A stretch of 64,000 bases of DNA from Actinomycetes bacterium. Lineage in GTDB: Bacteria > Actinomycetota > Actinomycetes > S36-B12. The notes under the pieces were generated by a model, which was given only the letters and a program-made list of their open reading frames with translations, had not been told where the DNA came from and did no database searches. Below, one piece after another: positions 1 through 64,000 of the stretch. How positions within the stretch are numbered: position 1 is the stretch's first letter; every line of letters begins with the position of its first letter. The DNA lies in assembly GCA_024641635.1 (NCBI GenBank), contig JAHECS010000013.1, positions 9,482-73,481 on the forward strand, in the 5' to 3' direction. The translations under genes were made by a program, and so were the position numbers.

Positions 1-656
1 CTGGCCCCGTCCTCGAGGGCCTTGGCGTCGCCGGCGGTCTCGTCGACGTCTGCGCCAACGGCTCGACTGAGCTCCTGAACGACGTGGCGCCGGGCGCCCT
101 TGCCACGCTCCAGGTCGCGCCGGGCACCTACACGCTCACGGTGCATGCAGGCGCCGGCGGGTGCGCGAGCCCGGCACTGCTGACAACGCAGGCGACGGTC
201 AAGGCCGGCAAGAACTACACGGTCACGGCGAACCTGTTCCTCACGGGCAGCACAGACCCCAAGACGGCGGTTGCTCCGACGCTGAATGTGTTCGCGAACA
301 ACATCGCCAAGCTGGCCAAGACGCGCAAGCAGGCCATCAAGAACGGCCTGGGTCGCGTCACCGTCCGGCACATCGCCGTGGCTCCGGCCGTCGACGTCTT
401 CGTCAACGGGACCGAGGCGTTCGGGGACCTGACCAACCCGAACCAGGTCCAGAGCAAGCTCAAGAAGGGCACCTACCAGGTGGCGGCCGGACTCGCTAAC
501 GCTGGCACCGCCGGTATCGCTCTCGGCCCGGTTCCGCTGCAGGTCAAGCGGGGCTACAACGTCATCGCCTATGCCTGGGGCATCCCGCAGTCTGCTGGAG
601 GCGCGGGCGTTCAGGTGGCGGTCCAGTACGTGAAGGTGAACGTGCCGAAGCGCTAG
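1..656 (+). CDS. DUF4397-like exported protein, 5' end outside the window
   Basis: The frame is open from the window edge (..VDVCANGSTELLNDVAPG..) to TAG 654-656. It has repeated beta-rich 'GTYxxxV' segments and strong GC3 bias. Confidence 0.55.
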   Translation, partial: GPVLEGLGVAGGLVDVCANGSTELLNDVAPGALATLQVAPGTYTLTVHAGAGGCASPALLTTQATVKAGKNYTVTANLFLTGSTDPKTAVAPTLNVFANNIAKLAKTRKQAIKNGLGRVTVRHIAVAPAVDVFVNGTEAFGDLTNPNQVQSKLKKGTYQVAAGLANAGTAGIALGPVPLQVKRGYNVIAYAWGIPQSAGGAGVQVAVQYVKVNVPKR

Positions 657-680
657 TCCCGCACGAGCACGATCACGGTC

Positions 681-712
681 GAGCCGCGTCACCCCCCGGG
701 GTGGCGCGGCTC
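681..712. terminator. GC-rich hairpin between convergent genes (candidate bidirectional terminator)
   Basis: GAGCCGCGTCACCCC (681-695) pairs with GGGGTGGCGCGGCTC (698-712) with one G-U pair. It lies between stop 654-656 (+) and stop 722-724 (-). There is no clear U-tract. Confidence 0.4.
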
Positions 713-721
713 GTCCATGTC

Positions 722-2236
722 CTAGCCCCGCATCGGCACCCGCCACACGGGGCGGAGGGCACCGGACTCCCGCAGGCCGAGCGCCTGCTCGAGGGCGTGC
801 CCGACGGCGAGCAGCAGCGGCTCTGTTCCCGCCCGGCCGACGAGCGAGATGCCCACGGGCAGCCCGTCGACGATGCCCATCGGCACGGTGAGGATGGGCC
901 AGCCGAGGATTGCCGCCGGTGTGCAGACGCTCCCGCCGCCGGAGATCTGGTCGCCGTGCACGAGGTCGGACTTCCACGCGGGCTGGTACGCCGGGGCGAC
1001 GAGGACGTCGGCACGCTCGAACGCCGGCCCGAGGCAGGCGTCCCGGGCGAACTCCACGTTGCGTGCTCGCGCCTGCTGGTAGGCATCGTCGGCCCGTCCG
1101 CCACACGCCGCGGCCTGCGCGAGGTACTCCTGGCCGAACCACCGGAGTTCGCCCTGGGCATGTGCCTCGTTGAAGTCCACGACGTCGGAGACCGCTCGCA
1201 CACCGGGTCCGGGCCGCCCGGAGAGGTAGGAGTCCAGGTCGTCCCGCATCTCGCCGACCAGGACGGTGACCTGATCGGCGAGGACCTGCCCATCGTTGGG
1301 CGGAACATAGACCGGGAGGGTGGACGCGACGGAGGGCGTCAGCGCCTCGACCGCGGAAGCGAACGCCGCGTCGGTGCCGGAGTGCCCGGACAGCCACTGA
1401 TCGACGACCCCCACCCGCACCGTTGCCGCCGAGTCGGGGACGCAGGCGGCGACGCAGTCATCGCGCCCGGCGAGGACCTCGTAGACGATGGCCGCATCGA
1501 GGACGCTGCGCGTCAGCGGACCCGGGACGTCCTGGCTGGCGCTGATCGGCACCACCTGCCGGGCCGACACCGATCCCACGGTCGGCTTGAGCCCCACGAC
1601 GCCGTTGAGCGCTGCCGGGCAGGTGATGGAGCCGTTCGTCTCGGTGCCGATGGCGACCGGCGCGAGGCCTGCGGCGACGGCGGCGCCGGATCCCGATGAC
1701 GACCCGCCGGCGCTGCGATCGAGGGACCACGGATTCCCGGTGAGCCCGCCCACCGCGGACCAGCCGCTCGTCGAGTGGGGGGAGCGGAAGTTGGCCCATT
1801 CGGAGAGGTTCGTCGAGCCGAGGACCACCGCGCCGGCCGCGCGGAGCCGAGCGATGATGGGGGCGTCCGACGTCACGGCCCGACCGGCAAGCGCGAGCGA
1901 ACCCGCCGTGCCGGGCAGCCCGACCGCCTCGATGTTGTCCTTGACGAGAACCGGGACGCCGTGGAGCGGCCCGCGAACACGGCCGTCTGCGCGTTCGGAG
2001 TCCCGTTCGGTCGCGATCGACAGCGCATCGACGGACACAGCGATGACAGCCTGGATCGCGAGTGGGCTGTCAGCTGCATCGATGGCGGCGACGCGGTCGA
2101 GCAGGTCGGATGTCACCTCGCCTGACGTCGTCGAGCCTTCGCCGAGGGCGGCAGCGAGCTCCGTGAGCGTGAGGCTGGCGACGGCTGCGCTCGCGGGATG
2201 CGGATCGGTGGGCGTCATGGCGACACTCTGGCGCAT
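722..2236 (-). CDS. Amidase (amidase-signature family, GatA-like)
   Basis: Carries the AS signature GGSSSGSGAAVAAGLAPVAIGTETNGSITCPAALNGVVGLKPT. An alternative start is at 2218 (MTPTD..). Confidence 0.85.
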   Translation of the reverse strand: MRQSVAMTPTDPHPASAAVASLTLTELAAALGEGSTTSGEVTSDLLDRVAAIDAADSPLAIQAVIAVSVDALSIATERDSERADGRVRGPLHGVPVLVKDNIEAVGLPGTAGSLALAGRAVTSDAPIIARLRAAGAVVLGSTNLSEWANFRSPHSTSGWSAVGGLTGNPWSLDRSAGGSSSGSGAAVAAGLAPVAIGTETNGSITCPAALNGVVGLKPTVGSVSARQVVPISASQDVPGPLTRSVLDAAIVYEVLAGRDDCVAACVPDSAATVRVGVVDQWLSGHSGTDAAFASAVEALTPSVASTLPVYVPPNDGQVLADQVTVLVGEMRDDLDSYLSGRPGPGVRAVSDVVDFNEAHAQGELRWFGQEYLAQAAACGGRADDAYQQARARNVEFARDACLGPAFERADVLVAPAYQPAWKSDLVHGDQISGGGSVCTPAAILGWPILTVPMGIVDGLPVGISLVGRAGTEPLLLAVGHALEQALGLRESGALRPVWRVPMRG

Positions 2237-2279
2237 CGAGCGCGGCTCGCGCGCACACCCCCGGGGCTAGCATCGAACG

Positions 2280-3263
2280 GTGCACGCCCACGCCGGTCAC
2301 GTCCATCGCCACGACAATCCGGGTCTTGCGGCGTGGGCTTGGCTGTCGATCGCCGCCGCCGTCGTCACCATCGGGCTCAAGTCCACGGCCTACCTGCTGA
2401 CCGGGTCGGTCGGCCTGCTGTCGGATGCACTCGAGTCGACGGTCAACCTCGTCGCTGCCGTCCTGGCGCTCGTCGCGATCCGGATCGCCGCCCGGCCCGC
2501 GGACGATACCCACCACTTCGGGCACGGGAAGGTCGAGTACTTCTCGGCTGGCGCCGAGGGGCTCATGATCGTCGTCGCCGCCGGGCTCATCGTGTTCTCC
2601 GCCGTGCAGCGGCTGCTGGATCCCCAGCCACTCGAGGAGCTGGGAGTGGGCCTGGCGATCACCGTCCTGGCCACCGCCGTCAACGGTGTCGTCGGGGTCC
2701 TCGTCCTGCGTGCCGGACGGCGCCATCGCTCGATCGTCCTCGTCGCCGACGGCAAGCACCTGCTGACGGATGTCTGGACCTCGGTCGGCGTGGTCGTCGG
2801 CGTCGGCGTCGTCGCCCTCACGGGTTGGCTGCCGCTCGACTCGATCGTCGCGATCGCGGTCGCGATCAACATCGTGTGGACGGGCGGTGGGCTGGTCCGG
2901 CACGCACTTCGGGGCCTGATGGACCACGCACTGCCACAGCCGGATGTCGACTTGGTCGTCGAGGCACTGCGAGGCGTCTCCCGGGACTACCCGGAAGGCA
3001 ACGTCGGGTACCACGCGCTCCAGACCCGCGAGTCGGGACGGGAGCGATTCGTGTCCATGCACGTGCTGGTGCCGGGGGACTGGACCGTGGGGCGCGGCCA
3101 CGACCTGCTCGAGCGCATCGAGGCCGACGTCCGCGAAGCCCTGCCTGGTGCGCACGTGCACACCCACCTCGAGCCACGGGAGGACCCGCGGTCCTACGAC
3201 GACGCAGCAGGTGGCCTTGCGGTGCCCCTCGACTCGACTGGCGAGGCCGGCACGGGGTCGTAG
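2280..3263 (+). CDS. Cation diffusion facilitator (CDF) family metal efflux transporter
   Basis: GTG start. His-rich N-terminus (HAHAGHVHRH), six predicted TM helices, an LLSDALES-type motif in TM2, and a cytoplasmic C-terminal domain. Confidence 0.85.
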   Translation: MHAHAGHVHRHDNPGLAAWAWLSIAAAVVTIGLKSTAYLLTGSVGLLSDALESTVNLVAAVLALVAIRIAARPADDTHHFGHGKVEYFSAGAEGLMIVVAAGLIVFSAVQRLLDPQPLEELGVGLAITVLATAVNGVVGVLVLRAGRRHRSIVLVADGKHLLTDVWTSVGVVVGVGVVALTGWLPLDSIVAIAVAINIVWTGGGLVRHALRGLMDHALPQPDVDLVVEALRGVSRDYPEGNVGYHALQTRESGRERFVSMHVLVPGDWTVGRGHDLLERIEADVREALPGAHVHTHLEPREDPRSYDDAAGGLAVPLDSTGEAGTGS

Positions 3264-3352
3264 CGGTCGACCGTGTCACCTTCGGCCCCCGGCCCGTTCC
3301 GAGGCCCTCGCTAGACTGACCCCGCTCATCGTCGAGAGAGAGAGGCGACGCC

Positions 3353-5518
3353 TTGCACCAGCCTGACGCCGGTCAGCTGCGCGCCGGCGGCGAGGTCGCG
3401 AGCATCGAGACGGAATCGCGGCTGCACGACTTCGTCCGGGCGCAGGTGGATCCCCACGTCGTACTGGTGGCCGTTCGCGACGCGTCCGGACGCGTGGTCG
3501 ACTTCGTCTTCGAGGACGCCAACGAGTCCGCGGCGGCCTTCCACGTCCGACCCGTGGGGGACCTTGTCGGCCGCAGTGTCCTCGACGTCCTTGGGCGTGA
3601 AGGCGGCTCCGCCGACGTCATCGCGGCGGCCGCCGTCCTCGCGACAGGCGATGCAGCGGTGCAGAACGACGAGTGGTCATATGTGCGGGAGCGTCAAGAC
3701 GCGCCGCCCACGTGGCTCGACGTGCGCATCTCCCCGGTCGACCCCGACCGCGTGTCCTACGCCTGGCGGGACGTGACGGAACGGTTCACGGCCCGGCAGC
3801 GCACGGCGCAGGCCCACGACCTGCTCCGAGCGGTCATTGACGCCCAGATCGACCCGCACGTCATCCTGCGCGCCGTCCGTGACGGGGACGGCGTGGTCAC
3901 GGACTTCGCCTACGTCGACGCCAACGAGGCGGCTGCCCGGTTCGAAGGGCTGCCGCGTGAGGAGCTGCTGGGACGCACCGTCCGCGAGGTGTACCGGGAC
4001 GGCGCCGAGGCCGACGGGGACATTGCCGACTGCGCGCGCGTCCTCGAGAGCGGCGAGGCGCTGGTCGCGGACGACGTGGTGACCCTCTCCTACGTCGACG
4101 ACCAGGGCCGAAGGTGCGTGGTCGACATCCGCGTGGTCGCCATCGACGACGAGCGCGTCTCGTACACCTGGCGCGACGTGACGAGTGAGCACCTGGCCAA
4201 GAGGCAGCTGGACGAGGCGCGCGACGAGGCGACCCGAGCGCACGAGCTGCTGCGCATCGTCATCAACGCCCAGGTGGAGCCGCACGTCCTCCTGAGCGCC
4301 GTGAGGGACGACGCGGGCCGCATCGTCGACTTCGTCTGCGAGGACGCGAACGAGGCGGCCGTGACCTTCGAGCGGCTGCCGCGCGAGGCGATGGTGGGTC
4401 GGAGACTGCTGGAGTTCTATGCCTCGAGGGAGGAGGCGGAGGAGGACATCCACGAGTGCGCGCGGGCCCTCGAGGCGCAGCAGCCGATCGTCCTCACCGA
4501 GGCTCCGACGATCGGCTACAGGGACGACGCCGGCCGGACGCGGATCGTGGACGTGAGCATCGTGCCTATCGACCGAGACCGCGTGTCGTACACATATCGC
4601 GACGTCACCGATCGGCACCTGGCGCGCCGGTTGCTTGCTGAGTCCGAGGAGCGTTTCCGGCTGCTCGCCGAGAACATGTCGGACCTCGTCATCCTCATCC
4701 GGGACGGCATCGTCGCGTGGGCATCGCCCTCCGTGACCCGGGCCCTGGGCTGGACCTCCGATGAGCTCGTGGGCAGAAGCGCCGAACTCCTCTCGCACCC
4801 GGATGACACCACGCACGTGATGTCGCGGTGGCTGGCCGTACCCGAGGGCAGCCTGCCCCGGTTGCGCTACCGCGTCCGCTCCCGCACCGGCGATGCCCAC
4901 TGGGTCGACGCCGAGGGCACCGTGGTCATGGACGACGGCGTGCGCACGGTCATCGTCGCGGCCCGCATCGTCGACGCCGAGGTGGATGCGCTCCGTCGGC
5001 TCGAGCAGCTGGCCCGGCATGACGAGTTGACCGGGCTCGTGAACAGGCACGCCGTGTTCGACCAGATCCGACTGGCCGTGGCTCCCGAGTCCCGGTCCGG
5101 TGAGCGGACCGCCGTTGCCTTCTGCGACCTGGACGGCTTCAAGGATGTCAACGACGAGTACGGGCACACCGGCGGAGACGAGGTGCTGCGCAGCGTCGCC
5201 AGCCGGCTGTCGATGGCGGTGCGGTCGGGTGACGTGGTGTCGCGCATCGGGGGCGACGAGCTGCTGATCGTGCTCAACGGTGTCCGCGACATCGACGACG
5301 CCGTCCGGATCGCAGGGAAGCTCGGCGACGTCGTTCGACAGCCGGTCGAGGTGCCTGGAGGGGTCGCCCGGGTGAGCGCGAGCATCGGCGTCACCCTGAT
5401 CGAGCAGGGGGAGTCCGTGGACGGCATCGTGGCCCGAGCGGATGCCGCGATGTACTCGGCCAAGCGGCAGGGCAAGGACACCGTGGCGGCTATTGCTGGG
5501 CCGACTCCGGATCGGTGA
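3353..5518 (+). CDS. Multi-PAS sensor diguanylate cyclase (GGDEF domain, GGDEL variant with RxxD I-site)
   Basis: Three tandem homologous PAS-like modules each end in 'RVSYxWRDVT'. A fourth PAS follows, then [11 protein letters not shown]...[18 protein letters not shown]. Confidence 0.85.
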
Positions 5519-5999
5519 TGTCGGCGACGGTGCAGCCAAGGACGCGGATGACGTCGTCCGCCTCGGCGACGGCTGCGACGCCGTGCGCCCCGGCCCCGAG
5601 GGACACCGACCGGCCCGCCATGCGCTGATCGGCGACGACGGGCCACGGGACGGTCGACCCGAAGGGGGTGATCGTGCCCCGCCGGTAGCCGGTCACGGTG
5701 AAGGCCATGTCGGCGTCCGGCATCGACAGCCGACGCACTCCCAGCAGGTCGCGCAGCTTGGGCCACGAGATGGTGCGATCACCCGGGACGAGCGCGAACA
5801 GGAAGTCGTCCTCGGCACGGCGTACGACGATGGTCTTGATGACGTCGCGCGGCTGCACCCCCCGCGCGACGGCGGCCTCGGCCAGGCTGGCGACCCGTCC
5901 GTGGCGCACGATGCGGTAGGGCAGGGCGGCGGCGTCCATGGCCGCGATCGCCCGCGCCTCACCGTCGCCCTGATCGGTCACGAGGGCAGTCTCCCGCAT
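5490..5999 (-). CDS. YbaK/EbsC-type aminoacyl-tRNA editing (deacylase) domain protein
   Basis: YbaK-like pattern (..[41 protein letters not shown]..). The start was chosen at MRETAL (5999). The ORF-track start at 6092 would overlap cysK. Confidence 0.7.
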
Positions 6000-6041
6000 C
6001 GGGTTCCCACCCGCGCTGGCGGGCAGACGGAGGGTAGTGGA

Positions 6042-6986
6042 ATGATCAATCACATGCGCATCGCCAACGACATCACCGAGCTGGTCGGCCACACCCCTCT
6101 CGTCCGCCTACGGCATGTGACGGACGGGGCCTCGGCGGAGGTTGCCGCCAAGCTGGAGTTCTTCAACCCGGCCCACTCGGTCAAGGACCGGATCGGGCTG
6201 GCGATGATCGACGCCGCGCAGGAGGCCGGGCTGATCGGGCCAGACACCATCGTGGTCGAGCCCACCAGTGGGAACACCGGCATCGCGCTAGCCATGGTGT
6301 GCGCGGCCCGCGGCATCAAGATCGTCCTCACCATGCCGGAGACGATGTCCGTCGAGCGCCGGGCGCTGCTCCGGGGCTACGGCGCCGAGCTCATCCTCAC
6401 GCCCGGCTCGGAGGGCATGGGCGGCGCCATCGCCAAGGCGACCGAGCTCGCTGCCAGCGACCCCCGCTACTTCATGCCCCAGCAGTTCATGAACGAGGCC
6501 AACCCGGAGGTCCATCGCCGCACCACGGCCGAGGAGATCTGGGACGACACCGAGGGCACCGTCGACATCTTCATCTCTGGCGTGGGCACCGGTGGCACGA
6601 TCACCGGTGTCGGCCAGGTGCTGAAGGATCGCAAGCCGGGAGTCGAGATCATCGCGGTCGAGCCGGCCGCCTCGCCGGTGCTCCAGGGTGGGCCGAAGGG
6701 TCCGCATCCCATCCAGGGGATCGGCGCGGGCTTCATCCCGGCGATCCTCGACACGGAGGTCTACGACGAAGTCATCGGCGTCCAGGCCGACGACGCCATG
6801 GCCATGGCACGCCGTGCCGCCACCGAGGAGGGCCTGCTCGTCGGGATCTCGTCGGGAGCGGCCCTGTGGGCCGCTCGAGAGGTTGCCCAGCGCCCCGAGA
6901 ACGCGGGGAAGCTGATCGTGGTCATCGTGCCCTCCTTCGGCGAGCGGTACCTGTCGACTGCGCTGTTCGCCGGCCTGGCGGAATGA
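6042..6986 (+). CDS. cysK: Cysteine synthase A (O-acetylserine sulfhydrylase)
   Basis: PLP-lysine region [23 protein letters not shown], and [10 protein letters not shown]. An alternative start is at 6054. Confidence 0.9.
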
Positions 6987-7756
6987 GCCGTAAGCGGGGT
7001 GCCCTGGCCCGTCTGCGGACGACCGCGCGTGTCGTCACGCAGACGATGCGCAGCGACCTCGCCTCCGTGGTGGAGCGGGACCCCGCGGCACGCAGCGAGC
7101 TCGAGGTCGCGCTCATGTACCCGGGGGTCCATGCGGTGTGGGCGCACCGCCTCAGCCACGCGATGTGGCGGCAGGGTGCCTACCTGCCGGCCCGAGCCCT
7201 GTCCCAGGTCTCCCGATTCTGGACGAACATCGAGATCCACCCGGCGGCCACCCTCGGCCCACGGCTGTTCATCGACCATGGGGCCGGCGTCGTCATCGGC
7301 GAGACCGCCGAGGTCGGCGCCGACGTCACGATCTACCACGGCGTGACACTCGGCGGGACGAGCCTGAGCCACGGCAAGCGGCATCCCACCATCTGCGACC
7401 GCGTGACCGTCGGCGCGGGGGCCAAGGTGCTGGGCAACCTCACCGTCGGTGCCGACTCCCGCATCGGCGCGAACGCGGTCCTCGTCCGATCCGTCGAGGA
7501 CCACTCGGTGGTCGTCGGCGTGCCCGGCCAGGTCATCGCCCATGGCACCGCGGCCGCCCCGGACACCCGCCCGAAGCAGGACAGCCCGACGGCTCCGGAC
7601 CCGCTGGGCCTGGCCGTGGGGACGCTGCTCAACCGCGTGCAGGAGCTCGAGGCGCACATTCACGGCGTGGACCACCATCACCACGAGCACGGCCCGCATC
7701 GCACGCCCACGGGTGATTGGGAGCTGGACGTCGACGCGATCGACTACGTCATCTAG
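6983..7756 (+). CDS. cysE: Serine O-acetyltransferase with extended His-rich C-terminal tail ending in Ile
   Basis: ATGA start/stop overlap with cysK. Hexapeptide-repeat core ([28 protein letters not shown]..). The tail reads ..[13 protein letters not shown]...DAIDYVI. Confidence 0.85.
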
Positions 7757-7819
7757 GGATGCCGCGTCAGGCATGGCCGTCGGGTGACGCTGAAGGACGC
7801 TCGTACTGACGAGCCGCCG

Positions 7820-9451
7820 CTAGAAGCGGCCGATGAGCGGGGCCACGACGACCTTGACGATCATCGCGGCAGGGTAGACGAGGGCGTACCCGAGGTTGAC
7901 CCGTGGATCCTCGCGGGTGCTCTCGTTGGCGTACGCGAGAACCGCCGGTTGCGTCTGGGTGCCCGCCAGTATCCCTCCCAGCCGCGGCCCGTAGGTGCCG
8001 GCCAGCAGCCGTTCTCCGAGGATCACCGTTCCGGCCGTGACTGTCGTGACAACGGCGCCGATCGCGAGCAGTCGTGGTCCGGTGGGGCTGCCGAGCGCGT
8101 CGGCCAGGGCGGAGCCCGCATTCGTGCCGGCGTAGGCGAGGAAGAGCATCATGCCGAGCTGGGACAGGGTCGAGGCGACCGAGTGCGGCAGGGTCCACAG
8201 GATCCGGCCGGTCCTGCCTACCCGGCCCACGATCAGCCCCACGAGCAACGGTCCGCCCGCGACCCCGAGGGCGAAGGCGCTCCCGCCGGGCAGCGGGAAC
8301 TCCAGTTCGCCGATGAGGACGCCGATGGCCAGGCCCAGGGCCAGGCTCGTCATGGAGTACGCGGACGCCCCACGCTCGGAGTCGCCGAGGAACTCCGTGA
8401 CGTCCTGCATCCGCGAGCGCGGAGCGACGACGCGCACGCGGTCGCCGACCTGGAGCACGAGGTCGTCGGACGCGAGCAGGTCGACATCACCGCGGCGGAC
8501 CCGGGTCGCGACGGCACCGAACCGACGCCTGAGGCGAAGGTCGCCCAAGGCCTCGCCGGCCACCTTCGCGTTGGACACGGCGATCCGGCGGTAGTCGACG
8601 AGGGAACGGTCGAGCGTGAGCGCCACGGTCGACGGATGCCCGACGGCGGAGGCGAACCGGTCGATGGTCGGCTGGTCCCCGATCACGGTCAGGATGTCGC
8701 CGGGCAGGGGGATCGCATCATCGGTGGCGATGTCGACGATGCCGGCATGCCCCGGCGAGTCACCGCGCATGATCCGGGAGAAGACGATGCGGTGGTCGTA
8801 CTGCTCCGCGAGGGTCCCGAGGTCCGGCAGAGCGGCGGCCTCGACGCGAACCGTCATGGTGTCGAGCGCGGGTGGGGGAGAGTCCTCCACGACCGGCACG
8901 AGGGCCGCCCGCGGGGCGCGCAGCCGGATGCCGAGCATGGTGGCCAGCAGCATCCCCAGCACGCCGAACAGGTAGGTGACGGAGTAGCCGACGGTCGGCA
9001 GGTCGGATGACCACGCCTCGGTGGCGGCCGCGAGAGCAGGCGTGTTGGTGAGCGCCCCCGCGTAGATGCCGGACAGCAGCGGTCCGTCGAGCCCGAAGGC
9101 GCGGGCACTCACGACGGTGACGACGGCGCCGACGAGGAGCGCGACCACGACGACGGCAAGTGCCCGCCCTCCGGTCCGCAGGGCTGCGAAGAACGACGGG
9201 CCGGCACCGACGCCGACGACATACGCGAAGAGCGCCAGTCCGAACACGCCGAGGATCGCCGGCAGTCGGAGGCGGTCGTCGTAGGCGGAGAACGCGAGGG
9301 CCGTGAAGAGCACGGCCGCAGGCCCCAGGCTGAAGCTGCCGATCCGTACGGCCCCGAGCGCGCCGCCGATCGCAAGGATGACGGTGAGCAGCAGCAGCGG
9401 CTGCTCAGCCGCGATGTCGGCGTACCCCCGCAGGAGCTCTCCGACATCCAC
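7820..9451 (-). CDS. AspT/YidE/YbjL-family transporter with two central TrkA-C (RCK_C) domains
   Basis: Duplicated membrane halves flank two soluble repeats (..DLGTLAEQYDHRIVFSRIMRGD.. / ..GEALGDLRLRRRFGAVATRVRRGD..). Confidence 0.75.
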   Translation of the reverse strand: MDVGELLRGYADIAAEQPLLLLTVILAIGGALGAVRIGSFSLGPAAVLFTALAFSAYDDRLRLPAILGVFGLALFAYVVGVGAGPSFFAALRTGGRALAVVVVALLVGAVVTVVSARAFGLDGPLLSGIYAGALTNTPALAAATEAWSSDLPTVGYSVTYLFGVLGMLLATMLGIRLRAPRAALVPVVEDSPPPALDTMTVRVEAAALPDLGTLAEQYDHRIVFSRIMRGDSPGHAGIVDIATDDAIPLPGDILTVIGDQPTIDRFASAVGHPSTVALTLDRSLVDYRRIAVSNAKVAGEALGDLRLRRRFGAVATRVRRGDVDLLASDDLVLQVGDRVRVVAPRSRMQDVTEFLGDSERGASAYSMTSLALGLAIGVLIGELEFPLPGGSAFALGVAGGPLLVGLIVGRVGRTGRILWTLPHSVASTLSQLGMMLFLAYAGTNAGSALADALGSPTGPRLLAIGAVVTTVTAGTVILGERLLAGTYGPRLGGILAGTQTQPAVLAYANESTREDPRVNLGYALVYPAAMIVKVVVAPLIGRF

Positions 9452-9521
9452 GTGCCCATTGTGCTGCCTCTCGGCATGTCAGCGCTTGCAGGGTCGCGTG
9501 ATGGACGTCACTCCGGCCAAG

Positions 9522-9564
9522 TGGTTAAACATTCAACTACAACGTATAGTTGAGACATCAACTA
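9522..9564 (+). promoter_or_regulatory. AT-rich promoter/operator region upstream of the nitroreductase gene
   Basis: TGGTTA (9522-9527) - N17 - TATAGT (9545-9550). Heptamer TCAACTA occurs at 9533-9539 and 9558-9564, and inverted as TAGTTGA at 9547-9553. SD AAGGAGG lies at 9567-9573. Confidence 0.4.
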
Positions 9565-9578
9565 ATAAGGAGGCTGAC

Positions 9579-10196
9579 ATGACCGCGATGCTGGAGAGAC
9601 TGGACGACACCCTCACGACGGACTCGCTCGTCGTCGACCGGATCTTCCGCGAGGGTCGGACCGCATATTCGTTCAACGAGGATCCGGTGACCCAGGATCA
9701 GATCGACCGGATTGCCGACCTCATGCGCTTTCCGCCGACGGCCATGAACGTGCAGCCCCTCCGGGTCGTCCTGGTCCGGTCCGACGAGGCCAAGGCGCGC
9801 CTTCTTCCGCACCTGGCCGAGGGAAACCGCGCGAAGTCGGCGTCCGCACCCGTCGTCGCCATCCTCGCCGCCGACACCGACTTCCACGAGCACCTTCCGC
9901 GCCTGGCCCCTCACGCTCCAGGCGCCCGGGACCGCTTTCTCGACGACGAGGCACGTGAGAGGACCGCGCGATTCAACGCTTCCCTGCAGGCGGGTTACTT
10001 CATCCTCGCCGTCCGGGCGGTCGGCCTGGATGCAGGTCCGATGGGCGGCTTCGATGCGGCCGCCATCGATCGGGACCTGCTGGGGGCCGGCTCGCTGCGC
10101 TCGTTCATGGTCGTGAACATCGGGCACGTCGCCGAGGGAGGGACGTTCCCGCGCAGCCCTCGACTCGACCCGAGCGAGGTGTTCATCGACCTGTGA
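9579..10196 (+). CDS. Nitroreductase-family protein (RutE-like malonic semialdehyde reductase type)
   Basis: Strong SD 6 nt upstream. Nitroreductase-fold pattern (RTAYSFNEDPVT..; ..FMVVNIGH..). Confidence 0.7.
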   Translation: MTAMLERLDDTLTTDSLVVDRIFREGRTAYSFNEDPVTQDQIDRIADLMRFPPTAMNVQPLRVVLVRSDEAKARLLPHLAEGNRAKSASAPVVAILAADTDFHEHLPRLAPHAPGARDRFLDDEARERTARFNASLQAGYFILAVRAVGLDAGPMGGFDAAAIDRDLLGAGSLRSFMVVNIGHVAEGGTFPRSPRLDPSEVFIDL

Positions 10197-10205
10197 CGGT
10201 CGGCG

Positions 10206-11372
10206 TCACGCGTTCGGAGTGATGACGACCTTGAGGCTCTCGGGCGACATGCTCGTGCGCATCGCCAGGTCCGCCTCGTCGAGGCCGAACTCGTGGCTGA
10301 CCATGTCCTCCAGTGGGTAGCGATCCGCATACCGCTCCATCAGCGCGAGCGCGGGCCCGTAGCCCGTCGAGGGGTGGTTCGTTAGTCCGATCAGGCGGAT
10401 GTTCTTGCTGGTGATGTGACGATGCACGTTGATGCTCGCCTCGCCCGTGTCCGTGAAGACGCCCATCTCGAGCATCATCCCGCCGCGCTTGAGCATCTCG
10501 ATTCCCTCGATGAAGGACGACTGGCGGTCGGCCATGTGCAGCACGACGTCGGCACCCCGCCCTCGGGTGAGGGATCGGACGAGGTCGACGCGCTCCTCGG
10601 GCGACGTGGTGGCGGCGTTGATGGTCACGTCGGCGCCCATCTGCTTGGCGAAGGACAGCCGGGTCTCGCTGAGGTCGGTGGCGATGATCTGGCCCGCGCC
10701 CATCATGTCGGCCTTCGCGATGTGCAGGAGCCCGAGAGGTCCTGAGCCGACGACAACGACCGTGTCGCCGGAGTTGAACCCCTCGTGCGACATGGACGAG
10801 AACTCCTTGAGCTTGTCCAGGGACGCCGTGCAGGCCATGAGCTCGGCGAGCACGGCCACGCGTGGGCTCAGGCTGCTCGGCACCTTGTAGACGAACGTGT
10901 CGGGCCGCAGGTACATCTGCTCCGACCACCCGCCGAGCAGGTGCGGCCACTGTGCTGACGTCAGCGAGTTGCCGTAGCACTCGCTGTTCTCGCACCACAC
11001 GTAGCCCATCACGTGGCGGCACTCGTAGCAGTGGCCGCAGACGATGTCGGGGCACATCGTGATGCGGTCACCCACCTTGAGCGGTCGCCCGTAGAACTCA
11101 AGGCCCTCGGCCGCCGACCGGGTTATCTCGGAGACGATGCCCACGTTCTCGTGGCCCTGGATGATGGGGAACGGGGTGTCGCACTCAGCGGGCGTGCCCG
11201 CGTACTGCTTCGTCTCGCCCTGGTAGGTGTGCTTGTCGGTGCCGCAGATGCCCGACATCTCGACCTGCATGAGCAGCGCACCCTCGACGGGCACGGGGCG
11301 CTCGAACTGCTGGACCTCGTACGTCCCCGGACCCGTCAGCACGGCTGCCCGCACGGCGGTGGAGTCCTGCAT
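10206..11372 (-). CDS. Zinc-dependent alcohol dehydrogenase (MDR superfamily)
   Basis: Catalytic Zn motif GICGTDKH..GHE, structural Zn CGHCYEC, and Rossmann VVVVGSGPLG. The start was trimmed from the 640-aa ORF to MQDST. Confidence 0.85.
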   Translation of the reverse strand: MQDSTAVRAAVLTGPGTYEVQQFERPVPVEGALLMQVEMSGICGTDKHTYQGETKQYAGTPAECDTPFPIIQGHENVGIVSEITRSAAEGLEFYGRPLKVGDRITMCPDIVCGHCYECRHVMGYVWCENSECYGNSLTSAQWPHLLGGWSEQMYLRPDTFVYKVPSSLSPRVAVLAELMACTASLDKLKEFSSMSHEGFNSGDTVVVVGSGPLGLLHIAKADMMGAGQIIATDLSETRLSFAKQMGADVTINAATTSPEERVDLVRSLTRGRGADVVLHMADRQSSFIEGIEMLKRGGMMLEMGVFTDTGEASINVHRHITSKNIRLIGLTNHPSTGYGPALALMERYADRYPLEDMVSHEFGLDEADLAMRTSMSPESLKVVITPNA

Positions 11373-11522
11373 TCGATCACGCCCTCTCCCGCATGTCCCC
11401 GCAGCGCCAGTATCGCGCCCTTCGGCAGTCCCCGGTGGGACGAACGACCCTATGACCGCGCTTGCACGGCCCCGTAGCGTCAAGGGGACTGCGCGGCAGA
11501 GGTCGCGCCACGGAGGTGGAAT

Positions 11523-14500
11523 GTGACGTCCTGGCGGTGTCTGGACGGGAACGAGGCGGTGGCGCTGGTGGCGCACCGCCTCAGTGATGTGTGCGCCATC
11601 TACCCGATCACGCCGGCCTCGCCCATGGGCGAGTTCGCGGACGCGTGGAGTGCGGCCGGCCAGCGGAACCTGTGGGGGTCGGTGCCGCACGTGGTGGAGA
11701 TGCAGTCGGAGGCGGGCGCGGCAGGCGCCCTGCACGGCGCCCTGCAGAAGGGCACCCTGGCGACGACCTTCACCGCCTCGCAGGGGCTTCTGCTCATGCT
11801 CCCGAACATGTACAAGATCGCTGGCGAACTCACGCCCGCCGTGCTGCACGTGGCCGCCAGGGCCGTCGCGACGCATGCGCTCTCCATCTTCGGGGACCAC
11901 TCCGACGTGATGGCGGCGCGCGGCACCGGGTGGGCCATGCTCTGCGCCTCGAGTGTGCAGGAGGCACACGACTTCGCGCTGGTCTCGCATGCCGCCACCC
12001 TGCGATCGCGGGTGCCGGTCCTGCACTTCTTCGACGGCTTCCGAACCTCGCACGAGGTGGACAAGATCGCCCTTCTCGAGGACGACGACCTCAGGGCCCT
12101 CGTGCGCGAGGACGACGTCCTCGCACATCGTGGCCGTGGCCTCAGTCCCGAGCGGCCCGTGCTCCGTGGCAGTGCCCAGAACCCCGATGTCTTCTTCCAG
12201 GCCCGCGAGGCCGCCAACGGCTTCTATGACGCTGCCCCGGGCACCGTCCAGGCCGTCATGGACGAGCTCGCGGAACGCACGGGCCGTGCCTACTCACTCG
12301 TCGACTATCACGGCGCCCCGGACGCCGAGCGGGTCGTGGTCCTCATGGGTTCCGGTGCCGGGGCGGTTCGCGAGGCCGTGGATGCGCTGAACGCCGCCGG
12401 GGAGCGGGTCGGCATGTTGACCGTCCGCCTGTACCGGCCGTTCCCGTCCGACGCCCTTCTCGCGGCCCTGCCGAAGTCCGCGTCGCGCATTGCGGTCCTC
12501 GACCGGGTCAAGGAGCCGGGGGCGCCGGCTGAGCCGCTGCACCTCGATGTCAGTCTCGCCCTGCAGCAGGCGGGCCGAGCGGGCGTCATGATCGGTGGGC
12601 GTTACGGACTCGGCTCGAAGGAGTTCACCCCGCGCGACGCCGCCGCCGTCTTCGCGGAACTGGCCACTGAGCAGCCGCGTCGCGAGTTCACCGTCGGCAT
12701 CGTGGACGACGTGACCGGCCTGTCGCTGGCACCGGTGGACGTCCCCCCGGCCTCGGCGCCGGCTCACAGCGCTGTCTTCTTCGGGCTTGGCAGCGACGGC
12801 ACGGTCGGCGCGAACAAGTCGAGCATCAAGATCATCGGCGAGAACACCGACCTGTGGGCCCAGGGCTACTTCGTCTACGACTCGAAGAAGTCGGGGTCCG
12901 TCACGGTGTCCCACCTGCGCTTCGGTGCGGAGCCGATCCACTCGACGTACCTCATCGAATCCGCCGACTTCGTTGCGTGCCACCAGTTCGGGCTGCTCGA
13001 GCGCATGGCGGTGCTCGAGATGGCCCGCGACGGCGCGACGGTCCTGATCAACGCTCCCTACCCTGCCGACGAGGTCTGGGGCCACCTTCCAGAGGAGGTC
13101 CAGCGGATCATCATCGATCGGAAGCTGGAGGTGTGGACCGTGGACGCCGGACGCGTTGCCCGCGAGGTGGGCCTCGGGTCTCGTATCAACACCGTCATGC
13201 AGCCGTGCTTCTTCGCTCTCTCCGGCGTCCTGGAGGAGGCGACGGCCATCGGCCTCATCAAGGAGTCGATCGAGAAGTCATACGGACGCCGCGGTCGCAC
13301 CGTCGTCGAGCGGAATCACGCCGCCGTCGACCGGGCACTCGCGGAGATGCACCGCATGGTGGTCCCCGCCGCGGTGACCGCGACACAGCGCCGCTTGCCC
13401 CCGGTGGCGCCCAGTGCCCCTGACTTCGTCCAGCGCGTCACCGCGCGGATGCTCGCCGGCGAGGGCGACCTCCTGCCGGTCAGCGCATTGCCCGTGGACG
13501 GGACGTTCCCCACGGGTACCGCGCGCTGGGAGAAGCGTGGCCTCGCCGACGCGATCCCCGTGTGGGATCCGGACCTGTGCATCGACTGCGGCAAGTGCGC
13601 GATCGTGTGCCCGCACGCGGCGATCCGGATGAAGGCGTATCCGGAGTCGGACCTGGAGGGGGCGCCCGAGGGCTTCAAGAGCAAGGTCTATGGCGGCCGG
13701 GAACTGCCGGTCGGTACGCGGCTCACGATCCAGGTCGCCCCGGACGACTGCACCGGCTGCGGCATCTGCGTCGACGTGTGCCCCGCCAAGAGCAAGACGG
13801 AGGTCAAGCACAAGTCCATCGACCTCCTGCCCGCCATGGACCACCGGGATGACGAGCGCGCGAGGTTCGACTACTTCATCGACATCCCCGAGATCGACCG
13901 GAGCGTGGTCCGGCACGACACGGTCAAGGGCTCGCAGCTCCTGCAGCCGCTCTTCGAGTTCTCCGGCGCGTGCTCGGGGTGCGGGGAGACGCCCTACCTG
14001 AAGCTGCTGACCCAGCAGTTCGGCGATCGCATGGTGGTCGCCAACGCGACAGGATGCTCATCCATCTACGGAGGCAACCTGCCGACCACGCCGTGGTCGG
14101 CTGACGCGGCCGGCCGTGGCCCCGCGTGGAACAACTCGCTCTTCGAGGACAACGCGGAGTTCGGGCTCGGCCTGCGTCTGGGCGCCAACGCCCAGCGGGA
14201 CGACGCCCGGCGCCTCCTGGGGGAGCTCGCACACGTCGTGGGGGAGGACCTGGCACGGGACCTGCTCGAGGACGAGCCGGGCCCCGCGGACGAAGCCGGC
14301 ATCGCCCTCCAGCGGGACCAGGTCGCCGTCCTCCGGGAGCGACTGGCGACGGTGGAAGGGGATGCCGCCCGGCAGCTCGAGAGCCTCGCCGAGGCATTGG
14401 TCCCCGTGGCGGTCTGGATCGTCGGCGGCGACGGCTGGGCGTACGACATCGGCTTCGGCGGCCTTGACCATGTCCTCTCCAGCGGTCGCAACGTCAACAT

Positions 14501-15134
14501 CCTCGTGCTGGACACCGAGGTCTACTCGAACACCGGCGGCCAGGCGTCGAAGTCGACGCCCCGTGCCGCCACGGCGAAGTTCGCCAGTGATGGGAAGGGG
14601 ACGAGGAAGAAGGACCTCGGCCTGCTCGCCCAGGCGTATGGCGATGTCTACGTCGCCCAGATCGCAGTGGGGGCCAACGAGACCCAGACCGTGCGGGCGC
14701 TGCGCGAGGCGGTCGCCCACGACGGGCCCAGCCTCGTGATCGCCTACTCGACGTGCATCGCGCACGGGATCGACATGGCCACCTCGATGACCCACCAGAA
14801 GCAGGCCGTCGCGTCGGGATACTGGCCCCTGTACCGGTACCACCCGAGCCCCGAGCAGGGCACCCATCCGTTCAGCCTGGACTCGAAGGCTCCCACGGTC
14901 CCACTGCACGCGTTCCTCGAGCAGGAGACCCGCTTCGCCGTCCTCGAGCGCTCGGACCCGGAGCGGGCCGAGCACCTGCAGGCCCTCGCCCAGGCCGACG
15001 TGGACGAGAGGTGGCACTACTACGAGCAGCTCGCCGGCGTCGAACGCAGCATCCCGGTGGACGAGCACGAGCTCGATCGCCATCCGGTGACCGAGGAGGA
15101 CTCGGACATCGCCAGCGTGGCAGGGGAGTCCTGA
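11523..15134 (+). CDS. nifJ: Pyruvate:ferredoxin (flavodoxin) oxidoreductase, single-polypeptide type
   Basis: 1203 aa. Two 4Fe-4S motifs (CIDCGKCAIVCP, CTGCGICVDVCP) and the TPP motif GGDGWAYDIGFGGLDH. GTG start. Confidence 0.95.
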   Translation: MTSWRCLDGNEAVALVAHRLSDVCAIYPITPASPMGEFADAWSAAGQRNLWGSVPHVVEMQSEAGAAGALHGALQKGTLATTFTASQGLLLMLPNMYKIAGELTPAVLHVAARAVATHALSIFGDHSDVMAARGTGWAMLCASSVQEAHDFALVSHAATLRSRVPVLHFFDGFRTSHEVDKIALLEDDDLRALVREDDVLAHRGRGLSPERPVLRGSAQNPDVFFQAREAANGFYDAAPGTVQAVMDELAERTGRAYSLVDYHGAPDAERVVVLMGSGAGAVREAVDALNAAGERVGMLTVRLYRPFPSDALLAALPKSASRIAVLDRVKEPGAPAEPLHLDVSLALQQAGRAGVMIGGRYGLGSKEFTPRDAAAVFAELATEQPRREFTVGIVDDVTGLSLAPVDVPPASAPAHSAVFFGLGSDGTVGANKSSIKIIGENTDLWAQGYFVYDSKKSGSVTVSHLRFGAEPIHSTYLIESADFVACHQFGLLERMAVLEMARDGATVLINAPYPADEVWGHLPEEVQRIIIDRKLEVWTVDAGRVAREVGLGSRINTVMQPCFFALSGVLEEATAIGLIKESIEKSYGRRGRTVVERNHAAVDRALAEMHRMVVPAAVTATQRRLPPVAPSAPDFVQRVTARMLAGEGDLLPVSALPVDGTFPTGTARWEKRGLADAIPVWDPDLCIDCGKCAIVCPHAAIRMKAYPESDLEGAPEGFKSKVYGGRELPVGTRLTIQVAPDDCTGCGICVDVCPAKSKTEVKHKSIDLLPAMDHRDDERARFDYFIDIPEIDRSVVRHDTVKGSQLLQPLFEFSGACSGCGETPYLKLLTQQFGDRMVVANATGCSSIYGGNLPTTPWSADAAGRGPAWNNSLFEDNAEFGLGLRLGANAQRDDARRLLGELAHVVGEDLARDLLEDEPGPADEAGIALQRDQVAVLRERLATVEGDAARQLESLAEALVPVAVWIVGGDGWAYDIGFGGLDHVLSSGRNVNILVLDTEVYSNTGGQASKSTPRAATAKFASDGKGTRKKDLGLLAQAYGDVYVAQIAVGANETQTVRALREAVAHDGPSLVIAYSTCIAHGIDMATSMTHQKQAVASGYWPLYRYHPSPEQGTHPFSLDSKAPTVPLHAFLEQETRFAVLERSDPERAEHLQALAQADVDERWHYYEQLAGVERSIPVDEHELDRHPVTEEDSDIASVAGES

Positions 15135-16129
15135 TGAATCTGGAATCGACGTACCTGGGGCTTCCGCTGAGGTCCCCGCTGGTCGCATCGCCGTCTCCCG
15201 CCACGGGTCGCCTCGACTCGCTGGTGGAGCTCGAGGCCGCGGGCGTCGGGGCGGTGGTCCTCCCGAGCCTGTTCGAGGAGGAGGTTGAGGCGGAGGCCAT
15301 CACCTTCCTCGAGCGGATGGAGGCCGGCTCGGGCGTCTTCGGCGAGGCCACCGACTACTTCCCCGACGTGGACCTCGATCACCTCGGGCTCGAACGGCAC
15401 ATCCTGCTCGTCGAGGAGGCCGCGACGCGGCTGTCCGTGCCGGTGATCGCCAGCGTGAACGGCCGCTCCGCCGGGGGCTGGGTGCGGTATGCGCGGGACC
15501 TCGTGGCCGCGGGTGCGCGGGCCATCGAACTCAACATGTACGACGTCGCTGTCGACGCCGAGGCCTCCGGAGCCGACGTCGAGCGGGCCTACCTCGACCT
15601 CGTGAGTGCGGTGCGGGCGGCCGTCGATGTCCCGGTGGCCGTGAAGCTGTCGCCGTACTTCTCCTCGTTCGCGCACTACGCGCCCCAGGTGGTCGAAGCC
15701 GGGGCCGACGGGCTCGTGCTGTTCAACCGCTTCTACCAGCCGGACCTGGACCTGGAGACGCTGGACGTCACGCCGAGGCTGGAGCTGTCGCGCCCAGGGG
15801 AGCTGCGGCTGCCGCTGCGCTGGATCGCCATCCTTCGTCCCCGACTGCCCGACACCTCGCTCGCCCTCACCTCCGGCGTGGCATCCGGCGCCGACATCGC
15901 CAAGGGCCTGCTGGCCGGTGCGGACGTGGTCATGACCGCCTCGGAGGTGCTCCGGCAGGGCCCCGGTCGGGCCGCCGCCATGCTCGAGGAGCTCGTCCAG
16001 TGGATGTCCTCCCACGACTACGAGTCGGTGGACCAGCTCCGGGGCAGTGTCGCGCAGCACGCGGCGGAGAATCCCGGCGCCTACGAGCGCGCCCAGTACC
16101 AGCGCGTGCTCTCCTCCTGGCGACGATGA
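15134..16129 (+). CDS. Dihydroorotate dehydrogenase-like flavoprotein (PFOR-associated)
   Basis: TGATG overlap with the PFOR stop. DHOD class-1-like TIM-barrel pattern (..VIASVNG..IELNMY..LVLFNRF..TSGV..). Confidence 0.8.
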   Translation: MNLESTYLGLPLRSPLVASPSPATGRLDSLVELEAAGVGAVVLPSLFEEEVEAEAITFLERMEAGSGVFGEATDYFPDVDLDHLGLERHILLVEEAATRLSVPVIASVNGRSAGGWVRYARDLVAAGARAIELNMYDVAVDAEASGADVERAYLDLVSAVRAAVDVPVAVKLSPYFSSFAHYAPQVVEAGADGLVLFNRFYQPDLDLETLDVTPRLELSRPGELRLPLRWIAILRPRLPDTSLALTSGVASGADIAKGLLAGADVVMTASEVLRQGPGRAAAMLEELVQWMSSHDYESVDQLRGSVAQHAAENPGAYERAQYQRVLSSWRR

Positions 16130-16141
16130 CACAATCAGGTC

Positions 16142-17185
16142 ATGTCGATACCTGACCAGTACCTGCCCGATGCCGGCCGCTACGACGGACGGATGCCCTA
16201 CCGGCGGTGCGGACGCAGTGGCCTGATGCTGCCGGCCGTCTCCCTCGGCTTCTGGCACAACTTCGGGGACGACAAGCCCATCGAGAACCAGCGGGCGATC
16301 ATGCGCAGGGCCTTCGATCTGGGCATCACGCACTTCGACCTGGCGAACAACTACGGACCGCCCTACGGCACGGCCGAGGTGAATGCCGGGCGCATCCTCC
16401 GCGAGGACTTCGCGGGCCTCCGCGATGAGCTGGTGATCTCGAGCAAGGCCGGCTGGGACATGTGGCCGGGGCCCTACGGGGACCTGGGATCCCGCAAGTA
16501 CCTGCTGGCGAGCCTGGACCAGAGCCTCGATCGGCTCGGACTCGAGTACGTCGACATCTTCTACCACCACCGTCCGGATCCGGACACCCCGCTGGAGGAG
16601 TCCATGGGCGCCCTGCACACGGCGGTCCAGCAGGGGAAGGCCCTGTACGCCGGCATCTCGTCCTACTCGCCGAGCCGCACGTTGGAGGCGGCCCGCATCC
16701 TGGGCGAGATGGGCACGCCGCTCCTCATCCACCAGCCGTCCTACTCGATGTTCAACCGATGGATCGAGTCCGGTCTCCTCGACGCCTTGCAGGAGGTGGG
16801 CGCGGGGGCGATCACCTTCAGTCCGCTGGCCCAGGGCCTTCTCACCAACCGCTACCTCGACGGTGTTCCGGCCGGATCCCGGGCATCGGAGGACAAGTCC
16901 CTGTCCCCGAGTCACCTGTCCGACGAGAACATCGACAGGATCCGGGGACTCGCGGCCATCGCCGATGAACGGGGTCAGTCGCTGGCCCAGATGGCCGTCG
17001 CGTGGACCCTGCGGGACGGCCGGGTGACGACGACGCTGCTGGGCGCGAGCAGCCCGGCACAGCTGGAGGAGACTGTCGCGGCGGTGACCAGGCTCGACTT
17101 CACGGACGACGAGCTCGCGGCCATCGACGAGTTCGCCGTGGACGGCGACATCAACCTCTGGGCCGCGCAGTCGGAGATCCCGTGA
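16142..17185 (+). CDS. Aldo/keto reductase (YghZ/L-glyceraldehyde-3-phosphate reductase-like)
   Basis: AKR motifs GITHFDLANNYGPPYG, ISSKAG, and VDIFYHHRPD. Confidence 0.85.
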   Translation: MSIPDQYLPDAGRYDGRMPYRRCGRSGLMLPAVSLGFWHNFGDDKPIENQRAIMRRAFDLGITHFDLANNYGPPYGTAEVNAGRILREDFAGLRDELVISSKAGWDMWPGPYGDLGSRKYLLASLDQSLDRLGLEYVDIFYHHRPDPDTPLEESMGALHTAVQQGKALYAGISSYSPSRTLEAARILGEMGTPLLIHQPSYSMFNRWIESGLLDALQEVGAGAITFSPLAQGLLTNRYLDGVPAGSRASEDKSLSPSHLSDENIDRIRGLAAIADERGQSLAQMAVAWTLRDGRVTTTLLGASSPAQLEETVAAVTRLDFTDDELAAIDEFAVDGDINLWAAQSEIP

Positions 17186-17808
17186 GCCGCCGGCTGGCCG
17201 CATGGGCGGCCCTGGCCGTGCTGGGAGTCGCCAGCCTCGCCGCCTGTGGATCCGACTCCGACTCGGCGGCGCCGTCCGCGTCCGCCTCCGCATCCCCCTC
17301 CGCGACCCCGACCCCGGCTCCCGTCCTGTGGGCCGGGGACGTCTGCGTCGAGCGCGACAACCTCGGTGCGGCCGTGGCTGCCCTCGGCCGCAACCTGTCG
17401 TACGACATCAGCTCGGACCGGTCCGCACTCGAGCAGATCGACCGGCAGCTCCGGATCCAGGTGCTTGCCGTCGGCGATGCGGCCAACGGCCTCGTGACGA
17501 CGCTCCAGGAGGTGCCGGTCGACTTCCAGCAGGCGAACGACACCGTGGTTGCCGTCACGAAGGCCAAGGATGACGCGCAGGAGGCGGTCGACGAGGTGAC
17601 TGCCCGGCTCGATGCGATGGTCAGTGCCGACAACGTCCTGACAGGTGCGGCCGAGGCGGGCAAGGCGCTCGTCGCGGCCAAGGCGGCCTTCGAGGCCGGA
17701 CAGGCCCTCGTGTCGGCAGTGGGGGATTCGGTGTCCTCCGCCAACGAGGACGTGCGGGCAGCGTTCGACGCGGCGCCACAGTGCCAGGAGCAGTCCAGTA
17801 CCTCTTGA
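17182..17808 (+). CDS. Ala-rich lipoprotein, unknown function
   Basis: GTGA overlap with the upstream stop. Signal peptide plus lipobox (LGVASLAAC), an S/A/P linker, then a helical Ala-rich body. Confidence 0.55.
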   Translation: MSRRLAAWAALAVLGVASLAACGSDSDSAAPSASASASPSATPTPAPVLWAGDVCVERDNLGAAVAALGRNLSYDISSDRSALEQIDRQLRIQVLAVGDAANGLVTTLQEVPVDFQQANDTVVAVTKAKDDAQEAVDEVTARLDAMVSADNVLTGAAEAGKALVAAKAAFEAGQALVSAVGDSVSSANEDVRAAFDAAPQCQEQSSTS

Positions 17809-17836
17809 CCCTCACGCAGCGTCAGGTCCTACCGTC

Positions 17837-18604
17837 GTGGCTGTGGAGAGCGATTGCACGGTGAGCGAGCTGGCCCGGCGTAGTGGGGTGACAGTTCGAA
17901 CGCTGCACCACTATGACGAGATCGGTCTCGTGGTCCCTTCCCGTCGGTCGGCGTCCGGGTATCGGCTCTACTCGGGGGCGGACACCGAGCGTCTGGGCCA
18001 CGTCCTCGCCTACCGAGCCTGCGGGCTGGCACTTCCCGAGATCGCCATTCTCCTCGAGGAGGACTCCGGTGATCGCGCCCGGCACCTGCGGAGGCAGCTG
18101 GAGCTCATGGATAGCCGTGTCACGGCATTGGAACGACAGCGCGCGGTGCTGGTGAGGGCATTGGAGGCATGGCAGATGGGCATCCATCTCGATCCTGAGG
18201 AGGTTCTGACGGTGTTCGGGGACGATGATCCCGCGCAGTACGCCGAGGAGGCGGAAGCGCGGTGGGGTGATACGGACGCGTACCGGGAGTCGCGCCGTAG
18301 GAGCGGCGACTACACCAAGGCGGACTGGGAACGCATGAGGGCCGAGCAGGAGGCGACGGAGGCGGCGTTCGCGGACCTCATGAGCGAGGGCATCGCCCCG
18401 GACGACGTCCGGGCGATGGCTCTGGCCGAGAGGCACCGGTCGCACATCGACACGTGGTTCTACCCCTGCACGCACGACATGCAGGTCGGGCTGGCCGGGA
18501 TGTACGTGGCCGATCCGCGGTTCGCCGCCCACTACGACGACCGCAGGCCCGGGCTCGCCCAGTACGTCCATGACGCGATCGTGGCCAACGCCACGGCTCA
18601 CTAG
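17837..18604 (+). CDS. MerR-family regulator with TipAS-like C-terminal domain
   Basis: MerR HTH VSELARRSGVTVRTLHHYDEIGLV. The C-terminus resembles the TipAS/Mta antibiotic-recognition domain. GTG starts are possible at 17837 or 17843. Confidence 0.8.
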   Translation: MAVESDCTVSELARRSGVTVRTLHHYDEIGLVVPSRRSASGYRLYSGADTERLGHVLAYRACGLALPEIAILLEEDSGDRARHLRRQLELMDSRVTALERQRAVLVRALEAWQMGIHLDPEEVLTVFGDDDPAQYAEEAEARWGDTDAYRESRRRSGDYTKADWERMRAEQEATEAAFADLMSEGIAPDDVRAMALAERHRSHIDTWFYPCTHDMQVGLAGMYVADPRFAAHYDDRRPGLAQYVHDAIVANATAH

Positions 18605-18613
18605 GGTCGGTCT

Positions 18614-19207
18614 ATGACCGGCGTCGTGGTGGGGACGGACGGACGGCCCCGCTGCCCGTGGGCGGATTCGACGGCCGACTACCGCGCCTACCACGACGAC
18701 GAGTGGGGCCGGGCGGTCCACGGAGAGGTGGCCCTCTACGAGCGCCTCACGCTTGAGGCGTTCCAGTCCGGCCTGTCCTGGCTCACCATTCTGCGCAAGC
18801 GGGAGTCCTTCCGCGCGGCGTTCGAGGGCTTCGACCCGAGCGTCGTCGCCGCCTTTGGACCGAAGCAGGTGGCCCGTCTGATGTCGGATGCCGGCATCGT
18901 CCGGAACCGGCGGAAGATCGACGCCACAATCCAGAATGCCCGGGCGCTGCTGGCCCTGCATGACGACGGGGAATCCCTGGACGACCTGCTGTGGTCCTTC
19001 GCGCCTCCGGCGCGAGCGCGGCCGGCGTCACTGGCCGACGTGCCCGCCACGACGCCTGAGTCGACCGCCCTGAGCGCGCGGCTCAAGGCGCACGGTTTCG
19101 TCTTCGTCGGCCCCACCACGATGTACGCCGCCATGCAGGCCTGCGGTCTGGTGGACGACCATCTCGTCGACTGCCACGTGGAGTCGACGAGCCTCGGCTC
19201 GGCCTAG
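18614..19207 (+). CDS. tag: DNA-3-methyladenine glycosylase I
   Basis: CPWA..YHDDEWG..LFE-like..LEAFQSGLSWLTILRKRE.. Confidence 0.9.
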   Translation: MTGVVVGTDGRPRCPWADSTADYRAYHDDEWGRAVHGEVALYERLTLEAFQSGLSWLTILRKRESFRAAFEGFDPSVVAAFGPKQVARLMSDAGIVRNRRKIDATIQNARALLALHDDGESLDDLLWSFAPPARARPASLADVPATTPESTALSARLKAHGFVFVGPTTMYAAMQACGLVDDHLVDCHVESTSLGSA

Positions 19208-20334
19208 GCGGTCACCGGCTCGGTGGCGGCGTCGCTGGGTGGCCCGGGGTCGGGGAAAGGATGCTCGGGGTCGCGTCCGGTCAGGTACTTGGCGACCTTG
19301 TAGACGGCACCGGCGATCGGCACCGCGATGAGTGCCCCCACGATCCCCATGGCGATCCCGCCCGCGGCGATCGCGAAGACGATGGCCAGCGGGTGGAGGC
19401 TGACCGCCTTGCCCATGACGAGCGGCTGGAGGACGTCGCCGTCGAAGGAGCCCACCACGACCGTGAGCGCGACCACGAGCACGGCGACGAGAGGTCCTTT
19501 CTCGGCCAGTGCGACGACAGCGGCGAAGAAGGTCGCGATGGGCGCGCCGATGACCGGGATGAAGGCACCGAGGAAGACGAGCGCGGAGAGCGCGGGGGCC
19601 AGGGGTACCCCAAGGATGGTCAGGCCGATGAAGACGAGCAGCGCATCCGCGAAGGCGACGATGACGATCCCCCGCGTGTACCCGGAGATGGCATCCCAGG
19701 ACATTCGCCCGGACACGTCCACCGGGGTCTGGAGTCGCTGCGGCATCCAGCTGATCAGCCACCCCCAGATCGTCGTGGGGGAGAGCAGGAAGAAGACCAC
19801 ACCGTAGAAGAAGACCGAGGCCGCGATGATGAGCGTGCCGATGGAGCCGAGGGCGCCGACGACGTCGCCCACGAGTCCGCCGGCCACCGACTTCGCGAGG
19901 TTCTCCGCCTGGGTGATGAGGTCGTTGATGGCGGAGTCCGTCATCTGCAGCGGGCCGGTCTTGAGCCAGTCCTCGATCTGGGTGAACCCGCCGGTGATGG
20001 AGGAGATCAGCTTCGGACCCTCCCCGATCGACGACCGGACGACGCTGCCCACGATCACGACGACGGCCGCCCCGATGACGAGCAGCGCGATGATCATGGA
20101 CAGCACCTTGGGCAGCACGCGGTTGAGGAGGTTCATCAGCGGCTGCGTCCACGCCGTCATGAGGAGAGCGAAGAAGAGCGCGAAGACGACCGGGAAGATG
20201 ATGTTGAGGAGGTAGCCGGCGACGGCCACGCCGGCCAGGACGACGAGCAGACGCCAGGTGATCCCTGCAGTGATGCGAAGCGTCCCGGGGACGCCGATCG
20301 CGGATTCCGGACCTGAGGGTGCCTCGCCGCTCAT
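19204..20334 (-). CDS. AI-2E family transporter (PerM/UPF0118)
   Basis: Polytopic membrane protein with the typical C-terminal ..PLAIVFAIAAGG..GALIAVPIAG.. pattern. Its stop shares CTAG with the tag stop. Confidence 0.8.
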   Translation of the reverse strand: MSGEAPSGPESAIGVPGTLRITAGITWRLLVVLAGVAVAGYLLNIIFPVVFALFFALLMTAWTQPLMNLLNRVLPKVLSMIIALLVIGAAVVVIVGSVVRSSIGEGPKLISSITGGFTQIEDWLKTGPLQMTDSAINDLITQAENLAKSVAGGLVGDVVGALGSIGTLIIAASVFFYGVVFFLLSPTTIWGWLISWMPQRLQTPVDVSGRMSWDAISGYTRGIVIVAFADALLVFIGLTILGVPLAPALSALVFLGAFIPVIGAPIATFFAAVVALAEKGPLVAVLVVALTVVVGSFDGDVLQPLVMGKAVSLHPLAIVFAIAAGGIAMGIVGALIAVPIAGAVYKVAKYLTGRDPEHPFPDPGPPSDAATEPVTA

Positions 20335-20352
20335 GGGGCCGAGGCTAGCCGC

Positions 20353-20712
20353 TCACGCGTCGAGGTGGTGTGCGGCGCGCTCGCCGATGTCAGGCACGGT
20401 GATGTCATCGTCGTGCGACCTGGCGACGACGTAGGTGGAGTCCTCGAGGAACTTCACGCTGTAGTACCCGCCGGGGGCGGCATACGTTCCCGCGTCGCCC
20501 GCGCCGAGGACCGCATCGTCGATCTGGATGCGCCCGCTGACGACGTAGGTGACGCAGCCCTTGCTGTAGCCGTGGGCCGGCACGACGTCGCCGGCCCTGC
20601 CGTGCACGACGGTGAGCATCGCCCCGCTGGTGTGCAGGCGGGTCACCTCGGAACCGAGGACGTTCCTCTCCCACTGCAGGGCTTCGCGCGGGACGGGGGT
20701 GAACGCGGACAT
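20353..20712 (-). CDS. Cupin domain protein
   Basis: 119-aa small beta-barrel pattern (..HTSGAMLTVVHGRAGDVVPAHGY..YVVSG..). Confidence 0.55.
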   Translation of the reverse strand: MSAFTPVPREALQWERNVLGSEVTRLHTSGAMLTVVHGRAGDVVPAHGYSKGCVTYVVSGRIQIDDAVLGAGDAGTYAAPGGYYSVKFLEDSTYVVARSHDDDITVPDIGERAAHHLDA

Positions 20713-20730
20713 GGGATCTCCTCGTGCTGG

Positions 20731-21366
20731 TCAGTCGATACGAACGGTGCCGTGCGGCGTGCGGAACCAGACTGCCACAAGACCCGGGTCCTCGGCCTCG
20801 ACCCACGTGACCTCGATGCCGTCGAGCGGGACCGTGTGGCCCGTGCCGAGCCACGTGGCGATCGCCTCAGGATCCCCGCTCATCTCCAGGCGTTCGATCG
20901 CGACGTCCGCACCGCCTGCCGACGGATGCTCGGTGTTCGCACACGACCACTCGACGAAGAACGGCAGCTGGGCGTCGGTCATGACGTCGAGGACGCCGAT
21001 CTGCTTCCAGCACAGCTCCACGCCGTCGGGGCGGATGCGGTGCCCGTTTCTGGCGGGTCGTCCGAGCCGCTGCTCGACGGGGCGGATGTCGGACACCGAC
21101 ACGACCCAGCTCATCCACCCACCGCCATCCTCTGCGGCCCGACGCACGGCCTGACCGAAGGGGGCCTTGTCGGCAGCAGGGTGGTCGAGCGCGGAGACGA
21201 CCTCGATGTAGCAGCCGTTCGCGAGGGGGAGGATGAAGTTGCGGGTGCCGAAGGAGGGATGCCGACCGCCATCGACGAAGGTCGCACCGACATCGCTGCC
21301 GATCCGCTGAACGACATCGGCGAGCTCGGACGTGGTGCACGCATACGAGATGTGGTCCAGCCGCAT
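20731..21366 (-). CDS. VOC/glyoxalase-like domain protein
   Basis: MRLDHISYA.. start and ..FFVEW.. pattern typical of glyoxalase-like (VOC) proteins. Confidence 0.6.
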   Translation of the reverse strand: MRLDHISYACTTSELADVVQRIGSDVGATFVDGGRHPSFGTRNFILPLANGCYIEVVSALDHPAADKAPFGQAVRRAAEDGGGWMSWVVSVSDIRPVEQRLGRPARNGHRIRPDGVELCWKQIGVLDVMTDAQLPFFVEWSCANTEHPSAGGADVAIERLEMSGDPEAIATWLGTGHTVPLDGIEVTWVEAEDPGLVAVWFRTPHGTVRID

Positions 21367-21443
21367 AGTGGCATCCTGCCCAATGCCCGATCGGCCCCGA
21401 CAGGGACCCCCCGATTCGGTGTGGATGTGGCAGGCTCCTCGCC

Positions 21444-22538
21444 ATGACGGAACCGACCGCGCCGATCACGGCCAAGCTCGATAAGAAGAAGTCGATCATC
21501 CTCGGCGTGATCGGGCTGGTCGTGATCGTCCTGATCTTCTGGAAGGTCATCCCGCAGATCGGCGACTACGCATCGGCCGCGGAGGCCCTGCAGTCCATGG
21601 GCGTCGCCGCGATGATCCTCGTCGGGGTGACCGTCGTCATCTACCTGATCGCCTACGGCTTCCCGTTCAAGACCGCGACCCCCGGTCTCGGCTACTGGCC
21701 GTCCCAGCAGGTCAACCAGGCCGCATTCGCGATCAGCAACGGTGTCCCCGCCGGCGGTGCGTTCGGCCTCGCGGTGCAATACGCCATGCTGGCGACCTAC
21801 CGGATCCCCGGAACGGTGGCCACCTCCGCCATCACCGCGGTCGGCCTCTGGAGCATCTTCGTCAGCCTCGGGCTCCCGATCCTCGGCGTCATCGCCCTCA
21901 GCCTGTCGGGTGGCGACATCGAGTACGGATGGGCGGCCGCCCTCGGCCTCGTCATCCTCGTCGTCGGCATCGTCGTCTTCGTGCTGGTCATGCGCTCCGA
22001 GACGCTCGCGCTCAAGGTGGGCCATCTCGGCAACAAGGTCCTCGGTCCGCTGCGCCCGAGGATCGCGGCGCTGAAGGACGTCGACGCGGTCGAGCCGATC
22101 ACGAAGTTCCGTCGTGACATGTACGGCCTGCTGAAGCGCCGGTGGGCACTCATCACCGTGGCGCAGCTGTCGGTGATCATGACCCAGTTCCTCATCCTCT
22201 ACGTCGCGCTTCGCGGGGTCGAGGGCTGGGACGAGGCGGGCACGTCAGTCCTCGGCGCCTTCGGGGCCTTCGCCACGAGCCAGATCATGCTCATGATCCC
22301 GATCACCCCGGGCGGTCTCGGCACGGTGGACGCGCTGATGATCACGCTGCTGCAGAGCGTCGGGACGAGCGCAGGCGACGCCACCGCCGCCGACCTCGTG
22401 TGGCGCGCGGCCTCGTACGTGCCGCAGATCGTCATCGGCATCATCGCCCTCGTGACCTGGTTCCGGAAGGCCGGGCAGACGTTCGCCGTCACGGAGGACC
22501 CGGCTCCAGGTACAGGCGGGGAGCCGGCCACCGGCTGA
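21444..22538 (+). CDS. Flippase-like / lysylphosphatidylglycerol-synthase TM-region (UPF0104) membrane protein
   Basis: About 8 TM helices. Conserved ..ITPGGLGTVDA.. loop near the C-terminus. Confidence 0.65.
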   Translation: MTEPTAPITAKLDKKKSIILGVIGLVVIVLIFWKVIPQIGDYASAAEALQSMGVAAMILVGVTVVIYLIAYGFPFKTATPGLGYWPSQQVNQAAFAISNGVPAGGAFGLAVQYAMLATYRIPGTVATSAITAVGLWSIFVSLGLPILGVIALSLSGGDIEYGWAAALGLVILVVGIVVFVLVMRSETLALKVGHLGNKVLGPLRPRIAALKDVDAVEPITKFRRDMYGLLKRRWALITVAQLSVIMTQFLILYVALRGVEGWDEAGTSVLGAFGAFATSQIMLMIPITPGGLGTVDALMITLLQSVGTSAGDATAADLVWRAASYVPQIVIGIIALVTWFRKAGQTFAVTEDPAPGTGGEPATG

Positions 22539-22592
22539 CCCGACCGGCGTGTCGGTGCGCGACCGGAAGAGCCCCCGGCCTAGGGTGATCAC

Positions 22593-22634
22593 GACCTGGT
22601 CGTCGCGGGAGGGGAAGCCTTCGACGACCAGGTC
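22593..22634 (+). terminator. Perfect 13-bp stem hairpin downstream of the UPF0104 gene
   Basis: GACCTGGTCGTCG (22593-22605) pairs with CGACGACCAGGTC (22622-22634), with a 16-nt loop. A weak T-containing tail (tctgtcgtcc) follows. Confidence 0.35.
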
Positions 22635-22664
22635 TCTGTCGTCCGGGGAGGGGTTTCCTATCCT

Positions 22665-23504
22665 GTGGCCGTGCCTCGCCCCCAGCTGACCAGCCGCCCC
22701 GAGCCGCGGCCCTGGCGTCGCTTCGTGGCCCTCGGTGACAGCTTCACCGAGGGACTCATGGACGAGGTCGGTCCTGATGGGCGGCATCGCGGCTGGGCGG
22801 ACCGCGTGGCCCAGGCCCTCGCCGAACGCTCGGTCGACGGGATCGACTACGCCAACCTTGCCGTCCGTGGGCGACTCGTCCGCCCGGTCGTGGCCGAGCA
22901 GGTGCCCACGGCGGTGGCGCTGCGACCGGACCTGGCCAGCCTTGCCGTCGGCGTGAACGACACCCTTCGCCCGCACTTCGACCTCGACCCCATCGCCACG
23001 GCGATGGAGAACGGTGTGCGGGATCTGCGGGCCGCCGGCTCGGACGTCCTGCTGTTCGCCTTCGGCGATCCCGCTCGACGTTCGAGGGCGATGGCGCCCG
23101 TTCGCGAGCGGATCCGTTCGTTCAACTCCGCCGTCCTGTCCATCGCGGAGCACTATGACTGCTACCTCGTCAGCTTCTGGGAGGTGGCCGCGTACGACGA
23201 CGACCGGCTCTGGGACGAGGACCGACTGCATCTGTCTCCCGCGGGCCATGAGCTGGCCGCTGCCACCGCGCTCGAGGCGCTGGGGCTCGGCCCGGCGGAC
23301 TGGCGGACCCCTGCTGTGCCGGGGCCGCGCCCGTCGCTCGCGACTCGGGGGCGGCAGCACGCGCGATGGGCCAACCGCCATCTGGCGCCGTGGGTTGTCC
23401 GCAGGATGAAGGGGGAGTCGTCGGGCGACACCGTGACGGCGAAGTTCGCGGACTGGATCCATCTCCCGCCATCCGGAGTTGCCCCTCCGGAAAACACGAA
23501 ATAG
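22665..23504 (+). CDS. SGNH/GDSL hydrolase family protein
   Basis: Block I VALGDSFTEG, block III GVND, and block V D..HLSP. GTG start. Confidence 0.8.
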   Translation: MAVPRPQLTSRPEPRPWRRFVALGDSFTEGLMDEVGPDGRHRGWADRVAQALAERSVDGIDYANLAVRGRLVRPVVAEQVPTAVALRPDLASLAVGVNDTLRPHFDLDPIATAMENGVRDLRAAGSDVLLFAFGDPARRSRAMAPVRERIRSFNSAVLSIAEHYDCYLVSFWEVAAYDDDRLWDEDRLHLSPAGHELAAATALEALGLGPADWRTPAVPGPRPSLATRGRQHARWANRHLAPWVVRRMKGESSGDTVTAKFADWIHLPPSGVAPPENTK

Positions 23505-23532
23505 ACTACATCTATTGACCTGAGGAGGACCC

Positions 23533-24039
23533 ATGCCCGAGACCCGTACGCACGCCGATAGGCCAGGCGAGAGGGCCGGACGCCCGCAGCTGACCCGTGA
23601 GGGGTACGCCAAGCTCGCGGACCGCGTGGTGGACATCCGCGATCGCCGGCTGTCGGACATCCGTCCGCTGCTCGTGGAGAGCGAGCGGGACGAGCGGGTG
23701 GTGGCCGAGTTCGAGCGCCTGCTGCAGGAGGCGACGGGAATCGAGTCACTCCTGGCGCAGGCGGAGATCATCGGCATCGATCCGGTCGCGGTCGATGGCC
23801 GGGTGGATCTCGGCATGCGTGTGCAGGTCGTCCTCGAGGATGACAAGGCCGAGTGGGTCCGTCCGGTGCATCCGGACGAGGCGTTCCTCGACGACGAGCG
23901 CATCTCCGCTACGTCGCCGCTCGCCATTGCCCTCGTGGGCGCACGCAAGGGCCACACCGTGTGGGTGGATGCCCCGACGGGCGCCTGGCCCTGCCAGGTG
24001 CTCGACGTGGCTCTCGACGGCGTCGAGCTCGAGGGCTAG
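23533..24039 (+). CDS. GreA/GreB-family elongation-factor-like protein
   Basis: SD GAGGAGG upstream. The C-terminal GreA/B FKBP-like domain pattern is ..ISATSPLAIALVGARKGHTV... Confidence 0.7.
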   Translation: MPETRTHADRPGERAGRPQLTREGYAKLADRVVDIRDRRLSDIRPLLVESERDERVVAEFERLLQEATGIESLLAQAEIIGIDPVAVDGRVDLGMRVQVVLEDDKAEWVRPVHPDEAFLDDERISATSPLAIALVGARKGHTVWVDAPTGAWPCQVLDVALDGVELEG

Positions 24040-24041
24040 CG

Positions 24042-24332
24042 ATGCCGCGCTCGTCACCTGACGGGGGTGGCTGGACCTTCCTGTCCAACCACGGTCACGT
24101 GCTGGTCGCCCTCAGGGACGAGCCTGACTCCAGGCTGAGCGAGCTGGCGGCTCGGGTGGGCATCAGCCAACGTGCGGTCCAGCTCATCGTCCGGGACCTC
24201 GAGAAGGCCGGGTATGTCGTGCGCGAGCGGTGCGGGCGCCGCAACCACTACACGGTGACGGAGGGCCAACGCCTGAGGCACCCGGCCGAGAGGGAGTCGT
24301 CGGTGGACGACCTCCTGTCCGTCTTCGGCTGA
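24042..24332 (+). CDS. Small winged-helix (MarR/ArsR-like) transcriptional regulator
   Basis: Starts 2 nt after the upstream stop. HTH ..LSELAARVGISQRAVQLIVRDLEKAGYV.. Confidence 0.6.
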   Translation: MPRSSPDGGGWTFLSNHGHVLVALRDEPDSRLSELAARVGISQRAVQLIVRDLEKAGYVVRERCGRRNHYTVTEGQRLRHPAERESSVDDLLSVFG

Positions 24333-24442
24333 CGGCGCGGCCCGGCCCCGCCTGTCCCCACGTCCGCGGCTCGCTGGGCGGTCCTCCACACGCGCGTCCA
24401 CGGTCGTGGCAGTGGACCGGGCGCCGCATGAGGGTCTGCTCC

Positions 24443-25480
24443 ATGACCACCGCCCCCGGACTCCTGTCCCTGCGCAGCCCCAGTGCCCTCGTGGCCGCCC
24501 TCCCGTACCTGCTGGGCTTCCACCCGGCCGACAGCGCGGTCCTCGTGTGGGTGAGCCAGGGCCGCATCCTGCTGACTCAGCGGATGGACCTGCCGGACAA
24601 GCCCGCACTCCTCCCGGCATGGGTCGAGGTCGCATTCGGCCACGACGGTGCACGCCAGGCCGACAGCGTCGTCGTCGCCATGGTGACCGACGATCCTCCC
24701 GTCGCCGCGGTCGTCGACGCACTCCTCGTGCGTGCGGACCACGCCGGCATCGAGGTCCGTGACGTGCTGCACGTACGCGAGGACCGCTGGCGCAGCCTGC
24801 TCTGCGCCGACCCGTCGTGCTGTCCGCGCGAGGGGCGCGCCGTACCACTCTCGACCAGTGACGCCGTGGCGGCCGAGTTCGCGCTCGAGGGTTTCGCGCC
24901 GCTCGCCGCGCGTGGGGACGTCGAGGCCTCGTTCGACGCCGACGAGGAGGCCGTCAGGCTCGTGACGGAGGTGCCGCTCCCACACGTTCACGACCGCGAC
25001 CGCGAGGCGTGGCGCGACGCGCGCGTCTCGCAGACCCTGTCCCTGCTCGTGGACGATCCCGGTCCGTCGTCGGACGCACGGGTGGCGGCCCTCGTCCTGT
25101 CGGGTCTGGCCGACATCCGGGTCAGGGACACCGTGCTCTGGGAGCTCGCGCGTTGGCCGGACGCCACGCTCGCCAGTGCGCTGGGCCGTCTCGTGGACCT
25201 GGTCCGCGCCGCCCCCGCCGGCAGGGTCGCCCCGGTCGCCGCGGTCACGGCGGTCGTCGCGTGGCTGCTCGGCGACGGAGCCCGCGCAGGAATCTCCCTG
25301 CAGCGGGCGCTGGCCGATGATGCGGCGTACTCCCTCGCCGGGCTGCTGGCCGCATCACTGCAGGCGGGACTCGCGCCGGGCCATTGGCGCGCGTCCATGG
25401 CCGAGCTGACGCGTGACGAATGCCGTCACGGAGCCCGGCCCGCCCGTGGGGGGCGGCCCGGTGAGCCGTCCGTGGGGTGA
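24443..25480 (+). CDS. DUF4192 family protein
   Basis: N-terminal ..SPSALVAALPYLLGFHPADSAVLVW.. is characteristic of the actinobacterial DUF4192 family. An alternative start is at 24428. Confidence 0.65.
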   Translation: MTTAPGLLSLRSPSALVAALPYLLGFHPADSAVLVWVSQGRILLTQRMDLPDKPALLPAWVEVAFGHDGARQADSVVVAMVTDDPPVAAVVDALLVRADHAGIEVRDVLHVREDRWRSLLCADPSCCPREGRAVPLSTSDAVAAEFALEGFAPLAARGDVEASFDADEEAVRLVTEVPLPHVHDRDREAWRDARVSQTLSLLVDDPGPSSDARVAALVLSGLADIRVRDTVLWELARWPDATLASALGRLVDLVRAAPAGRVAPVAAVTAVVAWLLGDGARAGISLQRALADDAAYSLAGLLAASLQAGLAPGHWRASMAELTRDECRHGARPARGGRPGEPSVG

Positions 25481-25481
25481 C

Positions 25482-25511
25482 TTGTCGGAGGTCGGCCCTC
25501 ACCGCTATATT
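25482..25511 (+). promoter_or_regulatory. Candidate promoter of the metY-metX leader
   Basis: TTGTCG (25482-25487) - N18 - TATATT (25506-25511). This places a TSS about 7 nt downstream, right at the first G of the SAM-IV aptamer. Confidence 0.4.
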
Positions 25512-25518
25512 CCCCGCA

Positions 25519-25624
25519 GGTCAAGAGTTCCAGTGCATAGCTCCGGCTTGCTGGACGGCAACCCTCCACCGCGGTGGGGTGCTCCGGATGAAGACCTGGC
25601 CCGGAAACCGGGCAAGCGCGGGTC
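25519..25624 (+). promoter_or_regulatory. SAM-IV riboswitch aptamer
   Basis: GGUCAAGAGUUCCAGUGCAUAGCUCCGGCUUGCUGGACGGCAACCCUCCACCGCGGUGGGGUGCUCCGGAUGAAGACC..GGCAAGCGCGGGUC. It aligns nearly base for base with the mycobacterial SAM-IV sequence I recall. It sits upstream of metY/metX, the usual context. Confidence 0.85.
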
Positions 25625-25664
25625 TTGCACAGGGCAGGACCCCGGAGAGTGTGCGAGGTCTGAC

Positions 25665-25697
25665 ATGTGCTGTTGTTGTCGAATGACCCGGCGCTGA
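25665..25697 (+). CDS. Polycysteine leader peptide uORF (MCCCCRMTRR)
   Basis: ATG TGC TGT TGT TGT CGA ATG ACC CGG CGC TGA. GAGG (25655-25658) lies 6 nt upstream. It sits between the SAM-IV aptamer and metY. Confidence 0.5.
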   Translation: MCCCCRMTRR

Positions 25698-25849
25698 CGT
25701 TCGCCGTCGAGAGGCGGCCGTCGGCGCTCCGGCACCGGTAATCCCCGTGCCTGTCGCCCTGCGGGGGCGACGCATTGATCCCAGCCCCACCATCCAGCTC
25801 CACCATCCAGCGCCCGTTGCGGCGCACCCGAACTGACAGAGGAGTCCCC

Positions 25850-27166
25850 ATGAGCACCGCCTGGTCCTTCGAGACGAAGCAGATCCACGCCGGCCAGTCG
25901 CCGGACGGCACCACCAACGCGCGAGCACTGCCGATCTACCAGACGACGTCGTACACCTTCAATGACACGACGCACGCCGCCAACCTGTTCGGGCTCAAGG
26001 AGCTCGGCAACATCTACACCCGGATCATGAACCCCACGCAGGCAGTGGTCGAGGACCGGATCGCCGCGCTCGAGGGCGGGGTCGCGGGTCTCCTGGTGGC
26101 CAGTGGCCAGGCCGCGGAGACGCTCGCCATCCTGAACATCGCCGAGGCGGGGGACCACATCGTCTCCAGCCCGAGCCTCTACGGCGGCACCTACAACCTG
26201 TTCCACTACACGCTGCCGAAGCTGGGCATCGAGTGCTCGTTCGTCGACAACCCCGACGACCCCGAGTCCTGGCGCGCCGCCGTGCGACCCAACACCAAGC
26301 TGTTCTTCGGCGAGTCGATCGCCAACCCGCGCAACGACCTGCTCGACATCGAGGCGGTCGCGACGGTGGCGCACGAGGTGGGCGTGCCGCTGATCGTGGA
26401 CAACACGGTGGCCACCCCGTACCTCATCCGGCCGCTCGAGTGGGGCGCCGACATCGTCGTCCACTCCGCGACCAAGTACCTCGGAGGGCATGGCACAGCG
26501 GTGGCCGGCGCGATCGTCGACGGTGGGACCTTCGACTATGCCCAGTACCCGGAGCGGTACCCGAACTACAACGAGCCCGATCCCAGCTACCACGGACTCG
26601 TGTACGCCCGGGACCTGGGCGTCGGGTCGGCGTTCGGGGCCAACCTGTCGTTCATCCTCAAGGCCCGGGTCCAGCTCCTGCGCGATCTTGGTGCTGCGGT
26701 GTCGCCGTTCAACGCCTTCCTCATCGCCCAGGGCATCGAGACGCTCTCGCTGCGAATCGAGCGGCACGTCCAGAACGCCAAGGCGGTCGCCGACTTCCTG
26801 GTCGGGCGCGAGGAGGTCGAGTCGGTCAACTACTCGGGACTCGCCTCGAGCCCGTGGTACGAGCTCGGCCGCAAGTACGCGCCTCTCGGGACCGGGGCGG
26901 TCCTCAGCTTCGAGATCGTCGGCGGTGTCGACGCCGGACGTGCCTTCGTCGAGGCCCTCGAGCTGCACAGCCACGTGGCGAACATCGGAGACGTGCGCAG
27001 CCTCGTCATCCATCCCGCCTCGACCACGCACTCCCAGCTCTCCCCCGAGGAGCAGGCAGCGGCGGGAGTGACCCCGGGGCTGGTGCGCCTCGCTGTGGGC
27101 ATCGAGAGCATCGACGACATCCTCGCCGACCTCGACGCGGGTTTCCGGGCCGCCAAGCAGGGCTGA
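25850..27166 (+). CDS. metY: O-acetylhomoserine aminocarboxypropyltransferase (sulfhydrylase)
   Basis: SD GAGGAG upstream. ..ETKQIHAGQ..YQTTSY..HSATKYLGGHG.. (PLP-lysine motif). Confidence 0.9.
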   Translation: MSTAWSFETKQIHAGQSPDGTTNARALPIYQTTSYTFNDTTHAANLFGLKELGNIYTRIMNPTQAVVEDRIAALEGGVAGLLVASGQAAETLAILNIAEAGDHIVSSPSLYGGTYNLFHYTLPKLGIECSFVDNPDDPESWRAAVRPNTKLFFGESIANPRNDLLDIEAVATVAHEVGVPLIVDNTVATPYLIRPLEWGADIVVHSATKYLGGHGTAVAGAIVDGGTFDYAQYPERYPNYNEPDPSYHGLVYARDLGVGSAFGANLSFILKARVQLLRDLGAAVSPFNAFLIAQGIETLSLRIERHVQNAKAVADFLVGREEVESVNYSGLASSPWYELGRKYAPLGTGAVLSFEIVGGVDAGRAFVEALELHSHVANIGDVRSLVIHPASTTHSQLSPEEQAAAGVTPGLVRLAVGIESIDDILADLDAGFRAAKQG

Positions 27167-27168
27167 TC

Positions 27169-28341
27169 GTGGCCGACTACGGGCCGCTCTCCTACGAGGG
27201 TCTTCCTCCCGCCAGTTCCGCCTGGCGGGAGGGAGACCCCGTGGGCGAGCGGCACTTCGTCGACGTGGGGAACTTGACCACGGAACTGGGTGCAGCCATC
27301 CCCGACGTGCGGGTCGCGTACCAGACCTGGGGCAGGCTCAACGAGGACCGTTCGAACGCCGTCTACATCTGCCACGCCCTCACGGGAGACGCGCACGTGG
27401 CCGGTTCGGCCGGGCAGGGCCATGCGACCGACGGGTGGTGGCACGGACTCGTCGGCCCGGGCAGCGCCGTGGACACCGACGAGTGGTTCGTCGTCTGCGC
27501 CAACGTCCTCGGTGGCTGCCAGGGCACCACGGGACCGTCCTCGACCGCTCCCGACGGTCGGCCGTGGGGCAGTCGGTTCCCGGTGATCACGGTCGGCGAC
27601 ATGGTCGAGGTCGAGCACCGGCTGACCGATGTCCTCGGGATCGACTCATGGGCGCTCATGCTGGGGCCGTCGCTGGGGGGCATGCGCGTGCTCGAGTGGA
27701 TGGTCCGCTTCCCCGAGCGGGTTCGGGGCGGTCTCGTGCTGGGGTCCACCGCCGCCGTCACCGCCGATCAGATCGGCACGCACGCCACTCAGATCGCGGC
27801 CATCGAGGGCGATCCCGGATACCGCGGCGGCGACTACTACGACGCACGCGCCGGCGAGGGCCCCCATCGCGGCATGGGCCTGGCCCGCCGCATCGCGCAC
27901 CTCACCTACCGGTGCGAGACGGAGCTCGATCTCCGTTTCGGGCGTGATGCCCAGGACGGCGAGGATCCCTACGACGGTGGTCGGTTCGCCGTCGAGTCCT
28001 ACCTCGATCACCACGCCGACAAGCTCGCACGCCGTTTCGACGCCAACACCTACGTCGTGCTCACGCGCGCCATGAGCCTGTTCGATCTCGGCCGCGGCCG
28101 CGGCGGCGTGGCGGCCGCGCTCGGCGGCATCGACGCGCCCTTGACCGTGGTGGGCATCGACTCGGATCGCCTGTTCCCCGTTCGGCTCCAGCAGGAGATC
28201 GTCGAGCTGGCGCCCGGGGCGGACCGTCTGCACCTGCTCCTGTCGCCGTATGGGCACGACGGCTTCCTGGTCGAGGACGAGCAGGTGGGCGTCTTCGTGG
28301 CGCACGCCCTCCATCGGGTCCGCCGCAGCGATCCGCGCTGA
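27169..28341 (+). CDS. metX: Homoserine O-acetyltransferase
   Basis: GTG start 2 nt after the metY stop. ..NAVYICHALTGDAH..GPSLGGM.. (nucleophile elbow) ..GHDGFL.. Confidence 0.9.
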   Translation: MADYGPLSYEGLPPASSAWREGDPVGERHFVDVGNLTTELGAAIPDVRVAYQTWGRLNEDRSNAVYICHALTGDAHVAGSAGQGHATDGWWHGLVGPGSAVDTDEWFVVCANVLGGCQGTTGPSSTAPDGRPWGSRFPVITVGDMVEVEHRLTDVLGIDSWALMLGPSLGGMRVLEWMVRFPERVRGGLVLGSTAAVTADQIGTHATQIAAIEGDPGYRGGDYYDARAGEGPHRGMGLARRIAHLTYRCETELDLRFGRDAQDGEDPYDGGRFAVESYLDHHADKLARRFDANTYVVLTRAMSLFDLGRGRGGVAAALGGIDAPLTVVGIDSDRLFPVRLQQEIVELAPGADRLHLLLSPYGHDGFLVEDEQVGVFVAHALHRVRRSDPR

Positions 28342-28408
28342 TTCGCCGTTGTCCACAGGTCGCGTTCCGGACGCGCGAGGGCAGCGTTCGGCGTCGTAGC
28401 GTCGCGGG

Positions 28409-29254
28409 ATGAGTTCTCGGTCCCGTCTGCTGGCCACGGCGCTGGCGGCTGCGATCGCGCTCGGCTGGCCGCAGAGCTCGTGGGCGTCCCCGGAATCGAG
28501 GCCCGCTGCCGACGTGCACGGAGACGATCCCGGGGATCGCTACCTGGGGAGTGGGGGCCTGATCCTGCCGGGTTCGGTGCATCCGTCGGTTCGCCGAGAC
28601 GTGGCCGGGTGCGGTGACTGCGAGTGGCGCCTCACCTCTCCCTGCGTCGAATCGTCGCTCGGCACAGCGTTCGACGGGCAGCCCGGTTGCGCCAGCGTTG
28701 TCCGCGGGTGCCCGGGTGGCCAGTTGCTTCGCTCGTGGTTCCGGCCGGAGGGCGGCCCCTGGCGTCAGACCGGCCTCGTGTGCCTGACGGGCGAACCGGT
28801 GACGGTGACGGAACTCGGCGCGGCCGTCGCCGAGGAGGTCTCCCAGGGAATACCGACCCTCCGTGCGAGGTTCCAGCCCTCGCGTGGGCTCATCACCCAG
28901 GTCCCGGTCGTCTTCGACAGCGGGCAGCGGGCCGACGGGCTCACGTGGCACAGCGAGATTCTGGGCAAGCGGGTGACCGTGCGAGCGCGTCCCACCTGGA
29001 CGTGGCAGTTCGGTGACGGCGCGGTGATGTCGACCTCGGTGCCGGGCGGAGACTTCCCCGACATGTCGGTATCTCACGTGTATCGGCGGCCAGGCGGGTA
29101 CCGCGTGGTCTGCACGGCTCAGTGGGCGGCGACGTTCTCGGTGGACGGCCTTGGCCCGTACCCGGTGGAGGAGGCGATCCACCAGTCGGCCACGGCGTCA
29201 GTCGGGGTGGGGGAGGCCCGGGCGGTTCTCGTTGCGCCGGGCATGGCACAATGA
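28409..29254 (+). CDS. Secreted Cys-rich protein with C-terminal PKD-like domain
   Basis: Signal peptide (..ALGWPQSSWASP). PKD-type signature WQFGDG...HVYRRPGGYRVV. Confidence 0.55.
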   Translation: MSSRSRLLATALAAAIALGWPQSSWASPESRPAADVHGDDPGDRYLGSGGLILPGSVHPSVRRDVAGCGDCEWRLTSPCVESSLGTAFDGQPGCASVVRGCPGGQLLRSWFRPEGGPWRQTGLVCLTGEPVTVTELGAAVAEEVSQGIPTLRARFQPSRGLITQVPVVFDSGQRADGLTWHSEILGKRVTVRARPTWTWQFGDGAVMSTSVPGGDFPDMSVSHVYRRPGGYRVVCTAQWAATFSVDGLGPYPVEEAIHQSATASVGVGEARAVLVAPGMAQ

Positions 29255-29338
29255 AGGAGATTCATGGCCCGTTCGCAAGCCGCAGGCTTGACACGGGCCC
29301 TTGTCGTGGGACAACGCGAGGAAGGCATCCCCCACTCG

Positions 29339-30736
<1,398 letters not shown>

Positions 30737-30822
30737 CGCGTGGCCGGCTGGCCTGCGTGCGGCTGCCGTCAGCCACGCGGCGGCACCATCCGCCTCCGTT
30801 CGCGTTGGTAGGGTCGCCAGCC

Positions 30823-31632
30823 ATGGCGGGAAACGCGATCGTTCGGGTGACGGAGGTGGGGGCCGAGCCGCAGCCTGCGTCGGTCGTCGCGGTGACGATG
30901 GCCAACGCCGAGCGCCGCAACTCACTCGGCCGGGAGATGCTCGATGGCCTGCTCGACGCGCTCGTCGCGGCCGAACGGTCGCGATGCCGGGCCTTCATCC
31001 TTCGCGCTGAGCCGGGAGTCTCGACGTGGTCGGCTGGCTTCGACATCGAGGACCTGCCCGTCGACGGGACCGATCCGCTCTCGTGGACGAACCCCCTGGA
31101 GGAGCTGCTCCACGAAGTTCGAGCTGCACCGTTCCCGATCATCGCCGCCGTCGAGGGCGGGGTGTGGGGCGGGGCGTGCGAGCTTGCCCTCACCTGCGAC
31201 CTGGTCGTGGCCGTCCGGACCAGTACGTTCGCGGTCACGCCCGCTCGGCTCGGGGTGCCGTACAACACCGCCGGCGTCGCCCACTTCCTCAGCGCCCTGC
31301 CGCTCAACGTCGTCCGCGAGATGTTCTTCACCGCGGACCCGATCGGTGCCGAGGCGGCGGCGCAGTACGGCGTGGTCAACCGGCTGGTCGGGGATGCGGA
31401 GGAGCTCGAGACGGTGGCCATCGAGATGGGCCGCCGGATCGCGTCCCGCGCACCGTTGGCGATCAGGGCCATCAAGGGGGAGGTGACGGCCCTGACCGAT
31501 GCACGGTCGCTGACCAGCGACGACTTCGAGCGGCTGACCGAGATGCGCAGGACGGCGTGGTCCAGTGAGGACTACCAGGAGGGCGTGCGGGCCTTCAAGG
31601 AGAAGCGCCCTCCGACGTTCGAGGGTCGCTGA
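30823..31632 (+). CDS. Enoyl-CoA hydratase/isomerase (crotonase) family protein
   Basis: Oxyanion-hole pattern ..FSAGFDI.. / ..AAVEGGVWGGACELALTCDL.. and C-terminal ..EGVRAFKEKRPP.. Confidence 0.8.
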   Translation: MAGNAIVRVTEVGAEPQPASVVAVTMANAERRNSLGREMLDGLLDALVAAERSRCRAFILRAEPGVSTWSAGFDIEDLPVDGTDPLSWTNPLEELLHEVRAAPFPIIAAVEGGVWGGACELALTCDLVVAVRTSTFAVTPARLGVPYNTAGVAHFLSALPLNVVREMFFTADPIGAEAAAQYGVVNRLVGDAEELETVAIEMGRRIASRAPLAIRAIKGEVTALTDARSLTSDDFERLTEMRRTAWSSEDYQEGVRAFKEKRPPTFEGR

Positions 31633-31635
31633 CCG

Positions 31636-31851
31636 CTACTCGACAGGTGCGGGCTGATCGACGAGCCGGTGGGTCTCATCGACGATCTCGACGGCCTGGG
31701 GGCGAAGGACCTCTTCGTGCCGGTTCCAGTGATGCCCGCAGAAGAGCAGGTCGGTGCCGCCGGGAAGGACGACGCGGACGTACGCCTGGGCGTTGCAGCG
31801 ATCGCAACGATCGGTTGCGCTCAGTGCCGGTGCGGTCAGTGTGGTGGCCAT
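31636..31851 (-). CDS. Small conserved actinobacterial Cys/His protein (DUF7455-like)
   Basis: 71 aa with CDRC..(20)..CGHH, a probable zinc site. Good GC3 bias. Divergent from parE. Confidence 0.55.
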   Translation of the reverse strand: MATTLTAPALSATDRCDRCNAQAYVRVVLPGGTDLLFCGHHWNRHEEVLRPQAVEIVDETHRLVDQPAPVE

Positions 31852-32112
31852 CTGCCCGGTACCTCCCGTGCCCTCGAATGACGCGGCCGCGATGGTCGTG
31901 TCCTCGTGCGATCGACTGACGGTTGCCTGTCGATGTGGTTAACAGTCTTACATGCCCTCGGTGTTCCCGTTGCGCCACGCCGGTCGGGTTCGCCCAGAGC
32001 GAAGGCACGACGTGTTCCAGATCACAAGCGCGCAAGCCCGTCCGGGATCTCGTCGCGGACACGCCGTGCCTCGCCGGGGGACATGTCGCCACCCGTGGGT
32101 AGGTTGAGCGCC

Positions 32113-34200
32113 ATGGCAGCTCGGAGCACGTCGAAGGCACCGACGGGTGGCTACTCCGCCAAGGATCTTGCCGTCCTGGAGGGCCTCGAGGCGGTGCGCA
32201 AGCGGCCCGGGATGTACATCGGCTCGAACGACGGCCGCGGGCTGATGCACTGCCTGTGGGAGATCGTCGACAACGGCGTCGACGAGGCTCTCGCCGGTCA
32301 CTGCCAGCGCATCATCGTCACGCTCCACGATGACGGTTCCGTCGAGGTCGAGGACGACGGCCGCGGTATCCCGGTGGACGTCGAGCCCAAGACCAAGCTC
32401 ACCGGCGTCGAGGTCGTCATGACCAAGCTGCACGCCGGTGGCAAGTTCGGCGGTGGCTCGTACACGGCCAGCGGCGGCCTCCACGGGGTGGGCGCGTCCG
32501 TCGTGAACGCCCTGTCCGCCCGGCTCGACGTCGAGGTCGATCGAGCGGCGAAGATCCACATGATGTCCTTCCGTCGTGGAGTCCCGGGGCTGTTCGACGG
32601 CGACGGTCCGGACGCCCCGTTCGTGCGCAAGAGCGGCCTGCAGATCGTCGGGAAGTGCTCCCGGACCAAGACCGGCACGCGCGTCCGGTGGTGGGCCGAC
32701 CGCCAGGTCTTCACCAAGGATGCCGAGTACGACCGCGACGCCCTGCGGGAGCGCGCGATGCAGAGCACCTTCCTCGTGCCGGGACTCGTGATGACGCTGC
32801 GCGATCATCGCGATCCCACCGATCTGTGGGAGGAGACCTTCCAGCACAAGGGCGGCATCGGCGAGTACGTCGAGTACCTGTCCCCGGGCGAAGGCGTCAC
32901 GTCGGTCATCCGGCTCAGTGGGCAGGGGCACTTCCACGAGACCGTGCCCGTCCTCGACGACAAGGGACACATGACTCCGCAGGAGGTGGAGCGTGATCTC
33001 GGCGTGGAGGTCGCCCTGCGGTGGGACACCGGGTACGACACGACGCTCCGGTCCTTCGTGAACGTCATCGCGACGCCGAAGGGCGGCACCCACGTATCCG
33101 GCTTCGAGCGATCCATCGTCAAGGTGGTCAACGACCAGCTGCGCGCGGCCAAGGTGCTCAGGGCGAGCGAGGACAACATCACCAAGGACGACGTGATGGA
33201 GGGGCTCACGGCCGTGGTGACCGTACGCCTGGCCGAGCCCCAGTTCGAGGGGCAGACGAAGGAGGTCCTGGGCACCCCGGCCGCCTCGCGGATCGTCGCG
33301 AACGTGGTGTCCAAGGAGCTCACGGCGTGGCTGAAGTCGCCGCCGCGGGGCGACAAGCAGTCCGCGAAGGCGCTGCTCGACAAGACGGCGAACGCCATGC
33401 GGGCGCGGGTGGCGGCGCGTGCGCACCGGGACACCCAGCGACGCAAGACGGCGCTCGAGTCGTCGGCCCTTCCCGCCAAGCTCGTGGACTGCCGCAGTGG
33501 CGACGTGGAGCGGACCGAGCTGTTCATCGTGGAGGGGGACAGTGCCCTCGGCACCGCGAAGACGGCTCGCAGTGCCGACTACCAGGCCCTCCTGCCCATC
33601 CGCGGCAAGATCCTGAACGTCCAGAAATCCTCCCTCGCCGACATGCTCAAGAACGCCGAGTGCGCGTCGATCATCCAGGTGATCGGCGCCGGGTCGGGGC
33701 GCACCTTCGACATCGCGCAGGCTCGCTACGGCAAGGTGATCCTGATGTCCGACGCCGACGTCGACGGCGCCCACATCCGGTGCCTGCTGCTGACCCTCAT
33801 CCATCGGTATCTTCGCCCCCTTCTCGACGAAGGGCGCGTCTTCGCCGCCGTGCCTCCGCTGCACCGGGTCGAGATCGTCAACCCCGGCGCGAAGGCCAAC
33901 GACGTCGTCTACACGTACTCCGACGCCGAGATGCATGCCGTGGTCAAGGACGCGGAGAAGCGCGGTCGCCGAGTGAAGGATCCGGTGCAGCGGTACAAGG
34001 GGCTGGGCGAGATGGACGCGGCTCAGCTGCGGGAGACGACGATGGACCCCGCGCACCGCACTCTGCGCCGGATGACCATGACGGACGCCGAGGATGCCGC
34101 GTGCGTGTTCGATCTCCTCATGGGCAGCGAGGTCGCTCCGCGCAAGGACTTCATCGTCGAGGGTGCTGCCTCGCTCGACCGGGACCGCATCGACGCCTGA
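32113..34200 (+). CDS. parE: Type IIA topoisomerase subunit B (topoisomerase IV ParE / GyrB2 type)
   Basis: GHKL ATPase motifs (EIVDNGVDEA, GLHGVGASVVNALS). Toprim FIVEGDSALGTAK and PLRGKILNV-type IRGKILNV. Confidence 0.85.
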   Translation: MAARSTSKAPTGGYSAKDLAVLEGLEAVRKRPGMYIGSNDGRGLMHCLWEIVDNGVDEALAGHCQRIIVTLHDDGSVEVEDDGRGIPVDVEPKTKLTGVEVVMTKLHAGGKFGGGSYTASGGLHGVGASVVNALSARLDVEVDRAAKIHMMSFRRGVPGLFDGDGPDAPFVRKSGLQIVGKCSRTKTGTRVRWWADRQVFTKDAEYDRDALRERAMQSTFLVPGLVMTLRDHRDPTDLWEETFQHKGGIGEYVEYLSPGEGVTSVIRLSGQGHFHETVPVLDDKGHMTPQEVERDLGVEVALRWDTGYDTTLRSFVNVIATPKGGTHVSGFERSIVKVVNDQLRAAKVLRASEDNITKDDVMEGLTAVVTVRLAEPQFEGQTKEVLGTPAASRIVANVVSKELTAWLKSPPRGDKQSAKALLDKTANAMRARVAARAHRDTQRRKTALESSALPAKLVDCRSGDVERTELFIVEGDSALGTAKTARSADYQALLPIRGKILNVQKSSLADMLKNAECASIIQVIGAGSGRTFDIAQARYGKVILMSDADVDGAHIRCLLLTLIHRYLRPLLDEGRVFAAVPPLHRVEIVNPGAKANDVVYTYSDAEMHAVVKDAEKRGRRVKDPVQRYKGLGEMDAAQLRETTMDPAHRTLRRMTMTDAEDAACVFDLLMGSEVAPRKDFIVEGAASLDRDRIDA

Positions 34201-34235
34201 GTGGCGCGCATGCGGATGCTGGCTACGCTTCCTTC

Positions 34236-34772
34236 ATGTCACTCTCCCGCACGGCAGTACGCGAGCCGTTCCCGGCCGGCAACTTCTCCGACGTGCTCGC
34301 TGCCAACGAGCGCTACGCCGACCAGTACGCCAGCTCGGACCTGACCGGATGGGCGGCCAAGGGGTTGGCCGTCATCACCTGCATGGACTCGCGAATCGAT
34401 CCGCTCAACGTGCTGGGGATGAAGCCGGGTGACGTCAAGATCCTCCGGAACGCGGGCGCGCGTGTCACCGAGGACGTCCTGCGCACCCTCGTGCTGGCGA
34501 CCTACCTGCTCGGCGTCGAGCGTGTGCTGGTGATGCCGCACACGGAGTGCAAGATGGCCAGCGGAGAAGAGGATGAGGTGCACCAGCTCATCCTCGAGAA
34601 GTCCGGGGTAGACACCCGCAGCATCGAGATCCGAACCGTCACCGACCAGATCGACGCGCTCGTCACCGACGTCGTTCGTGTTCGCTCGTACCCGTTGCTA
34701 CCCCCGAGCCTCGTTGTCGGGGGAGCCATCCTCGACGTCAAGACCGGCCGCATCCAGCCGATGGACGTCTGA
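34236..34772 (+). CDS. Beta-class carbonic anhydrase
   Basis: Zinc ligands in ITCMDSRIDP and VMPHTECKM. Confidence 0.85.
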   Translation: MSLSRTAVREPFPAGNFSDVLAANERYADQYASSDLTGWAAKGLAVITCMDSRIDPLNVLGMKPGDVKILRNAGARVTEDVLRTLVLATYLLGVERVLVMPHTECKMASGEEDEVHQLILEKSGVDTRSIEIRTVTDQIDALVTDVVRVRSYPLLPPSLVVGGAILDVKTGRIQPMDV

Positions 34773-34776
34773 GGAG

Positions 34777-35163
34777 TCACGCCGAGGGGGCGTTGACGTC
34801 CTCGCCTCGGGCGTGCGCGAGAAGGACCTCGCGCAGCGAGCGGACCGTGGGAGCCGCAGGCACCTCGACCTCGATCCATCCGTCGGCGGTCAGGCGCGTT
34901 CCGTAGACCCGGACGCGCACCTCGGGGTTCCCCTGTCGCTGCCCGTCGTGCAGGCTGAACCGCCACAGGTGGGCCGGGCAGGTCACGCAGCCCTCCTTCA
35001 CGATCCCGCCGCTCAGCGAGGTCCCGTTGTGCGGGCATACGTCCGAGATCGCATGCGGCTCGCCGTCGATCTTTGTGAGCAGGATGGGCTGTCCGTCGAG
35101 CACGACCCGGTGCGGCTGCGCCTCGAGCAGGTCGTCGAGGTGCAGGACGCGGAAGACCTCCAT
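34777..35163 (-). CDS. Rieske [2Fe-2S] ferredoxin-type protein
   Basis: CPHNGTSL..(x)..CVTCPAHLWRF, a CxH...CxxH Rieske motif. 128 aa. Last gene of the lower-pathway operon. Confidence 0.75.
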   Translation of the reverse strand: MEVFRVLHLDDLLEAQPHRVVLDGQPILLTKIDGEPHAISDVCPHNGTSLSGGIVKEGCVTCPAHLWRFSLHDGQRQGNPEVRVRVYGTRLTADGWIEVEVPAAPTVRSLREVLLAHARGEDVNAPSA

Positions 35164-35169
35164 GCCCGC

Positions 35170-35367
35170 TCAGCCGTTGGGGCGCAGCACGGATACGGGC
35201 ACCCCACCGATGCCCCAGTCGTCCGTGCTCACCTCGTACAGCGCGACCCGGATGCGCTGGGGGTCGCCGCCGAGCGCCTCGGCGGTGGCGTCGGTCAGCC
35301 TCTTGATGAGGTCGTGCTTCTGCTCGGTCGTGCGGCCTTCCATCATCGTCACCTGGATGAACGGCAT
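35170..35367 (-). CDS. 4-oxalocrotonate tautomerase
   Basis: 65 aa with Pro-1 (MPFIQV), Arg-11 and Arg-39 in the canonical 4-OT positions. Confidence 0.8.
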   Translation of the reverse strand: MPFIQVTMMEGRTTEQKHDLIKRLTDATAEALGGDPQRIRVALYEVSTDDWGIGGVPVSVLRPNG

Positions 35368-35382
35368 CGTGGTCCCTTCGTG

Positions 35383-36162
35383 TCAGCGGCAGGCCAGCTC
35401 GACGGTGCCGAGCCGGTCGAATCGGGCGACGACGGCGTCGCCGGGGGAGACGGCGATCGCCTCGGTGAGCGCGCCGGCCATGACGACCTGGCCCGCCTTG
35501 AGCCCCTGGCCCCGCTCAGCCATCCGACGCACCATCCAGGCCACGCTCGCGGCCGGGTGGCCCAGCACGGCAGCCCCCGTCGCCGTACCGAGCAGGACCC
35601 CGTTCTTCTCGAACGAGCATCCGACCAGGCGCAGGTCGAACCCGCGCGGGTCCGTGCCCTGCCCGCCGAACACGAAACCGGCGCAGGAGGAGTTGTCGGC
35701 GATGACGTCGCTGCCGGTGAACTTGTAGCCGGCGAAACGGGAGTCCAGCACGTCGATGGCCGGGAACACCATGGCGGTGGCAGCGAGGACGTGCGCGGCC
35801 AGGACATGCGGTCCGGCGAGGTCCTCGGCGAGCAGGAAGGCGATCTCCGGCTCGCAGCGAGGCTGGATGTAGTCGGAGCAGGTGAGGGTCTGGCCGGTGT
35901 CGAGCTGCATGTCGTCTGTGAGCCAGCCGTACAGGGGCTCCGACACGTTCATCTGCTTCTGCTTGGCGACGCTCGTCAGGCCGAGCTTGGCCCCGACGAT
36001 GACCGCGCCCGCCTCCACGCGTGCCCGGACAACCGCATCCTGGACCTCGTACGCCGTCGCCGGGTCGAGGTCGGGGTAGTCGTTGGTCAGCGGGTGCGTC
36101 GCGGTGCGGGTGCGGGCGGCCTCGATGAGGGTCGCGGCGATCTGGTCCTTGGGCAGGCTCAC
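35383..36162 (-). CDS. 4-oxalocrotonate decarboxylase-like (MhpD/XylI/XylJ hydratase-decarboxylase family)
   Basis: Family pattern ..VGAKLGLTS..EPEIAF... Called the decarboxylase from its dmpH-equivalent position in a dmpEFGHI-like order. Confidence 0.65.
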   Translation of the reverse strand: MSLPKDQIAATLIEAARTRTATHPLTNDYPDLDPATAYEVQDAVVRARVEAGAVIVGAKLGLTSVAKQKQMNVSEPLYGWLTDDMQLDTGQTLTCSDYIQPRCEPEIAFLLAEDLAGPHVLAAHVLAATAMVFPAIDVLDSRFAGYKFTGSDVIADNSSCAGFVFGGQGTDPRGFDLRLVGCSFEKNGVLLGTATGAAVLGHPAASVAWMVRRMAERGQGLKAGQVVMAGALTEAIAVSPGDAVVARFDRLGTVELACR

Positions 36163-37208
36163 TCTCCCGCCTCCTTCCCTGCGGATTCCTGCGCGGCGTG
36201 CTTGGCGGCGAGCTCGAGTGCGACGTCGATGATCATGTCCTCCTGACCGCCGACGACCTGGCGGCGGCCGAGCTCGAGGAGGATCTCGGACTGGGGCACG
36301 TTGTAGCGCTCGGCCGCGCGCTGGGAGTGCAGGAGGAAGGAGCCATAGACGCCGGCGTAGCCGAGGATGAGGCCGGCACGGTCGATGACCTGCTGGCGCG
36401 GCATGAGTGGGCGGACGACGTCCTCGGCCAGGTCCATCAGGGCTAGGGGGTCGACGCCGGTCTCGATGCCGTACTTGGTGGACACGGCGGCGAGGATCTC
36501 GGTCGGGCAGTTGCCCGCGCCCGCACCGAGGCCGGCGCTCGTGCCGTCGAGATTCTTCGCGCCCTCCTCGTATGCGGCGATCGAGTTGGCCACGGCCATG
36601 GACAGGTTGTTGTGGGCGTGCACACCGACCGGAACCTCCAACGCGGTCGTCAGGGCGTTGACGCGACGGCGCACGTCGTCGGTCGTCATGGCGCCGGCCG
36701 AGTCCGCGATGTAGATGGTGTCGGCTCCGTAGGACTGCATGAGCAGGGCCTGCTCGACGAGGCCCTCCGGGGAGTTCATGTGGGCCATCATGAGGAACCC
36801 GATGGCCTCCATGCCCAGGTCCTTGGCGACCTTGATGTGCTGCTCGGTGATGTCGGCCTCGGTGCAGTGAACGGCGATCCGGGCCACCGAGACACCGAGC
36901 TCGTTGACCTCCCGCAGATCGTCGGCCAGGCCGATGCCGGGCAGGAGGAGGCAGGCGATCTTCGCGTTCGTCGTCACGTCGCAGGCGCGGGCGATGAGCT
37001 CCTTCTCCGGGACCGCGGAGAACCCGTAGTTGAAGGAGGATCCGCCGAGACCGTCGCCGTGCGCGATCTCGATCACCTGCACGCCGGCGGCGTCGAGGCC
37101 CTTGACGATGCGCACGACGTCGTCGGCGTAGTACTGGTGACTGATGGCGTGCGACCCATCCCGCAGGGTCGAGTCGATCAGCCGGTAGTCGGTGGTCGCC
37201 GTTGTCAT
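36159..37208 (-). CDS. 4-hydroxy-2-oxovalerate aldolase
   Basis: [10 protein letters not shown].. and ..[16 protein letters not shown].. (DmpG/BphI family). 4-nt overlaps on both sides. Confidence 0.9.
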
Positions 37209-38146
37209 GCGTTCGCTCCCGTCGTGGTGCCGGCCTTGTGATGTGCGATCGCCTCGCCGACGCGCTGAGCGGCTGCGGTCATGATGTCCAGGTTCCCCGC
37301 ATAGGGGGGCAGGTAGTCGCCGGCTCCTTCCACCTGCAGCAGGACGACCGCGCGGTGGGGGACGACGCCACCGGGGGTGGAGAACGGGCCCTCCTCGATC
37401 ACCGGCGGGTTCTTGAGCCGGTAGCCGGGCACGTACTTCTGCACGTCCGCCTCCATGGCGAGGACGCTCTCGAGCACGGCGTCATGGTCGGTGCCCTCGG
37501 GCAGGGCCGCGAACACCGTGTTGCGCATCATGATCGGCGGTTCGGCCGGATTGAGGATGATGATCGCCTTGCTCGTGGTCGCGCCGCCGATCTCTCGAAG
37601 CGCCGTCGACGTGGTCTTGGTGAACTCGTCGATGTTCTGTCGCGTCCCGGGGCCCGCGCTCTTGCTCGCCACGGTCGACACCATCTCCGCGTACGGCAGG
37701 TCCGCGAGCGCCCGGCGCACCGCGTACACCATCGGCGTCGTCGCCTGCCCGCCGCATGTGACCATGTTGATGTTTGGCGCGTCGAGGTGCTCCGTCAGGT
37801 TCACCGCCGCGATCACCTTCGGCCCCCGGGCCGCAGGAGTCAGGTCGACGGCCGTGATGCCCGCCTCCTGGTACTGCTTGTAGTGGCGCACGTGCACGTA
37901 CGCACTGGTCGCGTCGAACACCATGTCGATGTCGTCGGCGTGCTCGAGGATCCAGTCCGGACCTTCATGGGGTCCGTCGATGCCCAGGCGCTTCGCGCGG
38001 GCGAGCCCGTCCGAGGCCGGGTCGATCCCGACGAGCGCCACGAGCTCGAGCGGTGTGGGGGCGCTCCCAGAGGCGTCCGTGCCCTTCAGGAGCTTCATCA
38101 TCAGGTCCGTGCCGATGTTGCCCGAACCCAGGATCGCGCACCGCAT
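37205..38146 (-). CDS. Acetaldehyde dehydrogenase (acylating)
   Basis: [14 protein letters not shown].. and ..[10 protein letters not shown].. (catalytic Cys), DmpF family. The start was trimmed to MRCAILG. Confidence 0.9.
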
Positions 38147-38148
38147 GA

Positions 38149-38949
38149 CTAGCCCCTCGCCATCTTGATCGTGATCGGCCCCAGCCGATCGAAGTCGGCC
38201 CGGAAGACGTCTCCCGGCTCCACCGGAACCATGGCGTGCAGAGCCCCGGTCATGATCACGCTTCCGGCCGGCAGGATCACGCCCATGGGCGCCAGGGTGT
38301 TCGCCAGCCACGCCACGGCGGCGAGCGGATCACCGAGCGCGGCCGCGCCGGCGCCCGTCGCGACGACCTCGCCGTTCCTCGTGAACACCATGCCGAGCAG
38401 CCGCGGGTCGAAGCCGTCGATCGGGATCACGGTGCTCGACAGGGCGATGGCCCCGTTGCTGGCCAGGTCCGCGACCGTGTCGGCCAGCTTGATCTTCCAG
38501 TCCTTGATGCGCGAGTCGACGATCTCCAGCGCCGCGACCAGGCCGCCTGTCGCGGCCCGTGCCTGGGCAGGGGTGCAGTCGGGTCCGGTCAGGTCGCGAT
38601 CGAGAATGACCGCGATCTCTGCCTCCATCCGCGGTGCGATGAACCGATCCACCGGCAGCTCGGCACCGTCCCGGTACACCGTGGAGGCGAACACGGGCCC
38701 GAAGTCGGGGGAGTCCACGCCGAGCAGCTGCTGCATCGGCAGAGAGGTCAGACCGAGCTTGTAGCCGACGATGCTCTCGCCATCGGCCACCAACCGCGAC
38801 ACCAGACGCTGCTGGATCGCATACCCGTCAGCCATCCCGAGGTCCGGCAGGGCGTCGGTGAAGGCAGCGATGGGAACCCTCGACCGGCGCGCCTCGTACA
38901 GCTGCGCCGCGAAGCCCTCGGCCTGATCGTCGGTCACGTTGGCGGTCAT
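38149..38949 (-). CDS. 2-oxopent-4-enoate (2-keto-4-pentenoate) hydratase-like
   Basis: Same family as 35383-36162 (..[15 protein letters not shown]..), in the dmpE-equivalent position. Confidence 0.7.
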
Positions 38950-39794
38950 GCACCGTCCCTTCTCGTGGTGGAGTCCCGATACCCGAGTCGCCTGCTGATC
39001 GCCAAGCCGGCCTCCACGGTGGGGCGGGCGAAGCGCTTGAGGGAGTCGCCGGTCAGGCGCTGGATGGGGCCGGCGACGGATACGGCAGCCACCACCTCGC
39101 CGAGGCCGTTCCGGATGGGAGCGGCGATCGACGCAACGCCCAACTCGGCCTCGTTCACGTTCTCCGACCATCCCCGATGGCGCACGCCCTCCAGCTCCTG
39201 CCGCAGGCGGTCGATGTCGGTGATGGTGTGCGGCGTATGGGGCGAGAGCTCCCAGTCCGTCAGCAGCGGGTTGAGGCGGTAGGGAGGCAGGAAGGCGAGC
39301 AGGAGCTTGCCCGTGCTGGTGCAGTGGGCGTCGTTCCGGTGGCCCACCCGGCCGAACAGGCGCAGCGTCTGGGGGCTCTCCCGGCGCTCGACGTAGACGA
39401 CCTCTCGTCCGTCGAGGACGGCGACCTGCACCGTCTCGCGCGTCGCGTTGCGAAGCTGGTCGAGAACGGGGGAGCAGGCCTCGTGCAGATCGGTATGCAG
39501 GGAGACCGATGCGCCGAGCTCGTACATCGCCAGTCCCAGACGGTAGGCGCCCGTGTCCGGGTCCTGCTCGAGGAGCTTCTCCTCCGCAAGGGTGTTGAGC
39601 AGTCGGTGGGCCGTGCTCTTCCCGATCCCCAGCCGACGGCTGAGCTCCGTGACGCCGATCTCGCGGCTGCCTCGGGAGAACTCCTTCAGCAGGCGGGCGG
39701 CGTTGCGCACGCTGGACAGGGTCGAGTGGTGACGTCGGGCGACCGGCGCCTCGGGATCGAGATCCGCATCCTCGGATGCCAGCTCATCTGTCAC
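38946..39794 (-). CDS. IclR-family transcriptional regulator
   Basis: HTH ..GVTELSRRLGIGKSTAHRLLNTL.. and an IclR effector domain (..HCTSTGKLLLA..). 4-nt overlaps with both neighbours. Confidence 0.85.
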   Translation of the reverse strand: MTDELASEDADLDPEAPVARRHHSTLSSVRNAARLLKEFSRGSREIGVTELSRRLGIGKSTAHRLLNTLAEEKLLEQDPDTGAYRLGLAMYELGASVSLHTDLHEACSPVLDQLRNATRETVQVAVLDGREVVYVERRESPQTLRLFGRVGHRNDAHCTSTGKLLLAFLPPYRLNPLLTDWELSPHTPHTITDIDRLRQELEGVRHRGWSENVNEAELGVASIAAPIRNGLGEVVAAVSVAGPIQRLTGDSLKRFARPTVEAGLAISRRLGYRDSTTRRDGA

Positions 39795-40501
39795 GGCCGT
39801 CCCTCCCGGAGAGTGGCCAGCAGGGTCCGTCGAACCTCCACGGGATCCGGATCCTCGAGACCGATGGCTTCGAGGGCGTCGCTGCCTCCTGCGATCTGCC
39901 GCGCGATCAGCAGGGCCGCCCGCGGCAGGGACGCCACGTCAGCACCGCGCAGCTCCGCGACGAGGTCGGCTGATCGGGGCGCGAGCTCCGCGATGGTGTC
40001 GAAGTCGCGCATGGCCGCCGCATGCGAGTGCGCCAGCCCGGTACCGGCGTGCATCGCGTGGTGCGGCGACAGGCCACCCCCGGGGGGCACGGACAGGTGG
40101 TAGACGACGGTGCGGATCCCCAGGACGTCTCGGACCCGAGCGGGCTGGGGTTCGTCGGACTCCTCGACGAGTCCCAGTGCGGGCAGGACGACGGGGTCGA
40201 AGAAGCGCAGACGCCACGACAGCCCGTCCAGCGCGTCGGCAAGCTCGACCTCCTGTCCAGCCGGGGGAGGCAGCGCCTCGCGGGTGGCAAGAACGTGCAG
40301 GCTGCGGGCGCCGACGGCCACCACCGTGAGGTCGTCGGCCTGCACGAGGGGGAGGCGGGATCGGTCGGCCGGGGGCAGCAGGGCGGCCGCGTCGAGGTAG
40401 GCCTGGTGGACGGCCCGCACGTAGTCGGCCATGGCGCGACGCATGGCATCCGGCGCTGCCGGAGCTGCGGCCGAGGGCGACGTCGACGGGTCGGGGCTCA
40501 T
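39791..40501 (-). CDS. Hypothetical protein, first gene of the regulator/lower-pathway operon
   Basis: GC3-biased ORF whose stop overlaps the iclR start (4 nt). I recognised no motif. The start was set to MSPDPS (40501) because the longer ORF would cover the operator-like palindrome. Confidence 0.45.
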   Translation of the reverse strand: MSPDPSTSPSAAAPAAPDAMRRAMADYVRAVHQAYLDAAALLPPADRSRLPLVQADDLTVVAVGARSLHVLATREALPPPAGQEVELADALDGLSWRLRFFDPVVLPALGLVEESDEPQPARVRDVLGIRTVVYHLSVPPGGGLSPHHAMHAGTGLAHSHAAAMRDFDTIAELAPRSADLVAELRGADVASLPRAALLIARQIAGGSDALEAIGLEDPDPVEVRRTLLATLREGRP

Positions 40502-40523
40502 CGATCGGGAGGCTAGCAGGGTC

Positions 40524-40560
40524 GTCCCGCATGATGGGACACCGTACTTCCATGCGGGAC
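40524..40560. promoter_or_regulatory. Candidate operator in the divergent catabolic promoter region
   Basis: Perfect 10-bp inverted repeat GTCCCGCATG (40524-40533) / CATGCGGGAC (40551-40560). A third half-site GGGAC lies at 40536-40540. Confidence 0.4.
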
Positions 40561-40638
40561 GCATCTGCCATAGCGTCGAAGCAACGCAGTGGCGCCGGTC
40601 ACACGGTCAGCCGATCATCACCGTGAAGGAGAGCATCT

Positions 40639-41547
40639 ATGGGGATCCTCCGGCTCGGGCACGTCGACATCACGGTGACGGACCTGGACCTGGCTACCGC
40701 CTACTACACCGAGGTCATCGGCCTGCAGGAGACGGAGCGCGACGAGGACTCCGTCTACCTCAAGTGCTGGGACGAGCCGGGCCATCACTCCCTGCGCCTG
40801 ATCTACGGGCCTCGCGTCGGCTTCGACCAGATGTCCTTCCGCGTCGAGCGCGAGTCTGACCTCGACGACCTCGAGAACGCGGTGCAGCGGTGGGGCTATC
40901 CCGTACGGCGGGTGTCGAAGGGCGAGGCCGTGGGACAGGGCGAGTCCATCCGGTTCGAGACACCCTCCGGTCAGCAGATGGAACTCGTCCACGACATCGA
41001 GATGGTGGGCAGGGCCACGGCCCCGATCAACCCGGCGCCGTTCGTGGAGGGGCTGAAGGGGATCGCCCCGCCCCGGCTGGACCACATCCTGGTGACCGCC
41101 GAGGAGGTGGGTGACTCGGCACGGTTCTACATGGACGTGTTCGGCTTCCGCCTCACCGAGCAGCTCCTCGATGGCGCGGGCCACCAGCAGGCCGTCTGGA
41201 TGGAGACCTCGCACAGCCCGCACGACCTGGCCATCGTGACCGGCAAGAACGGCGGGCTGCACCACTTCGCCTGGTGGCTCGACGACTGGGACCACGTGCG
41301 CCGCTCAGCGGACATCCTCGCCTACAACGGCATCCAGATCGACGTGGGTCCGACGCGGCACGGCATCACGAGGGGCAACACGATCTACTTCTTCGACCCG
41401 CTCGGAACGCGGAACGAGGTGTTCACCGGCGGGTACCGACCGGACCCGGACTTCCCGACGATCACGTGGACCGAGGACAACATCGGCCGCGCCGTCTTCT
41501 ACTACGAGGGCGAGCTGAACCAGCGATTCATGTCGGTGCACACATGA
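40639..41547 (+). CDS. Extradiol dioxygenase, catechol 2,3-dioxygenase type (copy 1)
   Basis: Two-domain VOC fold. Candidate metal ligands in ..RLDHIL.., ..LHHFAWW.., ..TRNEVF... Confidence 0.85.
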   Translation: MGILRLGHVDITVTDLDLATAYYTEVIGLQETERDEDSVYLKCWDEPGHHSLRLIYGPRVGFDQMSFRVERESDLDDLENAVQRWGYPVRRVSKGEAVGQGESIRFETPSGQQMELVHDIEMVGRATAPINPAPFVEGLKGIAPPRLDHILVTAEEVGDSARFYMDVFGFRLTEQLLDGAGHQQAVWMETSHSPHDLAIVTGKNGGLHHFAWWLDDWDHVRRSADILAYNGIQIDVGPTRHGITRGNTIYFFDPLGTRNEVFTGGYRPDPDFPTITWTEDNIGRAVFYYEGELNQRFMSVHT

Positions 41548-42455
41548 GCATCCTGAGACTGTCGCACGTGGAGATCCGCGTCCCCGATCTCGAGTTGGCC
41601 ACGGCGTACTACACCGAGGTCGTCGGCATGTACGAGACCGCGCGCGAGCCCGATCGCGTCTTCCTCAAGTGCTGGGACGAGCACCAGCACCACTCGCTCA
41701 TCCTCCGGTTCGCGCCGACGTACGGCCTGGACCACATGGGCTGGAAGGTGGAGAGCCGGGAGGACCTGGACGAGTACGCGACGCGCCTGGCGGAGGTCGG
41801 CGTCGACATCGTCCGGCACGATGCCGAGGAGATCGGCCCGGGGCACGGTGAGGCGATCCGCTTCACGCTGCCGAGCGGGCACCTCATGGAGCTCGTCCAT
41901 GGGATGGAGCAGGTGGGCAACCTGCTCCCCAACACCAACCCTCCGCCCAAGCCGCTGGGGCTGGTCGGCTTCGCCCCGCCGCGGCTTGACCACATCTTCC
42001 TCACCTGCGAGGACGTGAACCTCAACACGCGCTTCCTCGTCGACGTGCTCGGCTTCCACCTCACCGAGCAGGTCCTCGGTGACGATGGCTTCCAGGTGGC
42101 CACGTGGCTGGAGGTGTCCCACGCGAGCCACGACATCGCCCTCGTGACCGGGCAGGACCGTGGGCTCCACCACTTCGCCTGGTGGGTGGACGACTGGAAC
42201 GAGATCCGGAACGTCGCCGACGTCCTTGCGTACCACGGCGTCCGCATCGAGACGAACCCGACGAGGCACGGCGCGACCCGTGGCCACTGCATCTACTTCT
42301 TCGACCCTGCCGGGAACCGGAACGAGGCGTTCACCGGTGGCTACTGGGTCGATCCCGACGAGCCGCCGGTCACGTGGACCGAGGCCGAGATGGGTCGGGC
42401 GATCTTCTACTACGACGGGGTCGTCAATCAGCGATTCCTCACGGTCCACAGCTGA
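41544..42455 (+). CDS. Extradiol dioxygenase, catechol 2,3-dioxygenase type (copy 2)
   Basis: ATGA overlap with copy 1. Collinear paralogue with more than half of positions identical by eye. Same H/H/E motifs (RLDHIF, LHHFAWW, NRNEAF). Confidence 0.85.
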   Translation: MSILRLSHVEIRVPDLELATAYYTEVVGMYETAREPDRVFLKCWDEHQHHSLILRFAPTYGLDHMGWKVESREDLDEYATRLAEVGVDIVRHDAEEIGPGHGEAIRFTLPSGHLMELVHGMEQVGNLLPNTNPPPKPLGLVGFAPPRLDHIFLTCEDVNLNTRFLVDVLGFHLTEQVLGDDGFQVATWLEVSHASHDIALVTGQDRGLHHFAWWVDDWNEIRNVADVLAYHGVRIETNPTRHGATRGHCIYFFDPAGNRNEAFTGGYWVDPDEPPVTWTEAEMGRAIFYYDGVVNQRFLTVHS

Positions 42456-42465
42456 GGGGAAGATC

Positions 42466-43599
42466 ATGACCACGTCAGACGTGCGGGATGCACAGTCGTC
42501 CGCGTCCCTGCCGCGGACCGAGCGCAACGACGCCCCGGCCTACCTGCAGAAGTACCTCGACCGCGCCGGGCGCGGCGGCAAGCCGCACGAGGTCGTCGAC
42601 CGCGGCGACGAGGACTCGACGCCGCTCTACCTGCGACGCTTCCGTGACCGGCGCAGCGGGGCCAACCCGCTCGAGGCGCCGGTGCCGGAGTGGGAGGGTC
42701 ATGACCTGGGCGTGACCCAGGCACGTGCCCGGATCACGAAGACCAAGGAGATCGTTCCCGAGACCGCGGCGCAGGCCGGTCCGCAGACCGTCACGCAGGT
42801 GCACATCATCCGGCACGGGGAGACCCAGGGGTACTCGACGGAGAGCGGCCTGACGCCGCTGGGCAGCTGGCAGGCCCACCGCCGCGGCTTCGACATCAGC
42901 AAGGGGATCCGCGAGGGCGAGCGGGTCCGCATCGTGTGCGCCGACACCAACCGCGCCCGCCAGACCGCGGAGCAGATCCGCAAGGGCCTGCTCGACGGCC
43001 TGACGATGTGGGGAAGGTCCGCCGACATCTCGGATGTCGACGGCATGGCGGAGTTCCGGAACTTCCAGGTCTGGACCCCCGAGGGGCTGCGCGACGTCAC
43101 CGGCGCGTTCCGCCTGTACCAGAAGGAGATGGAGAAGTACGAGCGCGTCGCCCGCGGCGACCGGCCCCTGTGGCTGGTCGAGGTCGACCGGTTCTGGCGC
43201 ACCCAGCAGGGTGGCGGAGACCCCATCACCTACTGGACGCAGATCCCGATGCTCTGCTTCGAACCGCCGTCCGCGACCGTCCGCCGGTTCTGGGCCGGCA
43301 TCCTGCGCATCCAGGCGGAGACCCAGGGCGAGCGCATCATCGTGGCCACGCATTCCGGCCCGATCCGTGTCTTCGCCATGGCCGCCCATGGCTACGACCC
43401 GGGGGAGCCGTACAACACGGAGGAGGTCATCGTGAAGCTGCTCGACGGCGACGCGGGCGCCTTCCTCGCCTACCGCAATCGGGTCTCCGAGGTGCAGGTA
43501 CCCCGGCTGGAGCAGCTTCCCGACTGGTGGGAGGGGCTCAGCGGCCGTGCCCTGCCCACATCACTTCGTACCGACACCCCACAGGAGGCAACGCAGTGA
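42466..43599 (+). CDS. Histidine phosphatase superfamily protein with ~110-aa N-terminal extension
   Basis: RHG motif VHIIRHGETQGY and second catalytic His region ..VATHSGPIRV... Confidence 0.7.
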   Translation: MTTSDVRDAQSSASLPRTERNDAPAYLQKYLDRAGRGGKPHEVVDRGDEDSTPLYLRRFRDRRSGANPLEAPVPEWEGHDLGVTQARARITKTKEIVPETAAQAGPQTVTQVHIIRHGETQGYSTESGLTPLGSWQAHRRGFDISKGIREGERVRIVCADTNRARQTAEQIRKGLLDGLTMWGRSADISDVDGMAEFRNFQVWTPEGLRDVTGAFRLYQKEMEKYERVARGDRPLWLVEVDRFWRTQQGGGDPITYWTQIPMLCFEPPSATVRRFWAGILRIQAETQGERIIVATHSGPIRVFAMAAHGYDPGEPYNTEEVIVKLLDGDAGAFLAYRNRVSEVQVPRLEQLPDWWEGLSGRALPTSLRTDTPQEATQ

Positions 43600-44687
43600 C
43601 GACGTCCATCATGTGGTTCGAGAGCTACTGGGAGGGCATGAAGCCCGAGGTCGGTGGCAAGGCTTCGAGCCTCGGCGAGATGACGGGGGCAGGCCTGCCC
43701 GTGCCCCCCGGGTTCGCGCTGACGACCGAGTCCTACCGGAAGTCGCGCGACGCGGTGAACCTCGACGCGACGCTCGTCCGGCTGCTGCACGGCCTGGACG
43801 TGGACGACATGGCCATGGTGTCCGACCGGTGCTCGCGCATCCGGTCGCACATCGAGACGATGGCGATGGACCCTGACGTGGAACAGCGGCTGAGGTACGC
43901 CTACGCCGAGCTGGGGCGTCGCTGCGGCGTCGAGGACGTCCCGGTCGCGGTCCGGTCGTCGGCGACGAGCGAGGACTCCCCGGACGCCTCCTTCGCGGGT
44001 GAGCACGACACGTACCTGTGGGTTCGCGGCGCGGACAACGTCGTGGATGCCGTCCGGCGGTGCTGGGCATCGCTGTTCACCGATCGCGCCACCTGCTACC
44101 GCGTTGAGATGGGCTACGACCATCGATCCGTGGAGATGAGCGTCGTGGTCCAGAAGATGGTGCGCCCCATCGCGGCGGGGGTGGCCTTCACGTTGAACCC
44201 GTCGGACGGTGACCGCTCCACTGTCGCGATCGACTCCGCGTGGGGATTCGGCGAGGGCGTCGTATCGGGCGAGGTGACGCCGGACAACTTCCTGGTGGAC
44301 AAGGTGCTCTACGAGATCAGCCGCCGGAAGGTCGCCACCAAGGAGGTCGAGTTCCGGCTCAGCGACGAGGGCCACGTCGAGAAGGTCCCGCTGGAGGGGG
44401 AGAGAGCGTCCGAATCCAGCCTCACGGACCCGCAGCTCAAGGCCATCGCCCGGCTCGCGCGCACGGCGGAGAAGCACTACGGGTGCCCGCAGGACATCGA
44501 GTGGGCCGTCGACATGGATCTCCCCGACGGCGAGAACGTCGTCCTCCTCCAATCGCGCCCCGAGACCGTCTGGAGCAAGAAGGCCGCAGCCGAGGCGGCG
44601 GCCAAGGCGACAGCAGCCGGGAGCGGCGACATGATGGCGAGCATCGTGTCCACTCTCATGAATCCCCTGCACAGCCGGAACAAGTAG
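43596..44687 (+). CDS. PEP/pyruvate-binding (PPDK_N, ATP-grasp) protein, phenylphosphate synthase beta (PpsB)-like
   Basis: GTGA overlap with the phosphatase stop and AGGAGG 7 nt upstream. ..GGKASSLGEM..GLPVPPGF..VAVRSSATSEDSPDASFAG..DIEWAV.. Confidence 0.8.
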   Translation: MTTSIMWFESYWEGMKPEVGGKASSLGEMTGAGLPVPPGFALTTESYRKSRDAVNLDATLVRLLHGLDVDDMAMVSDRCSRIRSHIETMAMDPDVEQRLRYAYAELGRRCGVEDVPVAVRSSATSEDSPDASFAGEHDTYLWVRGADNVVDAVRRCWASLFTDRATCYRVEMGYDHRSVEMSVVVQKMVRPIAAGVAFTLNPSDGDRSTVAIDSAWGFGEGVVSGEVTPDNFLVDKVLYEISRRKVATKEVEFRLSDEGHVEKVPLEGERASESSLTDPQLKAIARLARTAEKHYGCPQDIEWAVDMDLPDGENVVLLQSRPETVWSKKAAAEAAAKATAAGSGDMMASIVSTLMNPLHSRNK

Positions 44688-44733
44688 TCGCACAATTCAC
44701 CCCACCCGCACCAGCCCAACCAAGGGAGTTCGC

Positions 44734-46545
44734 ATGGCCGATCGGTTCCCCAGTCCTTTCGAGATCGAGACGCCCGAGGGCGCCGAAGGCTGGCAAGACA
44801 TGTACGTGTACTCCTCGCTCTTCAGTGAGGGGCGGCGCGAGTTCGACGACAACACCTTCTGGTTCCAGGACGGCGTCCACTGGCCCAAGGTCCTGACTCC
44901 GTGGGACGCGACCTTCTTCGAGTTCGGCATCGCCTCCCTCTCGCAGTACAACACCCGTCACCTCCAGGTCCCGCCGGCCAACGGGATCGCGTTCCGCATC
45001 CTCAACGGCTACGGCTACCTGACCCCGATCGGGGCCGATCCGGCGACCATCGAGGAGCGCGTTGCCAACTTCATGGATCGTGCCGGGTTCTACTTCATGA
45101 ACTGGAACGACCTGTACGACAAGTGGATGCTGAAGATGCGCGACCTGGTCGCTGAGCTCGAGGCAGTGTCCTTCGACGCGCTTCCCGACATCGAGGACGC
45201 GGACGAGGTCGTCAAGTCCGGTGCCGGTGTCGGCTCGGGCTACCGGATCCAGGAGAGCTACCGCAACCTCCTCAACCTCGGTCTCAAGCTGTGGAACTAC
45301 CACTTCGAGTTCCTCAACCTCGGCTATGCCGCGTACCTGGACTTCTTCGGGTTCTGCAAGGAGGCCTTCCCGAGCATCCCCGACCTGGCCATCGCCAAGA
45401 TGGTCGCCGGAGTCGAGGTCGATCTCTTCCGGCCGGACGAGGAGCTGAAGCGGCTCGCCCGCATGGCGAACGACACCGGGGTGGGCGACGCCTTCGCCGG
45501 GGGCGATGTCGAGGCCACCTGCCAGATCCTGAAGTCGACCCCGCAGGGCGAGGCGTGGATCGCCTCGTTCCAGGAGTCCGCGGAGCCGTGGTTCAACTTC
45601 TCCACGGGGTCCGGGTTCTACCACTCGGACAAGATCTGGATCGAGAACGTCGAGGTCCCGTTCGGCTTCATCGACAACTACATCCGGCTGCTGCGCGAGG
45701 GCGAGGACCTGGCCCGTCCGATGGACGCCATCCGGGCCGAGCGCGACCGGATCGTCAGCGAGTACAGCGAGCTGCTGCTGACCGACGAGGACCGCGAGGC
45801 CTTCCAGGGCAAGCTCGGCCTGGCGCGGGTGGTCTTCCCATACGTGGAGAACCACAATTTCTACGTCGAGCACTGGAGCCACTCGGTGATCTGGCGCAAG
45901 ATGCGCCAGCTGGGGGAGCTGTTCGTCAAGGAGGGCTTCTTCTCCGACGCGAACGACATCTTCTACCTCAAGCGCACCGAGGTCGAGGACGCACTGTGGG
46001 ACTACTACGTCTCCTGGGCGACCCCGGAGCAGGCTGCCGGTCCCGGCTTCTGGCCGCCGATCGTGCAGAAGCGCCGGGATATCTGCGCCGCGCTGTCGAA
46101 GGTCAAGCCCACGCCGGCGCTGGGCGTCCCGCCGGAGGTCATCACGGAACCCTTCACGGTCATGCTGTGGGGCATCACGTCGGAGAGCACCAAGGCATGG
46201 CTCGGCGGTGGCGCGGGCGAGGAAGGCGTTCTCACCGGCATGGCCGCGTCACCGGGCGTCGTCGAGGGGTTGGCGCGAGTGATCTTCTCGCCTGACCAGA
46301 TCGGCGAGATCCAGCAGGACGAGATCCTCGTGGCCCCGTTGACGGCACCGTCCTGGGCGCCGATCTTCGGCAAGATCCAGGCCACGGTCACCGACACCGG
46401 CGGGATGATGAGCCACGCCGCCATCGTGTGCCGCGAGTACGGGCTCCCCGCCGTCACGGGTACCGGCTTCGCCACGGCGACGATCAAGACGGGCGACCGC
46501 ATCCGGGTGGATGGGTCCAACGGCAAGGTCACGGTGATCAGCTAG
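44734..46545 (+). CDS. PEP-utilising-enzyme mobile-domain protein, phenylphosphate synthase alpha (PpsA)-like
   Basis: 603 aa. The ~480-aa N-terminal region lacks the PEP/pyruvate TIM-barrel motifs. The C-terminal swivel domain carries the phospho-His signature TDTGGMMSHAAIVCREYGLPAV. Confidence 0.8.
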   Translation: MADRFPSPFEIETPEGAEGWQDMYVYSSLFSEGRREFDDNTFWFQDGVHWPKVLTPWDATFFEFGIASLSQYNTRHLQVPPANGIAFRILNGYGYLTPIGADPATIEERVANFMDRAGFYFMNWNDLYDKWMLKMRDLVAELEAVSFDALPDIEDADEVVKSGAGVGSGYRIQESYRNLLNLGLKLWNYHFEFLNLGYAAYLDFFGFCKEAFPSIPDLAIAKMVAGVEVDLFRPDEELKRLARMANDTGVGDAFAGGDVEATCQILKSTPQGEAWIASFQESAEPWFNFSTGSGFYHSDKIWIENVEVPFGFIDNYIRLLREGEDLARPMDAIRAERDRIVSEYSELLLTDEDREAFQGKLGLARVVFPYVENHNFYVEHWSHSVIWRKMRQLGELFVKEGFFSDANDIFYLKRTEVEDALWDYYVSWATPEQAAGPGFWPPIVQKRRDICAALSKVKPTPALGVPPEVITEPFTVMLWGITSESTKAWLGGGAGEEGVLTGMAASPGVVEGLARVIFSPDQIGEIQQDEILVAPLTAPSWAPIFGKIQATVTDTGGMMSHAAIVCREYGLPAVTGTGFATATIKTGDRIRVDGSNGKVTVIS

Positions 46546-46599
46546 GGCCTATCCGGTGGTCCCGGCCGCACCGGGACGTTCGTCACAACTTCATACCCA

Positions 46600-46643
46600 G
46601 GTTCCGTCGGGCGGGACAGCGATGTTGCCCGCCCGACGGAACC
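46600..46643 (+). terminator. Perfect 16-bp stem hairpin between the kinase genes and the Rieske oxygenase
   Basis: GGTTCCGTCGGGCGGG (46600-46615) pairs with CCCGCCCGACGGAACC (46628-46643), with a 12-nt loop. There is no U-tract. It could be a terminator, attenuator or mRNA-processing/stability element. Confidence 0.4.
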
Positions 46644-46688
46644 GAGGGAACGTAGCCACACCCTCTGCACGCCTGAAAGGACGCTCGA

Positions 46689-47948
46689 ATGCTCACGGTC
46701 GAACAGAACGAGGAACTGACCCAGGTCGGCCCCGGCACGCCGATGGGCGAGCTGCTGCGGCGCTACTGGTACCCCATCGCCTTCGAGCAGGACTTCGACG
46801 CGGTGTCCACGAAGACCGTGCGGCTCCTCTCCGAGAACTGGACCCTGTTCAAGACGCCCAAGAGCGGCCGGTACGGCATCGTCCTCGAGACGTGTCCGCA
46901 CCGCAGCGCGTCCCTGACCTACGGCGTGGTCCACGAAGACGGCATCCGCTGTGGGTACCACGGCTGGAAGTGGGACTTCGACGGCAACTGCGTCGAGCAG
47001 CCGGCCGAGGCCGACAACCAGAACTTCCGTGATCGGGTCAAGCAGAAGGCCGGCAAGGCGCAGACCATGGGCGGCATGGTGTGGGTCTACGTCGGGCCAG
47101 ACCCGGCGCCTGAGCTTCCCCGCTTCGACGTCTTCGTCGAGGACGGCGTCCGCGACGTCGGGCACTCGACGCTCCCCTGCAACTGGCTGCAGATCATGGA
47201 GAACTCCGTCGACCCGCACCACGTCGAGTGGCTGCACGGCTACTACTTCGAGTTCCTCGGCCAGACCGAGGGCTTCGACGCCCCGAAGGCGTTCCAGAAG
47301 AAACACCTGAAGACCGGCTTCGAGGAGATGGAGTGGGGCATCCTCAAGCGGCGCGTGCTCGAGGGTGGCACCGAGGAGAACGACGACTGGAAGGTCGGGC
47401 ACCCTCTGGTGTTCCCCTTCTACATGCGCGTCGGTGGCGCCGGGATCGACCAGATGCAGATCCGGGTGCCGATCGACGACACGACCACCTGGAAGCTCTT
47501 CTACTCGCTGCACCATCCTGAGGCCGGCGAGTGGGAGCCGCAGGACCGTCCCGTCGTCTACGAGTACCTCTGGCGCGACGAGACCGGCCGCTTCATCACC
47601 GACTACATCGAGGGCCAGGACATCATGGCCTGGGTCTCGCAGGGCCCCGTCACCGATCGCACGCAGGAGCATCTCGGGCGTTCGGATGCCGGTGTCGCCA
47701 TGCTGCGGAAGATGTTCAAGGAGAACATCAAGAAGGTGCAGGACGGCCAGGATCCGATCGGCACCATCCGCGAGCCGCATGACATCGTCCGGCTGCCATG
47801 CGAGCGGGACAAGTTCGGTGCCGAGCGGGAGTTCGCCGCAGCCTTCATCACCATGGGCTCCATGCGCTACAGCCCGATCAAGCAGAGGCTGCTGGACCTG
47901 CACGAGAATGCCTGGGCCAACCGCGCCAAGGCCTCGACTGGTGCATGA
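46689..47948 (+). CDS. Rieske non-haem iron oxygenase, alpha-subunit-only type (phthalate/VanA/LigXa-like class)
   Basis: Rieske motif CPHRSASL..(x)..CGYHGWKW and mononuclear Fe motif NSVDPHHVEWLH. No beta-subunit gene follows. Confidence 0.85.
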   Translation: MLTVEQNEELTQVGPGTPMGELLRRYWYPIAFEQDFDAVSTKTVRLLSENWTLFKTPKSGRYGIVLETCPHRSASLTYGVVHEDGIRCGYHGWKWDFDGNCVEQPAEADNQNFRDRVKQKAGKAQTMGGMVWVYVGPDPAPELPRFDVFVEDGVRDVGHSTLPCNWLQIMENSVDPHHVEWLHGYYFEFLGQTEGFDAPKAFQKKHLKTGFEEMEWGILKRRVLEGGTEENDDWKVGHPLVFPFYMRVGGAGIDQMQIRVPIDDTTTWKLFYSLHHPEAGEWEPQDRPVVYEYLWRDETGRFITDYIEGQDIMAWVSQGPVTDRTQEHLGRSDAGVAMLRKMFKENIKKVQDGQDPIGTIREPHDIVRLPCERDKFGAEREFAAAFITMGSMRYSPIKQRLLDLHENAWANRAKASTGA

Positions 47949-48204
47949 TCGAGTCGTGCTCCCTCCTGATCCCCATCGCCTGCCTCCGCGAGAGGCGTGG
48001 TTCGCCCGCGACGCCGAGCGGCACCTGCTCGATCGCCCGCGGTTCTGCCCGATGTGCGGGGAGGGCCTGGACGCCGACGGTGGGATCAGCACGGAGTACT
48101 GGGCAGCCGACGCGAGGTACTTCATGACCTGGTGCGGGGGTTGCGGCTGGTTCGGCGAGGTCGTCCGGTTCGACATGGTGACCATCACGGAAGTGGAGCA
48201 CTGA
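47941..48204 (+). CDS. Cys4 zinc-ribbon miniprotein
   Basis: GTG start overlaps the oxygenase stop by 8 nt. Strong GC3 bias. CPMC..(x23)..CGGC. 87 aa. Confidence 0.5.
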   Translation: MHDRVVLPPDPHRLPPREAWFARDAERHLLDRPRFCPMCGEGLDADGGISTEYWAADARYFMTWCGGCGWFGEVVRFDMVTITEVEH

Positions 48205-48223
48205 CACGCATGGTCGCCGTCTC

Positions 48224-48871
48224 ATGACCGCCCTGATCTTCGACTTCGGCGGCCCGGTCCTGCTGACCCCGTTCGAGCTGCGGTACGTCGGCGAGCGCGA
48301 TCTCGGGCTCCCGCCGGGCACCTTCGGCTGGACGGGCCCCTTCGCGCCGGAGCAGGACGCGCCCTGGCAGGACTTCCAGTCGGGGGGGATGAACGAGCGC
48401 GAGTACTGGGCGCTGCGGGCTCGGGAGTTCGCCGACCTGACCGGCGAGGAAGCCACCATGAAGGCCCTGTGCGCGCACCTCTACTCGGGCTCGGAGGAGG
48501 AGCTGGTCCGTCCGGGGGCGAGGGCGCTGATGCGGGACGCGAAGGCTGCGGGCATCCCGGTGGGCGCGCTGACGAACGACCTCACGTCCTTCCACGACGA
48601 CGAGTGGCTGGGGCGGATGTCGATCCTCCGCGAGTTCGAGGTGCTCGTCGACGGGCGCACGGAGGGCGTGTACAAGCCCGACCCGGCCATGTACCGGATC
48701 ATCCTCGAACGGATGGACATCCCCGCCGAGGGCACGGTGTTCCTCGACGACCAGCCCGTCAACCTGGCCGGCGCGGAGGCTGTCGGGATGACTCCGGTGC
48801 ACCTGGACCCCGTCGATCCGGAGCCAGGGTTTAGGTTGTGTCGCGAACTGTTAGGACTTCCACAGGAGTAG
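48224..48871 (+). CDS. HAD-superfamily hydrolase (subfamily IA-like; motif I is D-F-G-G)
   Basis: Motif I LIFDFGGPVL, motif II ALTND, and motif III/IV ..VYKPDP..VFLDD... Confidence 0.75.
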   Translation: MTALIFDFGGPVLLTPFELRYVGERDLGLPPGTFGWTGPFAPEQDAPWQDFQSGGMNEREYWALRAREFADLTGEEATMKALCAHLYSGSEEELVRPGARALMRDAKAAGIPVGALTNDLTSFHDDEWLGRMSILREFEVLVDGRTEGVYKPDPAMYRIILERMDIPAEGTVFLDDQPVNLAGAEAVGMTPVHLDPVDPEPGFRLCRELLGLPQE

Positions 48872-48874
48872 CCC

Positions 48875-50218
48875 ATGCGCGTCGCCGTCGTCGGTTCCGG
48901 TCCCTCAGGCGTGTACGCGGCGGACGCGCTCGTCTCCCAGGACGACGTGCCCGTCGAGGTCGACATCATCGACCGCCTCCCGGTGCCGTTCGGGCTTGTG
49001 CGGTACGGCGTCGCCCCCGATCACCTGAGCATCCGGTCGGTGCGCGACACCCTCGACAAGGTGCTGGACAAGCCGGGCGTGCGCTTCCTCGGCAACGTCA
49101 CCGTGGGCGAGGACGTCTCGATGGCGGAGCTCCACGAGTGCTACGACGCCATCGTGCTGACCTACGGAGCGTCGCGTGACCGCCGGCTGGGGATCCCGGG
49201 TGAGGACCTCGACGGCAGCGTCGCCGCGACGGACTTCGTCGCCTGGTACTGCGGGCATCCGGATGCGGACAGGGCCACGTTCGAGCGGCTCGTTCCGACG
49301 GCCACGAGCGCGGTCGTCGTGGGCGTGGGGAACGTCGCCGTGGACGTCACGCGCGTCCTGGCGAAGACGGTCGGAGAGCTGGACCACACCGACATGCCGC
49401 AGCACGTGTTCGACACCCTCGCGCAGTCGCAGGTGACCGATGTCTACCTGCTCGGTCGTCGCGGACCTGCGCAGGCGGCGTTCACGACCAAGGAGCTCAA
49501 GGAGCTCGGTGAACTCGTGGATGCCGAGGTCATCGTGCGTCCCGAGGACGTCGAGCTCGACGAGGCGAGCGCTGCCGTGGCCGCGTCGGAACGAGCCGTC
49601 GGCCGCAACGTCGATGTCATCCGCGAGTGGTCACTGCGCGCACCCGAGGGCAAGCGCCGCCGCATCCACGTCCGATTCCTGTCGCGTCCCGTCGAGATGC
49701 TCGGCGACGACCGGGTGCGAAGCGTGGTCGTCGAGCGCACCCGCCTGACGCCGGAGGGCAAGGCCGAGGGCACCGGTGAGATGGAGGAGATTGCGGCCGA
49801 CCTCGTCGTGCGCTCGGTCGGCTACCGCGGAACCGCGCTCGGCGACGTCCCCTTCGACAGCGACCGCAACGTCATCCCACACACGGCCGGTCGCGTCGAG
49901 CGCGACGGGGTGGTCGTGCCCGGCGAGTACGTGGCCGGCTGGATCAAGAGGGGCCCGACCGGGATCATCGGCACGAACAAGAAGGACGCTGTCCAGACGG
50001 TCGCGTCGCTCCTGGAGGACGCCGCCGCAGGGCGCCTGCCCCAACCGGGCAGGCCCGGCGGGATCGACGGCGTCCTGGATGAGCATGGGGTCCGCGCGGT
50101 GACCACCGCCGGCTGGAGGGCCATCGACGCTGCCGAGCGCAGTCTCGGGGCCACTCGGGGCCGGGACCGCACGACGATCCACGACCGCGACGACCTGCTC
50201 GCCGCCGGCGGGGTCTAG
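48875..50218 (+). CDS. Ferredoxin-NADP+ reductase, FprA/adrenodoxin-reductase type
   Basis: VAVVGSGPSGVYAA (FAD), VVVGVGNVAVDVTR (NADPH), and ..GWIKRGPTGIIGTNK... Confidence 0.85.
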   Translation: MRVAVVGSGPSGVYAADALVSQDDVPVEVDIIDRLPVPFGLVRYGVAPDHLSIRSVRDTLDKVLDKPGVRFLGNVTVGEDVSMAELHECYDAIVLTYGASRDRRLGIPGEDLDGSVAATDFVAWYCGHPDADRATFERLVPTATSAVVVGVGNVAVDVTRVLAKTVGELDHTDMPQHVFDTLAQSQVTDVYLLGRRGPAQAAFTTKELKELGELVDAEVIVRPEDVELDEASAAVAASERAVGRNVDVIREWSLRAPEGKRRRIHVRFLSRPVEMLGDDRVRSVVVERTRLTPEGKAEGTGEMEEIAADLVVRSVGYRGTALGDVPFDSDRNVIPHTAGRVERDGVVVPGEYVAGWIKRGPTGIIGTNKKDAVQTVASLLEDAAAGRLPQPGRPGGIDGVLDEHGVRAVTTAGWRAIDAAERSLGATRGRDRTTIHDRDDLLAAGGV

Positions 50219-51180
50219 CCGGACCAGGGGCGACCCGGAGACAGCTCCGCGCAGGTCCATCGGTGGCCGGCAACGAGCTCGCCGGTGCAGGACTCGCGTC
50301 GCGCTGCGGGCAGATCGATGCGTCGCAGAAGTGCACGCCAGGTTCGACCGTCTCGATGCCGTACCTCGCCGACGATGGAATCCGCATCGCCGCTCAGCTC
50401 GACCCCCGGCGACAGCGGGACGGCCTTGTCGCCCACCACCCGCAGGACGTCAAGGTCCTCCACATCCTCGATGCCGTAGTCGGTGCGCACCTCGATGGCG
50501 GCCACCTGGAAGGGAGGGGGCAGGGCGGTACGGCCACGGTACGAGTCCAGCAGGATCTGTCCCCGAGACGAACGTTCGATGACCAGCTCCGCCTCGGCCG
50601 GCCCGAGGCGCCCGTGCACGGCCGCGGTCGGCAGGCTCAGCATGACCGGGGCGAACCGGTGCCCGCCGATGTGGCTGCACTCCCACAGCCGATCCCGTTC
50701 AGCAGCCTCGGCTCGGGACTCGAGCAGAGTCGCGAGCAGCGGCCGTCCGGCCGTCGCACAGCACTGGTCGCGAGTCCCGTTGGTGCAGACGAAGTGAACC
50801 GGTGAACGCTCGACCCGCCCAAGGGCCGGAAGCGCGCCTTCGGCGATCGCACGCAGGTCCCAGGACATGAGCTCGCGGAGGTCCGCCACGACGCCGTGAC
50901 GCAGCAGGGCCCCACCCGGCGCGCTGCGGGCCACCCACACATGCCTCTCAGGACCGACCGTGCGTTCCGGACGGTCGGGATGGCGGGCCAGGATCACCTT
51001 CACCCCGGTGCCGTCCGCGGCGGACAGGTGGGCCGCAAGAGCCTCCGGAAGACGGCTCTCGGTGACCGCCTTGCGGCCCCACGGGCCCGGCTGCTCGACG
51101 ACGATCCAGGAGCTGGCCAGCGGAGCGGTGCCGGCCAAGGGCTCGCCGACCTGCCGGGAGTCCTGGGAGCAGGTCGTCAC
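50215..51180 (-). CDS. Sucrase/ferredoxin-like (thioredoxin-like 2Fe-2S) family protein
   Basis: ..[23 protein letters not shown].. is characteristic of the family. Its start overlaps the parC stop by 4 nt. Confidence 0.6.
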
Positions 51181-53630
51181 AGCGTTCCTCCGATCCCGCC
51201 GATGGGAGCCGGCGACGGTGTGCCCGTGCCGTCACGGCGCGGGTCTGGGGCAGGCAGGGGGACGGGGACTCCGGAGACGGTGGCAGCTCGAGCCGGACCG
51301 CGGCCGACCCATGCCAGGAGCAGCCGGTCCTCGCCCGTACGGAACCGATGGCACCGGACCCCGGCGGTGGCACGTCCCTTGCCGGGGTACTCCGAGAACG
51401 GCGTCACCTTCAGGGTTCCGGCCTCGGTGCCGGGGAGGGCCGCCCCGGAGCCGGCCACCGTGACGACCAAGCACTCGTCGCTCGGGGTGACCGCGGTGAA
51501 GGACACGACCTCGGCACCGGGGGCGACCTTGATGCCCGCCATGCCGCCAGCACTGCGGCCCTGCGGACGGACGGTCGATGCCGGGATGCGCAGGAGCTGG
51601 GCGTCCGAGGTGACGAAGACCAGCTCGGCCGCCTCGGCATCGGCCTCCGGCAGCCGGATCGCACCGACGACGCGATCGCCCGGGTCGAGGCGGATGACCT
51701 CCCATGAGTCCTTGTTCTGCGGAGCGTCGGGGACCACCCGCTTGACCACGCCCGATGCCGTCGCCAGCGCCAGCCCGGCCGAGTCGTCGATTGTGGTCAG
51801 GCACAGCGGCTGCTCACCGCCGGGCAAGTCGGCGAACGCGCCCAGCGGCGCCCCGGCGGAGAGCGCGGGCACTCCGGACACCGTCGGCATGGACGGCAGG
51901 TCGATCGCCCGGAGGCGGAGCACCCGACCGGCGCTGGTCACCAGTCCGAACTCGCCCCGCGACGTCGCCGGAACGGCACTGACGATGACGTCGTGCGTGG
52001 CCCGTTGGTCGTGGGCGGCGTCCCCCGGAGGGAGGGTGTCCGGGGTGCGGGCCAGCAGGCCGGTGCTCGACAGGAGGACGACGCATGGCTCGTCGTGCAC
52101 CTCGAGTGGCACCGAGGCCGTCACGGGCGCCGACGACGCTTCCATGAGGAGCGTCCGCCGCGGTGTCGCATGCGCCTGCGCGACGCTGGCGATCTCGTCG
52201 GAGACCGTGGCGCGGAGGACGTTGTCGTCCTCGAGGATCTCCGTGAGTGCGGCGATCTCGCGCCGAAGGTCGTCGCCCTCCTTCTCGAGCTCGAGCCGCG
52301 AGAACTTCGTGAGGCGCCGCAGGGGCATCTCGAGGATGTAGGACGCCTGCACGTCCGTGAGGTCGAACACGGCCATCAGCCGCTCCTTGGCCGACGCGGC
52401 GTCGTCCGACTCCCGGATCAGCTGGATGACCTCGTCGATGTCGAGGATCGCGACGAGCAGCCCCTCGACGAGGTGGAGTCGCGCCTCCGCCTTCGACCGC
52501 CGGAACGCGCTGCGGCGCCGGACGACCTCGAGCCGGTGGTCGAGCCACACGCGCAGCATCGTCAGCAGGCCCAGGGTCTGCGGCTGGCCGTCCACGAGCG
52601 CCACCGCGTTGATGTTGACGGTGTCCTCCATCGGCGTCAGCTTGAACAGGTGCTCCAGGACGGCCTCGGGGTGGAATCCGTTCTTCACCTCGATGACGAG
52701 GTTGAGGCCGCTGTCTCCGTCCGTGAGATCGACGACGTCCGAGATGCCCTGCAGCCGCTTGGCCAGCACCGCGTCCTTGATGCGGTCGATGATGCGCTCG
52801 GGTCCGACGTTGTAGGGCAGCTCGGTCACGACGATGCCGCGTCGCCGTGGCGTGATCTGCTCCACCCGGGTGCGTGCCCGGACTCGGAAGCTGCCCCGGC
52901 CAGTGGCGTACGCATCACGCACGCCGTCGAGTCCGATGATGACCCCGCCGCCGGGGAAGTCCGGACCGGGGATGAGGGTCATGATCTCGGCGAGGGTTGC
53001 GTCCGGGTTGGCGAGCAGGTGCCGAGCCCCGTTGAGCACCTCGCCGACGTTGTGCGGCGCCAGGGTCGTCGCCATGCCGACGGCGATGCCCGAGGCCCCG
53101 TTGACGAGGAGGTTGGGGATGGCCGCGGGCAGGACCGTCGGCTCGGTCTCGCGACCGTCGTAGTTCGCGCCGAAGTCGACGACGTCCTCGTCCAGGCCCG
53201 CCGTCATGTCCATCGCGGGACCGGCGAGGCGAGCCTCCGTGTAGCGCATGGCCGCCGGACCGTCGTCGAGCGAGCCGAAGTTGCCGTGGCCGTCGACCAT
53301 GGGCAGCCTCAGCGTGAACGGCTGCGCCATGCGGACGAGGGCGTCGTAGATCGCGGAGTCTCCGTGCGGGTGCAGGCGGCCCATCACCTCGCCGACGACG
53401 CGGGCGCTCTTGACGTGCCCACGGTCCGGGCGGAGGCCCATCTGGGCCATCTGGAACAGGATGCGGCGCTGGACGGGCTTGAGGCCGTCGCGGGCGTCCG
53501 GCAGGGCTCGCGAGTAGATGACGGAGTAGGCGTACTCGAGGAAGGACCCGCGCATCTCCTCGGACACGTCGATGTCGACGATGCGCCCGTGCGCGGGTGG
53601 ATCCGTCTTCCGGGTCGTGCGGCGTGCCAT
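51177..53630 (-). CDS. parC: Type IIA topoisomerase subunit A (topoisomerase IV ParC / GyrA2 type)
   Basis: ..[26 protein letters not shown] (catalytic Tyr). I saw no GyrA-box (QRRGGKG) in the C-terminal domain. Confidence 0.85.
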
Positions 53631-53686
53631 GGGGTCCTCTCACAGCGGTCCGGGCGTGCCCCGGCTGTCCGTCAGATTCTCGCGGG

Positions 53687-54568
53687 TCAGCGCACCAGGG
53701 GGCTGGCTCCGACACGGCCGACTGCCGCAGCAGCCAGGCGCTGACCGTGCGCGACCGACTCGGCAAGGGGGTGACCGGCGAGCCACGAGGGCAGGAAGCC
53801 CGCCGTGAAGGCGTCTCCGGCGCCCGTGGTGTCAATGACGTCCTGGGGGAGGGCCGGCGCGTCCACCACGCCATCCGGGCCGCTGGCGAGGGCCCCTCGG
53901 GCGCCCACCTTGACGACGGCGGTGGCCACGCTGTCGGCGAGGGCGGCGAGGGCCTGGTGCGCATCGTCGAAGCCGGTCAGTGCGGTCGCCTCGGCCTCGT
54001 TCGCCAGGACGAGGTCGAACTGGGGGAGCAGCTCCCGCATCAGGGGGAGCTGGGCCCGGATCGGGGCGGCGGAGGCGGGGTCCAGGCTGCGCGTCGCTCC
54101 TGCTCCGATGGCCGTCTCGAGTGCGGCCAGTCCGACGTGCCTGGTGGCCGGGTTGAGGAAGGTGTAGCCCGAGATGTGCACGTGTGAGCCGGCCGGTATG
54201 AGCGCTGCCAGGTCGGCCGCGGCAAGGTCGGCGTTCGCACCTGAATCGGGGAACATCGTCCGCTCCCGCCGGCGATCCACGACGACGACGCAGGTCCCGG
54301 TCGGAAGCTCGCTCTCCTGCAGCCGGACGTCGACGCCGAGGTCGGCCAGCTGCCGCCGGATCGATCGCCCGAAGGCATCGCCCCCCACGCAGCCGATCAC
54401 CGTCACGGCCTGGCCATCGGTCGCCATCCATGCAGCGGTGTTGGCTGCGACCCCGCCGGGCTGCAGGCTGACGTGCGCCGGCGTGTCGCTCGCGTAGGCG
54501 ATGTCCGTGTCGATCATCGCGGTGACGTCCATCATGACGTCGCCGACGAGGATGCACTGGACGCTCAT
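53687..54568 (-). CDS. PfkB-family carbohydrate kinase, probable pseudouridine kinase
   Basis: ..GGVAANTA.. and ..DTTGAGDAFTAGFL... Sits next to psuG. Confidence 0.7.
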   Translation of the reverse strand: MSVQCILVGDVMMDVTAMIDTDIAYASDTPAHVSLQPGGVAANTAAWMATDGQAVTVIGCVGGDAFGRSIRRQLADLGVDVRLQESELPTGTCVVVVDRRRERTMFPDSGANADLAAADLAALIPAGSHVHISGYTFLNPATRHVGLAALETAIGAGATRSLDPASAAPIRAQLPLMRELLPQFDLVLANEAEATALTGFDDAHQALAALADSVATAVVKVGARGALASGPDGVVDAPALPQDVIDTTGAGDAFTAGFLPSWLAGHPLAESVAHGQRLAAAAVGRVGASPLVR

Positions 54569-54580
54569 CGCCCACGCACG

Positions 54581-55546
54581 CTAGTGCGCCGCCGAGGTGG
54601 CCGCCACGGCGATCCGGGCGGCGAGCTCCGCGTTGCGGACGATGATCTGCTCGTTGACGATCAGGCTGGCACCGTGGCTGGCGCGATGGAAGTGATCGAG
54701 CAGGAACGGCGTGACACCCTTCCCCGTCACGTTCCGCGCCGCGGCCAGGCGCAGCCCCTCCTCCAGCACGCGGTCGTGGACGTCCGGATCGAGCTGCTCG
54801 CTGGTAGGCAGCGGGTTGGCCACCACCAGGGCGGAAAGGATGCGCAGCGCCTCGCGCGCCTGCATGATGTCGGCGACCTCCTCGGCCGTCTCGACGGACC
54901 AGTCCACCGCGTATCCCGAGTCGGTCAGGTAGAAGCCGGGGAACTGATGCGTGCCCACAGCCAGCACCCCGACGTTCAGTGTCTCCAGCCGCTCGAGGGT
55001 CGCGCCCACGTCGAGGATCGACTTCACCCCCGAGCAGACAACGGTCACCGGAGTGACGGACAGCGCCGTGAGATCCGCCGACTCGTCCCAGCTGTCCCGG
55101 GCCTGCCGATGGACGCCGCCAAGCCCGCCGGTGGCGAACACCGAGATGCCCACACGGTGCGCAAGGTGGCTCGTGGCAGCGACCGTCGTCGCGCCACTGC
55201 CTCGTCGGCTCAGGAGGGTGGCGAGATCCCGGCTGCTCACCTTGACCACGTCGCTCCTGTTGGCCACCTGGTCGAGAGCCGCCTCGTCCAGGCCGATGTG
55301 GACACGCCCATCGAGGATCGCGATGGTGGCCGGAACCGCACCCCGAGAACGGACGATGTCCTCGACCTCGGTGGCGACCCTCAGGTTCTCCGGTCGAGGC
55401 AGGCCGTGGCTGATGATCGTCGACTCGAGGGCCACGACTGCGAGGCCGTCGCTGAGCGCGTCCGCGACGTCCTCAGCGACGACGAAGAGGTCCGGGTCGA
55501 GGCTGGAGAGCATGCCGCTGGAAGCCTCTCTGGTGGGGGACGTCAC
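54581..55546 (-). CDS. psuG: Pseudouridine-5'-phosphate glycosidase
   Basis: ..ALESTIISHGLP..FATGGLGGVHR..CSGVKSILD.. (IndA/PsuG family). Confidence 0.85.
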   Translation of the reverse strand: MTSPTREASSGMLSSLDPDLFVVAEDVADALSDGLAVVALESTIISHGLPRPENLRVATEVEDIVRSRGAVPATIAILDGRVHIGLDEAALDQVANRSDVVKVSSRDLATLLSRRGSGATTVAATSHLAHRVGISVFATGGLGGVHRQARDSWDESADLTALSVTPVTVVCSGVKSILDVGATLERLETLNVGVLAVGTHQFPGFYLTDSGYAVDWSVETAEEVADIMQAREALRILSALVVANPLPTSEQLDPDVHDRVLEEGLRLAAARNVTGKGVTPFLLDHFHRASHGASLIVNEQIIVRNAELAARIAVAATSAAH

Positions 55547-55627
55547 GTCTCGACCCTACCTTCGGCCACGGTCCGCCCGCAGCGGCCGGGGTCGCCAGCA
55601 CGGAGCCGTGGGGGCCAGAATGGCGGC

Positions 55628-58033
55628 GTGGAGCGGCCCGCATACCCCCTCGAGTGGGAGGCGGACGTGCTGCTCCGGGATGGGCACCCCGTCCACCTGC
55701 GGCCGATCACCCCTGACGACGGTGAGGCGCTCCGGGAGTTCCACGGGCGGCTGTCCGCCCAGACGGTGTACTTCCGATTCTTCTCCACGAAGCCACGCCT
55801 CACCGACGCCGACGTCGAGTACTTCACTCGCGTCGACCACCGCAGTCGGGTGGCCCTGATCGCCCTCGAGCGCGATTCCATCGTCGGGGTGGGGCGCTTC
55901 GACGCGATCGGCGACGGCACCGCCGAGGTGGCATTCATCATCCGCGACGACATGCAGGGTCGCGGGCTGGGCTCGGTGTTCCTCGAGCACCTTGCCGCAG
56001 CCGCCCGCGAGGTCGGGGTGCGGAGGTTCCTCGCGGAGGTCCTGCCGGAGAACTCGCGGATGCTCGCCACGTTCCGTGAGGCGGGCTACGAGGTCCAGCA
56101 GCGCCGCGAGGAGGACGTGGTGGCCGTGGGCTTCGACATCGAGCCCACCGCCGCGAGCGTGTCGGTCATGGAGGCACGTGAGCACCGGTCCGAGGCCCGC
56201 TCCATGGAGCGCATGCTCAGCCCGGAGTGCGTCGCCGTCGTAGGGGCCTCGCGGACGTCCGGTGGCCTCGGGCATGCCGTTCTGACGCACCTGGCCGACG
56301 GCGGCTTCACCGGCCAGCTCATCGCCGTCCATCCCGAGGTGGACGAGATCGCTGGGGTGCCCTGCGTCCGGAGCCTGGCGGCCGCTCAACGGCCCATCGA
56401 CCTCGCGGTGGTCGTGGTGCCTGCCGCGCAGGTCCCTGCGGTGCTCCAGGATGCCGCCGCCGCGGGCGTCCACGGGCTCGTCGTCGTCTCGGGTGGCTTC
56501 GGGGACAGCGGCCCCCAGGGCCTGGATCTCCAGCGCGAGCTCGTTGCGACCGTCAACCGCACGGGGATGCGACTGGTCGGGCCCAATGCCTTGGGGATCC
56601 TCAACACCGACCCTGCGGTCCGGCTCAACGCCTCCCTCGTCCCGCGGATGCCCGCGATCGGGAGTGCCGGCTTCTTCTGCCAGTCGGGAGCGCTCGGCAG
56701 CTCGATCCTGGACCGCTTCGCTGCCAAGGGGCTTGGAGTGTCCAGTGTCGTCTCGGCCGGGAACCGAGCGGACGTGTCCGGCAACGACCTGCTGCAGTTC
56801 TGGGAGGAGGATCCCCGGACCGAGGTCGTCCTGCTGCACCTGGAGACCATCGGGAACGCACGCAAGTTCGCCCGCCTCGTGCACCGCCTCGCGAAGACGA
56901 AGCCCGTCGTCATGGTCCGGGCCGGCGGTGCGGGCCTGCGCCACCCCCTCGGACACGCGGTGGTGAGCAGCTCGCTCGGTCAGCACGCCGTCGACCAGAT
57001 CCTCGCCGACTGCGGCCTCGTGGTCGTCGAGGGAGTGGACCGGATGATCGACGTGGCCCGGGTCGTCGTGGGGCAGCCGCTTCCTGCCAGCCCCGGGGTG
57101 GCGATCGTCAGCAACAGTGACGCACTCTCCGCACTGGCGGCCAACGCCCTCGTCGCGCATGGCCTGGAGCTGGTCGAGCCACTGGTGGCCTTCGCGCGCG
57201 AGGAGTCGCCGACGGCCTACACGGAGGCCATTCGCATGCGGGAGCACGACCCGTCGGTGGGCGCCGTGCTGGCCATCTACGTCCCACCGATCGAGGAGCC
57301 GGCCGAGGAGGCGATCCGGCGGACCCTGCGGTCGTGCGCCGACTGCGGCGAGGACCGGCATGCACCCGTGGTGGCAGTGATGGCTGCCCGACCGGGCGGC
57401 GAGGAGCCCGGCGGGCTGCCCGTGTTCGCCGACGTCGAGGATGCGGTCCGCGCACTTGCCGACGCGCACGCGATCTCGGTGTGGCGTGCTGCCGACGCGC
57501 GCAGGTCATCAGCGACGGACGAGCCCTGGTCCGGTGACCTCGTGGAGGTCCCGGCCGGCCCCGGCGTGCTGACCGCTGATGACGCGGCCCACATCGTCAC
57601 CCGCGCCGGGGCGACCCGGATCGTGTGCGACCTGGATGCGTCGGGGGTCGTCGGATGCGACATCCGGCTCGTCGACGACCCGCTCTTCGGCGCCGTGGTG
57701 ACCGTGGCCGTCGACGACGAGGTGGCCGACCTGCTCGGGGATCGCGAGCATCGGCTGGCTCCGGTCACGTGCGCCGGGGCCCTGGACATGATCTCGTCTC
57801 TTCGCGCCTCGGCCCTCCTGACGAGGGGGAGCGACCATGCCGACTCCGTGCTCGAGGGACTGGCCCGCGCGATCAGCGACGTGAGCCACCTGCACCAGCG
57901 CGCCCCCGGGGTGCGCGAGGCGACGCTGCGACACGCGACGAGGCGCGCGAGCGGCGATGTCACGGTGGGGGAGATCACCGTGGTCGTCGGGCAGACCGCC
58001 GCAGCCGCCGACCCGACGGCTCGCCGCCTGTGA
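55628..58033 (+). CDS. Pat-type protein acetyltransferase: N-terminal GNAT fused to an NDP-forming acyl-CoA synthetase-like region
   Basis: GNAT motif A MQGRGLGSVFLE, then a CoA-binding/succinyl-CoA-synthetase-like region (..VAVVGASR..VVSGGFG..GPNALG..). GTG start. Confidence 0.75.
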   Translation: MERPAYPLEWEADVLLRDGHPVHLRPITPDDGEALREFHGRLSAQTVYFRFFSTKPRLTDADVEYFTRVDHRSRVALIALERDSIVGVGRFDAIGDGTAEVAFIIRDDMQGRGLGSVFLEHLAAAAREVGVRRFLAEVLPENSRMLATFREAGYEVQQRREEDVVAVGFDIEPTAASVSVMEAREHRSEARSMERMLSPECVAVVGASRTSGGLGHAVLTHLADGGFTGQLIAVHPEVDEIAGVPCVRSLAAAQRPIDLAVVVVPAAQVPAVLQDAAAAGVHGLVVVSGGFGDSGPQGLDLQRELVATVNRTGMRLVGPNALGILNTDPAVRLNASLVPRMPAIGSAGFFCQSGALGSSILDRFAAKGLGVSSVVSAGNRADVSGNDLLQFWEEDPRTEVVLLHLETIGNARKFARLVHRLAKTKPVVMVRAGGAGLRHPLGHAVVSSSLGQHAVDQILADCGLVVVEGVDRMIDVARVVVGQPLPASPGVAIVSNSDALSALAANALVAHGLELVEPLVAFAREESPTAYTEAIRMREHDPSVGAVLAIYVPPIEEPAEEAIRRTLRSCADCGEDRHAPVVAVMAARPGGEEPGGLPVFADVEDAVRALADAHAISVWRAADARRSSATDEPWSGDLVEVPAGPGVLTADDAAHIVTRAGATRIVCDLDASGVVGCDIRLVDDPLFGAVVTVAVDDEVADLLGDREHRLAPVTCAGALDMISSLRASALLTRGSDHADSVLEGLARAISDVSHLHQRAPGVREATLRHATRRASGDVTVGEITVVVGQTAAAADPTARRL

Positions 58034-59274
58034 GCGCAGAGGCAACGACCCTGAGCCCGGTCGTCAGGCGGGTGCTCCTGGGCGTGTCGCTGTCGGCCAT
58101 CGGCAACGGCCTGACCCTGCCGTTGCTGGTCGTGTACCTGGGGCAGGTCCGCGGCCTGGGCACCTCGGTAGCGGGGTTCGTCGTGGCCTACATGGCCATC
58201 ATGATGCTCGTCCTGATGCCGGTTGTGGGCATCGCGGTGGACCGCTTCGGGCCACGCCCGGCGCTCATCGGCGGCCTCCTCGTGCAAGGCGGGGGCGTCG
58301 CCCTGCTGACGCAGGTGGAGTCGACCGCGTCGGCCTTCGCCGTCGCCAGCGTCATGGCGCTTGGGAGCTCGTTCCTGTGGAGCCCCCAGTCGGCCCTCCT
58401 CGGGCGCCTGGTGACGCCGATGCACCGCCAGCGGGTGTTCGGGATCCAGTTCCTGCTGCTCAACCTGGGCATCGGCATCGGTGGCCTCGTGGCCGCCCTC
58501 GTTGTGGACGTGGAGTCGCCCGCGACGTTCACCACGCTGTACCTCGTCGATGCCGCCACCTTCGTGGCCTACTCCGTGGTCCTCATGACCCTGCGAGGGG
58601 TGGCCTCGGGCCCTGCTCCTGTGCAGGAGGGGCACGATGCCGACGAGGGTTATCGGGTCGTGCTGCGGGACCGCCGTCTGGTCCGGGTGGCTGTCCTCGG
58701 ACTGCTGCTCGTCGCCTGCGGCTACGGGTCCATCCAGGTAGGCCTGCCCATCATGATCACCGTCGTCAACGGGCTCGATGTCTCATGGGTCGCGGTCGCC
58801 TACGCGGTGAACACCATGACGATCGTGGTCATGCAACTCGTCGTCCTCCGGCTGATCCAGGGCCGATCCAGGAGTCGACTCCTCGCGGTGGTGGCTCTCC
58901 TGTGGGCCTCGTCCTGGCTGATCCTGGGGATGTCCGGGCTGACGACTCCTGCCGTCGCCGTCGTGGGCGCGTGCCTGTCCACGCTCGTGTTCGGGCTCGG
59001 CGAGACTCTCTCGGCGCCGATCATCCCGTCCCTCGTGAACGACCTGGCCCCGGACCACCTGCGCGGGCGATACAACTCCGTGCAGAGCCTCGTCTGGGGC
59101 GTGTCCGGAGCGCTGGGGCCCGCGGTCGCCGGCCTGCTGCTGGGCGCGGACCTCGTCGCCCTGTGGGTGTCCTTGGTGGTCGGGGGGTGCCTGGTCGCGG
59201 GCGTCCTGGCTCTCCGCCTCCGGTCGAGCCTGACGCCGGAGCTCGATGGGCGGGCGGCCCCCGGTGCGGCGTAG
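58030..59274 (+). CDS. MFS transporter
   Basis: GTGA overlap with the pat stop. 12 TM-like segments and the D-R-F/G-P-R loop motif VDRFGPRP. Confidence 0.75.
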   Translation: MSAEATTLSPVVRRVLLGVSLSAIGNGLTLPLLVVYLGQVRGLGTSVAGFVVAYMAIMMLVLMPVVGIAVDRFGPRPALIGGLLVQGGGVALLTQVESTASAFAVASVMALGSSFLWSPQSALLGRLVTPMHRQRVFGIQFLLLNLGIGIGGLVAALVVDVESPATFTTLYLVDAATFVAYSVVLMTLRGVASGPAPVQEGHDADEGYRVVLRDRRLVRVAVLGLLLVACGYGSIQVGLPIMITVVNGLDVSWVAVAYAVNTMTIVVMQLVVLRLIQGRSRSRLLAVVALLWASSWLILGMSGLTTPAVAVVGACLSTLVFGLGETLSAPIIPSLVNDLAPDHLRGRYNSVQSLVWGVSGALGPAVAGLLLGADLVALWVSLVVGGCLVAGVLALRLRSSLTPELDGRAAPGAA

Positions 59275-59293
59275 GTGGTGGAAGAATGGCCGC

Positions 59294-59878
59294 ATGACGG
59301 AGTCGGCACTCGCCCACCAGCTGCGCAAGGACATCCAGCGGTCCGGCTACTACCCCGACCTCGTCGCCGACGCCCTGGAGACCTCGCTGGCGGGTGAGAA
59401 CCTCGCGTCCTACGTCGTCCACCACGAGGCGACCTTCGACCGTGACGAGCTCCGCCGACACGTCACCGTCCTGGCCCTCACCCCGACGCGACTCATCGTC
59501 GGGCACACCGACGAGCATCCGGCCGACGAGGCGAACCCACTGCCCTCGGCATCCGCGTCGACCGAGGCCGTCCGCATCGAGCGGGTCGACTCCGTCGTCG
59601 TCACTCGGGTCGTCAGCGATCCGGCCCGGCACAAGCCCGGCGGAGCCGCCGCCGAGGTCGTGCTCACCATCGGCTGGGGAGCGGTGAGCCGCATCGACCT
59701 CGAGCCGGCGACCTGCGGCGACCCCCAGTGCGAGGCGGACCACGGGTACACCGGAACAGCGAGCAACGACGACCTGTCCGTTCGCGTGTCGGAGGCCGCG
59801 GACGGCGCCGATGTCGTGCGCCAGGTCCTCGAGTTCGCTGCGGCGCTCTCGTTGGCCACGGCCGCCCGGCTCCGCTGA
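59294..59878 (+). CDS. DUF5998-like conserved actinobacterial protein
   Basis: ..LRKDIQRSGYYPDLVADALE.. N-terminus. Conserved pairing with the following phosphodiesterase-type gene. Confidence 0.5.
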   Translation: MTESALAHQLRKDIQRSGYYPDLVADALETSLAGENLASYVVHHEATFDRDELRRHVTVLALTPTRLIVGHTDEHPADEANPLPSASASTEAVRIERVDSVVVTRVVSDPARHKPGGAAAEVVLTIGWGAVSRIDLEPATCGDPQCEADHGYTGTASNDDLSVRVSEAADGADVVRQVLEFAAALSLATAARLR

Positions 59879-59882
59879 CCCG

Positions 59883-60989
59883 GTGGTCGCCCGGATCGGC
59901 AGTCGTCCCTGCCTGGCCGACGTCGGCTCATCCGCTGCCGCTGCCATCGGGGTACCGGGCTTCACGGATCGACTGGGCATCGGCGAGACCCGGCAGGTGG
60001 TCGTCTGCCTCATCGATGGTCTCGGCTGGGCGGCGCTCGACGCGCATCGGCAGCTGGTTCCTCGTCTCGCCGAGCTGTCGGGCGGTCCGATCGACGCGGT
60101 CTTCCCGACGACGACGCCCGTGGGACTGGGCGCACTGGGCACCGGCCTGCTGCCGGGCGCCCATGGCCTTGTCGGTGCCGCCTTCGAGTACCCGGAGACC
60201 GGCGAGCTGCTGAGCCCGCTGCAGTGGGGCAGCCATCCCACCCCTCAGGCCGTGCAGCCCGAGCCGACCGTCTTCGAGCGGGTCGCCCGTTCGGGGGCCA
60301 CGATGACGAGCGTGTCGCCGGGCGCCTACCGCGAATCCGGCCTGACGCGGGCGGTGCTGAGGGGCGCGCAGTACGCACCCGCCGACGACCTGGCCGACCG
60401 CATCGCGGCGGTCGACGCCGTGCTGTCGCAGGGCGCGCCCTCCTTCACCTACGTCTACTGGCCCGAGCTCGACCGGATCGGGCATGAGTTCGGTGTCGAC
60501 AGCGGTGAGTGGCGGGCGGCGCTCGTGCGCGCGGATCAGCTCGTCGGACGGCTTGCCGAGGTGCTGGTGCCCGGGTCGACGCTGCTGGTGACGGCGGACC
60601 ACGGCATGGTGGACTGCCCCGCGGACAGGCGCATCGAGATCGAGTCAGTGCGCGGGCTCGTGGCGGACGTCCGACGGGTGGCGGGCGAGCCGCGCGCGCG
60701 GCACCTGTACGTCCGGGAGGGCGCGACCGGCGACGTCGCGGCCCGATGGCGGGAGGTCCTGGGGGAGCGGGCGCTGGTCCTCACCCGCGCGGAACTGGTG
60801 GCCGGGGGCTACTTCGGCGACGTGGATCCCGACCTCGTGGAGCGGATCGGCGATGTCATGGCGATCCCGCGCGACGCCTGGATGCTCGCGAGTTCCGTGG
60901 ACCGCACCGTGTCGGGACTGCTCGGTCAGCACGGGGGCCTGACCCCCGAGGAGCTGTTCATCCCCGCTCTGCTCGTGCGGGGGGACTGA
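59883..60989 (+). CDS. Alkaline-phosphatase superfamily protein (nucleotide pyrophosphatase/phosphodiesterase type)
   Basis: ..LIDGLGW..FPTTTPVGL.. (nucleophile Thr) ..VTADHGMVD... The GTG start is uncertain. Confidence 0.7.
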   Translation: MVARIGSRPCLADVGSSAAAAIGVPGFTDRLGIGETRQVVVCLIDGLGWAALDAHRQLVPRLAELSGGPIDAVFPTTTPVGLGALGTGLLPGAHGLVGAAFEYPETGELLSPLQWGSHPTPQAVQPEPTVFERVARSGATMTSVSPGAYRESGLTRAVLRGAQYAPADDLADRIAAVDAVLSQGAPSFTYVYWPELDRIGHEFGVDSGEWRAALVRADQLVGRLAEVLVPGSTLLVTADHGMVDCPADRRIEIESVRGLVADVRRVAGEPRARHLYVREGATGDVAARWREVLGERALVLTRAELVAGGYFGDVDPDLVERIGDVMAIPRDAWMLASSVDRTVSGLLGQHGGLTPEELFIPALLVRGD

Positions 60990-61041
60990 CAACCCTGCCG
61001 AGACCGCCTGCGCGGTGCACAGGGTCTGGCACGATGTCGGC

Positions 61042-61692
61042 GTGGCGGAACTGATCTTCTATGCCGGGACCATGGACTGCGGCAAGTCCACCCTCGCGCT
61101 CCAGACCGACCACAACCATTCGTCCCGTGGGCGCTCGGGCGTGGTGTTCACCCGCCTGGACCGGGCCGGGCAGTCGGTGCTCTCCAGTCGACTCGGCCTG
61201 GCCGTGGAGGCTGTCGAGGTCGACGAGGACCTGGACTTCAGGGCCTTCGTGGTCGACCAGCTCTCCGGCGGTGCGCGGATCGACTACCTCATCTGTGACG
61301 AGGCCCAGTTCTACTCAGAGGCTCAGGTCGACCAGCTGGCGGGTGTCGTCGACGACCTGGGCGTCGACGTGTACGCCTTCGGGATCATGACCGACTTCCG
61401 GACCCGGCTCTTCCCGGGCTCGGCCCGGCTGGTCGAGCTGTCCGATCGCGTCCAGGTGCTCCAGGTCGAGGCGCTGTGCTGGTGCGGGGCCCGCGCCATC
61501 CACAACGCCAGGACCGTGAACGGGGAGATGGTCGTCGAGGGCAATCAGGTCATGGTCGGCGACACCTCGACGCACCCGTCGGATGCGGTTGCCTACGAGG
61601 TCCTCTGCCGTCGTCACTATGGGTCGCGGACGACCGCATCGCGAGCTCAGCAGCAGCACATGTCGGCGCAGCCCCTGCCGTTCGCCAGGTGA
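61042..61692 (+). CDS. tdk: Thymidine kinase
   Basis: P-loop GTMDCGKST, ..LICDEAQF.., and the zinc motif ..CWCG..(x)..CRRHY. An alternative GTG start is at 61015. Confidence 0.85.
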   Translation: MAELIFYAGTMDCGKSTLALQTDHNHSSRGRSGVVFTRLDRAGQSVLSSRLGLAVEAVEVDEDLDFRAFVVDQLSGGARIDYLICDEAQFYSEAQVDQLAGVVDDLGVDVYAFGIMTDFRTRLFPGSARLVELSDRVQVLQVEALCWCGARAIHNARTVNGEMVVEGNQVMVGDTSTHPSDAVAYEVLCRRHYGSRTTASRAQQQHMSAQPLPFAR

Positions 61693-61699
61693 CCTTCGG

Positions 61700-62494
61700 T
61701 CAGTCGTCGCTCTTCGTCGCCCCGAAGAGGATCTCGTCCCAGCTGGGCACACTCGCGCGCCCCTTGCGGGCTCGGGGCTTGCGAGCCGCCTTCTTGGGAG
61801 CCGCGGGCTCGGCGTCGCCGCCCGGCGTGGACTCCTGAGACTTGGCGGCACTGGGATGGGGGATCGTCACCGTGGTCTCGTCGAACAGGGCCGGCGGCTC
61901 GTCGTCCGACGCAGTCGCTTCCGCGGCGGCGTCGCCTTCGTCGTCCTCGGCCGAGTCCTCGGCGTCCGGAACGGCCACCAGGTGCGGACGTGCCTCGGCC
62001 GCGGCCTGTTCCCGCACGACCGGGATGTCGGCGACCAGGTCGAGTGCCTCCGCGATGTCCACGTCGCTGTCGACGACGGCGATCGGTCGCGCGCCCATGA
62101 GGCTGCGGGCATCGTCGTCGAGCGGGTGCAGGTTGCGGCCCCCGTGGTCGTAGGTCCAGCGTGCCGCGTGGTCTCCGTCGCCGTCCGTGTAGGTGGCCGT
62201 GACGATCCACCGGCCGTCCTCGCGTCGCCACGCATCCCAGGCGATCGCTCCGGTATCCGCAGAGGCGCCGAGCGCCGCACGCGCCGCCTGCAGCAGGGTT
62301 GCCCCTCCGCCGGAACGACGGACCTCGACCGACTGGGCCTGCTCCGCGATGAAGGCGCGCTCCGCCAGCAGGGGCTCCGCGTAGCGGAGCACCTTGTCGA
62401 GGGGCCACCCGGTCTCCGCCGCGATGACCTCGGCTGACTCCCCACCGCGCACGCGCGACTGGATCTCCCGGGGGCTGAACGTCTGCAGGGCCAT
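61700..62494 (-). CDS. sepH: SepH-like septation protein (DUF3071)
   Basis: N-terminal DUF3071 pattern ..SPREIQSRVRGGESAEVIAAETGWPLDKVLRYAEP... A disordered acidic/basic tail ends ..SWDEILFG... Confidence 0.7.
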   Translation of the reverse strand: MALQTFSPREIQSRVRGGESAEVIAAETGWPLDKVLRYAEPLLAERAFIAEQAQSVEVRRSGGGATLLQAARAALGASADTGAIAWDAWRREDGRWIVTATYTDGDGDHAARWTYDHGGRNLHPLDDDARSLMGARPIAVVDSDVDIAEALDLVADIPVVREQAAAEARPHLVAVPDAEDSAEDDEGDAAAEATASDDEPPALFDETTVTIPHPSAAKSQESTPGGDAEPAAPKKAARKPRARKGRASVPSWDEILFGATKSDD

Positions 62495-62610
62495 CTCCCA
62501 CTGCCGTGTCGGGTACGGCGGGACAGGGGCGCCCCGCTACGAGGAACTTAGCGCCTCACCGCGCCCCGTGGACGACTCCATCCCGAATCGCCGTGTCGCG
62601 CGTGCGCGTG

Positions 62611-63918
62611 TCACCGCGCCCCGGCGGCATCTGACTGCGGATCGTCCGGATCGTCCTCGACCCCCCAGGGCGCCGGGCCGGGCAGCGGATCGACGTTCCA
62701 TGCCACGCTGGGCGGCGGCTGCGGTCGGCTGAGGGAAGCACTCAGCAGGCGTCGCTGGCCCAACCAGGCCACGAGGAATGCAGATGCCGCGCTGACCATC
62801 GGCAGGACGAAGGCCGCAGTCGTGCCGACCTGGTCGATGACGATTCCCGCGATCGTGGTCCCGGCCGAGAAGCCCAACGCCAGCCCGGAGTTCGTCCACG
62901 TGAGGCCCTCGGTCAGCAGACTGCTCGGCACCAGCCGCTCGGTCAGCGAGAACGTCGCGATGAGGGCGGGCGCGACGACCACGCCGCCGACGAATGTCGC
63001 CAGTGCGAGCAGGGGAACGCTGCCGACGAACGGGGCCGGGACGAGGGCGAGGGCCAGGACGCCGGCGAGCACCATCACCTGGCGAGCGAGGGGGAGGCGC
63101 CACGACCGCGAGCCGAACCAGATGCCGCCCAGCATCGAGCCGAGGGCCCACAGGCCCAGGACGAGGCCGGACGCGCCCGCCTGGCCGGCCTGCTCCGTGA
63201 AGGCCACCACCGAGACTTCGTAGGTGCCGAAGACACCGCCGATCCCGAGCGAGGCGACCACGACGAGGATGAGGCCGGGCTGCCGGAGCGCGCCGCCGCC
63301 CTGGACGCGCGGGGCGTCGCCGGAGGGCGCGGGTTCCGTCCCTCTCTGCAGGGCGAGCGTGATCGCGCCGCCGACGCCGATGACCGCCCCCGCCAGGAGT
63401 GGCAGCGGGAGGGCGACCTGGAAGGCGAGGAGAGCCGTGAGCAGGGGGCCGATCGTGAAGATGAGCTCGTCGATGATGCTCTCGAGCGCGAAGGCGCTGC
63501 GCAGCCGCTCCGGATCGGGCGCTGCCGCCGCCCACCTCGCCCGCACCATCGAGCCGATGGCGGGCTGCGCGGCGCCCGCGACCGCGATCATCACGGCGAG
63601 GGCGGGCACCGGCCAGCCCAGCTGCACGCCAGCCACGAAGAAGGCGATCGCCACCCCGTTCGCCGTCGCCAGCCATGGCAGGAGCCGGTGCTGGCCGACC
63701 CTGTCCATCGCGCGACTCGTCACGATCGCGCCGATGGCCGCGGACACCTGGAAGGCGGCCGACAGGAATCCGGCCAGGGCGTAGGAGCCGGTCTCCCCGC
63801 TGATCAGCAGGACGATGCCGAGGCCGACCATGGCGATCGGGAGGCGAGCGACGAAGCCGGTACTGGAGAACTGCCAGGCACCGGGGAGCGACAAGGCCCG
63901 TCGGTACGTGGTCAGCAT
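62611..63918 (-). CDS. MFS transporter
   Basis: 12 hydrophobic segments and the loop motif ..MDRVGQHRL... Confidence 0.75.
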   Translation of the reverse strand: MLTTYRRALSLPGAWQFSSTGFVARLPIAMVGLGIVLLISGETGSYALAGFLSAAFQVSAAIGAIVTSRAMDRVGQHRLLPWLATANGVAIAFFVAGVQLGWPVPALAVMIAVAGAAQPAIGSMVRARWAAAAPDPERLRSAFALESIIDELIFTIGPLLTALLAFQVALPLPLLAGAVIGVGGAITLALQRGTEPAPSGDAPRVQGGGALRQPGLILVVVASLGIGGVFGTYEVSVVAFTEQAGQAGASGLVLGLWALGSMLGGIWFGSRSWRLPLARQVMVLAGVLALALVPAPFVGSVPLLALATFVGGVVVAPALIATFSLTERLVPSSLLTEGLTWTNSGLALGFSAGTTIAGIVIDQVGTTAAFVLPMVSAASAFLVAWLGQRRLLSASLSRPQPPPSVAWNVDPLPGPAPWGVEDDPDDPQSDAAGAR

Positions 63919-64000
63919 GAGCCGGACGCTATCGCCAGATCCGTTCGCGAGAGGATGCAGGCATGCCGCAACCGGAGATCAGGACGCTGGCCGCTTTGCT

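Follow-up and report, generated by a model that had tools for sequence, protein, structure and literature searches.

A SAM-IV riboswitch followed by a cysteine-codon-rich upstream ORF in an actinobacterial metY-metX leader

The structure of the SAM-IV riboswitch is well known; its expression platform has hardly been characterised. Riboswitch-controlled upstream ORFs (uORFs) are a recent theme in Actinobacteria, and a leader with two inputs is familiar from Bacillus clausii metE, which carries SAM and AdoCbl riboswitches in tandem. Described riboswitch-controlled uORFs in Actinobacteria include the Mbox/rv1805A leader of Mtb, which acts with Rho (PMC12810186), and the Mtb B12/ppe2 and metE uORFs (PMC11260477). 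In Salmonella, the Mg2+-responsive mgtA leader carries a uORF, mgtL, that is read via its proline codons (PMC12360218). Attenuation by stalling at Cys codons has a precedent as well (bioRxiv 10.1101/834739), and in the mycobacterial polycysteine leaderless attenuators (Canestrari et al. 2020; NF042933, NF042934, NF042936) a sulfur-metabolism operon is preceded by a short ORF containing consecutive Cys codons.

Here we analyse a metY-metX leader in which a SAM-IV aptamer is followed by a Cys-codon-rich uORF. It lies in a 64,000-nucleotide stretch of contig JAHECS010000013.1 from an Actinomycetes bacterium (the window), and all features given below are on its forward strand. A preliminary description of this leader knew of no riboswitch-to-leader-peptide tandem, a claim that the leaders already described (PMC11260477, PMC12810186, PMC12360218) show to be too broad. 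For the narrower combination of a SAM-IV riboswitch with a Cys leader, literature searches returned no description.

The leader resembles the Mtb riboswitch-uORF leaders in that an actinobacterial aptamer with a translational platform would control a small uORF and not the main gene, and in its C-rich downstream leader without an intrinsic terminator, which fits Rho. It differs from them in ligand and aptamer class; moreover, the Mtb uORFs have not been described as amino-acid sensors, whereas the uORF here is of the Cys-sensing sORF type and would add a second input. With the Salmonella mgtA leader, to which it has no homology, it shares a ligand-responsive structured RNA combined with a uORF enriched in the codons of one amino acid; a ribosome position that selects a downstream stem-loop and a Rho-dependent output would be further likenesses, Rho being only a proposed participant in the window leader. 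Unlike mgtL, the uORF follows the aptamer instead of lying inside the sensing region, and the signals would be SAM and Cys in place of Mg2+ and Pro. As in the tandem riboswitches of B. clausii metE, two sensors of related metabolites would stand in series on a methionine-pathway mRNA, but here the second sensor would be a ribosome on a leader peptide and the first appears to gate the second rather than to act in parallel with it.

The metY-metX leader and its relatives

A consensus scan found one promoter-like site (25482..25511; -35 TTGTCG, 18-nt spacer, -10 TATATT) where shuffled sequences gave an expectation of 0.0, and this site places the transcription start at or adjoining the first aptamer G (25519), at about 25518-25519. 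The aptamer (25519..25624; P1, P2a/b, P3, P5, PK-1 and PK-2) matched RF00634 over model positions 1-116 of 116 with 104.9 bits (gathering score 38; E = 3e-18; Rfam cmscan). It was the sole cmscan match in the whole window, and the sole real one in the leader even at E <= 5. The element is thus a full SAM-IV aptamer that starts at the predicted transcript start, and it stands where a SAM-IV riboswitch is expected, in the 5' leader of an actinobacterial Met/SAM gene upstream of metY-metX. Downstream are metY (25850..27166; O-acetylhomoserine / O-acetylserine sulfhydrylase; NCBIfam NF005872, 812.7 bits, cutoff 703), preceded by the Shine-Dalgarno (SD) sequence AGAGGAG (25838..25844), and metX (27169..28341; homoserine O-acetyltransferase; NCBIfam NF047917, 525.5 bits, cutoff 475), whose GTG start lies 2 nt past the metY stop. 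An exact-sequence look-up of the window's MetY returned no identical sequence on record. The Rfam borders bear out the preliminary placement of the aptamer end near 25624, which leaves a gap of 225 nt to the metY start.

As the preliminary description had it, the first translatable element in this gap is an SD-led uORF (25665..25697) of 10 codons plus stop (ATG TGC TGT TGT TGT CGA ATG ACC CGG CGC TGA, MCCCCRMTRR). Its ATG occupies 25665-25667, its TGA 25695-25697 and its four consecutive Cys codons 25668-25679. The SD region GAGGUC (25655..25660) is separated from the AUG by 4 nt (by 6 nt if measured from the GAGG core); counted from the aptamer end, it starts at 31 nt and the ATG at 41 nt.

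We compared this leader with 25 further ones from other genomes and metagenomes. One source was the metagenome pattern GCGCGGGTCTTGC N{15,45} GAGGTC, which returned 120 stretches, mostly chance matches, and 8 composite leaders. In all 26 composite leaders a SAM-IV element is followed about 40 nt on by an in-frame ORF of 5-22 codons with Cys within codons 2-5, always upstream of metY, and nearly all have a conserved promoter (-35 TTGnnn, -10 TAtAgT) 7-8 nt 5' of the first aptamer G. GAGGTC is kept in 21 of the 26. Cys makes up 26% of the uORF residues as against 0.05% in MetY, and the ratio of TGT to TGC is 58:8 in the uORFs as against 9:70 in the window's genes. The ATG-to-CGAATG spacing is 12, 15 or 18 nt, and length classes differ by multiples of 3. 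The co-conservation of aptamer and Cys-rich uORF on which the preliminary description had staked its reading is thus present in 26 metY leaders, the uORF recurring in frame in the 25 beyond the window.

Among 80 related metY loci, 48 carry SAM-IV. Thirty of these 48 have no Cys sORF and short leaders (31-118 nt, the ordinary gap between a SAM-IV element and metY), 17 have a proximal uORF in a long leader (155-371 nt; ~107 nt in the mycobacterial L080), and one (L040) has a distal uORF. The window's leader thus departs from ordinary SAM-IV-metY leaders in that the platform faces a 10-codon uORF, with metY 225 nt on. That this uORF is a functionless chance ORF in a long structured leader is extremely unlikely: it has only 10 codons and its translation is a prediction, but start, SD, frame, Cys run and stop context are kept across the 26 leaders, indels come in multiples of three, and none of the 30 short SAM-IV leaders contains such an ORF. 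These sequence comparisons show the uORF to be conserved, in frame and SD-led.

The uORF start codon lies 41-46 nt past the aptamer tail, and in minimal SAM-IV riboswitches the metY start codon lies 35-63 nt past it. Since the uORF start occupies the position that the metY start has in the minimal switches, the uORF initiation region is likely to be the direct target of the expression platform.

Relatives without SAM-IV have leaderless Cys sORFs upstream of metY with the same AUG-UGU-CG / CGA-AUG core (M-C-R / R-M). Three of the five long ones (L015, L018 and L023) pass the NCBIfam model NF042934, 'putative leader peptide', with 29.4-30.7 bits (cutoff 27) and also give sub-cutoff matches to the Cys-leader models for Ms4527A and Ms5788A; the other two, L007 and L017, reach 19.8 and 25.3 bits on NF042934. 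Tiny leaderless M-x-R-R-M-C-R sORFs occur at 13 loci. These 13 loci and L015, L017, L018 and L023 appear leaderless, a TAnnnT standing 6-8 nt 5' of the ATG. Close relatives therefore show four leader types at one locus: the riboswitch alone, the riboswitch with a uORF, a long leaderless Cys sORF, or a tiny leaderless sORF of the M-x-R-R-M-C-R type.

Because stand-alone Cys leader sORFs occupy the same place in riboswitch-free relatives, the uORF is, on sequence grounds, a credible Cys-responsive element. It has the at least two consecutive Cys codons upstream of sulfur/Cys genes that characterise polycysteine sORFs, and the window's relatives carry same-locus leaderless versions that match NF042934. 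Unlike the mycobacterial Cys sORFs it is not leaderless: its AUG stands behind an aptamer, 146 nt into the transcript, and has an SD. With 10 codons it is also without the N-terminal RRxVDxxRV part.

An alternative is that the uORF is a generic translated platform that sets Rho polarity (cf. Mtb rv1805A and the ppe2 uORF), its Cys codons being a by-product of RNA constraints. Several features are consistent with such constraints. Conservation is higher at the nucleotide than at the amino-acid level, the codon that follows the Cys run is always C-initial (CGA, CGG, CCG, CAC, CUG, CCA), codon 2 follows the hairpin sequence described below, and L080 retains GUUGUCG as AGU-UGU-CGC, a motif that complements the invariant aptamer sequence CGGCAAC and is paired with it in unconstrained MFE folds. 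However, the UGU preference and the M-C-R / CGA-AUG core are found in aptamer-free leaderless sORFs too, where 13 of 18 conserved Cys codons are TGT, and the NCBIfam Cys-leader model accepts three of these sORFs. In addition, at least two consecutive Cys residues are present in 20 of the 26 homologous uORFs, and this is the criterion that predicted Cys-responsive M. smegmatis loci. We consider a purely generic role quite unlikely.

The SAM-IV expression platform

The aptamer tail runs into a platform hairpin (25620..25642), the proposed anti-sequestrator, which appears in MFE folds as GGGUCUUGC (25620-28), loop ACAGG and GCAGGACCC (25634-42). The helix 25620-28:25634-42 has -15.3 kcal/mol as a duplex and -18.4 as a hairpin. 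Over the 26 leaders 98.7% of its cells are paired, four pairs change on both sides, none of 500 shuffles matches the score, and it is the only helix in the RNAalifold platform consensus. The 3' strand of PK-2 (about 25617-25621, CGCGG) takes in the first two G of the hairpin, and the overlap between PK-2 and hairpin amounts to 2 nt only. The PK-2 topology, which is built with the aptamer 3' end, is taken from the cryo-EM paper (PMC6890682). As that work reported no large change between the apo and bound aptamer (PMC6890682), SAM control of the tail is an assumption.

A proposed sequestrator helix (25627..25670) is the alternative to this hairpin. In it GCACA (25627-31) pairs with UGUGC (25666-70; AUG and codon 2) and GGACC (25637-41) with GGUCU (25657-61; SD). 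The sequestrator becomes the MFE structure once the aptamer tail is made unavailable, and 82.7% of its cells are paired across the leaders compared with 14-56% when the register is slid. At 25629:25668 the pair is A-U in 13 sequences, G-C in 6 and G-U in 2; the covariation comes mainly from this one pair, and the shuffle controls are borderline (36/500). Cognate sequestrator duplexes average -17.0 kcal/mol and non-cognate ones -16.0 (permutation p = 0.008). When the tail was blocked in platform-only folding, the unpaired probability of the SD fell from 0.46 to 0.29 (p = 2.7e-4), and with 1-2 more nt blocked it was 0.22-0.23 (p about 1e-5). Constrained folding of the whole leader, with the aptamer forced or P1 forbidden, gave the same SD accessibility in both states (0.30 vs 0.30), and whole-leader folding showed no excess stability (z = -0.52 and -0.01). 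The minimal SAM-IV-metY switches have the same tail-plus-hairpin platform, and with their tail blocked the C-run of the hairpin 3' strand pairs with GGGAGG in the same layout; the corresponding modelling was not significant (0.37 vs 0.32, p = 0.07).

A different SD-occluding helix had been proposed in the preliminary description, in which, with SAM, 25621-31 (GGUCUUGCACA) pairs with 25650-60 (UGUGCGAGGUC). The two strands do pair as described, with 11 contiguous pairs (8 Watson-Crick and 3 G-U) at -11.7 kcal/mol (RNAduplex), and the 6-bp core GGUCUU:GAGGUC is found in most leaders. A functional role does not follow, since the 5' strand is the 5' arm of the more stable, covarying platform hairpin, to which the helix loses. 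Only the invariant core is kept, half of it G-U; the outer five pairs fail in most sequences (each unpaired in 9-18 of 26) and show no covariation. The share of paired cells is 73.6% overall, no better than in 448 of 500 shuffles. The helix is absent from the free-state and tail-blocked MFE structures inspected, and the SAM-bound state is expected to hold part of its 5' strand in PK-2. The strands look complementary because both complement the same third strand, and occlusion of the SD by this helix is very unlikely.

Two further pairings were seen in unconstrained MFE folds and rejected: the P1 3' strand GAAGACC with the SD, and the aptamer CGGCAAC with GUUGUCG of the Cys tract. Both have flanks without covariation and an invariant core, and both would mean that the absence of SAM turns the uORF off.

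Possible integration of SAM and cysteine signals

From the folding and the covariation we suggest, with moderate confidence, the following switch. In the absence of SAM, the tail and the downstream bases would form the hairpin 25620-28:25634-42, leaving the SD and AUG of the uORF open. With SAM bound, PK-2 would hold 25617-21 and the platform hairpin would lose its base. The SD, AUG and codon 2 (25657-70) would then be engaged by the hairpin loop and 3' strand (25627-41) through base pairing, leaving the uORF untranslated.

We rate as slightly better than even the reading that this is a composite metY-metX leader in which the SAM-IV platform acts on initiation at the Cys-codon-rich uORF and not on metY itself. 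With the platform acting on the uORF rather than on metY, the operon could respond both to SAM and to translation of the Cys codons, perhaps also of Met codons, and the conserved pairing of aptamer and uORF probably lets one leader read two sulfur signals. Of the SAM-gated relay put forward in the preliminary description, the outline is thereby retained, being favoured by the co-conservation of aptamer and uORF, by a uORF at platform-target distance and by its kinship to Cys leaders; the SD helix it specified is not.

The two modules may instead be independent serial regulators without a relay, the SAM-IV element shutting the transcript by a route of its own (for example Rho or leader folding) and the Cys sORF being a separate downstream attenuator, like NOR-gate tandem riboswitches. 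Each module does occur alone upstream of metY in close relatives (SAM-IV at 30 loci, leaderless Cys sORFs at about 19), the Cys sORF of L040 (MCRRMCCLS) lies ~100 nt past the aptamer, too far for direct platform control, and SD accessibility was state-independent in whole-leader folding. Against independence, 25 of the 26 uORF SDs lie 31-37 nt past the tail, where minimal switches have their metY start. There is complementarity, with class-specific changes, between the uORF initiation region and the loop plus 3' strand of the hairpin, and the uORF SD has been gained exactly at the promoter position of the leaderless versions. We consider independent action unlikely, if still worth serious weight. 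A more elaborate variant, to which we give about as little credence or slightly less, is a three-signal sulfur amino acid integrator, in which SAM-IV would have been grafted onto an older ribosome-mediated attenuator. SAM would gate initiation, and the slow UGU codons and the invariant CGA-AUG (rare Arg, Met) would report charging of Cys-tRNA and Met-tRNA.

Under the composite reading, in which the platform acts on uORF initiation, the data suggest a concrete SAM-IV expression platform, tail plus hairpin versus sequestrator, and a SAM-IV platform can point at a leader ORF in place of a gene. To the theme of riboswitch-controlled uORFs it would add a uORF plausible as a metabolite sensor in its own right, for Cys-tRNA and perhaps for Met-tRNA. 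One leader would integrate the end product SAM and the supply of a competing sulfur amino acid at the enzyme through which sulfide enters homocysteine. The four leader types at one locus offer a ready comparative and experimental system for the swapping of RNA and ribosome sensors. Should the three-signal variant be true, the riboswitch-only and leader-peptide-only sister lineages would form a natural series of exchange and fusion of both kinds of sensor.

The spacer between uORF and metY

Beyond initiation the proposal becomes more tentative. An untranslated leader might be shut off by Rho acting on the C-rich spacer or by leader folding. If the uORF is translated, ribosome transit across its four Cys codons might be the second input, and this transit could decide whether the ribosome reaches and melts a hairpin at the stop codon, H1. 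Either sign of the Cys effect is compatible with the sequence. If stalling relieved attenuation, as in mycobacteria, the two inputs in series would let the operon be expressed only when SAM and Cys are both low, which is physiologically awkward.

H1 (25690..25728) appears in MFE folds with the 5' arm GGCGCUGACG (25690-99), which holds the last two sense codons and the stop of the uORF, and the 3' arm CGUCGGCGCU (25719-28); it encloses an inner hairpin, 25703-08:25713-18. The MAFFT alignment past the uORF was too divergent for column-based pair counts, and we instead folded each sequence singly and tested the arms by shuffling. Of the final 9 uORF nt, 5 or more find a partner 10-85 nt further downstream (mostly 20-40) in 19 of the 26 leaders, with arm sequences that differ. 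The arm-shuffle test on H1 gave a mean z of -0.71 (Wilcoxon p = 0.019), as against p = 0.80 for a control window.

Several ways in which the uORF might signal to metY were considered. A trp-like segment 3:4 terminator after H1 was rejected, as no U-tract was found and inspection by eye showed that the H1 5' arm has no conserved repeat. No terminator-like site was found in 25300-26000, and the leader does not have the intrinsic terminator (GC hairpin plus U-tract) of a classical trp-type attenuator. When a ribosome footprint was masked over the Cys codons or the stop, the accessibility of the metY initiation region or the C-tract showed no convincing change, and this route was likewise rejected; with a masked stalled ribosome the unpaired probability of the metY initiation region went from 0.48 to 0.57, the partner being mostly trivial CAUG:CAUG pairing. 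In the Ms5788A mechanism the Cys tract pairs with the SD of the following gene, which a stalled ribosome sets free. No conserved duplex of this kind between Cys tract and metY SD was seen in the composite leaders, either by eye or in the aggregate profile; in this the leaders appear to differ from Ms5788A, and the Cys response here is a predicted one.

In the window, MFE folds predict two further hairpins (25731..25771; 25731-35:25747-51 and 25753-60:25764-71). The sequence after H1 and the downstream hairpins is C-rich, not U-rich, in all leaders inspected. In the window it forms a C-rich, G-poor tract (25770..25829; 30 C and 11 G in 60 nt), a candidate Rho-loading (rut) region; a 13-nt tandem repeat lies within the tract at 25781-25811. 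Taken together, the uORF-to-metY spacers of the 26 leaders contain 1311 C and 889 G (C/G 1.47).

Layout of the metY-metX leader

SAM-IV (RF00634) is the sole Rfam family in the 64-kb window. It lies at 25519-25624 on the forward strand, matches the full model at 104.9 bits (gathering score 38) and is an ordinary SAM-IV aptamer; a relaxed Rfam scan of 25450-25900 gave nothing credible beyond it. A sigma-70-like promoter (TTGTCG, 18 nt, TATATT; 25482-25511) lies upstream, with 7 nt between its end and the aptamer. metY (25850-27166, forward strand; NF005872, 812.7 bits) begins after a gap of 225 nt and is followed by metX, with a GTG start at 27169 (NF047917, 525.5 bits). Only 2 nt separate the metY stop codon (TGA, 27164-66) from this GTG, a spacing that suggests translational coupling within the operon. 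Between aptamer and metY lies a short Cys-rich reading frame (uORF; ATG TGC TGT TGT TGT CGA ATG ACC CGG CGC TGA, 25665-25697), which encodes MCCCCRMTRR behind the Shine-Dalgarno (SD) sequence GAGGTC (25655-60). A hand-folded helix, 25621-31:25650-60, had been put forward in the preliminary description as a SAM-gated occluder of this SD, and it can form (11 pairs, -11.7 kcal/mol). Aptamer with its borders, gap, uORF and helix are all found, and the observation itself is therefore confirmed.

A 4-codon ORF that overlaps the uORF SD (GTG TGC GAG GTC TGA, 25651-25665) is not conserved in related leaders and is probably meaningless. The 416-aa ORF directly upstream of the leader promoter (24230-25480) matched no NCBIfam model.

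The uORF among related metY leaders

The comparison set consisted of 80 metY loci from GTDB genomes (MetY 74-92% identical) and a few metagenome contigs. Of the 80 loci, 48 have SAM-IV upstream of metY, in two architectures: (i) a short-leader class of 30 loci with 31-118 nt from aptamer end to metY match, in none of which an SD-led Cys-containing sORF was found, and (ii) a long-leader class of 17 loci, in which an SD-led sORF starts 41-46 nt past the aptamer tail (its 3' end). Long leaders measure 155-371 nt, except for L080 (~107 nt), and eight metagenome contigs add further uORF-bearing leaders. Co-conservation of aptamer and Cys uORF, a check proposed in the preliminary description, thus holds in the long leaders, and by sequence comparison the composite is a well-populated family of at least 26 members with natural single-module relatives. 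In locus L040 (2090-2350), a Cys sORF encoding MCRRMCCLS (GTG TGT CGC CGA ATG TGT TGT CTC AGC TGA) lies ~100 nt past SAM-IV instead of ~40, a hint that aptamer and sORF may also simply stand in series.

The uORF peptides include MSCCPRMHRR, MRCCCRMSRR, MCCCRMTTR, MSCCRMPRF, MCCCCSC, MKCCHRLSI, MRSCRMHTR and MRSCR. The SD and start codon are conserved, the stop codon lies in a conserved context, and the distance from ATG to a conserved CGAATG is 12, 15 or 18 nt. The L080 leader (2236-2415), from a Mycobacterium sp. MAG, carries GGAGGTCcggc GTG CGC AGT TGT CGC TGA after SAM-IV, a mini-uORF of 5 codons (M-R-S-C-R) in which the nucleotides GUUGUCG are retained; experiments in mycobacteria could start from it.

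Cysteine makes up 26% of uORF residues versus 0.05% of MetY. Third-position GC in the host genomes is mostly ~0.8-0.97, yet the uORFs favour the rare UGU (58 of 66 Cys codons) and CGA; TGT:TGC is 58:8 in uORFs versus 9:70 in the long ORFs of the window, and the rare Arg codon CGA accounts for 17 of 56 uORF Arg codons, each time as CGA-ATG. Whatever amino acid it encodes, the codon that follows the Cys run nearly always has C in first position, and the uORF GUUGUCG is complementary to the invariant aptamer sequence CGGCAAC (25556-62). Slow decoding or RNA pairing may underlie these features. MetY itself has 0-1 cysteine per ~438 residues, with 5 Cys codons in 26 genes, all TGC; this looks like sulfur-sparing in an enzyme controlled by a Cys-codon leader.

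Two further sORF types occur upstream of metY without an aptamer. Five loci lacking SAM-IV (L007, L015, L017, L018 and L023; MetY 83-86% identical) have an apparently leaderless sORF of 34-36 codons, MRPRVNLVSRRxVDxRRVASQMCR...RMPxxx, ~190-350 nt upstream of metY, which begins at locus position 2501. The NCBIfam model NF042934, 'putative leader peptide', is passed by three of them (29.4-30.7 bits against a cutoff of 27); below cutoff, all five match the Ms4527A Cys-leader model and three the Ms5788A model. For the Cys-leader sORF family, a Cys response has been demonstrated experimentally in M. smegmatis (bioRxiv 10.1101/834739). Downstream of these long leaderless sORFs lies a terminator-like hairpin, GGCCGGAGAG..CUCUCCGGCC plus UUCGUCGU. 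L011 has a variant, MSSLQMCMCCRMISIVGA. The other type, at 13 loci (L029, L030, L032, L034, L037, L038, L042, L062, L063, L071, L072, L075 and L079) in named Cellulomonas, Demequina, Actinotalea, Isoptericola and Sphaerisporangium genomes and in MAGs, is an apparently leaderless 7-codon sORF, ATG TCC CGC CGA ATG TGT CGC TGA (M-S-R-R-M-C-R, generally M-x-R-R-M-C-R/S). It precedes metY by ~200-270 nt and is itself preceded, at 7 nt, by a TAnnnT box; overlapping alternative hairpins follow it (GCGCACG..CGUGCGC versus GUGCGCCC..GGGCGC); the literature searched contained no published description of it.

Each of the three sORF types contains both AUG-UGU-CG and CGA-AUG, and TGT makes up 13 of 18 conserved Cys codons in the aptamer-less types. 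The most fitting reading of the uORF is that it belongs to, or derives from, an actinobacterial Cys-sensing leader-ORF type, now placed behind a SAM-IV aptamer. Known Cys-codon sORF attenuators are described as leaderless, whereas the uORF of the window is SD-led, and it therefore lacks one defining feature of the published family.

A proposed platform between aptamer and uORF

Directly 3' of the aptamer, a platform hairpin (25620-28:25634-42; -15.3 kcal/mol as duplex, -18.4 as hairpin) is 98.7% paired across the 26 composite leaders, with compensatory changes, and the RNAalifold consensus, in which SD and AUG are open, contains no other helix. The hand-folded helix shares its 5' strand and is weaker. 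Only an invariant, half-G-U 6-bp core of that helix is kept; the 5 outer pairs are broken in 9-18 of the 26 sequences, and 448 of 500 shuffles pair as well. We attribute its apparent complementarity to the fact that tail strand and SD strand each complement the 3' strand of the platform hairpin. As a functional SD occluder it is out-competed by the covarying hairpin and is not supported.

The SD region and the tail would compete for the platform hairpin 3' strand, giving a conventional switch. The cryo-EM structure places the SAM-IV 3' end in PK-2, paired with the P3 loop (PMC6890682); the PK-2 strand of the window (25617-21) overlaps the first two pairs of the platform hairpin. When the platform alone was folded with the tail blocked, the MFE structure changed to a sequestrator, GGACC(25637-41):GGUCU(25657-61) plus GCACA(25627-31):UGUGC(25666-70), which buries SD, AUG and codon 2. 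In this platform-only folding, the mean unpaired probability of the SD fell from 0.46 to 0.29 (p = 2.7e-4), and to 0.22-0.23 with 1-2 more nt held; in whole-leader folding the state difference was absent (0.30 vs 0.30). The sequestrator is 82.7% paired versus 14-56% for slid registers. Pair 25629:25668 is A-U in 13, G-C in 6 and G-U in 2 sequences; uORF codon 2 'CGC' accompanies hairpin 'GCGCA' and 'UGC' accompanies 'GCACA', and cognate hairpin/initiation-region duplexes reach -17.0 versus -16.0 kcal/mol for non-cognate ones (permutation p = 0.008). Minimal SAM-IV-metY switches of low-GC relatives have the same layout, the hairpin-ending C-run pairing with metY GGGAGG when the tail is blocked; as a control of the tail-block modelling they were not significant. 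As caveats to the switch model, the platform hairpin/PK-2 overlap is small, and apo and bound aptamers differ little by cryo-EM (PMC6890682).

From uORF to metY

The end of the uORF, comprising its last two sense codons plus the stop, forms the 5' arm of a predicted long hairpin, H1 (25690-99:25719-28). Equivalents with differing arms (CCGCUGAG/CUCAGCGG, CUCCGCUGAUG/CGUCAGCGGAG and CCCUGGCG/CGCCAGGG, for example) are predicted in 19 of the 26 leaders, with modest statistics (arm-shuffle p = 0.019 vs control p = 0.80). To arrive at the uORF stop, a ribosome would have to melt H1. From the end of the Cys codons to H1 there are 10 nt and, given the size of the ribosome footprint, a stall on these codons would leave H1 largely intact.

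No terminator-like site or U-tract terminator was found in the leader region, and the uORF-metY spacers are C-rich and G-poor (pooled C/G 1.47; 30 C and 11 G at 25770-25829), a composition that would fit Rho-dependent control. In M. tuberculosis leaders, conditional terminators work predominantly through Rho, and Rho-dependent control has been demonstrated for the Mbox-uORF switch of that species (PMC12810186). Modelling with a ribosome mask changed neither the metY initiation region nor C-tract exposure in a consistent way. The C-rich, G-poor part of the leader holds a 13-nt tandem repeat (25781-25811, 2.4 copies, consensus CCAGCCCCACCAT); C-rich tracts recur in other leaders and the repeat itself does not.

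Should stalling relieve attenuation, as it does in mycobacteria, expression of the operon would require low SAM and low Cys together. If the ribosome must reach H1 for expression, Cys starvation would turn metY off, sparing sulfide for making cysteine. Given the invariant CGA-AUG, the leader may possibly read Met-tRNA too. On balance we lean slightly towards a two-input composite leader: of the relay proposed in the preliminary description, the composite architecture stands and uORF gating is likely, without the specific helix.

The accompanying claim to know of no such tandem was too broad. Riboswitch-controlled uORFs are known from M. tuberculosis, namely the B12/ppe2 and metE uORFs (PMC11260477) and Mbox/rv1805A with Rho (PMC12810186), and Salmonella mgtA/mgtL, corA and mgtC combine ion-responsive leaders, amino-acid-codon uORFs and Rho (PMC12360218). 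Our literature search found no paper connecting a Cys leader ORF with SAM-IV or with another SAM riboswitch, and none describing a metY leader sORF. With precedents for both modules, the leader is therefore a variant and not a new category.

Elsewhere in the window, a 168-aa ORF (23533-24039, forward strand) has weak sub-threshold matches to the C-terminal domains of both GreA/GreB and the nucleoside diphosphate kinase regulator. The ORF at 29264-30736 (forward strand) carries the motifs conserved in regions 2 to 4 of a principal sigma factor; its N-terminus has about ten KKAAPA repeats, which also yield long spurious ORFs on the opposite strand.

Follow-up and report, generated by a model that had tools for sequence, protein, structure and literature searches.

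Experiments in mycobacteria have established polycysteine short ORFs as attenuators that respond to cysteine (Canestrari et al., 2020; 10.1101/834739), and expression downstream of them rises when cysteine is limiting (10.1101/834739). Ms5788A, Rv2334A, and the ORFs of the "Cys ribulon" are leaderless and lie upstream of mycobacterial cys operons, with transcription starting at the A or G of the AUG or GUG itself and without a Shine-Dalgarno (SD) sequence (10.1101/834739). In Ms5788A, and as shown for Ms5788A only, the Cys tract pairs with the downstream SD, which is freed by a stalled ribosome (10.1101/834739). Cys-run leader peptides have also been predicted upstream of cys operons and cbs in Actinobacteria, where no terminators were found and Rho was suspected (Seliverstov et al., 2005; PMC1262725). 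A second group of related systems combines a riboswitch with a small upstream ORF (uORF): in the Mbox-rv1805A leader at pe20 of M. tuberculosis, the riboswitch acts on translation of a small uORF and termination depends on Rho (D'Halluin et al., 2026; PMC12810186). In the same species, B12 riboswitches occur with metE and ppe2 uORFs (Kipkorir et al., 2024; PMC11260477).

The metY-metX leader described here lies within a window of 64,000 nucleotides, this being the whole stretch of DNA that was analysed, and the features of the leader and its operon are all on the forward strand. The leader contains a uORF of 33 nt (25665–25697) that encodes MCCCCRMTRR. Its ATG at 25665 is followed by four Cys codons, TGC TGT TGT TGT (25668–25679), exactly as an earlier note on this DNA had reported, then by a rare, conserved CGA (25680–25682) and a conserved ATG (25683–25685) just 3' of the Cys run, and by ACC, CGG, CGC, and the TGA stop (25695–25697). 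An SD motif, GAGG (25655–25658), is located inside the conserved GCGAGGUC and is separated from the start codon by 6 nt. It shares with the polycysteine attenuators its very small size and lack of annotation, the presence of two or more Cys codons in a row, a co-oriented sulfur-metabolism operon downstream in an actinobacterium, and the absence of an intrinsic terminator; for both, cysteine supply is proposed to be sensed by ribosomes that pause at the Cys codons. Unlike these leaderless attenuators, however, the uORF is SD-led and internal to a SAM-IV-headed transcript, the only promoter-like site being 5' of the aptamer. Its Cys run occupies codons 2–5, by the start, whereas that of the polycysteine attenuators is at the 3' end, and its target, metY-metX of the homocysteine/methionine branch, is not among the operons described for them.

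The SAM-IV riboswitch aptamer (RF00634; 25519–25624) scores 104.9 bits against a gathering score of 38 (E 1.2e-19), the match covers the full model (1–116), and it is the only SAM-IV aptamer in this genome. A score above the gathering threshold, a position in the 5' leader of metY-metX, and the same layout in relatives strongly support its assignment to the SAM-IV class, and SAM binding and repression are predicted from this family membership. A search of Rfam over 24500–27000, with E values up to 1, returned nothing except SAM-IV. The earlier note on the uORF had omitted this riboswitch, which adjoins it upstream. One conserved promoter-like site, TTGTCG-18-TATATT (25482–25511), places the predicted start of the transcript at the aptamer, at or just before its first base. 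It is the only such site in 25300–25950, where 50 shuffles gave 0, and relatives keep the -35/-10 pair (TTGTC...TATAGT or TATATT) about 8 nt 5' of the aptamer; the same scan of 25300–25950 found no promoter directly before the uORF.

The uORF starts 40 nt past the end of the aptamer model (25624) and metY starts 225 nt past it, and the first SD and start codon 3' of the aptamer are those of the uORF, not those of metY; 152 nt separate the uORF stop from the metY start. The locus resembles the M. tuberculosis riboswitch-uORFs in that the first SD and start past the aptamer belong to a small ORF, an intrinsic terminator is absent, the platform is putatively translational with a candidate anti-SD/SD pairing, a pyrimidine- or C-rich rut site is possible, and Rho is present. 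It differs from them in its SAM-IV aptamer class and in its uORF of about 10 codons, whose rare-codon run is a plausible second input. No amino-acid-sensing uORF inside a riboswitch leader is described in PMC12810186 or in the abstract of PMC11260477.

The module consists of aptamer, hairpin, SD, M-x-C(2-4)-R-M-x-x-R-stop, stop-bearing hairpin, C-rich tract, and metY. It is present in over 70 species genomes of Actinobacteria, which represent several families and include cultured Ornithinimicrobium. The uORF is found 38–42 nt past the aptamer at all SAM-IV loci in the genus that have MetY next, and at some in other families, and it is absent from SAM-IV loci that precede genes other than MetY. 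The MetY-based sample contains 27 distinct uORF versions, and an exact-pattern search of species genomes gave 53 matches, 49 of them genuine uORFs, with a MetY motif about 100–310 nt downstream in 44 of the 49. In Ornithinimicrobium cavernae the MetY motif is absent, yet the same architecture precedes a MetY homologue. With the ATG-to-run offset as the frame test, the Cys run proved to be in frame every time, at offsets of 3, 6, or 9 nt (10, 13, and 2 cases, respectively). The spacer between SD and start is 5–8 nt in 24 of 25 relatives, the modal uORF length is 10 codons, and most relatives have 2–4 consecutive Cys. Reading CGC, CCG, or CGG after the Cys run as in-frame insertions was found to be wrong, as these are substitutions of the third Cys codon in a fixed 10-codon frame.

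Codon choice in the uORF runs against genomic usage. In 1240 long high-GC3 ORFs, TGT accounts for 216 Cys codons and TGC for 3395, so that TGT (6%) is the minor Cys codon genome-wide, as the earlier note had supposed from Cys codons elsewhere in the window. Because the genome has a single tRNA-Cys(GCA), UGU is read by wobble. Among relatives, the Cys codons of the uORFs are TGT 60 to TGC 14, compared with 1 to 11 in metY of the same loci (Fisher p 2e-6, with shared ancestry uncorrected), and CGA makes up 23 of 60 Arg codons in the uORFs versus 30 of 413 in metY (p 2e-9, again uncorrected for shared ancestry). The bias also depends on position, the last three Cys codons of the uORF being TGT in 24/25, 22/25, and 13/15 cases.

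The uORF is also unique within its own genome. Among 8825 crude intergenic short ORFs, it alone has at least four consecutive Cys, and it alone combines at least three Cys with a co-oriented gene within 400 nt; Cys runs at background frequency in intergenic frames, which the earlier note had named as grounds for abandoning its proposal, are thus not what the scan found. The raw six-frame count of Cys runs, which is 258 genome-wide and mostly reflects off-frame CTG/GCT repeats within genes, was dropped as a background in favour of this intergenic scan, being uninformative because TGCTGCTGC is such an off-frame reading. Other short ORFs of the MCC/VCC type are few and precede a solute-binding protein, a transposase, RsgA, a sensor kinase, and an SRPBCC-like protein, and no Cys leader was found before cysK or cystathionine beta-synthase (CBS) in this genome. 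A genome-wide "Cys ribulon" was therefore rejected, in which this genome is unlike the mycobacterial case.

Considering these features jointly, the uORF is probably a genuine translated leader ORF inside the SAM-IV expression platform of the metY-metX mRNA, and the best reading of the sequence, to which the same degree of confidence applies as a whole, is that of a leader peptide gated by the riboswitch and sensing Cys-tRNA. The sensor of Cys-tRNA charging put forward in the earlier note fits the conserved SD, start, and stop, the in-frame run, the conserved rare and wobble-read TGT, and the mycobacterial precedent. It does not stand as a stand-alone attenuator, since the uORF is embedded in the SAM-IV expression platform, and this argues instead for a two-input leader: SAM and cysteine supply are probably both sensed within a single mRNA leader.

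In such a leader, SAM binding would decide whether the uORF SD is open, by way of two competing helices: the 3' arm of a hairpin, H0, would pair either within H0 or with the SD. H0 (GGGUCUUGC-ACAGG-GCAGGACCC; 25620–25642), whose 5' arm overlaps the final bases of the aptamer model, has 9 pairs across 24 sequences, with 2 compensatory changes. Its 3' arm is a candidate anti-SD because its GACCC is complementary to GGUC of the uORF SD region. As a duplex, H0 has an energy of about -16.8 kcal/mol, compared with about -9.9 kcal/mol for its 3' arm with the SD and about -10.4 kcal/mol for the P1 3' strand with the SD. The SD region mimics the 5' arm of H0 in several lineages (L003, L056, and L110), and does not in L042 or Ornithinimicrobium. 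In the RNAfold ensemble, which models neither ligand nor pseudoknot, the state of the aptamer had no consistent effect on accessibility of the uORF SD (0.41, 0.40, 0.46).

After initiation, progress of the ribosome would depend on charged tRNA-Cys. With little Cys-tRNA, it would stall on codons 2–5, about 10 nt short of a second hairpin, H1, which would remain closed; with ample Cys-tRNA, it would reach the stop and melt H1. This two-tier hairpin (25690–25728, -28.5 kcal/mol) has an outer stem of 25690–25699 with 25719–25728 and an inner stem of 25703–25708 with 25713–25718, and the stop codon of the uORF sits in the outer 5' arm. In 57 distinct leaders, the mean z of H1 is -1.77 when compared with dinucleotide shuffles; 45 of these leaders have the stop codon paired, and compensatory changes are seen in relatives (GCUGACG/CGUCAGC, GCUGAG/CUCAGC, and GCUAGG/CCUGGC). 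The segments from which the earlier note had built attenuator-like alternative helices (CGGCG at 25689–25693, CGCCG at 25702–25706, and CGGCG at about 25721–25725) are indeed mutually complementary, but the two helices alone score only -7.5 and -6.7 kcal/mol, and the region forms the single hairpin H1, kept in relatives, beside which mutually exclusive attenuator helices are energetically minor and were rejected.

Downstream of H1, the MFE and centroid structures contain two further hairpins, H2 (25731–25751) and H3 (25752–25772), spanning 25731–25772; both vary among relatives, and their sequence is not conserved. They are followed by a C-rich, G-poor, rut-like tract (25770–25829), with 30 C and 11 G per 60 nt and the direct repeat CCACCATCCAGC present twice. 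This tract ranks in the top 1.3% of random genome segments (median 17.5 across relatives), and of 555 real upstream intergenic regions just 1.8% reach its value. No conserved structure was found among relatives in the 95 nt 5' of metY. By sequence and folding comparison, a conserved, unstructured C-rich and G-poor tract thus precedes the metY SD. No intrinsic terminator-like site was found in 25300–25950, and the genome encodes rho (654 bits).

Whether a ribosome is absent, stalled before H1, or on H1 would set readthrough into metY, and the likeliest route would be Rho-dependent premature termination through the C-rich tract, given that an intrinsic terminator and a conserved helix sequestering the metY SD are both absent. 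The uORF stop is about 75–130 nt 5' of the tract, and a ribosome therefore cannot mask the tract directly. In equilibrium folding, ribosome position had no consistent effect on exposure of the tract (0.47, 0.48, 0.48), and an effect of this kind was rejected. Accessibility of the metY SD in the same calculations was 0.50 for the free leader, 0.54 with the ribosome stalled, and 0.48 with it at the stop; with this change negligible and a conserved Cys-block duplex absent, a mechanism of the Ms5788A type was also rejected.

The regulated enzyme, MetY (25850–27166), is annotated as a bifunctional O-acetylhomoserine/O-acetylserine (OAH/OAS) sulfhydrylase (PF01053, 440 bits; NF005872, 812.7 bits against a cut-off of 703), and its SD, GAGGAG (25839–25844), is kept as AAGGAG or GAGGAG in relatives. 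The gene metX (27169–28341), for homoserine O-acetyltransferase (NF047917, 525.5 bits against a cut-off of 475), has a GTG start 3 nt past the metY stop. In addition, cysK is present in the window at 6060–6959, as the earlier note had stated, and CBS (664 bits) is encoded in the genome. The leader would therefore integrate SAM, as the signal of the Met branch, with cysteine supply for an enzyme drawing on a shared sulfide pool.

The direction of the cysteine response is a separate matter. The earlier note argued that MetY competes with cysteine synthesis for sulfide, which is plausible and gives one of two plausible directions only; derepression of metY on cysteine starvation is equally sensible because the enzyme is annotated as OAH/OAS-bifunctional and CBS is present. 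To our knowledge, starvation for the amino acid concerned derepresses the target of every known codon-run leader peptide. By this analogy, we lean slightly towards derepression of metY by cysteine starvation; repression, by which cysteine would be given priority for sulfide, has a little under an even chance. A stricter, more speculative form of the scheme, which we consider rather unlikely, is a two-input logic gate in which SAM sets uORF initiation, Cys-tRNA sets the melting of H1, and only the combination decides Rho-dependent readthrough into metY-metX; in that doubtful scheme, the riboswitch would switch a ribosome-based amino-acid sensor on or off without direct control of a gene. In an inverted-polarity version compatible with the modelled helix energies, SAM-stabilised P1 and H0 may leave the uORF SD open, and completed translation of the uORF may repress metY. 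If this were true, metY would be repressed only when SAM and cysteine are both present, and such multivalent repression would suit an enzyme annotated for both branches.

Among the other explanations, the one that survives best, while being improbable, is that the uORF serves only as a relay for the riboswitch, its SAM-controlled translation being coupled to Rho-dependent termination or mRNA stability. The Cys codons would then sense no cysteine, and TGT and CGA would merely favour efficient initiation in a GC-rich mRNA by making the first codons AU-rich and free of structure, an account of the codons that we hold to be just as improbable. Three relatives, L018 (MRCRMPSS*), L038 (MFCSLRMR*), and the Mycobacterium L110 (VRSCR*), favour it in that they keep uORF, SD, and the stop-in-hairpin layout with one Cys, from which it follows that the uORF also has a Cys-independent role. 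The CGA-ATG pair is conserved at least as strongly as the Cys run, the uORF provides the first start past the aptamer, a place held by metY's own start in short-leader relatives, and there are precedents in M. tuberculosis Mbox-rv1805A (PMC12810186) and in the B12-uORF leaders (PMC11260477). However, AU-rich codons of any amino acid would do for this purpose, whereas in more than 70 genomes it is Cys specifically, as 2–4 consecutive codons, that stands before a sulfur-assimilation operon. Cys makes up only 0.7% of codons genome-wide, and MetY itself contains 0–2 Cys. In addition, at least two consecutive Cys codons are enough for Cys-responsive control in M. smegmatis (10.1101/834739).

Considerably less likely is a role of the block UGUUGUCGAAUG as a conserved element of the RNA itself, for instance one that binds a protein or an sRNA or makes a tertiary contact within an extended riboswitch; the surrounding ORF would then be incidental. 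The block is near-invariant, synonymous positions included, while the flanking uORF codons vary, its codon bias opposes genomic usage, and invariance at synonymous sites could reflect an undetected constraint at the RNA level. Nevertheless, the block is in frame with an SD-preceded start each time despite three ATG-to-run spacings, and the stop codon lies at a conserved distance, inside a conserved hairpin. No conserved pairing partner of the block was found upstream or downstream (mean z +0.07 and -0.20 against shuffles, best targets scattered), for which reason RNA pairing was rejected as the cause of the TGT/CGA conservation, and the Rfam result for 24500–27000, SAM-IV only, also speaks against such an element.

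Slightly less probable again is an effector role for the peptide, be it C-C-R-M nascent-chain arrest, sensing of a small molecule in the exit tunnel, or a function of the free, thiol-rich peptide of 10 residues. The TnaC and Erm leader peptides are examples of nascent-chain arrest and exit-tunnel sensing. Conservation of Cys-Cys-Arg-Met as a unit across families would suit such a role, as would the conserved non-Cys residues noted in some polycysteine short ORFs, for which ribosomal interaction has been suggested (Canestrari et al., 10.1101/834739). However, conservation is at the level of codons (TGT, CGA) and not of residues alone, there is free variation at codon 2 and in the C-terminal residues, a ribosome on the Cys codons holds a peptide too short to extend through the exit tunnel, and no homologous free-standing peptide gene was seen. 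Finally, a functionless chance ORF in a GC-rich intergenic region, where short open frames are common as are six-frame Cys runs in this genome, is effectively refuted by conservation: more than 70 species genomes, belonging to several families, keep the uORF with its SD, frame, and stop. The uniqueness of the uORF among the 8825 intergenic short ORFs also speaks against chance.

The riboswitch-gated sensor of Cys-tRNA, our preferred reading, can also be set beside more distant systems. In the trpL, hisL, leuL, and pyrBI leaders, regulatory codons form a run within a short leader ORF, with rare codons used for sensitivity (CUA in leuL, for example), and the end of the leader ORF of classical attenuators overlaps the 5' arm of a stable hairpin, which is the 1:2 pause hairpin in trp and the attenuator hairpin in pyrBI. 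The uORF shares with them the regulatory-codon run, the rare codons, and an end inside the 5' arm of a stable hairpin. Unlike the trp/his type, it is accompanied neither by a U-tract terminator (0 sites in 25300–25950) nor by conserved mutually exclusive helices, and its regulatory codons are upstream of the hairpin, whereas those of classical attenuators are inside segment 1. The mgtA leader of Salmonella is reported to sense Mg2+ and to contain a proline-codon-rich uORF, mgtL, with Rho-dependent termination. Both there and, in the proposed reading, here, a ligand-sensing RNA is combined with a short ORF whose translation speed reports the supply of one amino acid, and the proposed output is Rho-dependent, an intrinsic terminator not being used. 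The two are unrelated in sequence, ligand, amino acid, phylum, and regulated function, and the mgtA uORF lies within documented alternative stem-loops, whereas conserved alternative pairing was not found here.

No published account of the combination of a riboswitch with a Cys-codon leader ORF was found, the parts having been described separately. Likewise, the literature searched yielded no account of a SAM-IV expression platform, and no mention of Rv3340/metC was found in the M. tuberculosis Ribo-seq and VapC4 stalling papers examined. In feedback control, the riboswitch and the leader-peptide attenuator are usually seen as alternatives to each other, and the present case suggests how the two can be joined: the apparent design is that of a metabolite-sensing RNA which, at the sulfide branch point between methionine and cysteine, gates the ribosome-based sensing of a second metabolite. 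It would also extend polycysteine sensor ORFs beyond the leaderless ORFs of mycobacterial cys operons; 30-nt ORFs of this kind escape gene callers. The occurrence of the module in cultured Ornithinimicrobium species makes the design directly testable. If confirmed, it would show how multi-input control can be built from a riboswitch, a 10-codon ORF, and Rho in bacteria without intrinsic terminators, and would explain the long, previously uninterpreted spacers between the SAM-IV aptamer and metY in many Actinobacteria.

Direct reading of the leader ORF (uORF) at 25665-25697 on the + strand of the window gives ATG TGC TGT TGT TGT CGA ATG ACC CGG CGC TGA (MCCCCRMTRR*), identical to the sequence proposed in the earlier note, and a Shine-Dalgarno (SD) motif, GAGG, is found at 25655-58 (+), 6 nt 5' of the ATG. 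Upstream of it lies a full-length SAM-IV riboswitch (25519-25624, +; Rfam, 104.9 bits against a gathering score of 38), the only copy in this genome, which that note on the uORF did not mention. Transcription would begin at the aptamer, from a promoter-like site, TTGTCG-18-TATATT (25482-25511, +; no such site in 50 shuffles), whose -35/-10 pair is kept in relatives; searches around the leader found no promoter-like site directly before the uORF and no intrinsic terminator. Because the sole promoter-like site is at the aptamer, the uORF appears to be internal to a riboswitch-led mRNA and SD-led, not leaderless. The gene upstream of the promoter, encoding a DUF4192 protein (24230-25480, 170.8 bits), is unrelated to the leader.

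The downstream genes are metY (25850-27166, +), which matches the NF005872 'bifunctional O-acetylhomoserine/O-acetylserine sulfhydrylase' model with 812.7 bits against a cut-off of 703, and metX (27169-28341, +; 525.5 bits against 475), starting 3 nt past the metY stop. MetY proteins of the clade (window metY and loci L001-L056 of relatives) contain 0-2 cysteines per ~438 residues, so the 10-codon leader is richer in Cys codons than the enzyme behind it; this scarcity could be a way of saving sulfur in an enzyme of sulfur assimilation. The genome also encodes a full-length cystathionine beta-synthase (contig C3:23508-24869; 664 bits against a cut-off of 510), making reverse transsulfuration from homocysteine to cysteine possible in this organism.

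Chance is a poor explanation for the Cys run. The raw six-frame count of runs of at least three Cys codons in the genome, 258, is little informative because most of them are TGCTGCTGC, an off-frame reading of CTG/GCT repeats within genes. Among 8825 intergenic short ORFs of 4-30 codons, delimited with a crude GC3-based coding mask, none besides the uORF has four consecutive Cys codons, and none besides it with at least three Cys codons lies within 400 nt of a co-oriented gene, which places it above the background against which the earlier note had wanted it measured. The few other short ORFs of the genome beginning MCC or VCC are all upstream of unrelated genes, and no Cys leader was found upstream of cysK or cystathionine beta-synthase in this genome. 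The observation is real and non-random.

The leader also recurs. In a SAM-IV-based sample of 41 genomes (this one and 40 relatives), the riboswitch is present in 37; at the 30 loci compared, an SD-led uORF is found 38-42 nt past the aptamer model wherever a MetY-like gene follows, except at the short-leader locus L030, and none is found where SAM-IV precedes other genes. A MetY-based sample of 80 loci from species genomes revealed two leader architectures: long leaders (~190-330 nt from aptamer core to metY) with the uORF, carried chiefly by 'Ca. Nanopelagicales'/Actinomycetales MAGs, and short leaders without it, for example in Knoellia, Intrasporangium, Arthrobacter and Terrabacter, the shortest passing from the aptamer tail immediately to the metY SD and ATG. 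An exact-pattern scan of species genomes (GCAAGCGCGG-N35-65-TGTTGTCGAATG) matched 53, of which 49 are genuine, with a MetY motif ~100-310 nt away in 44 matches; cultured carriers include Ornithinimicrobium cavernae, O. murale and sp. F0845, and O. cavernae has the full architecture ahead of a MetY homologue despite different hairpin and SD sequences. A Mycobacteriales MAG encodes VCCRMCRCS*. In another clade of the same order (L051-L055), SAM-IV is followed by a hairpin resembling that at the aptamer 3' end and by a second, GGACCCC...GGGGTC hairpin, with no uORF, pointing to a possible family of SAM-IV expression platforms built on a GGUC/GACC helix relay.

Several features indicate that the run is read as codons. 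Across 25 relatives, the offset between ATG and Cys run takes values of 3, 6 or 9 nt (10, 13 and 2 cases), always in frame; the SD spacer measures 5-8 nt in 24 of them, and the uORF has 10 codons in 13 and 9 codons in 7. TGT is the minor Cys codon genome-wide, as the earlier note had supposed, because it makes up just 6% of Cys codons (216 TGT against 3395 TGC in 1240 long high-GC3 ORFs, where Cys accounts for 0.7% of all codons; genome 3.06 Mb, 69.5% GC). Nevertheless, the 25 uORFs use TGT and TGC 60:14 against 1:11 in metY at the same loci (Fisher p 2e-6), and CGA accounts for 23/60 Arg codons against 30/413 in metY (p 2e-9), p-values that ignore shared ancestry. The bias depends on position: TGT fills the final three Cys positions in 24/25, 22/25 and 13/15 cases, and TGC fills the one before them in 6/6. 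ARAGORN shows a single tRNA-Cys(GCA) gene, so UGU is decoded by G·U wobble; the conserved CGA after the run is likewise wobble-decoded, by tRNA-Arg(ACG), whose anticodon is presumably modified to ICG. Base pairing does not account for this synonymous-site conservation: neither the upstream nor the downstream sequence offers the near-invariant UGUUGUCGAAUG block a conserved partner (mean z against shuffled sequences +0.07 and -0.20, with scattered targets). Selection may act on how the two rare, wobble-read codons are decoded, or on keeping the start region free of structure.

Two hairpins flank the uORF. H0 (GGGUCUUGC/GCAGGACCC; 25620-25642, +; 9 pairs) abuts and overlaps the aptamer 3' end and is near-invariant among relatives, with two compensatory changes. 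H1 (25690-25728, +; -28.5 kcal/mol) is two-tiered, carries the uORF stop codon in its 5' arm and shows clear compensatory changes; compared with dinucleotide-shuffled sequences, its region is the more stable across 57 distinct leaders (mean z -1.77), 45 of which have the stop codon base-paired. The three 5-nt segments singled out in the earlier note are indeed complementary, but the attenuator-like alternative helices built on them do not hold up, amounting to -7.5 and -6.7 kcal/mol in isolation against -28.5 for the single hairpin. Most relatives end the uORF with UGA and then C or G (window 25695-25698). In E. coli, termination at UGA-C is slow; if it is slow here too, the ribosome could stay longer on the stop-codon hairpin. 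In two species (L006, 1645-1704, and L138), a 1-nt length difference shifts the usual TGA out of frame, and the uORF spans the entire H1, ending at a TAG in the 3' arm (MCCCCRMRAAEPRRLRATP*), with the hairpin sequence CCGCTGA...TAGCGG retained.

A C-rich, G-poor tract (+; of 60 nt, 30 are C and 11 are G) lies just 5' of the metY SD. It ranks in the top 1.3% when set against random segments of the genome and in the top 1.8% against 555 real upstream regions, and relatives share its excess of C over G (median C-G 17.5). It contains the direct repeat CCACCATCCAGC (25787-25798 and 25800-25811); other short C/A-rich repeats occur there in relatives (CCCATA/CCATAC in L025 and L036, ATCCGAATGC-like units in L050). 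No conserved structure was found in the last 95 nt upstream of metY in relatives, and the genome has a rho gene.

In the mechanism we propose, the aptamer would gate initiation on the uORF, and a ribosome short of Cys-tRNA would stall within codons 2-5. When the final Cys codon occupies the A site, the front of the ribosome would lie at ~25689, the foot of H1, which would stay closed; a ribosome arriving at the stop would have to melt H1. The readout would be readthrough into metY, most plausibly via Rho. Equilibrium folding gave no consistent link between ribosome state (free, stalled, at stop) and metY SD accessibility (0.50, 0.54, 0.48) or C-rich tract exposure (0.47, 0.48, 0.48), or between aptamer state and uORF SD accessibility (0.41, 0.40, 0.46).

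With the usual SAM polarity, SAM would capture the H0 5' arm and the 3' arm would mask the SD, turning the uORF off; this polarity is favoured because the H0 5' arm overlaps the aptamer's conserved 3' end. The H0 3' arm can pair with GGUC of the uORF SD region (~-9.9 against -16.8 kcal/mol for H0), and a resemblance of the SD region to the H0 5' arm is seen in L003, L056 and the Mycobacterium locus and is absent from L042 and Ornithinimicrobium. With P1 open, its 3' strand (AGACC) can also pair with the SD or the H0 5' arm at ~-10.4 kcal/mol each, which would give the reverse polarity. As for cysteine, we lean slightly towards derepression on starvation, which is to our knowledge the rule for all known codon-run leaders and fits the bifunctional MetY annotation and the presence of cystathionine beta-synthase. 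Repression is nearly as likely and would fit a priority of cysteine for sulfide, the rationale of the earlier note.

Single-Cys uORFs, SD-led and behind SAM-IV, are found at L018 (MRCRMPSS*), L038 (MFCSLRMR*) and, at the equivalent position, in a Mycobacterium MAG (L110, VRSCR*). Because these loci keep the uORF with one Cys, it must also serve a basal function, probably that of the ORF under riboswitch control; we infer that the Cys run supplies a further input, one that evolution can discard. CGA-ATG is still kept in L018 and L038, and the three natural loss-of-Cys-run variants would be useful comparators. As far as sequence comparison reaches, the Cys-tRNA stalling sensor is partly supported.

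In function, the Salmonella mgtA leader comes closest; it reportedly combines an Mg2+-sensing RNA, the Pro-codon uORF mgtL and Rho. The uORF may work like the mycobacterial polycysteine and classical attenuator families but belongs to neither, lacking the leaderless start and the pairing of Cys tract with downstream SD of the former and the alternative helices and U-tract terminator of the latter. Polycysteine leaderless short ORFs in mycobacteria are Cys-responsive attenuators, described with no mention of a riboswitch (10.1101/834739), and terminator-less Cys-run leader peptides, with Rho suspected, have been predicted in Actinobacteria before cys operons and cbs, no RNA element being found for methionine genes (PMC1262725). 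Translational control of a small uORF by a riboswitch with Rho-dependent termination is known for an M. tuberculosis Mbox (PMC12810186) and is also reported for B12 riboswitches (PMC11260477). A full-text search returned nothing relevant on SAM-IV together with a uORF, and Rv3340/metC goes unmentioned in the M. tuberculosis papers on Ribo-seq and on VapC4 stalling. Overall, we class the module as a new combination in which a uORF under riboswitch control doubles as a putative polycysteine sensor; it is a conserved, unannotated candidate regulatory element that can be tested in cultured strains.

Follow-up and report, generated by a model that had tools for sequence, protein, structure and literature searches.

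A 64,000-nucleotide window from an Actinomycetes bacterium (contig JAHECS010000013.1) contains a conserved gene cluster that, judged from its sequences, is a real, widespread and apparently undescribed variant of phosphorylation-primed aromatic catabolism. We infer that its most likely task is to turn a small monocyclic phenol (phenol, a 4-alkylphenol or guaiacol) into a catechol, which then undergoes meta cleavage, and rate this explanation as a whole at somewhat better than even. No description of a kinase, a Rieske oxygenase and meta cleavage in combination was found in the literature searched. The carriers of the cluster are many Actinobacteria, mostly uncultured.

Gene organisation and conservation

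The seven forward-strand genes at 42466-50218 were intact open reading frames with a third-position G+C of 0.86-0.92, and all seven family assignments of the original prediction agreed with the domain matches given below. The tight spacing that it described held for most of the run, with intergenic gaps of 10, -4, 46, 7, 19 and 3 nt; it did not hold between the kinase and oxygenase genes, where a longer spacer of 143 nt (folding energy of -72 kcal/mol) contains a G+C-rich hairpin of 16 bp (46600-46643, + strand) with no U-tract after it. Comparable hairpins were present at the same spacer position in related loci.

Directly upstream lie two extradiol dioxygenase genes, as had been predicted. 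Catechol 2,3-dioxygenase 1 (40639-41547, + strand; best PDB matches 5ZNH, 3HPV and 1MPY) and its tandem paralog, catechol 2,3-dioxygenase 2 (41544-42455, + strand), scored 369 and 370 bits, respectively, against a TIGR03211 cut-off of 320. The Fe-ligand and catalytic motifs were readable in both copies, which match monocyclic catechol 2,3-dioxygenases.

On the reverse strand, the gene of an orphan conserved 213-amino-acid protein (39791-40432) is divergent to the dioxygenase operon and overlaps the start of an IclR-family regulator (38946-39794; Pfam HTH_IclR and IclR_C) by 4 nt. The orphan protein had no Pfam match and just 313 homologs were found, none of them named; its AlphaFold2 model (pLDDT 88) had no PDB fold match. 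The IclR regulator probably controls both operons, perhaps together with the orphan protein. The lower-pathway genes encode a 2-oxopent-4-enoate hydratase-like protein (38149-38940; Pfam FAA_hydrolase, 8e-17), an acylating acetaldehyde dehydrogenase (37205-38152; AcetDehyd-dimer, 1.4e-54), a 4-hydroxy-2-oxovalerate aldolase (36159-37208; HMGL-like and DmpG_comm), a 4-oxalocrotonate decarboxylase-like protein of the FAA hydrolase family that is a paralog of the hydratase (35383-36162; FAA_hydrolase) and a 4-oxalocrotonate tautomerase (35170-35367; Tautomerase, 1.4e-17), all on the reverse strand. Despite the tautomerase and decarboxylase, no 2-hydroxymuconic-semialdehyde dehydrogenase or hydrolase is encoded in the window.

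The neighbourhood survey took in Nanopelagicales MAGs, Nocardioides, Micromonospora and Actinokineospora among its 80 species-level genomes. In nearly all of them the gene order runs from IclR and the orphan protein through the two catechol 2,3-dioxygenases, the His phosphatase and the kinase pair to the Rieske oxygenase, the Cys4 miniprotein and the HAD hydrolase, and Acidimicrobiales (Acidimicrobiia) contigs that were fetched separately showed the same order through Cys4. The expected co-occurrence of the kinase pair with a Rieske oxygenase was confirmed, with the swivel subunit in 63/64 and the PPDK_N subunit in 59/60 loci. The His phosphatase (57/58), HAD hydrolase (69/69), IclR regulator (51/52) and orphan protein (51/54) were similarly kept, and Cys4 always followed the Rieske gene (74/74). 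The HAD gene is missing from some loci (e.g., L081), and an IS element disrupts the position after Cys4 in L082 and L083. Pseudonocardia carries a second, divergent kinase/Rieske/Cys4/HAD module. The arrangement is conserved far beyond chance, and the survey supports the kinase, Rieske oxygenase, phosphatases and meta-cleavage genes as one conserved unit. The seven genes initially proposed as the full unit lacked the lower-pathway genes, IclR and the orphan protein, which are conserved partners. With the divergent operon included, the functional unit extends over 34777-50218. That this interval forms a single catabolic cluster is, on balance, the reading that we favour.

The two-component dikinase

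The ATP-grasp subunit (43596-44687, + strand; Pfam PPDK_N, E 2.5e-112) has a GTG start that overlaps the stop codon of the His phosphatase gene, and shares 49% identity with its counterparts from Cre-type and Pps loci. The substrate-binding and swivel phospho-His subunit (44734-46545, + strand; Pfam PEP-utilizers, residues 527-597) carries the catalytic motif GGMMSHAAI, in which the catalytic His is His561. A Ser in front of this His has also been reported for PpsA and CreH (PMC12167813). The swivel subunit's N-terminal domain had been described as novel; this was contradicted by a full-length match to NCBIfam PRK08296 (825 bits) and by the sole significant Foldseek match, to RPH-Lm (E 5e-13). 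As modelled, the domain is the rifampin-phosphotransferase (RPH) substrate-binding fold.

The Pfam scan found PPDK_N and PEP-utilizers, as anticipated, and the PEP-binding domain (barrel) PF02896 was absent from both kinase proteins. The swivel subunit was 51% identical to a CreH-like protein, 47% to a PpsA, 44% to an HpeH-like protein and 23% to an NRPS-linked kinase. It grouped in the tree with the first three, whose identities were read from the Cre-, Pps/Ppc- and Hpe-type genes around them. The NCBIfam PEP synthase models matched the ATP-grasp subunit below their cut-offs, and every PEP synthase and RPH model score was far under the cut-off. The comparisons thus agree with the predicted PpsAB/CreHI-type kinase, and support the assignment of the pair as a putative two-component dikinase of the PpsAB/CreHI/HpeHI group and not a PEP synthase or antibiotic kinase. 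The UbiD/UbiX families were not found among the scanned predicted genes of the window, in line with the earlier exclusion of an anaerobic carboxylase route.

Oxygenase, electron supply and phosphatases

The alpha-only Rieske oxygenase (46689-47948, + strand; Pfam Rieske, LigXa_C and VanA_C) belongs to the phthalate/LigXa family, with phthalate dioxygenase 7FJL as the best PDB match (1e-47). Residues C69/H71/C88/H91 and D175/H178/H183 were invariant. The closest relatives with no kinase adjoin genes annotated as dihydroxyphthalate decarboxylase and class II aldolase, and the Peribacillus relative has a Gfo/Idh/MocA oxidoreductase among its neighbours. These families resemble those of phthalate pathways, and the clade therefore probably handles anionic aromatics. 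Among the residues specific to the kinase-linked versus the kinase-free clade, no added positive charge for phosphate binding was found. The gene that follows encodes an 82-amino-acid, zinc-ribbon-like Cys4 miniprotein (47956-48204, + strand), whose four Cys were invariant across 104 representative clusters. It also lies 3' of the Rieske relative in Peribacillus, with no kinase nearby, and is likely an oxygenase accessory.

The FprA/adrenodoxin-reductase-type NADPH:ferredoxin reductase (48875-50218, + strand) matched M. tuberculosis FprA (1LQT) with an E of 6e-102. Its proposed membership of the module stood in part: FprA directly follows the HAD gene in just 33/63 loci, and a phthalate-dioxygenase-reductase (PDR/VanB)-type gene replaces it in that slot in Nocardioides-type loci. 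The filling of one slot by non-orthologous reductases across lineages is consistent with a reductase that supplies the oxygenase. In this lineage, FprA is also neighboured by Suc_Fer-like and parC-like genes, and it may be a mere neighbouring housekeeping gene. The predicted Rieske-type [2Fe-2S] ferredoxin (34777-35163, - strand; Pfam Rieske, 1.7e-18, and Rieske_2) is real and is the final gene of the lower-pathway operon. Its best NCBIfam match was an AndAb-type ferredoxin, below the cut-off. A Rieske ferredoxin also adjoins IclR in Nocardioides-type loci, and the present one may carry electrons to the oxygenase.

The histidine phosphatase (branch 1; 42466-43599, + strand) scored 48 bits against the Pfam His_Phos_1 cut-off of 21.7. 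It carries the motif IIRHGETQG; RHGETQG and THSGPIR were kept in 18 aligned orthologs. The protein has a conserved N-terminal extension of ~110 amino acids and a large insert, showed no sequence match in the PDB, and is a candidate aryl-phosphate phosphatase. The HAD-IA hydrolase (48224-48871, + strand; Pfam Hydrolase and HAD_2) has an atypical motif I (DFGG), without the general acid/base that HAD phosphatases usually carry at D+2; its motifs were kept across 18 aligned orthologs.

Proposed pathway and alternative explanations

From family membership, the dikinase (43596-46545) would transfer the ATP beta-phosphate through His561 to the phenolic oxygen. The conserved gene linkage suggests that the Rieske oxygenase and its Cys4 partner would then oxygenate the anionic aryl phosphate beside the phosphate ester, with electrons passing from NADPH to FprA and probably on to the Rieske ferredoxin. 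The His phosphatase, joined in many lineages by the HAD hydrolase, would dephosphorylate the product to the catechol, which the two dioxygenases and the divergent operon are predicted to convert to pyruvate and acetyl-CoA. The Cre pathway, according to work by Du et al. in 2016, reportedly runs from a kinase through a phosphate-ester transformation to a phosphatase. The Hpe pathway has been established to follow the same succession (PMC9618137), and both are precedents for the steps proposed here. Against this reading, the conversion of ATP to AMP is a cost with no obvious advantage for a hydroxylation that flavin and diiron enzymes achieve with no ATP. The missing HAD acid/base, the lack of added positive charge in the Rieske clade, the missing semialdehyde dehydrogenase/hydrolase and the possible housekeeping role of FprA also count against it.

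The same genes could, with rather low probability, serve an O-demethylation, in which a phosphorylated methoxyphenol (e.g., guaiacol) is demethylated as the ester to 2-hydroxyphenyl phosphate and formaldehyde, and then dephosphorylated to catechol. The LigXa_C and VanA_C matches, the JGI annotation of orthologs as 5,5'-dehydrodivanillate O-demethylase, the absence of a dihydrodiol dehydrogenase from the cluster and the phosphorylation of guaiacol by the related dikinase AcvAB (PMC12624787) are all consistent with this. However, the LigXa_C match is limited to residues 307-361, the best matches among solved structures are phthalate dioxygenases that hydroxylate the ring, the nearest kinase-free relatives lie among dihydroxylating, phthalate-type-like pathway genes, and the cluster has no formaldehyde-handling gene.

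It is a little less probable that the two halves act on separate substrates, phosphorylation and dephosphorylation only trapping or detoxifying the phenol or serving regulation, while the oxygenase oxidises an unphosphorylated anionic aromatic. As part of this, the His_Phos_1 protein would be a phospho-histidine phosphatase acting on the swivel subunit; SixA-type phospho-His phosphatases belong to its superfamily. The hairpin does divide the operon into a kinase half and an oxygenase half, and for the Hpe pathway trapping and detoxification have been put forward as reasons to phosphorylate (PMC9618137). In nearly all loci examined the kinase and Rieske genes are neighbours, as they are in an independent paralogous module, which argues against separation, as does the lack here of the diol dehydrogenase-like and decarboxylase-like neighbours of the kinase-free relatives.

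Marginally less probable again is an ipso-dioxygenation, in which the oxygenase dihydroxylates the aryl phosphate at C1 and C2 and the phosphate leaves spontaneously to give the catechol, the phosphatases only recycling or proofreading mis-phosphorylated phenols or the phospho-enzyme. For Rieske dioxygenases, an ipso attack followed by elimination of sulfite, ammonia or halide is known. The closest relatives are probably dioxygenases, but neither a diol dehydrogenase nor a decarboxylase is present in this cluster, and the loci with a missing HAD gene or a disrupted post-Cys4 position would also fit. The His phosphatase, however, is almost universal and translationally coupled to the kinase gene, which favours dephosphorylation as a required step.

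That the kinase pair is instead a phosphotransferase that inactivates antibiotics or xenobiotics, or a true PEP synthase recycling meta-pathway pyruvate, is very improbable: the RPH fold, the sub-cut-off PEP synthase matches and the pyruvate product point that way, but PF02896 is absent, the PEP synthase and RPH scores are far too low, the swivel subunit is much closer to the catabolic CreH-like protein and PpsA than to the secondary-metabolism-linked kinase, and the pair sits inside a catabolic operon in every lineage.

Taken with the phosphorylate-transform-dephosphorylate reading that we prefer, the conserved cluster points to an aerobic, ATP-dependent and so far undescribed route that leads from a phenol to a catechol.

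Gene Content and Extent of the Cluster

The window has a G+C content of ~70%, resembling an actinobacterial chromosome, and the coding frames were called clearly from third-position G+C. The seven genes that the original prediction had assigned to 42466-50218 were all recovered as intact open reading frames on the plus strand. They encode a histidine phosphatase (42466-43599; His_Phos_1, 48.4 bits against a cut-off of 21.7, motif IIRHGETQG), an ATP-grasp kinase subunit (43596-44687; PPDK_N, PF01326, E 2.5e-112, residues 17-337 of 363) and a swivel phospho-histidine kinase subunit (44734-46545; PEP-utilizers, PF00391, residues 527-597). These are followed by a Rieske oxygenase (46689-47948; Rieske, LigXa_C and VanA_C), an 82-residue Cys4 protein (47956-48204; GTG start 8 nt past the Rieske stop), a HAD hydrolase (48224-48871; Pfam Hydrolase and HAD_2) and FprA (48875-50218), which is similar over its full length to M. 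tuberculosis FprA (1LQT; E 5.7e-102, residues 3-444). The two extradiol dioxygenases expected upstream of this set were confirmed as catechol 2,3-dioxygenases; each exceeds the TIGR03211 cut-off, and the nearest solved relatives of both are monocyclic catechol 2,3-dioxygenases.

The tight spacing and translational coupling claimed for these genes were found at most junctions. For example, the GTG start of the ATP-grasp gene overlaps the phosphatase stop and has a Shine-Dalgarno-like AGGAGG in front of it. The claim does not extend to the Rieske gene, which is preceded by a 143-nt spacer. This spacer, between the kinase and oxygenase genes, contains a perfect 16-bp G+C-rich hairpin (46600-46643) with no U-tract behind it. 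This hairpin could split the operon, either as a partial terminator or through a role in mRNA processing or stability. Related Nanopelagicales-type loci have similar long hairpins at this position, sometimes of unrelated sequence. Rfam and promoter/terminator scans of the cluster returned nothing useful.

Upstream lies an operon on the minus strand, divergent from the dioxygenase genes. Moving outward, it encodes an orphan 213-residue protein, an IclR regulator, a hydratase, an acylating acetaldehyde dehydrogenase, an aldolase, a 4-oxalocrotonate decarboxylase-like protein, a 4-oxalocrotonate tautomerase and a Rieske-type ferredoxin. Because of this divergent lower-pathway operon, the cluster is taken as 34777-50218, and the unit proposed originally was too small. 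The tautomerase and decarboxylase of the dehydrogenative meta branch are both present, and no 2-hydroxymuconic-semialdehyde dehydrogenase or hydrolase was found anywhere in the 64-kb window. Nocardioides-type loci do carry an aldehyde dehydrogenase (for example, at 17111-18553 of locus L067).

Across the kinase and oxygenase genes (44-48 kb), the G+C content drops to 0.65-0.67, with a low of 0.65; this dip may point to acquisition by transfer. The cluster is flanked by a gyrB/parE-like gene (31906-34200) and a gyrA/parC-like gene (51177-53630). A Suc_Fer-like gene (thioredoxin-like ferredoxin family) is convergent with the FprA gene, with a 4-nt overlap at the stop codon of the latter; it keeps company with the parC-like gene in related genomes. 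A single-chain pyruvate:ferredoxin/flavodoxin oxidoreductase of 1218 residues is encoded at 11478-15134 on the plus strand; the rest of the high-G+C actinobacterial window looks aerobic.

The Kinase Pair

The domain content of the two kinase proteins was as predicted, with PPDK_N and PEP-utilizers both matched and PF02896 present in neither. The swivel subunit matched NCBIfam PRK08296 over its full length with 825 bits. PDB sequence and profile searches with its N-terminal domain matched the swivel domain alone, and the placement of the N-terminal domain came from a fold search. Residues 1-460 of the AlphaFold2 model are confident (block-mean pLDDT about 68-95, mostly >80), and the sole significant Foldseek matches of the model in the PDB were structures of the rifampin phosphotransferase (RPH) of Listeria (RPH-Lm; E ~5e-13, ~610 columns). 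The same architecture, an RPH-type N-terminal domain with a swivel domain, is reported for HpeH (PMC12167813). Together, the fold match and the HpeH architecture indicate that this region is the substrate-binding domain of the family. It had been described as a large novel domain; given its rifampin-binding-domain fold and the PRK08296 match, it is not novel.

Comparators were taken from annotated plasmid records and recognised by gene context, not by experiment. The swivel subunit is 51% identical, and the ATP-grasp subunit 49%, to those of a Cre-type cluster on Rhodococcus oxybenzonivorans pRB98 (L088; P450, ferredoxin, reductase, HD phosphohydrolase and ALDH), which served as the Cre comparator. 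The Pps comparator, Azoarcus sp. KH32C pAZKH (L089; ppsABC-ppc-UbiD-UbiX), has a swivel protein of 47% identity. The corresponding values are 44% for an Hpe-type cluster of Rhizobium leguminosarum (biotin carboxylase, HAD and CoA ligase) and 23% for a Bacillus thuringiensis pair located within an NRPS cluster. In a neighbour-joining tree (no bootstrap), the window swivel protein and its orthologs formed one clade adjoining the CreH-like protein. The motif GGxMSHAAI is common to all of the catabolic swivel members, and reads GGMMSH561AAI in the window protein.

On its subunits, fold, motif and sequence grouping, the window pair is a dikinase of the PpsAB/CreHI/HpeHI type, and ATP-dependent O-phosphorylation of a phenol, with release of AMP and Pi, is its predicted activity. 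A grouping with antibiotic kinases or PEP synthases had been named beforehand as counting against this assignment; it was not seen, and the pair groups with the catabolic phenol kinases. An RPH-type antibiotic kinase would have the same fold, yet by sequence as well as gene context the pair belongs with the catabolic enzymes. A PEP synthase or PPDK is ruled out by the absence of PF02896 and by equivalog scores that all fall far under their cut-offs.

Conservation of the Module and Its Uncharacterised Proteins

A scan of one genome per species identified at least 587 stretches with a relative of the oxygenase, and the best 80 were kept for inspection and searched by tblastn with all of the cluster proteins. 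In nearly all of the sufficiently long loci among these best 80 of at least 587, the genes share a common order: IclR, orphan protein, two dioxygenases, histidine phosphatase, ATP-grasp subunit, swivel subunit, Rieske oxygenase, Cys4 protein and HAD protein. Loci with this order are found in Nanopelagicales-type MAGs, Longivirga, Micromonospora, Actinokineospora, Nostocoides and several Nocardioides species. Counting the loci of the same best 80 of at least 587 that were long enough, the neighbours of the Rieske gene included the Cys4 gene in 74/74 and the HAD gene in 69/69 loci, the swivel gene in 63/64, the ATP-grasp gene in 59/60 and the histidine phosphatase gene in 57/58. The core is retained in Acidimicrobiales contigs, in which the oxygenase is 62% identical. 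In one of these (L082, 11646-12502), the Cys4 gene is followed by a 105-residue N-terminal fragment of a diiron phenol/toluene hydroxylase alpha subunit, ending at a gene that by eye resembles an IS110-type transposase.

FprA had been proposed as the reductase of the module. In the Nocardioides- and Micromonospora-type loci, the slot after the HAD gene encodes an FNR-like reductase (NAD_binding_1) with a plant-type 2Fe-2S domain (Fer2), followed by the lower pathway, including the aldehyde dehydrogenase. Reductases of this kind are the classical partners of phthalate-family oxygenases. The presence of two unrelated reductases in one slot suggests that the slot serves the oxygenase, and to that extent the proposal stands; FprA itself is lineage-specific, being a neighbour of the Rieske gene in 33/63 of the long enough loci among the best 80 of at least 587.

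Pseudonocardia bannensis carries the orthologous set together with a second, divergent module (L085, 2065-7339). One strand encodes a Rieske oxygenase (55% identical to the window protein), a small Cys4-like open reading frame (36%), a HAD protein (39%), an SDR and an AraC protein. The opposite strand encodes a swivel protein (27%; precomputed Pfam Rph_4th match) and a PPDK_N protein (40%). This second module indicates that the kinase, Rieske, Cys4 and HAD genes recur jointly as a unit.

The oxygenase is alpha-only, with no beta-subunit gene. Its Rieske ligands (C69/H71/C88/H91) and mononuclear-iron ligands (D175/H178/H183) were invariant in 13 sequences. The best solved relatives were the phthalate dioxygenase (PDO) of Comamonas KF1 (PDB 7FJL, E 1e-47) and two uncharacterised homologs. 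The similarity to LigXa is limited to a partial LigXa_C match (residues 307-361), and no NCBIfam equivalog applies. The equivalent of PDO Arg231 (R221/R222) is conserved, the alignment at Arg244 is ambiguous, and Arg207 sits in an insertion that is missing from the window oxygenase. The likeness to PDO and LigXa comprises the alpha-only form, both metal-binding motifs and the Arg231 equivalent, as well as the PDR-type reductase in the Nocardioides-type loci. However, the sequence similarity is only about E 1e-47, no diol dehydrogenase or decarboxylase accompanies the oxygenase, FprA is found instead of a PDR/VanB-type reductase, and the oxygenase is linked to a kinase and a Cys4 miniprotein.

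The nearest oxygenase relatives without a kinase neighbour are 47-49% identical and are located on Burkholderia and Peribacillus replicons. Their neighbours are annotated as dihydroxyphthalate decarboxylase and class II aldolase, with a Gfo/Idh/MocA oxidoreductase in Peribacillus. We take these families to resemble those of phthalate pathways, which suggests that the clade dihydroxylates anionic aromatic rings. The kinase-linked cluster lacks the decarboxylase/diol-dehydrogenase-type follow-up enzymes of these relatives. Comparison of the kinase-linked and kinase-less Rieske sequences revealed no added positive charge in the former, only nine differing positions and no phosphate-binding signature.

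The Cys4 family comprises 104 representative clusters with four invariant cysteines and the signature CPxCG...EYW...WCxxCxWxGE. A member is also located 3' of the Peribacillus plasmid oxygenase gene with no kinase nearby (L087, 10320-10520), indicating that the miniprotein goes with the oxygenase and not with the kinase; judged by this gene context, it is likely an oxygenase accessory.

The histidine phosphatase belongs to branch 1, with conserved RHGETQG and THSGPIR motifs. It is strongly conserved over its whole length, including a large insert and the N-terminal extension (LPRTERPDAPAYL, PLYLRRFR), and no solved relative was identified by PDB sequence search. In the HAD protein, the nucleophile Asp and motifs II-IV are conserved; motif I reads DFGG, with Gly and not Asp at D+2, in the window protein and in all 18 aligned orthologs. 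Gly at this position is atypical for a HAD-superfamily phosphatase, and we infer that the missing Asp may be tolerable with a good leaving group such as phenolate. The orphan 213-residue protein (39791-40432, minus strand) overlaps the IclR start. It has only 313 homologs in 5.8 billion proteins, all unnamed, and an invariant HHAxHxGTGL motif (consensus HHAxHAGTGLAH). There was no Pfam match, even at E 0.1, and no significant Foldseek match in the PDB for its confident model (pLDDT 88), the best being kanamycin nucleotidyltransferase (E 0.15).

Proposed Route, Known Systems and Significance

The most economical reading of the cluster has four steps. Based on family membership, the dikinase would O-phosphorylate a phenol, and the catechol formed later would be cleaved through the meta pathway. 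Between these, the phosphate ester would be oxygenated and then dephosphorylated to the catechol, as suggested by gene linkage and by the Cre and Hpe precedents (PMC9618137). An alternative for the oxygenation is ipso-dioxygenation of the aryl phosphate, after which the phosphate would leave spontaneously. The near-universal, translationally coupled histidine phosphatase argues against this and favours an oxygenase product that still bears the phosphate, i.e., ortho-hydroxylation or O-demethylation. Weak points of the four-step reading are that the oxygenase comparison yielded no phosphate-binding signature and that the window contains neither a semialdehyde dehydrogenase nor a hydrolase for the meta branch. 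The anaerobic phenol route is ruled out, as UbiD, UbiX and PpsC are all missing from the scanned window genes; the absence of a UbiD/UbiX-type carboxylase noted in the original prediction holds for all of the scanned predicted genes.

The four-step reading has a close counterpart in the 4-cresol system of Corynebacterium glutamicum (CreHI-CreJEF-CreD). Both are set in an aerobic context and have a two-component dikinase whose ATP-grasp gene precedes the swivel gene, and in both an IclR regulator and a phosphohydrolase accompany a dedicated oxygenase that has redox partners of its own. In the Cre system, the phosphate ester is oxidised by a P450 (CreJEF), whereas the window has a Rieske oxygenase and no P450 among the scanned genes. 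The Cre phosphatase is an HD-domain protein, compared with His_Phos_1 and HAD proteins here. The Cre alcohol/aldehyde dehydrogenases for side-chain oxidation have no counterpart in the window cluster. The window cluster has a Cys4 partner and the orphan protein. Finally, the Cre system feeds 4-hydroxybenzoate and protocatechuate, and the window cluster feeds catechol meta cleavage.

The phenylphosphate synthase PpsABC, which acts with phenylphosphate carboxylase in Thauera, Aromatoleum and Azoarcus, shares the kinase family, including the GGxMSHAAI motif. It differs in its CBS-domain PpsC, reversed kinase gene order and carboxylase, the downstream enzymes of the window being oxygen-dependent. 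In the Hpe pathway, the kinase reaction is followed by a change of the phosphate ester and then by a HAD-type phosphatase (PMC9618137). The hydroxyphenylethanone systems HpeHI-HpeCBA-HpeD and AcvABCDEF thus follow the same kinase-first logic; however, their middle enzyme, a biotin carboxylase, acts on a side chain, the pathways lead to vanillate and 4-hydroxybenzoate, and the ring is not hydroxylated.

The 3-hydroxypyridine dehydrogenase HpdA of Ensifer adhaerens HP1 requires PEP-utilising and PPDK-like proteins, which provides genetic evidence for such a kinase pair in the ring hydroxylation of a hydroxy-aromatic compound (bioRxiv 10.1101/2020.01.08.898148). Unlike the window oxygenase, HpdA is a molybdenum hydroxylase with an N-heterocyclic substrate, and a phosphorylated intermediate was not detected. 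A kinase pair of 46% identity in Thermomicrobium roseum (L090, 8986-17462) lies near a three-subunit enzyme of the xanthine-dehydrogenase family, an arrangement that recalls HpdA. On a plasmid of the haloarchaeon Haladaptatus salinisoli (L093, 2413-11945), a pair of the same family (40% identity) adjoins an alpha/beta-type Rieske dioxygenase. The other neighbours there are a metallophosphoesterase, a zinc alcohol dehydrogenase, an aldehyde dehydrogenase and a NUDIX hydrolase, and the cluster resembles a Cre-like pathway in which a Rieske oxygenase replaces the P450.

In the most far-reaching interpretation, the phosphate would serve as an anionic handle, removable afterwards, by which a phthalate-family Rieske oxygenase could hydroxylate a simple phenol. 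The cluster would then be an ATP-dependent phenol-to-catechol system and a main phenolics route in many soil and freshwater Actinomycetota, mostly uncultured ones, with three uncharacterised families attached (the Cys4 partner, the orphan protein and the extended histidine phosphatase). Kinase-oxygenase pairing would be a general principle that has arisen more than once; its repeated origin is suggested by the divergent Pseudonocardia module and by the haloarchaeal kinase pair beside an alpha/beta Rieske dioxygenase. We consider this joint reading possible, though somewhat short of probable.

The original prediction knew of no described pathway combining phenol phosphorylation, Rieske oxygenation and meta cleavage. 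This is borne out by the full-text literature covered: it contained the Pps, Cre, Hpe/Acv and MarK systems and HpdA, but nothing that couples such a kinase with Rieske oxygenation or meta cleavage; most subscription journals lie outside this coverage, so an earlier description is possible. So far, phosphorylation-primed aromatic catabolism has involved three kinds of downstream enzyme: UbiD carboxylase, P450 and biotin carboxylase. If the reading is true, a Rieske oxygenase that supplies meta cleavage would add a fourth class and would be the first with the ring itself as hydroxylation target. For biocatalysis, the cluster would offer an oxygenase and specific phosphatases for aryl phosphates, akin to the "chemomimetic" CreHI/CreJEF system. 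It also gives context to three protein families now without annotation. The hypothesis is directly testable, since the carriers include the culturable Nocardioides zhouii, N. baculatus, N. litoris, Longivirga aurantiaca and Micromonospora sp. As the cluster is present in many species-level genomes, many of them of uncultured Nanopelagicales-type Actinomycetota, it may matter for the turnover of phenolics in soils and fresh waters.
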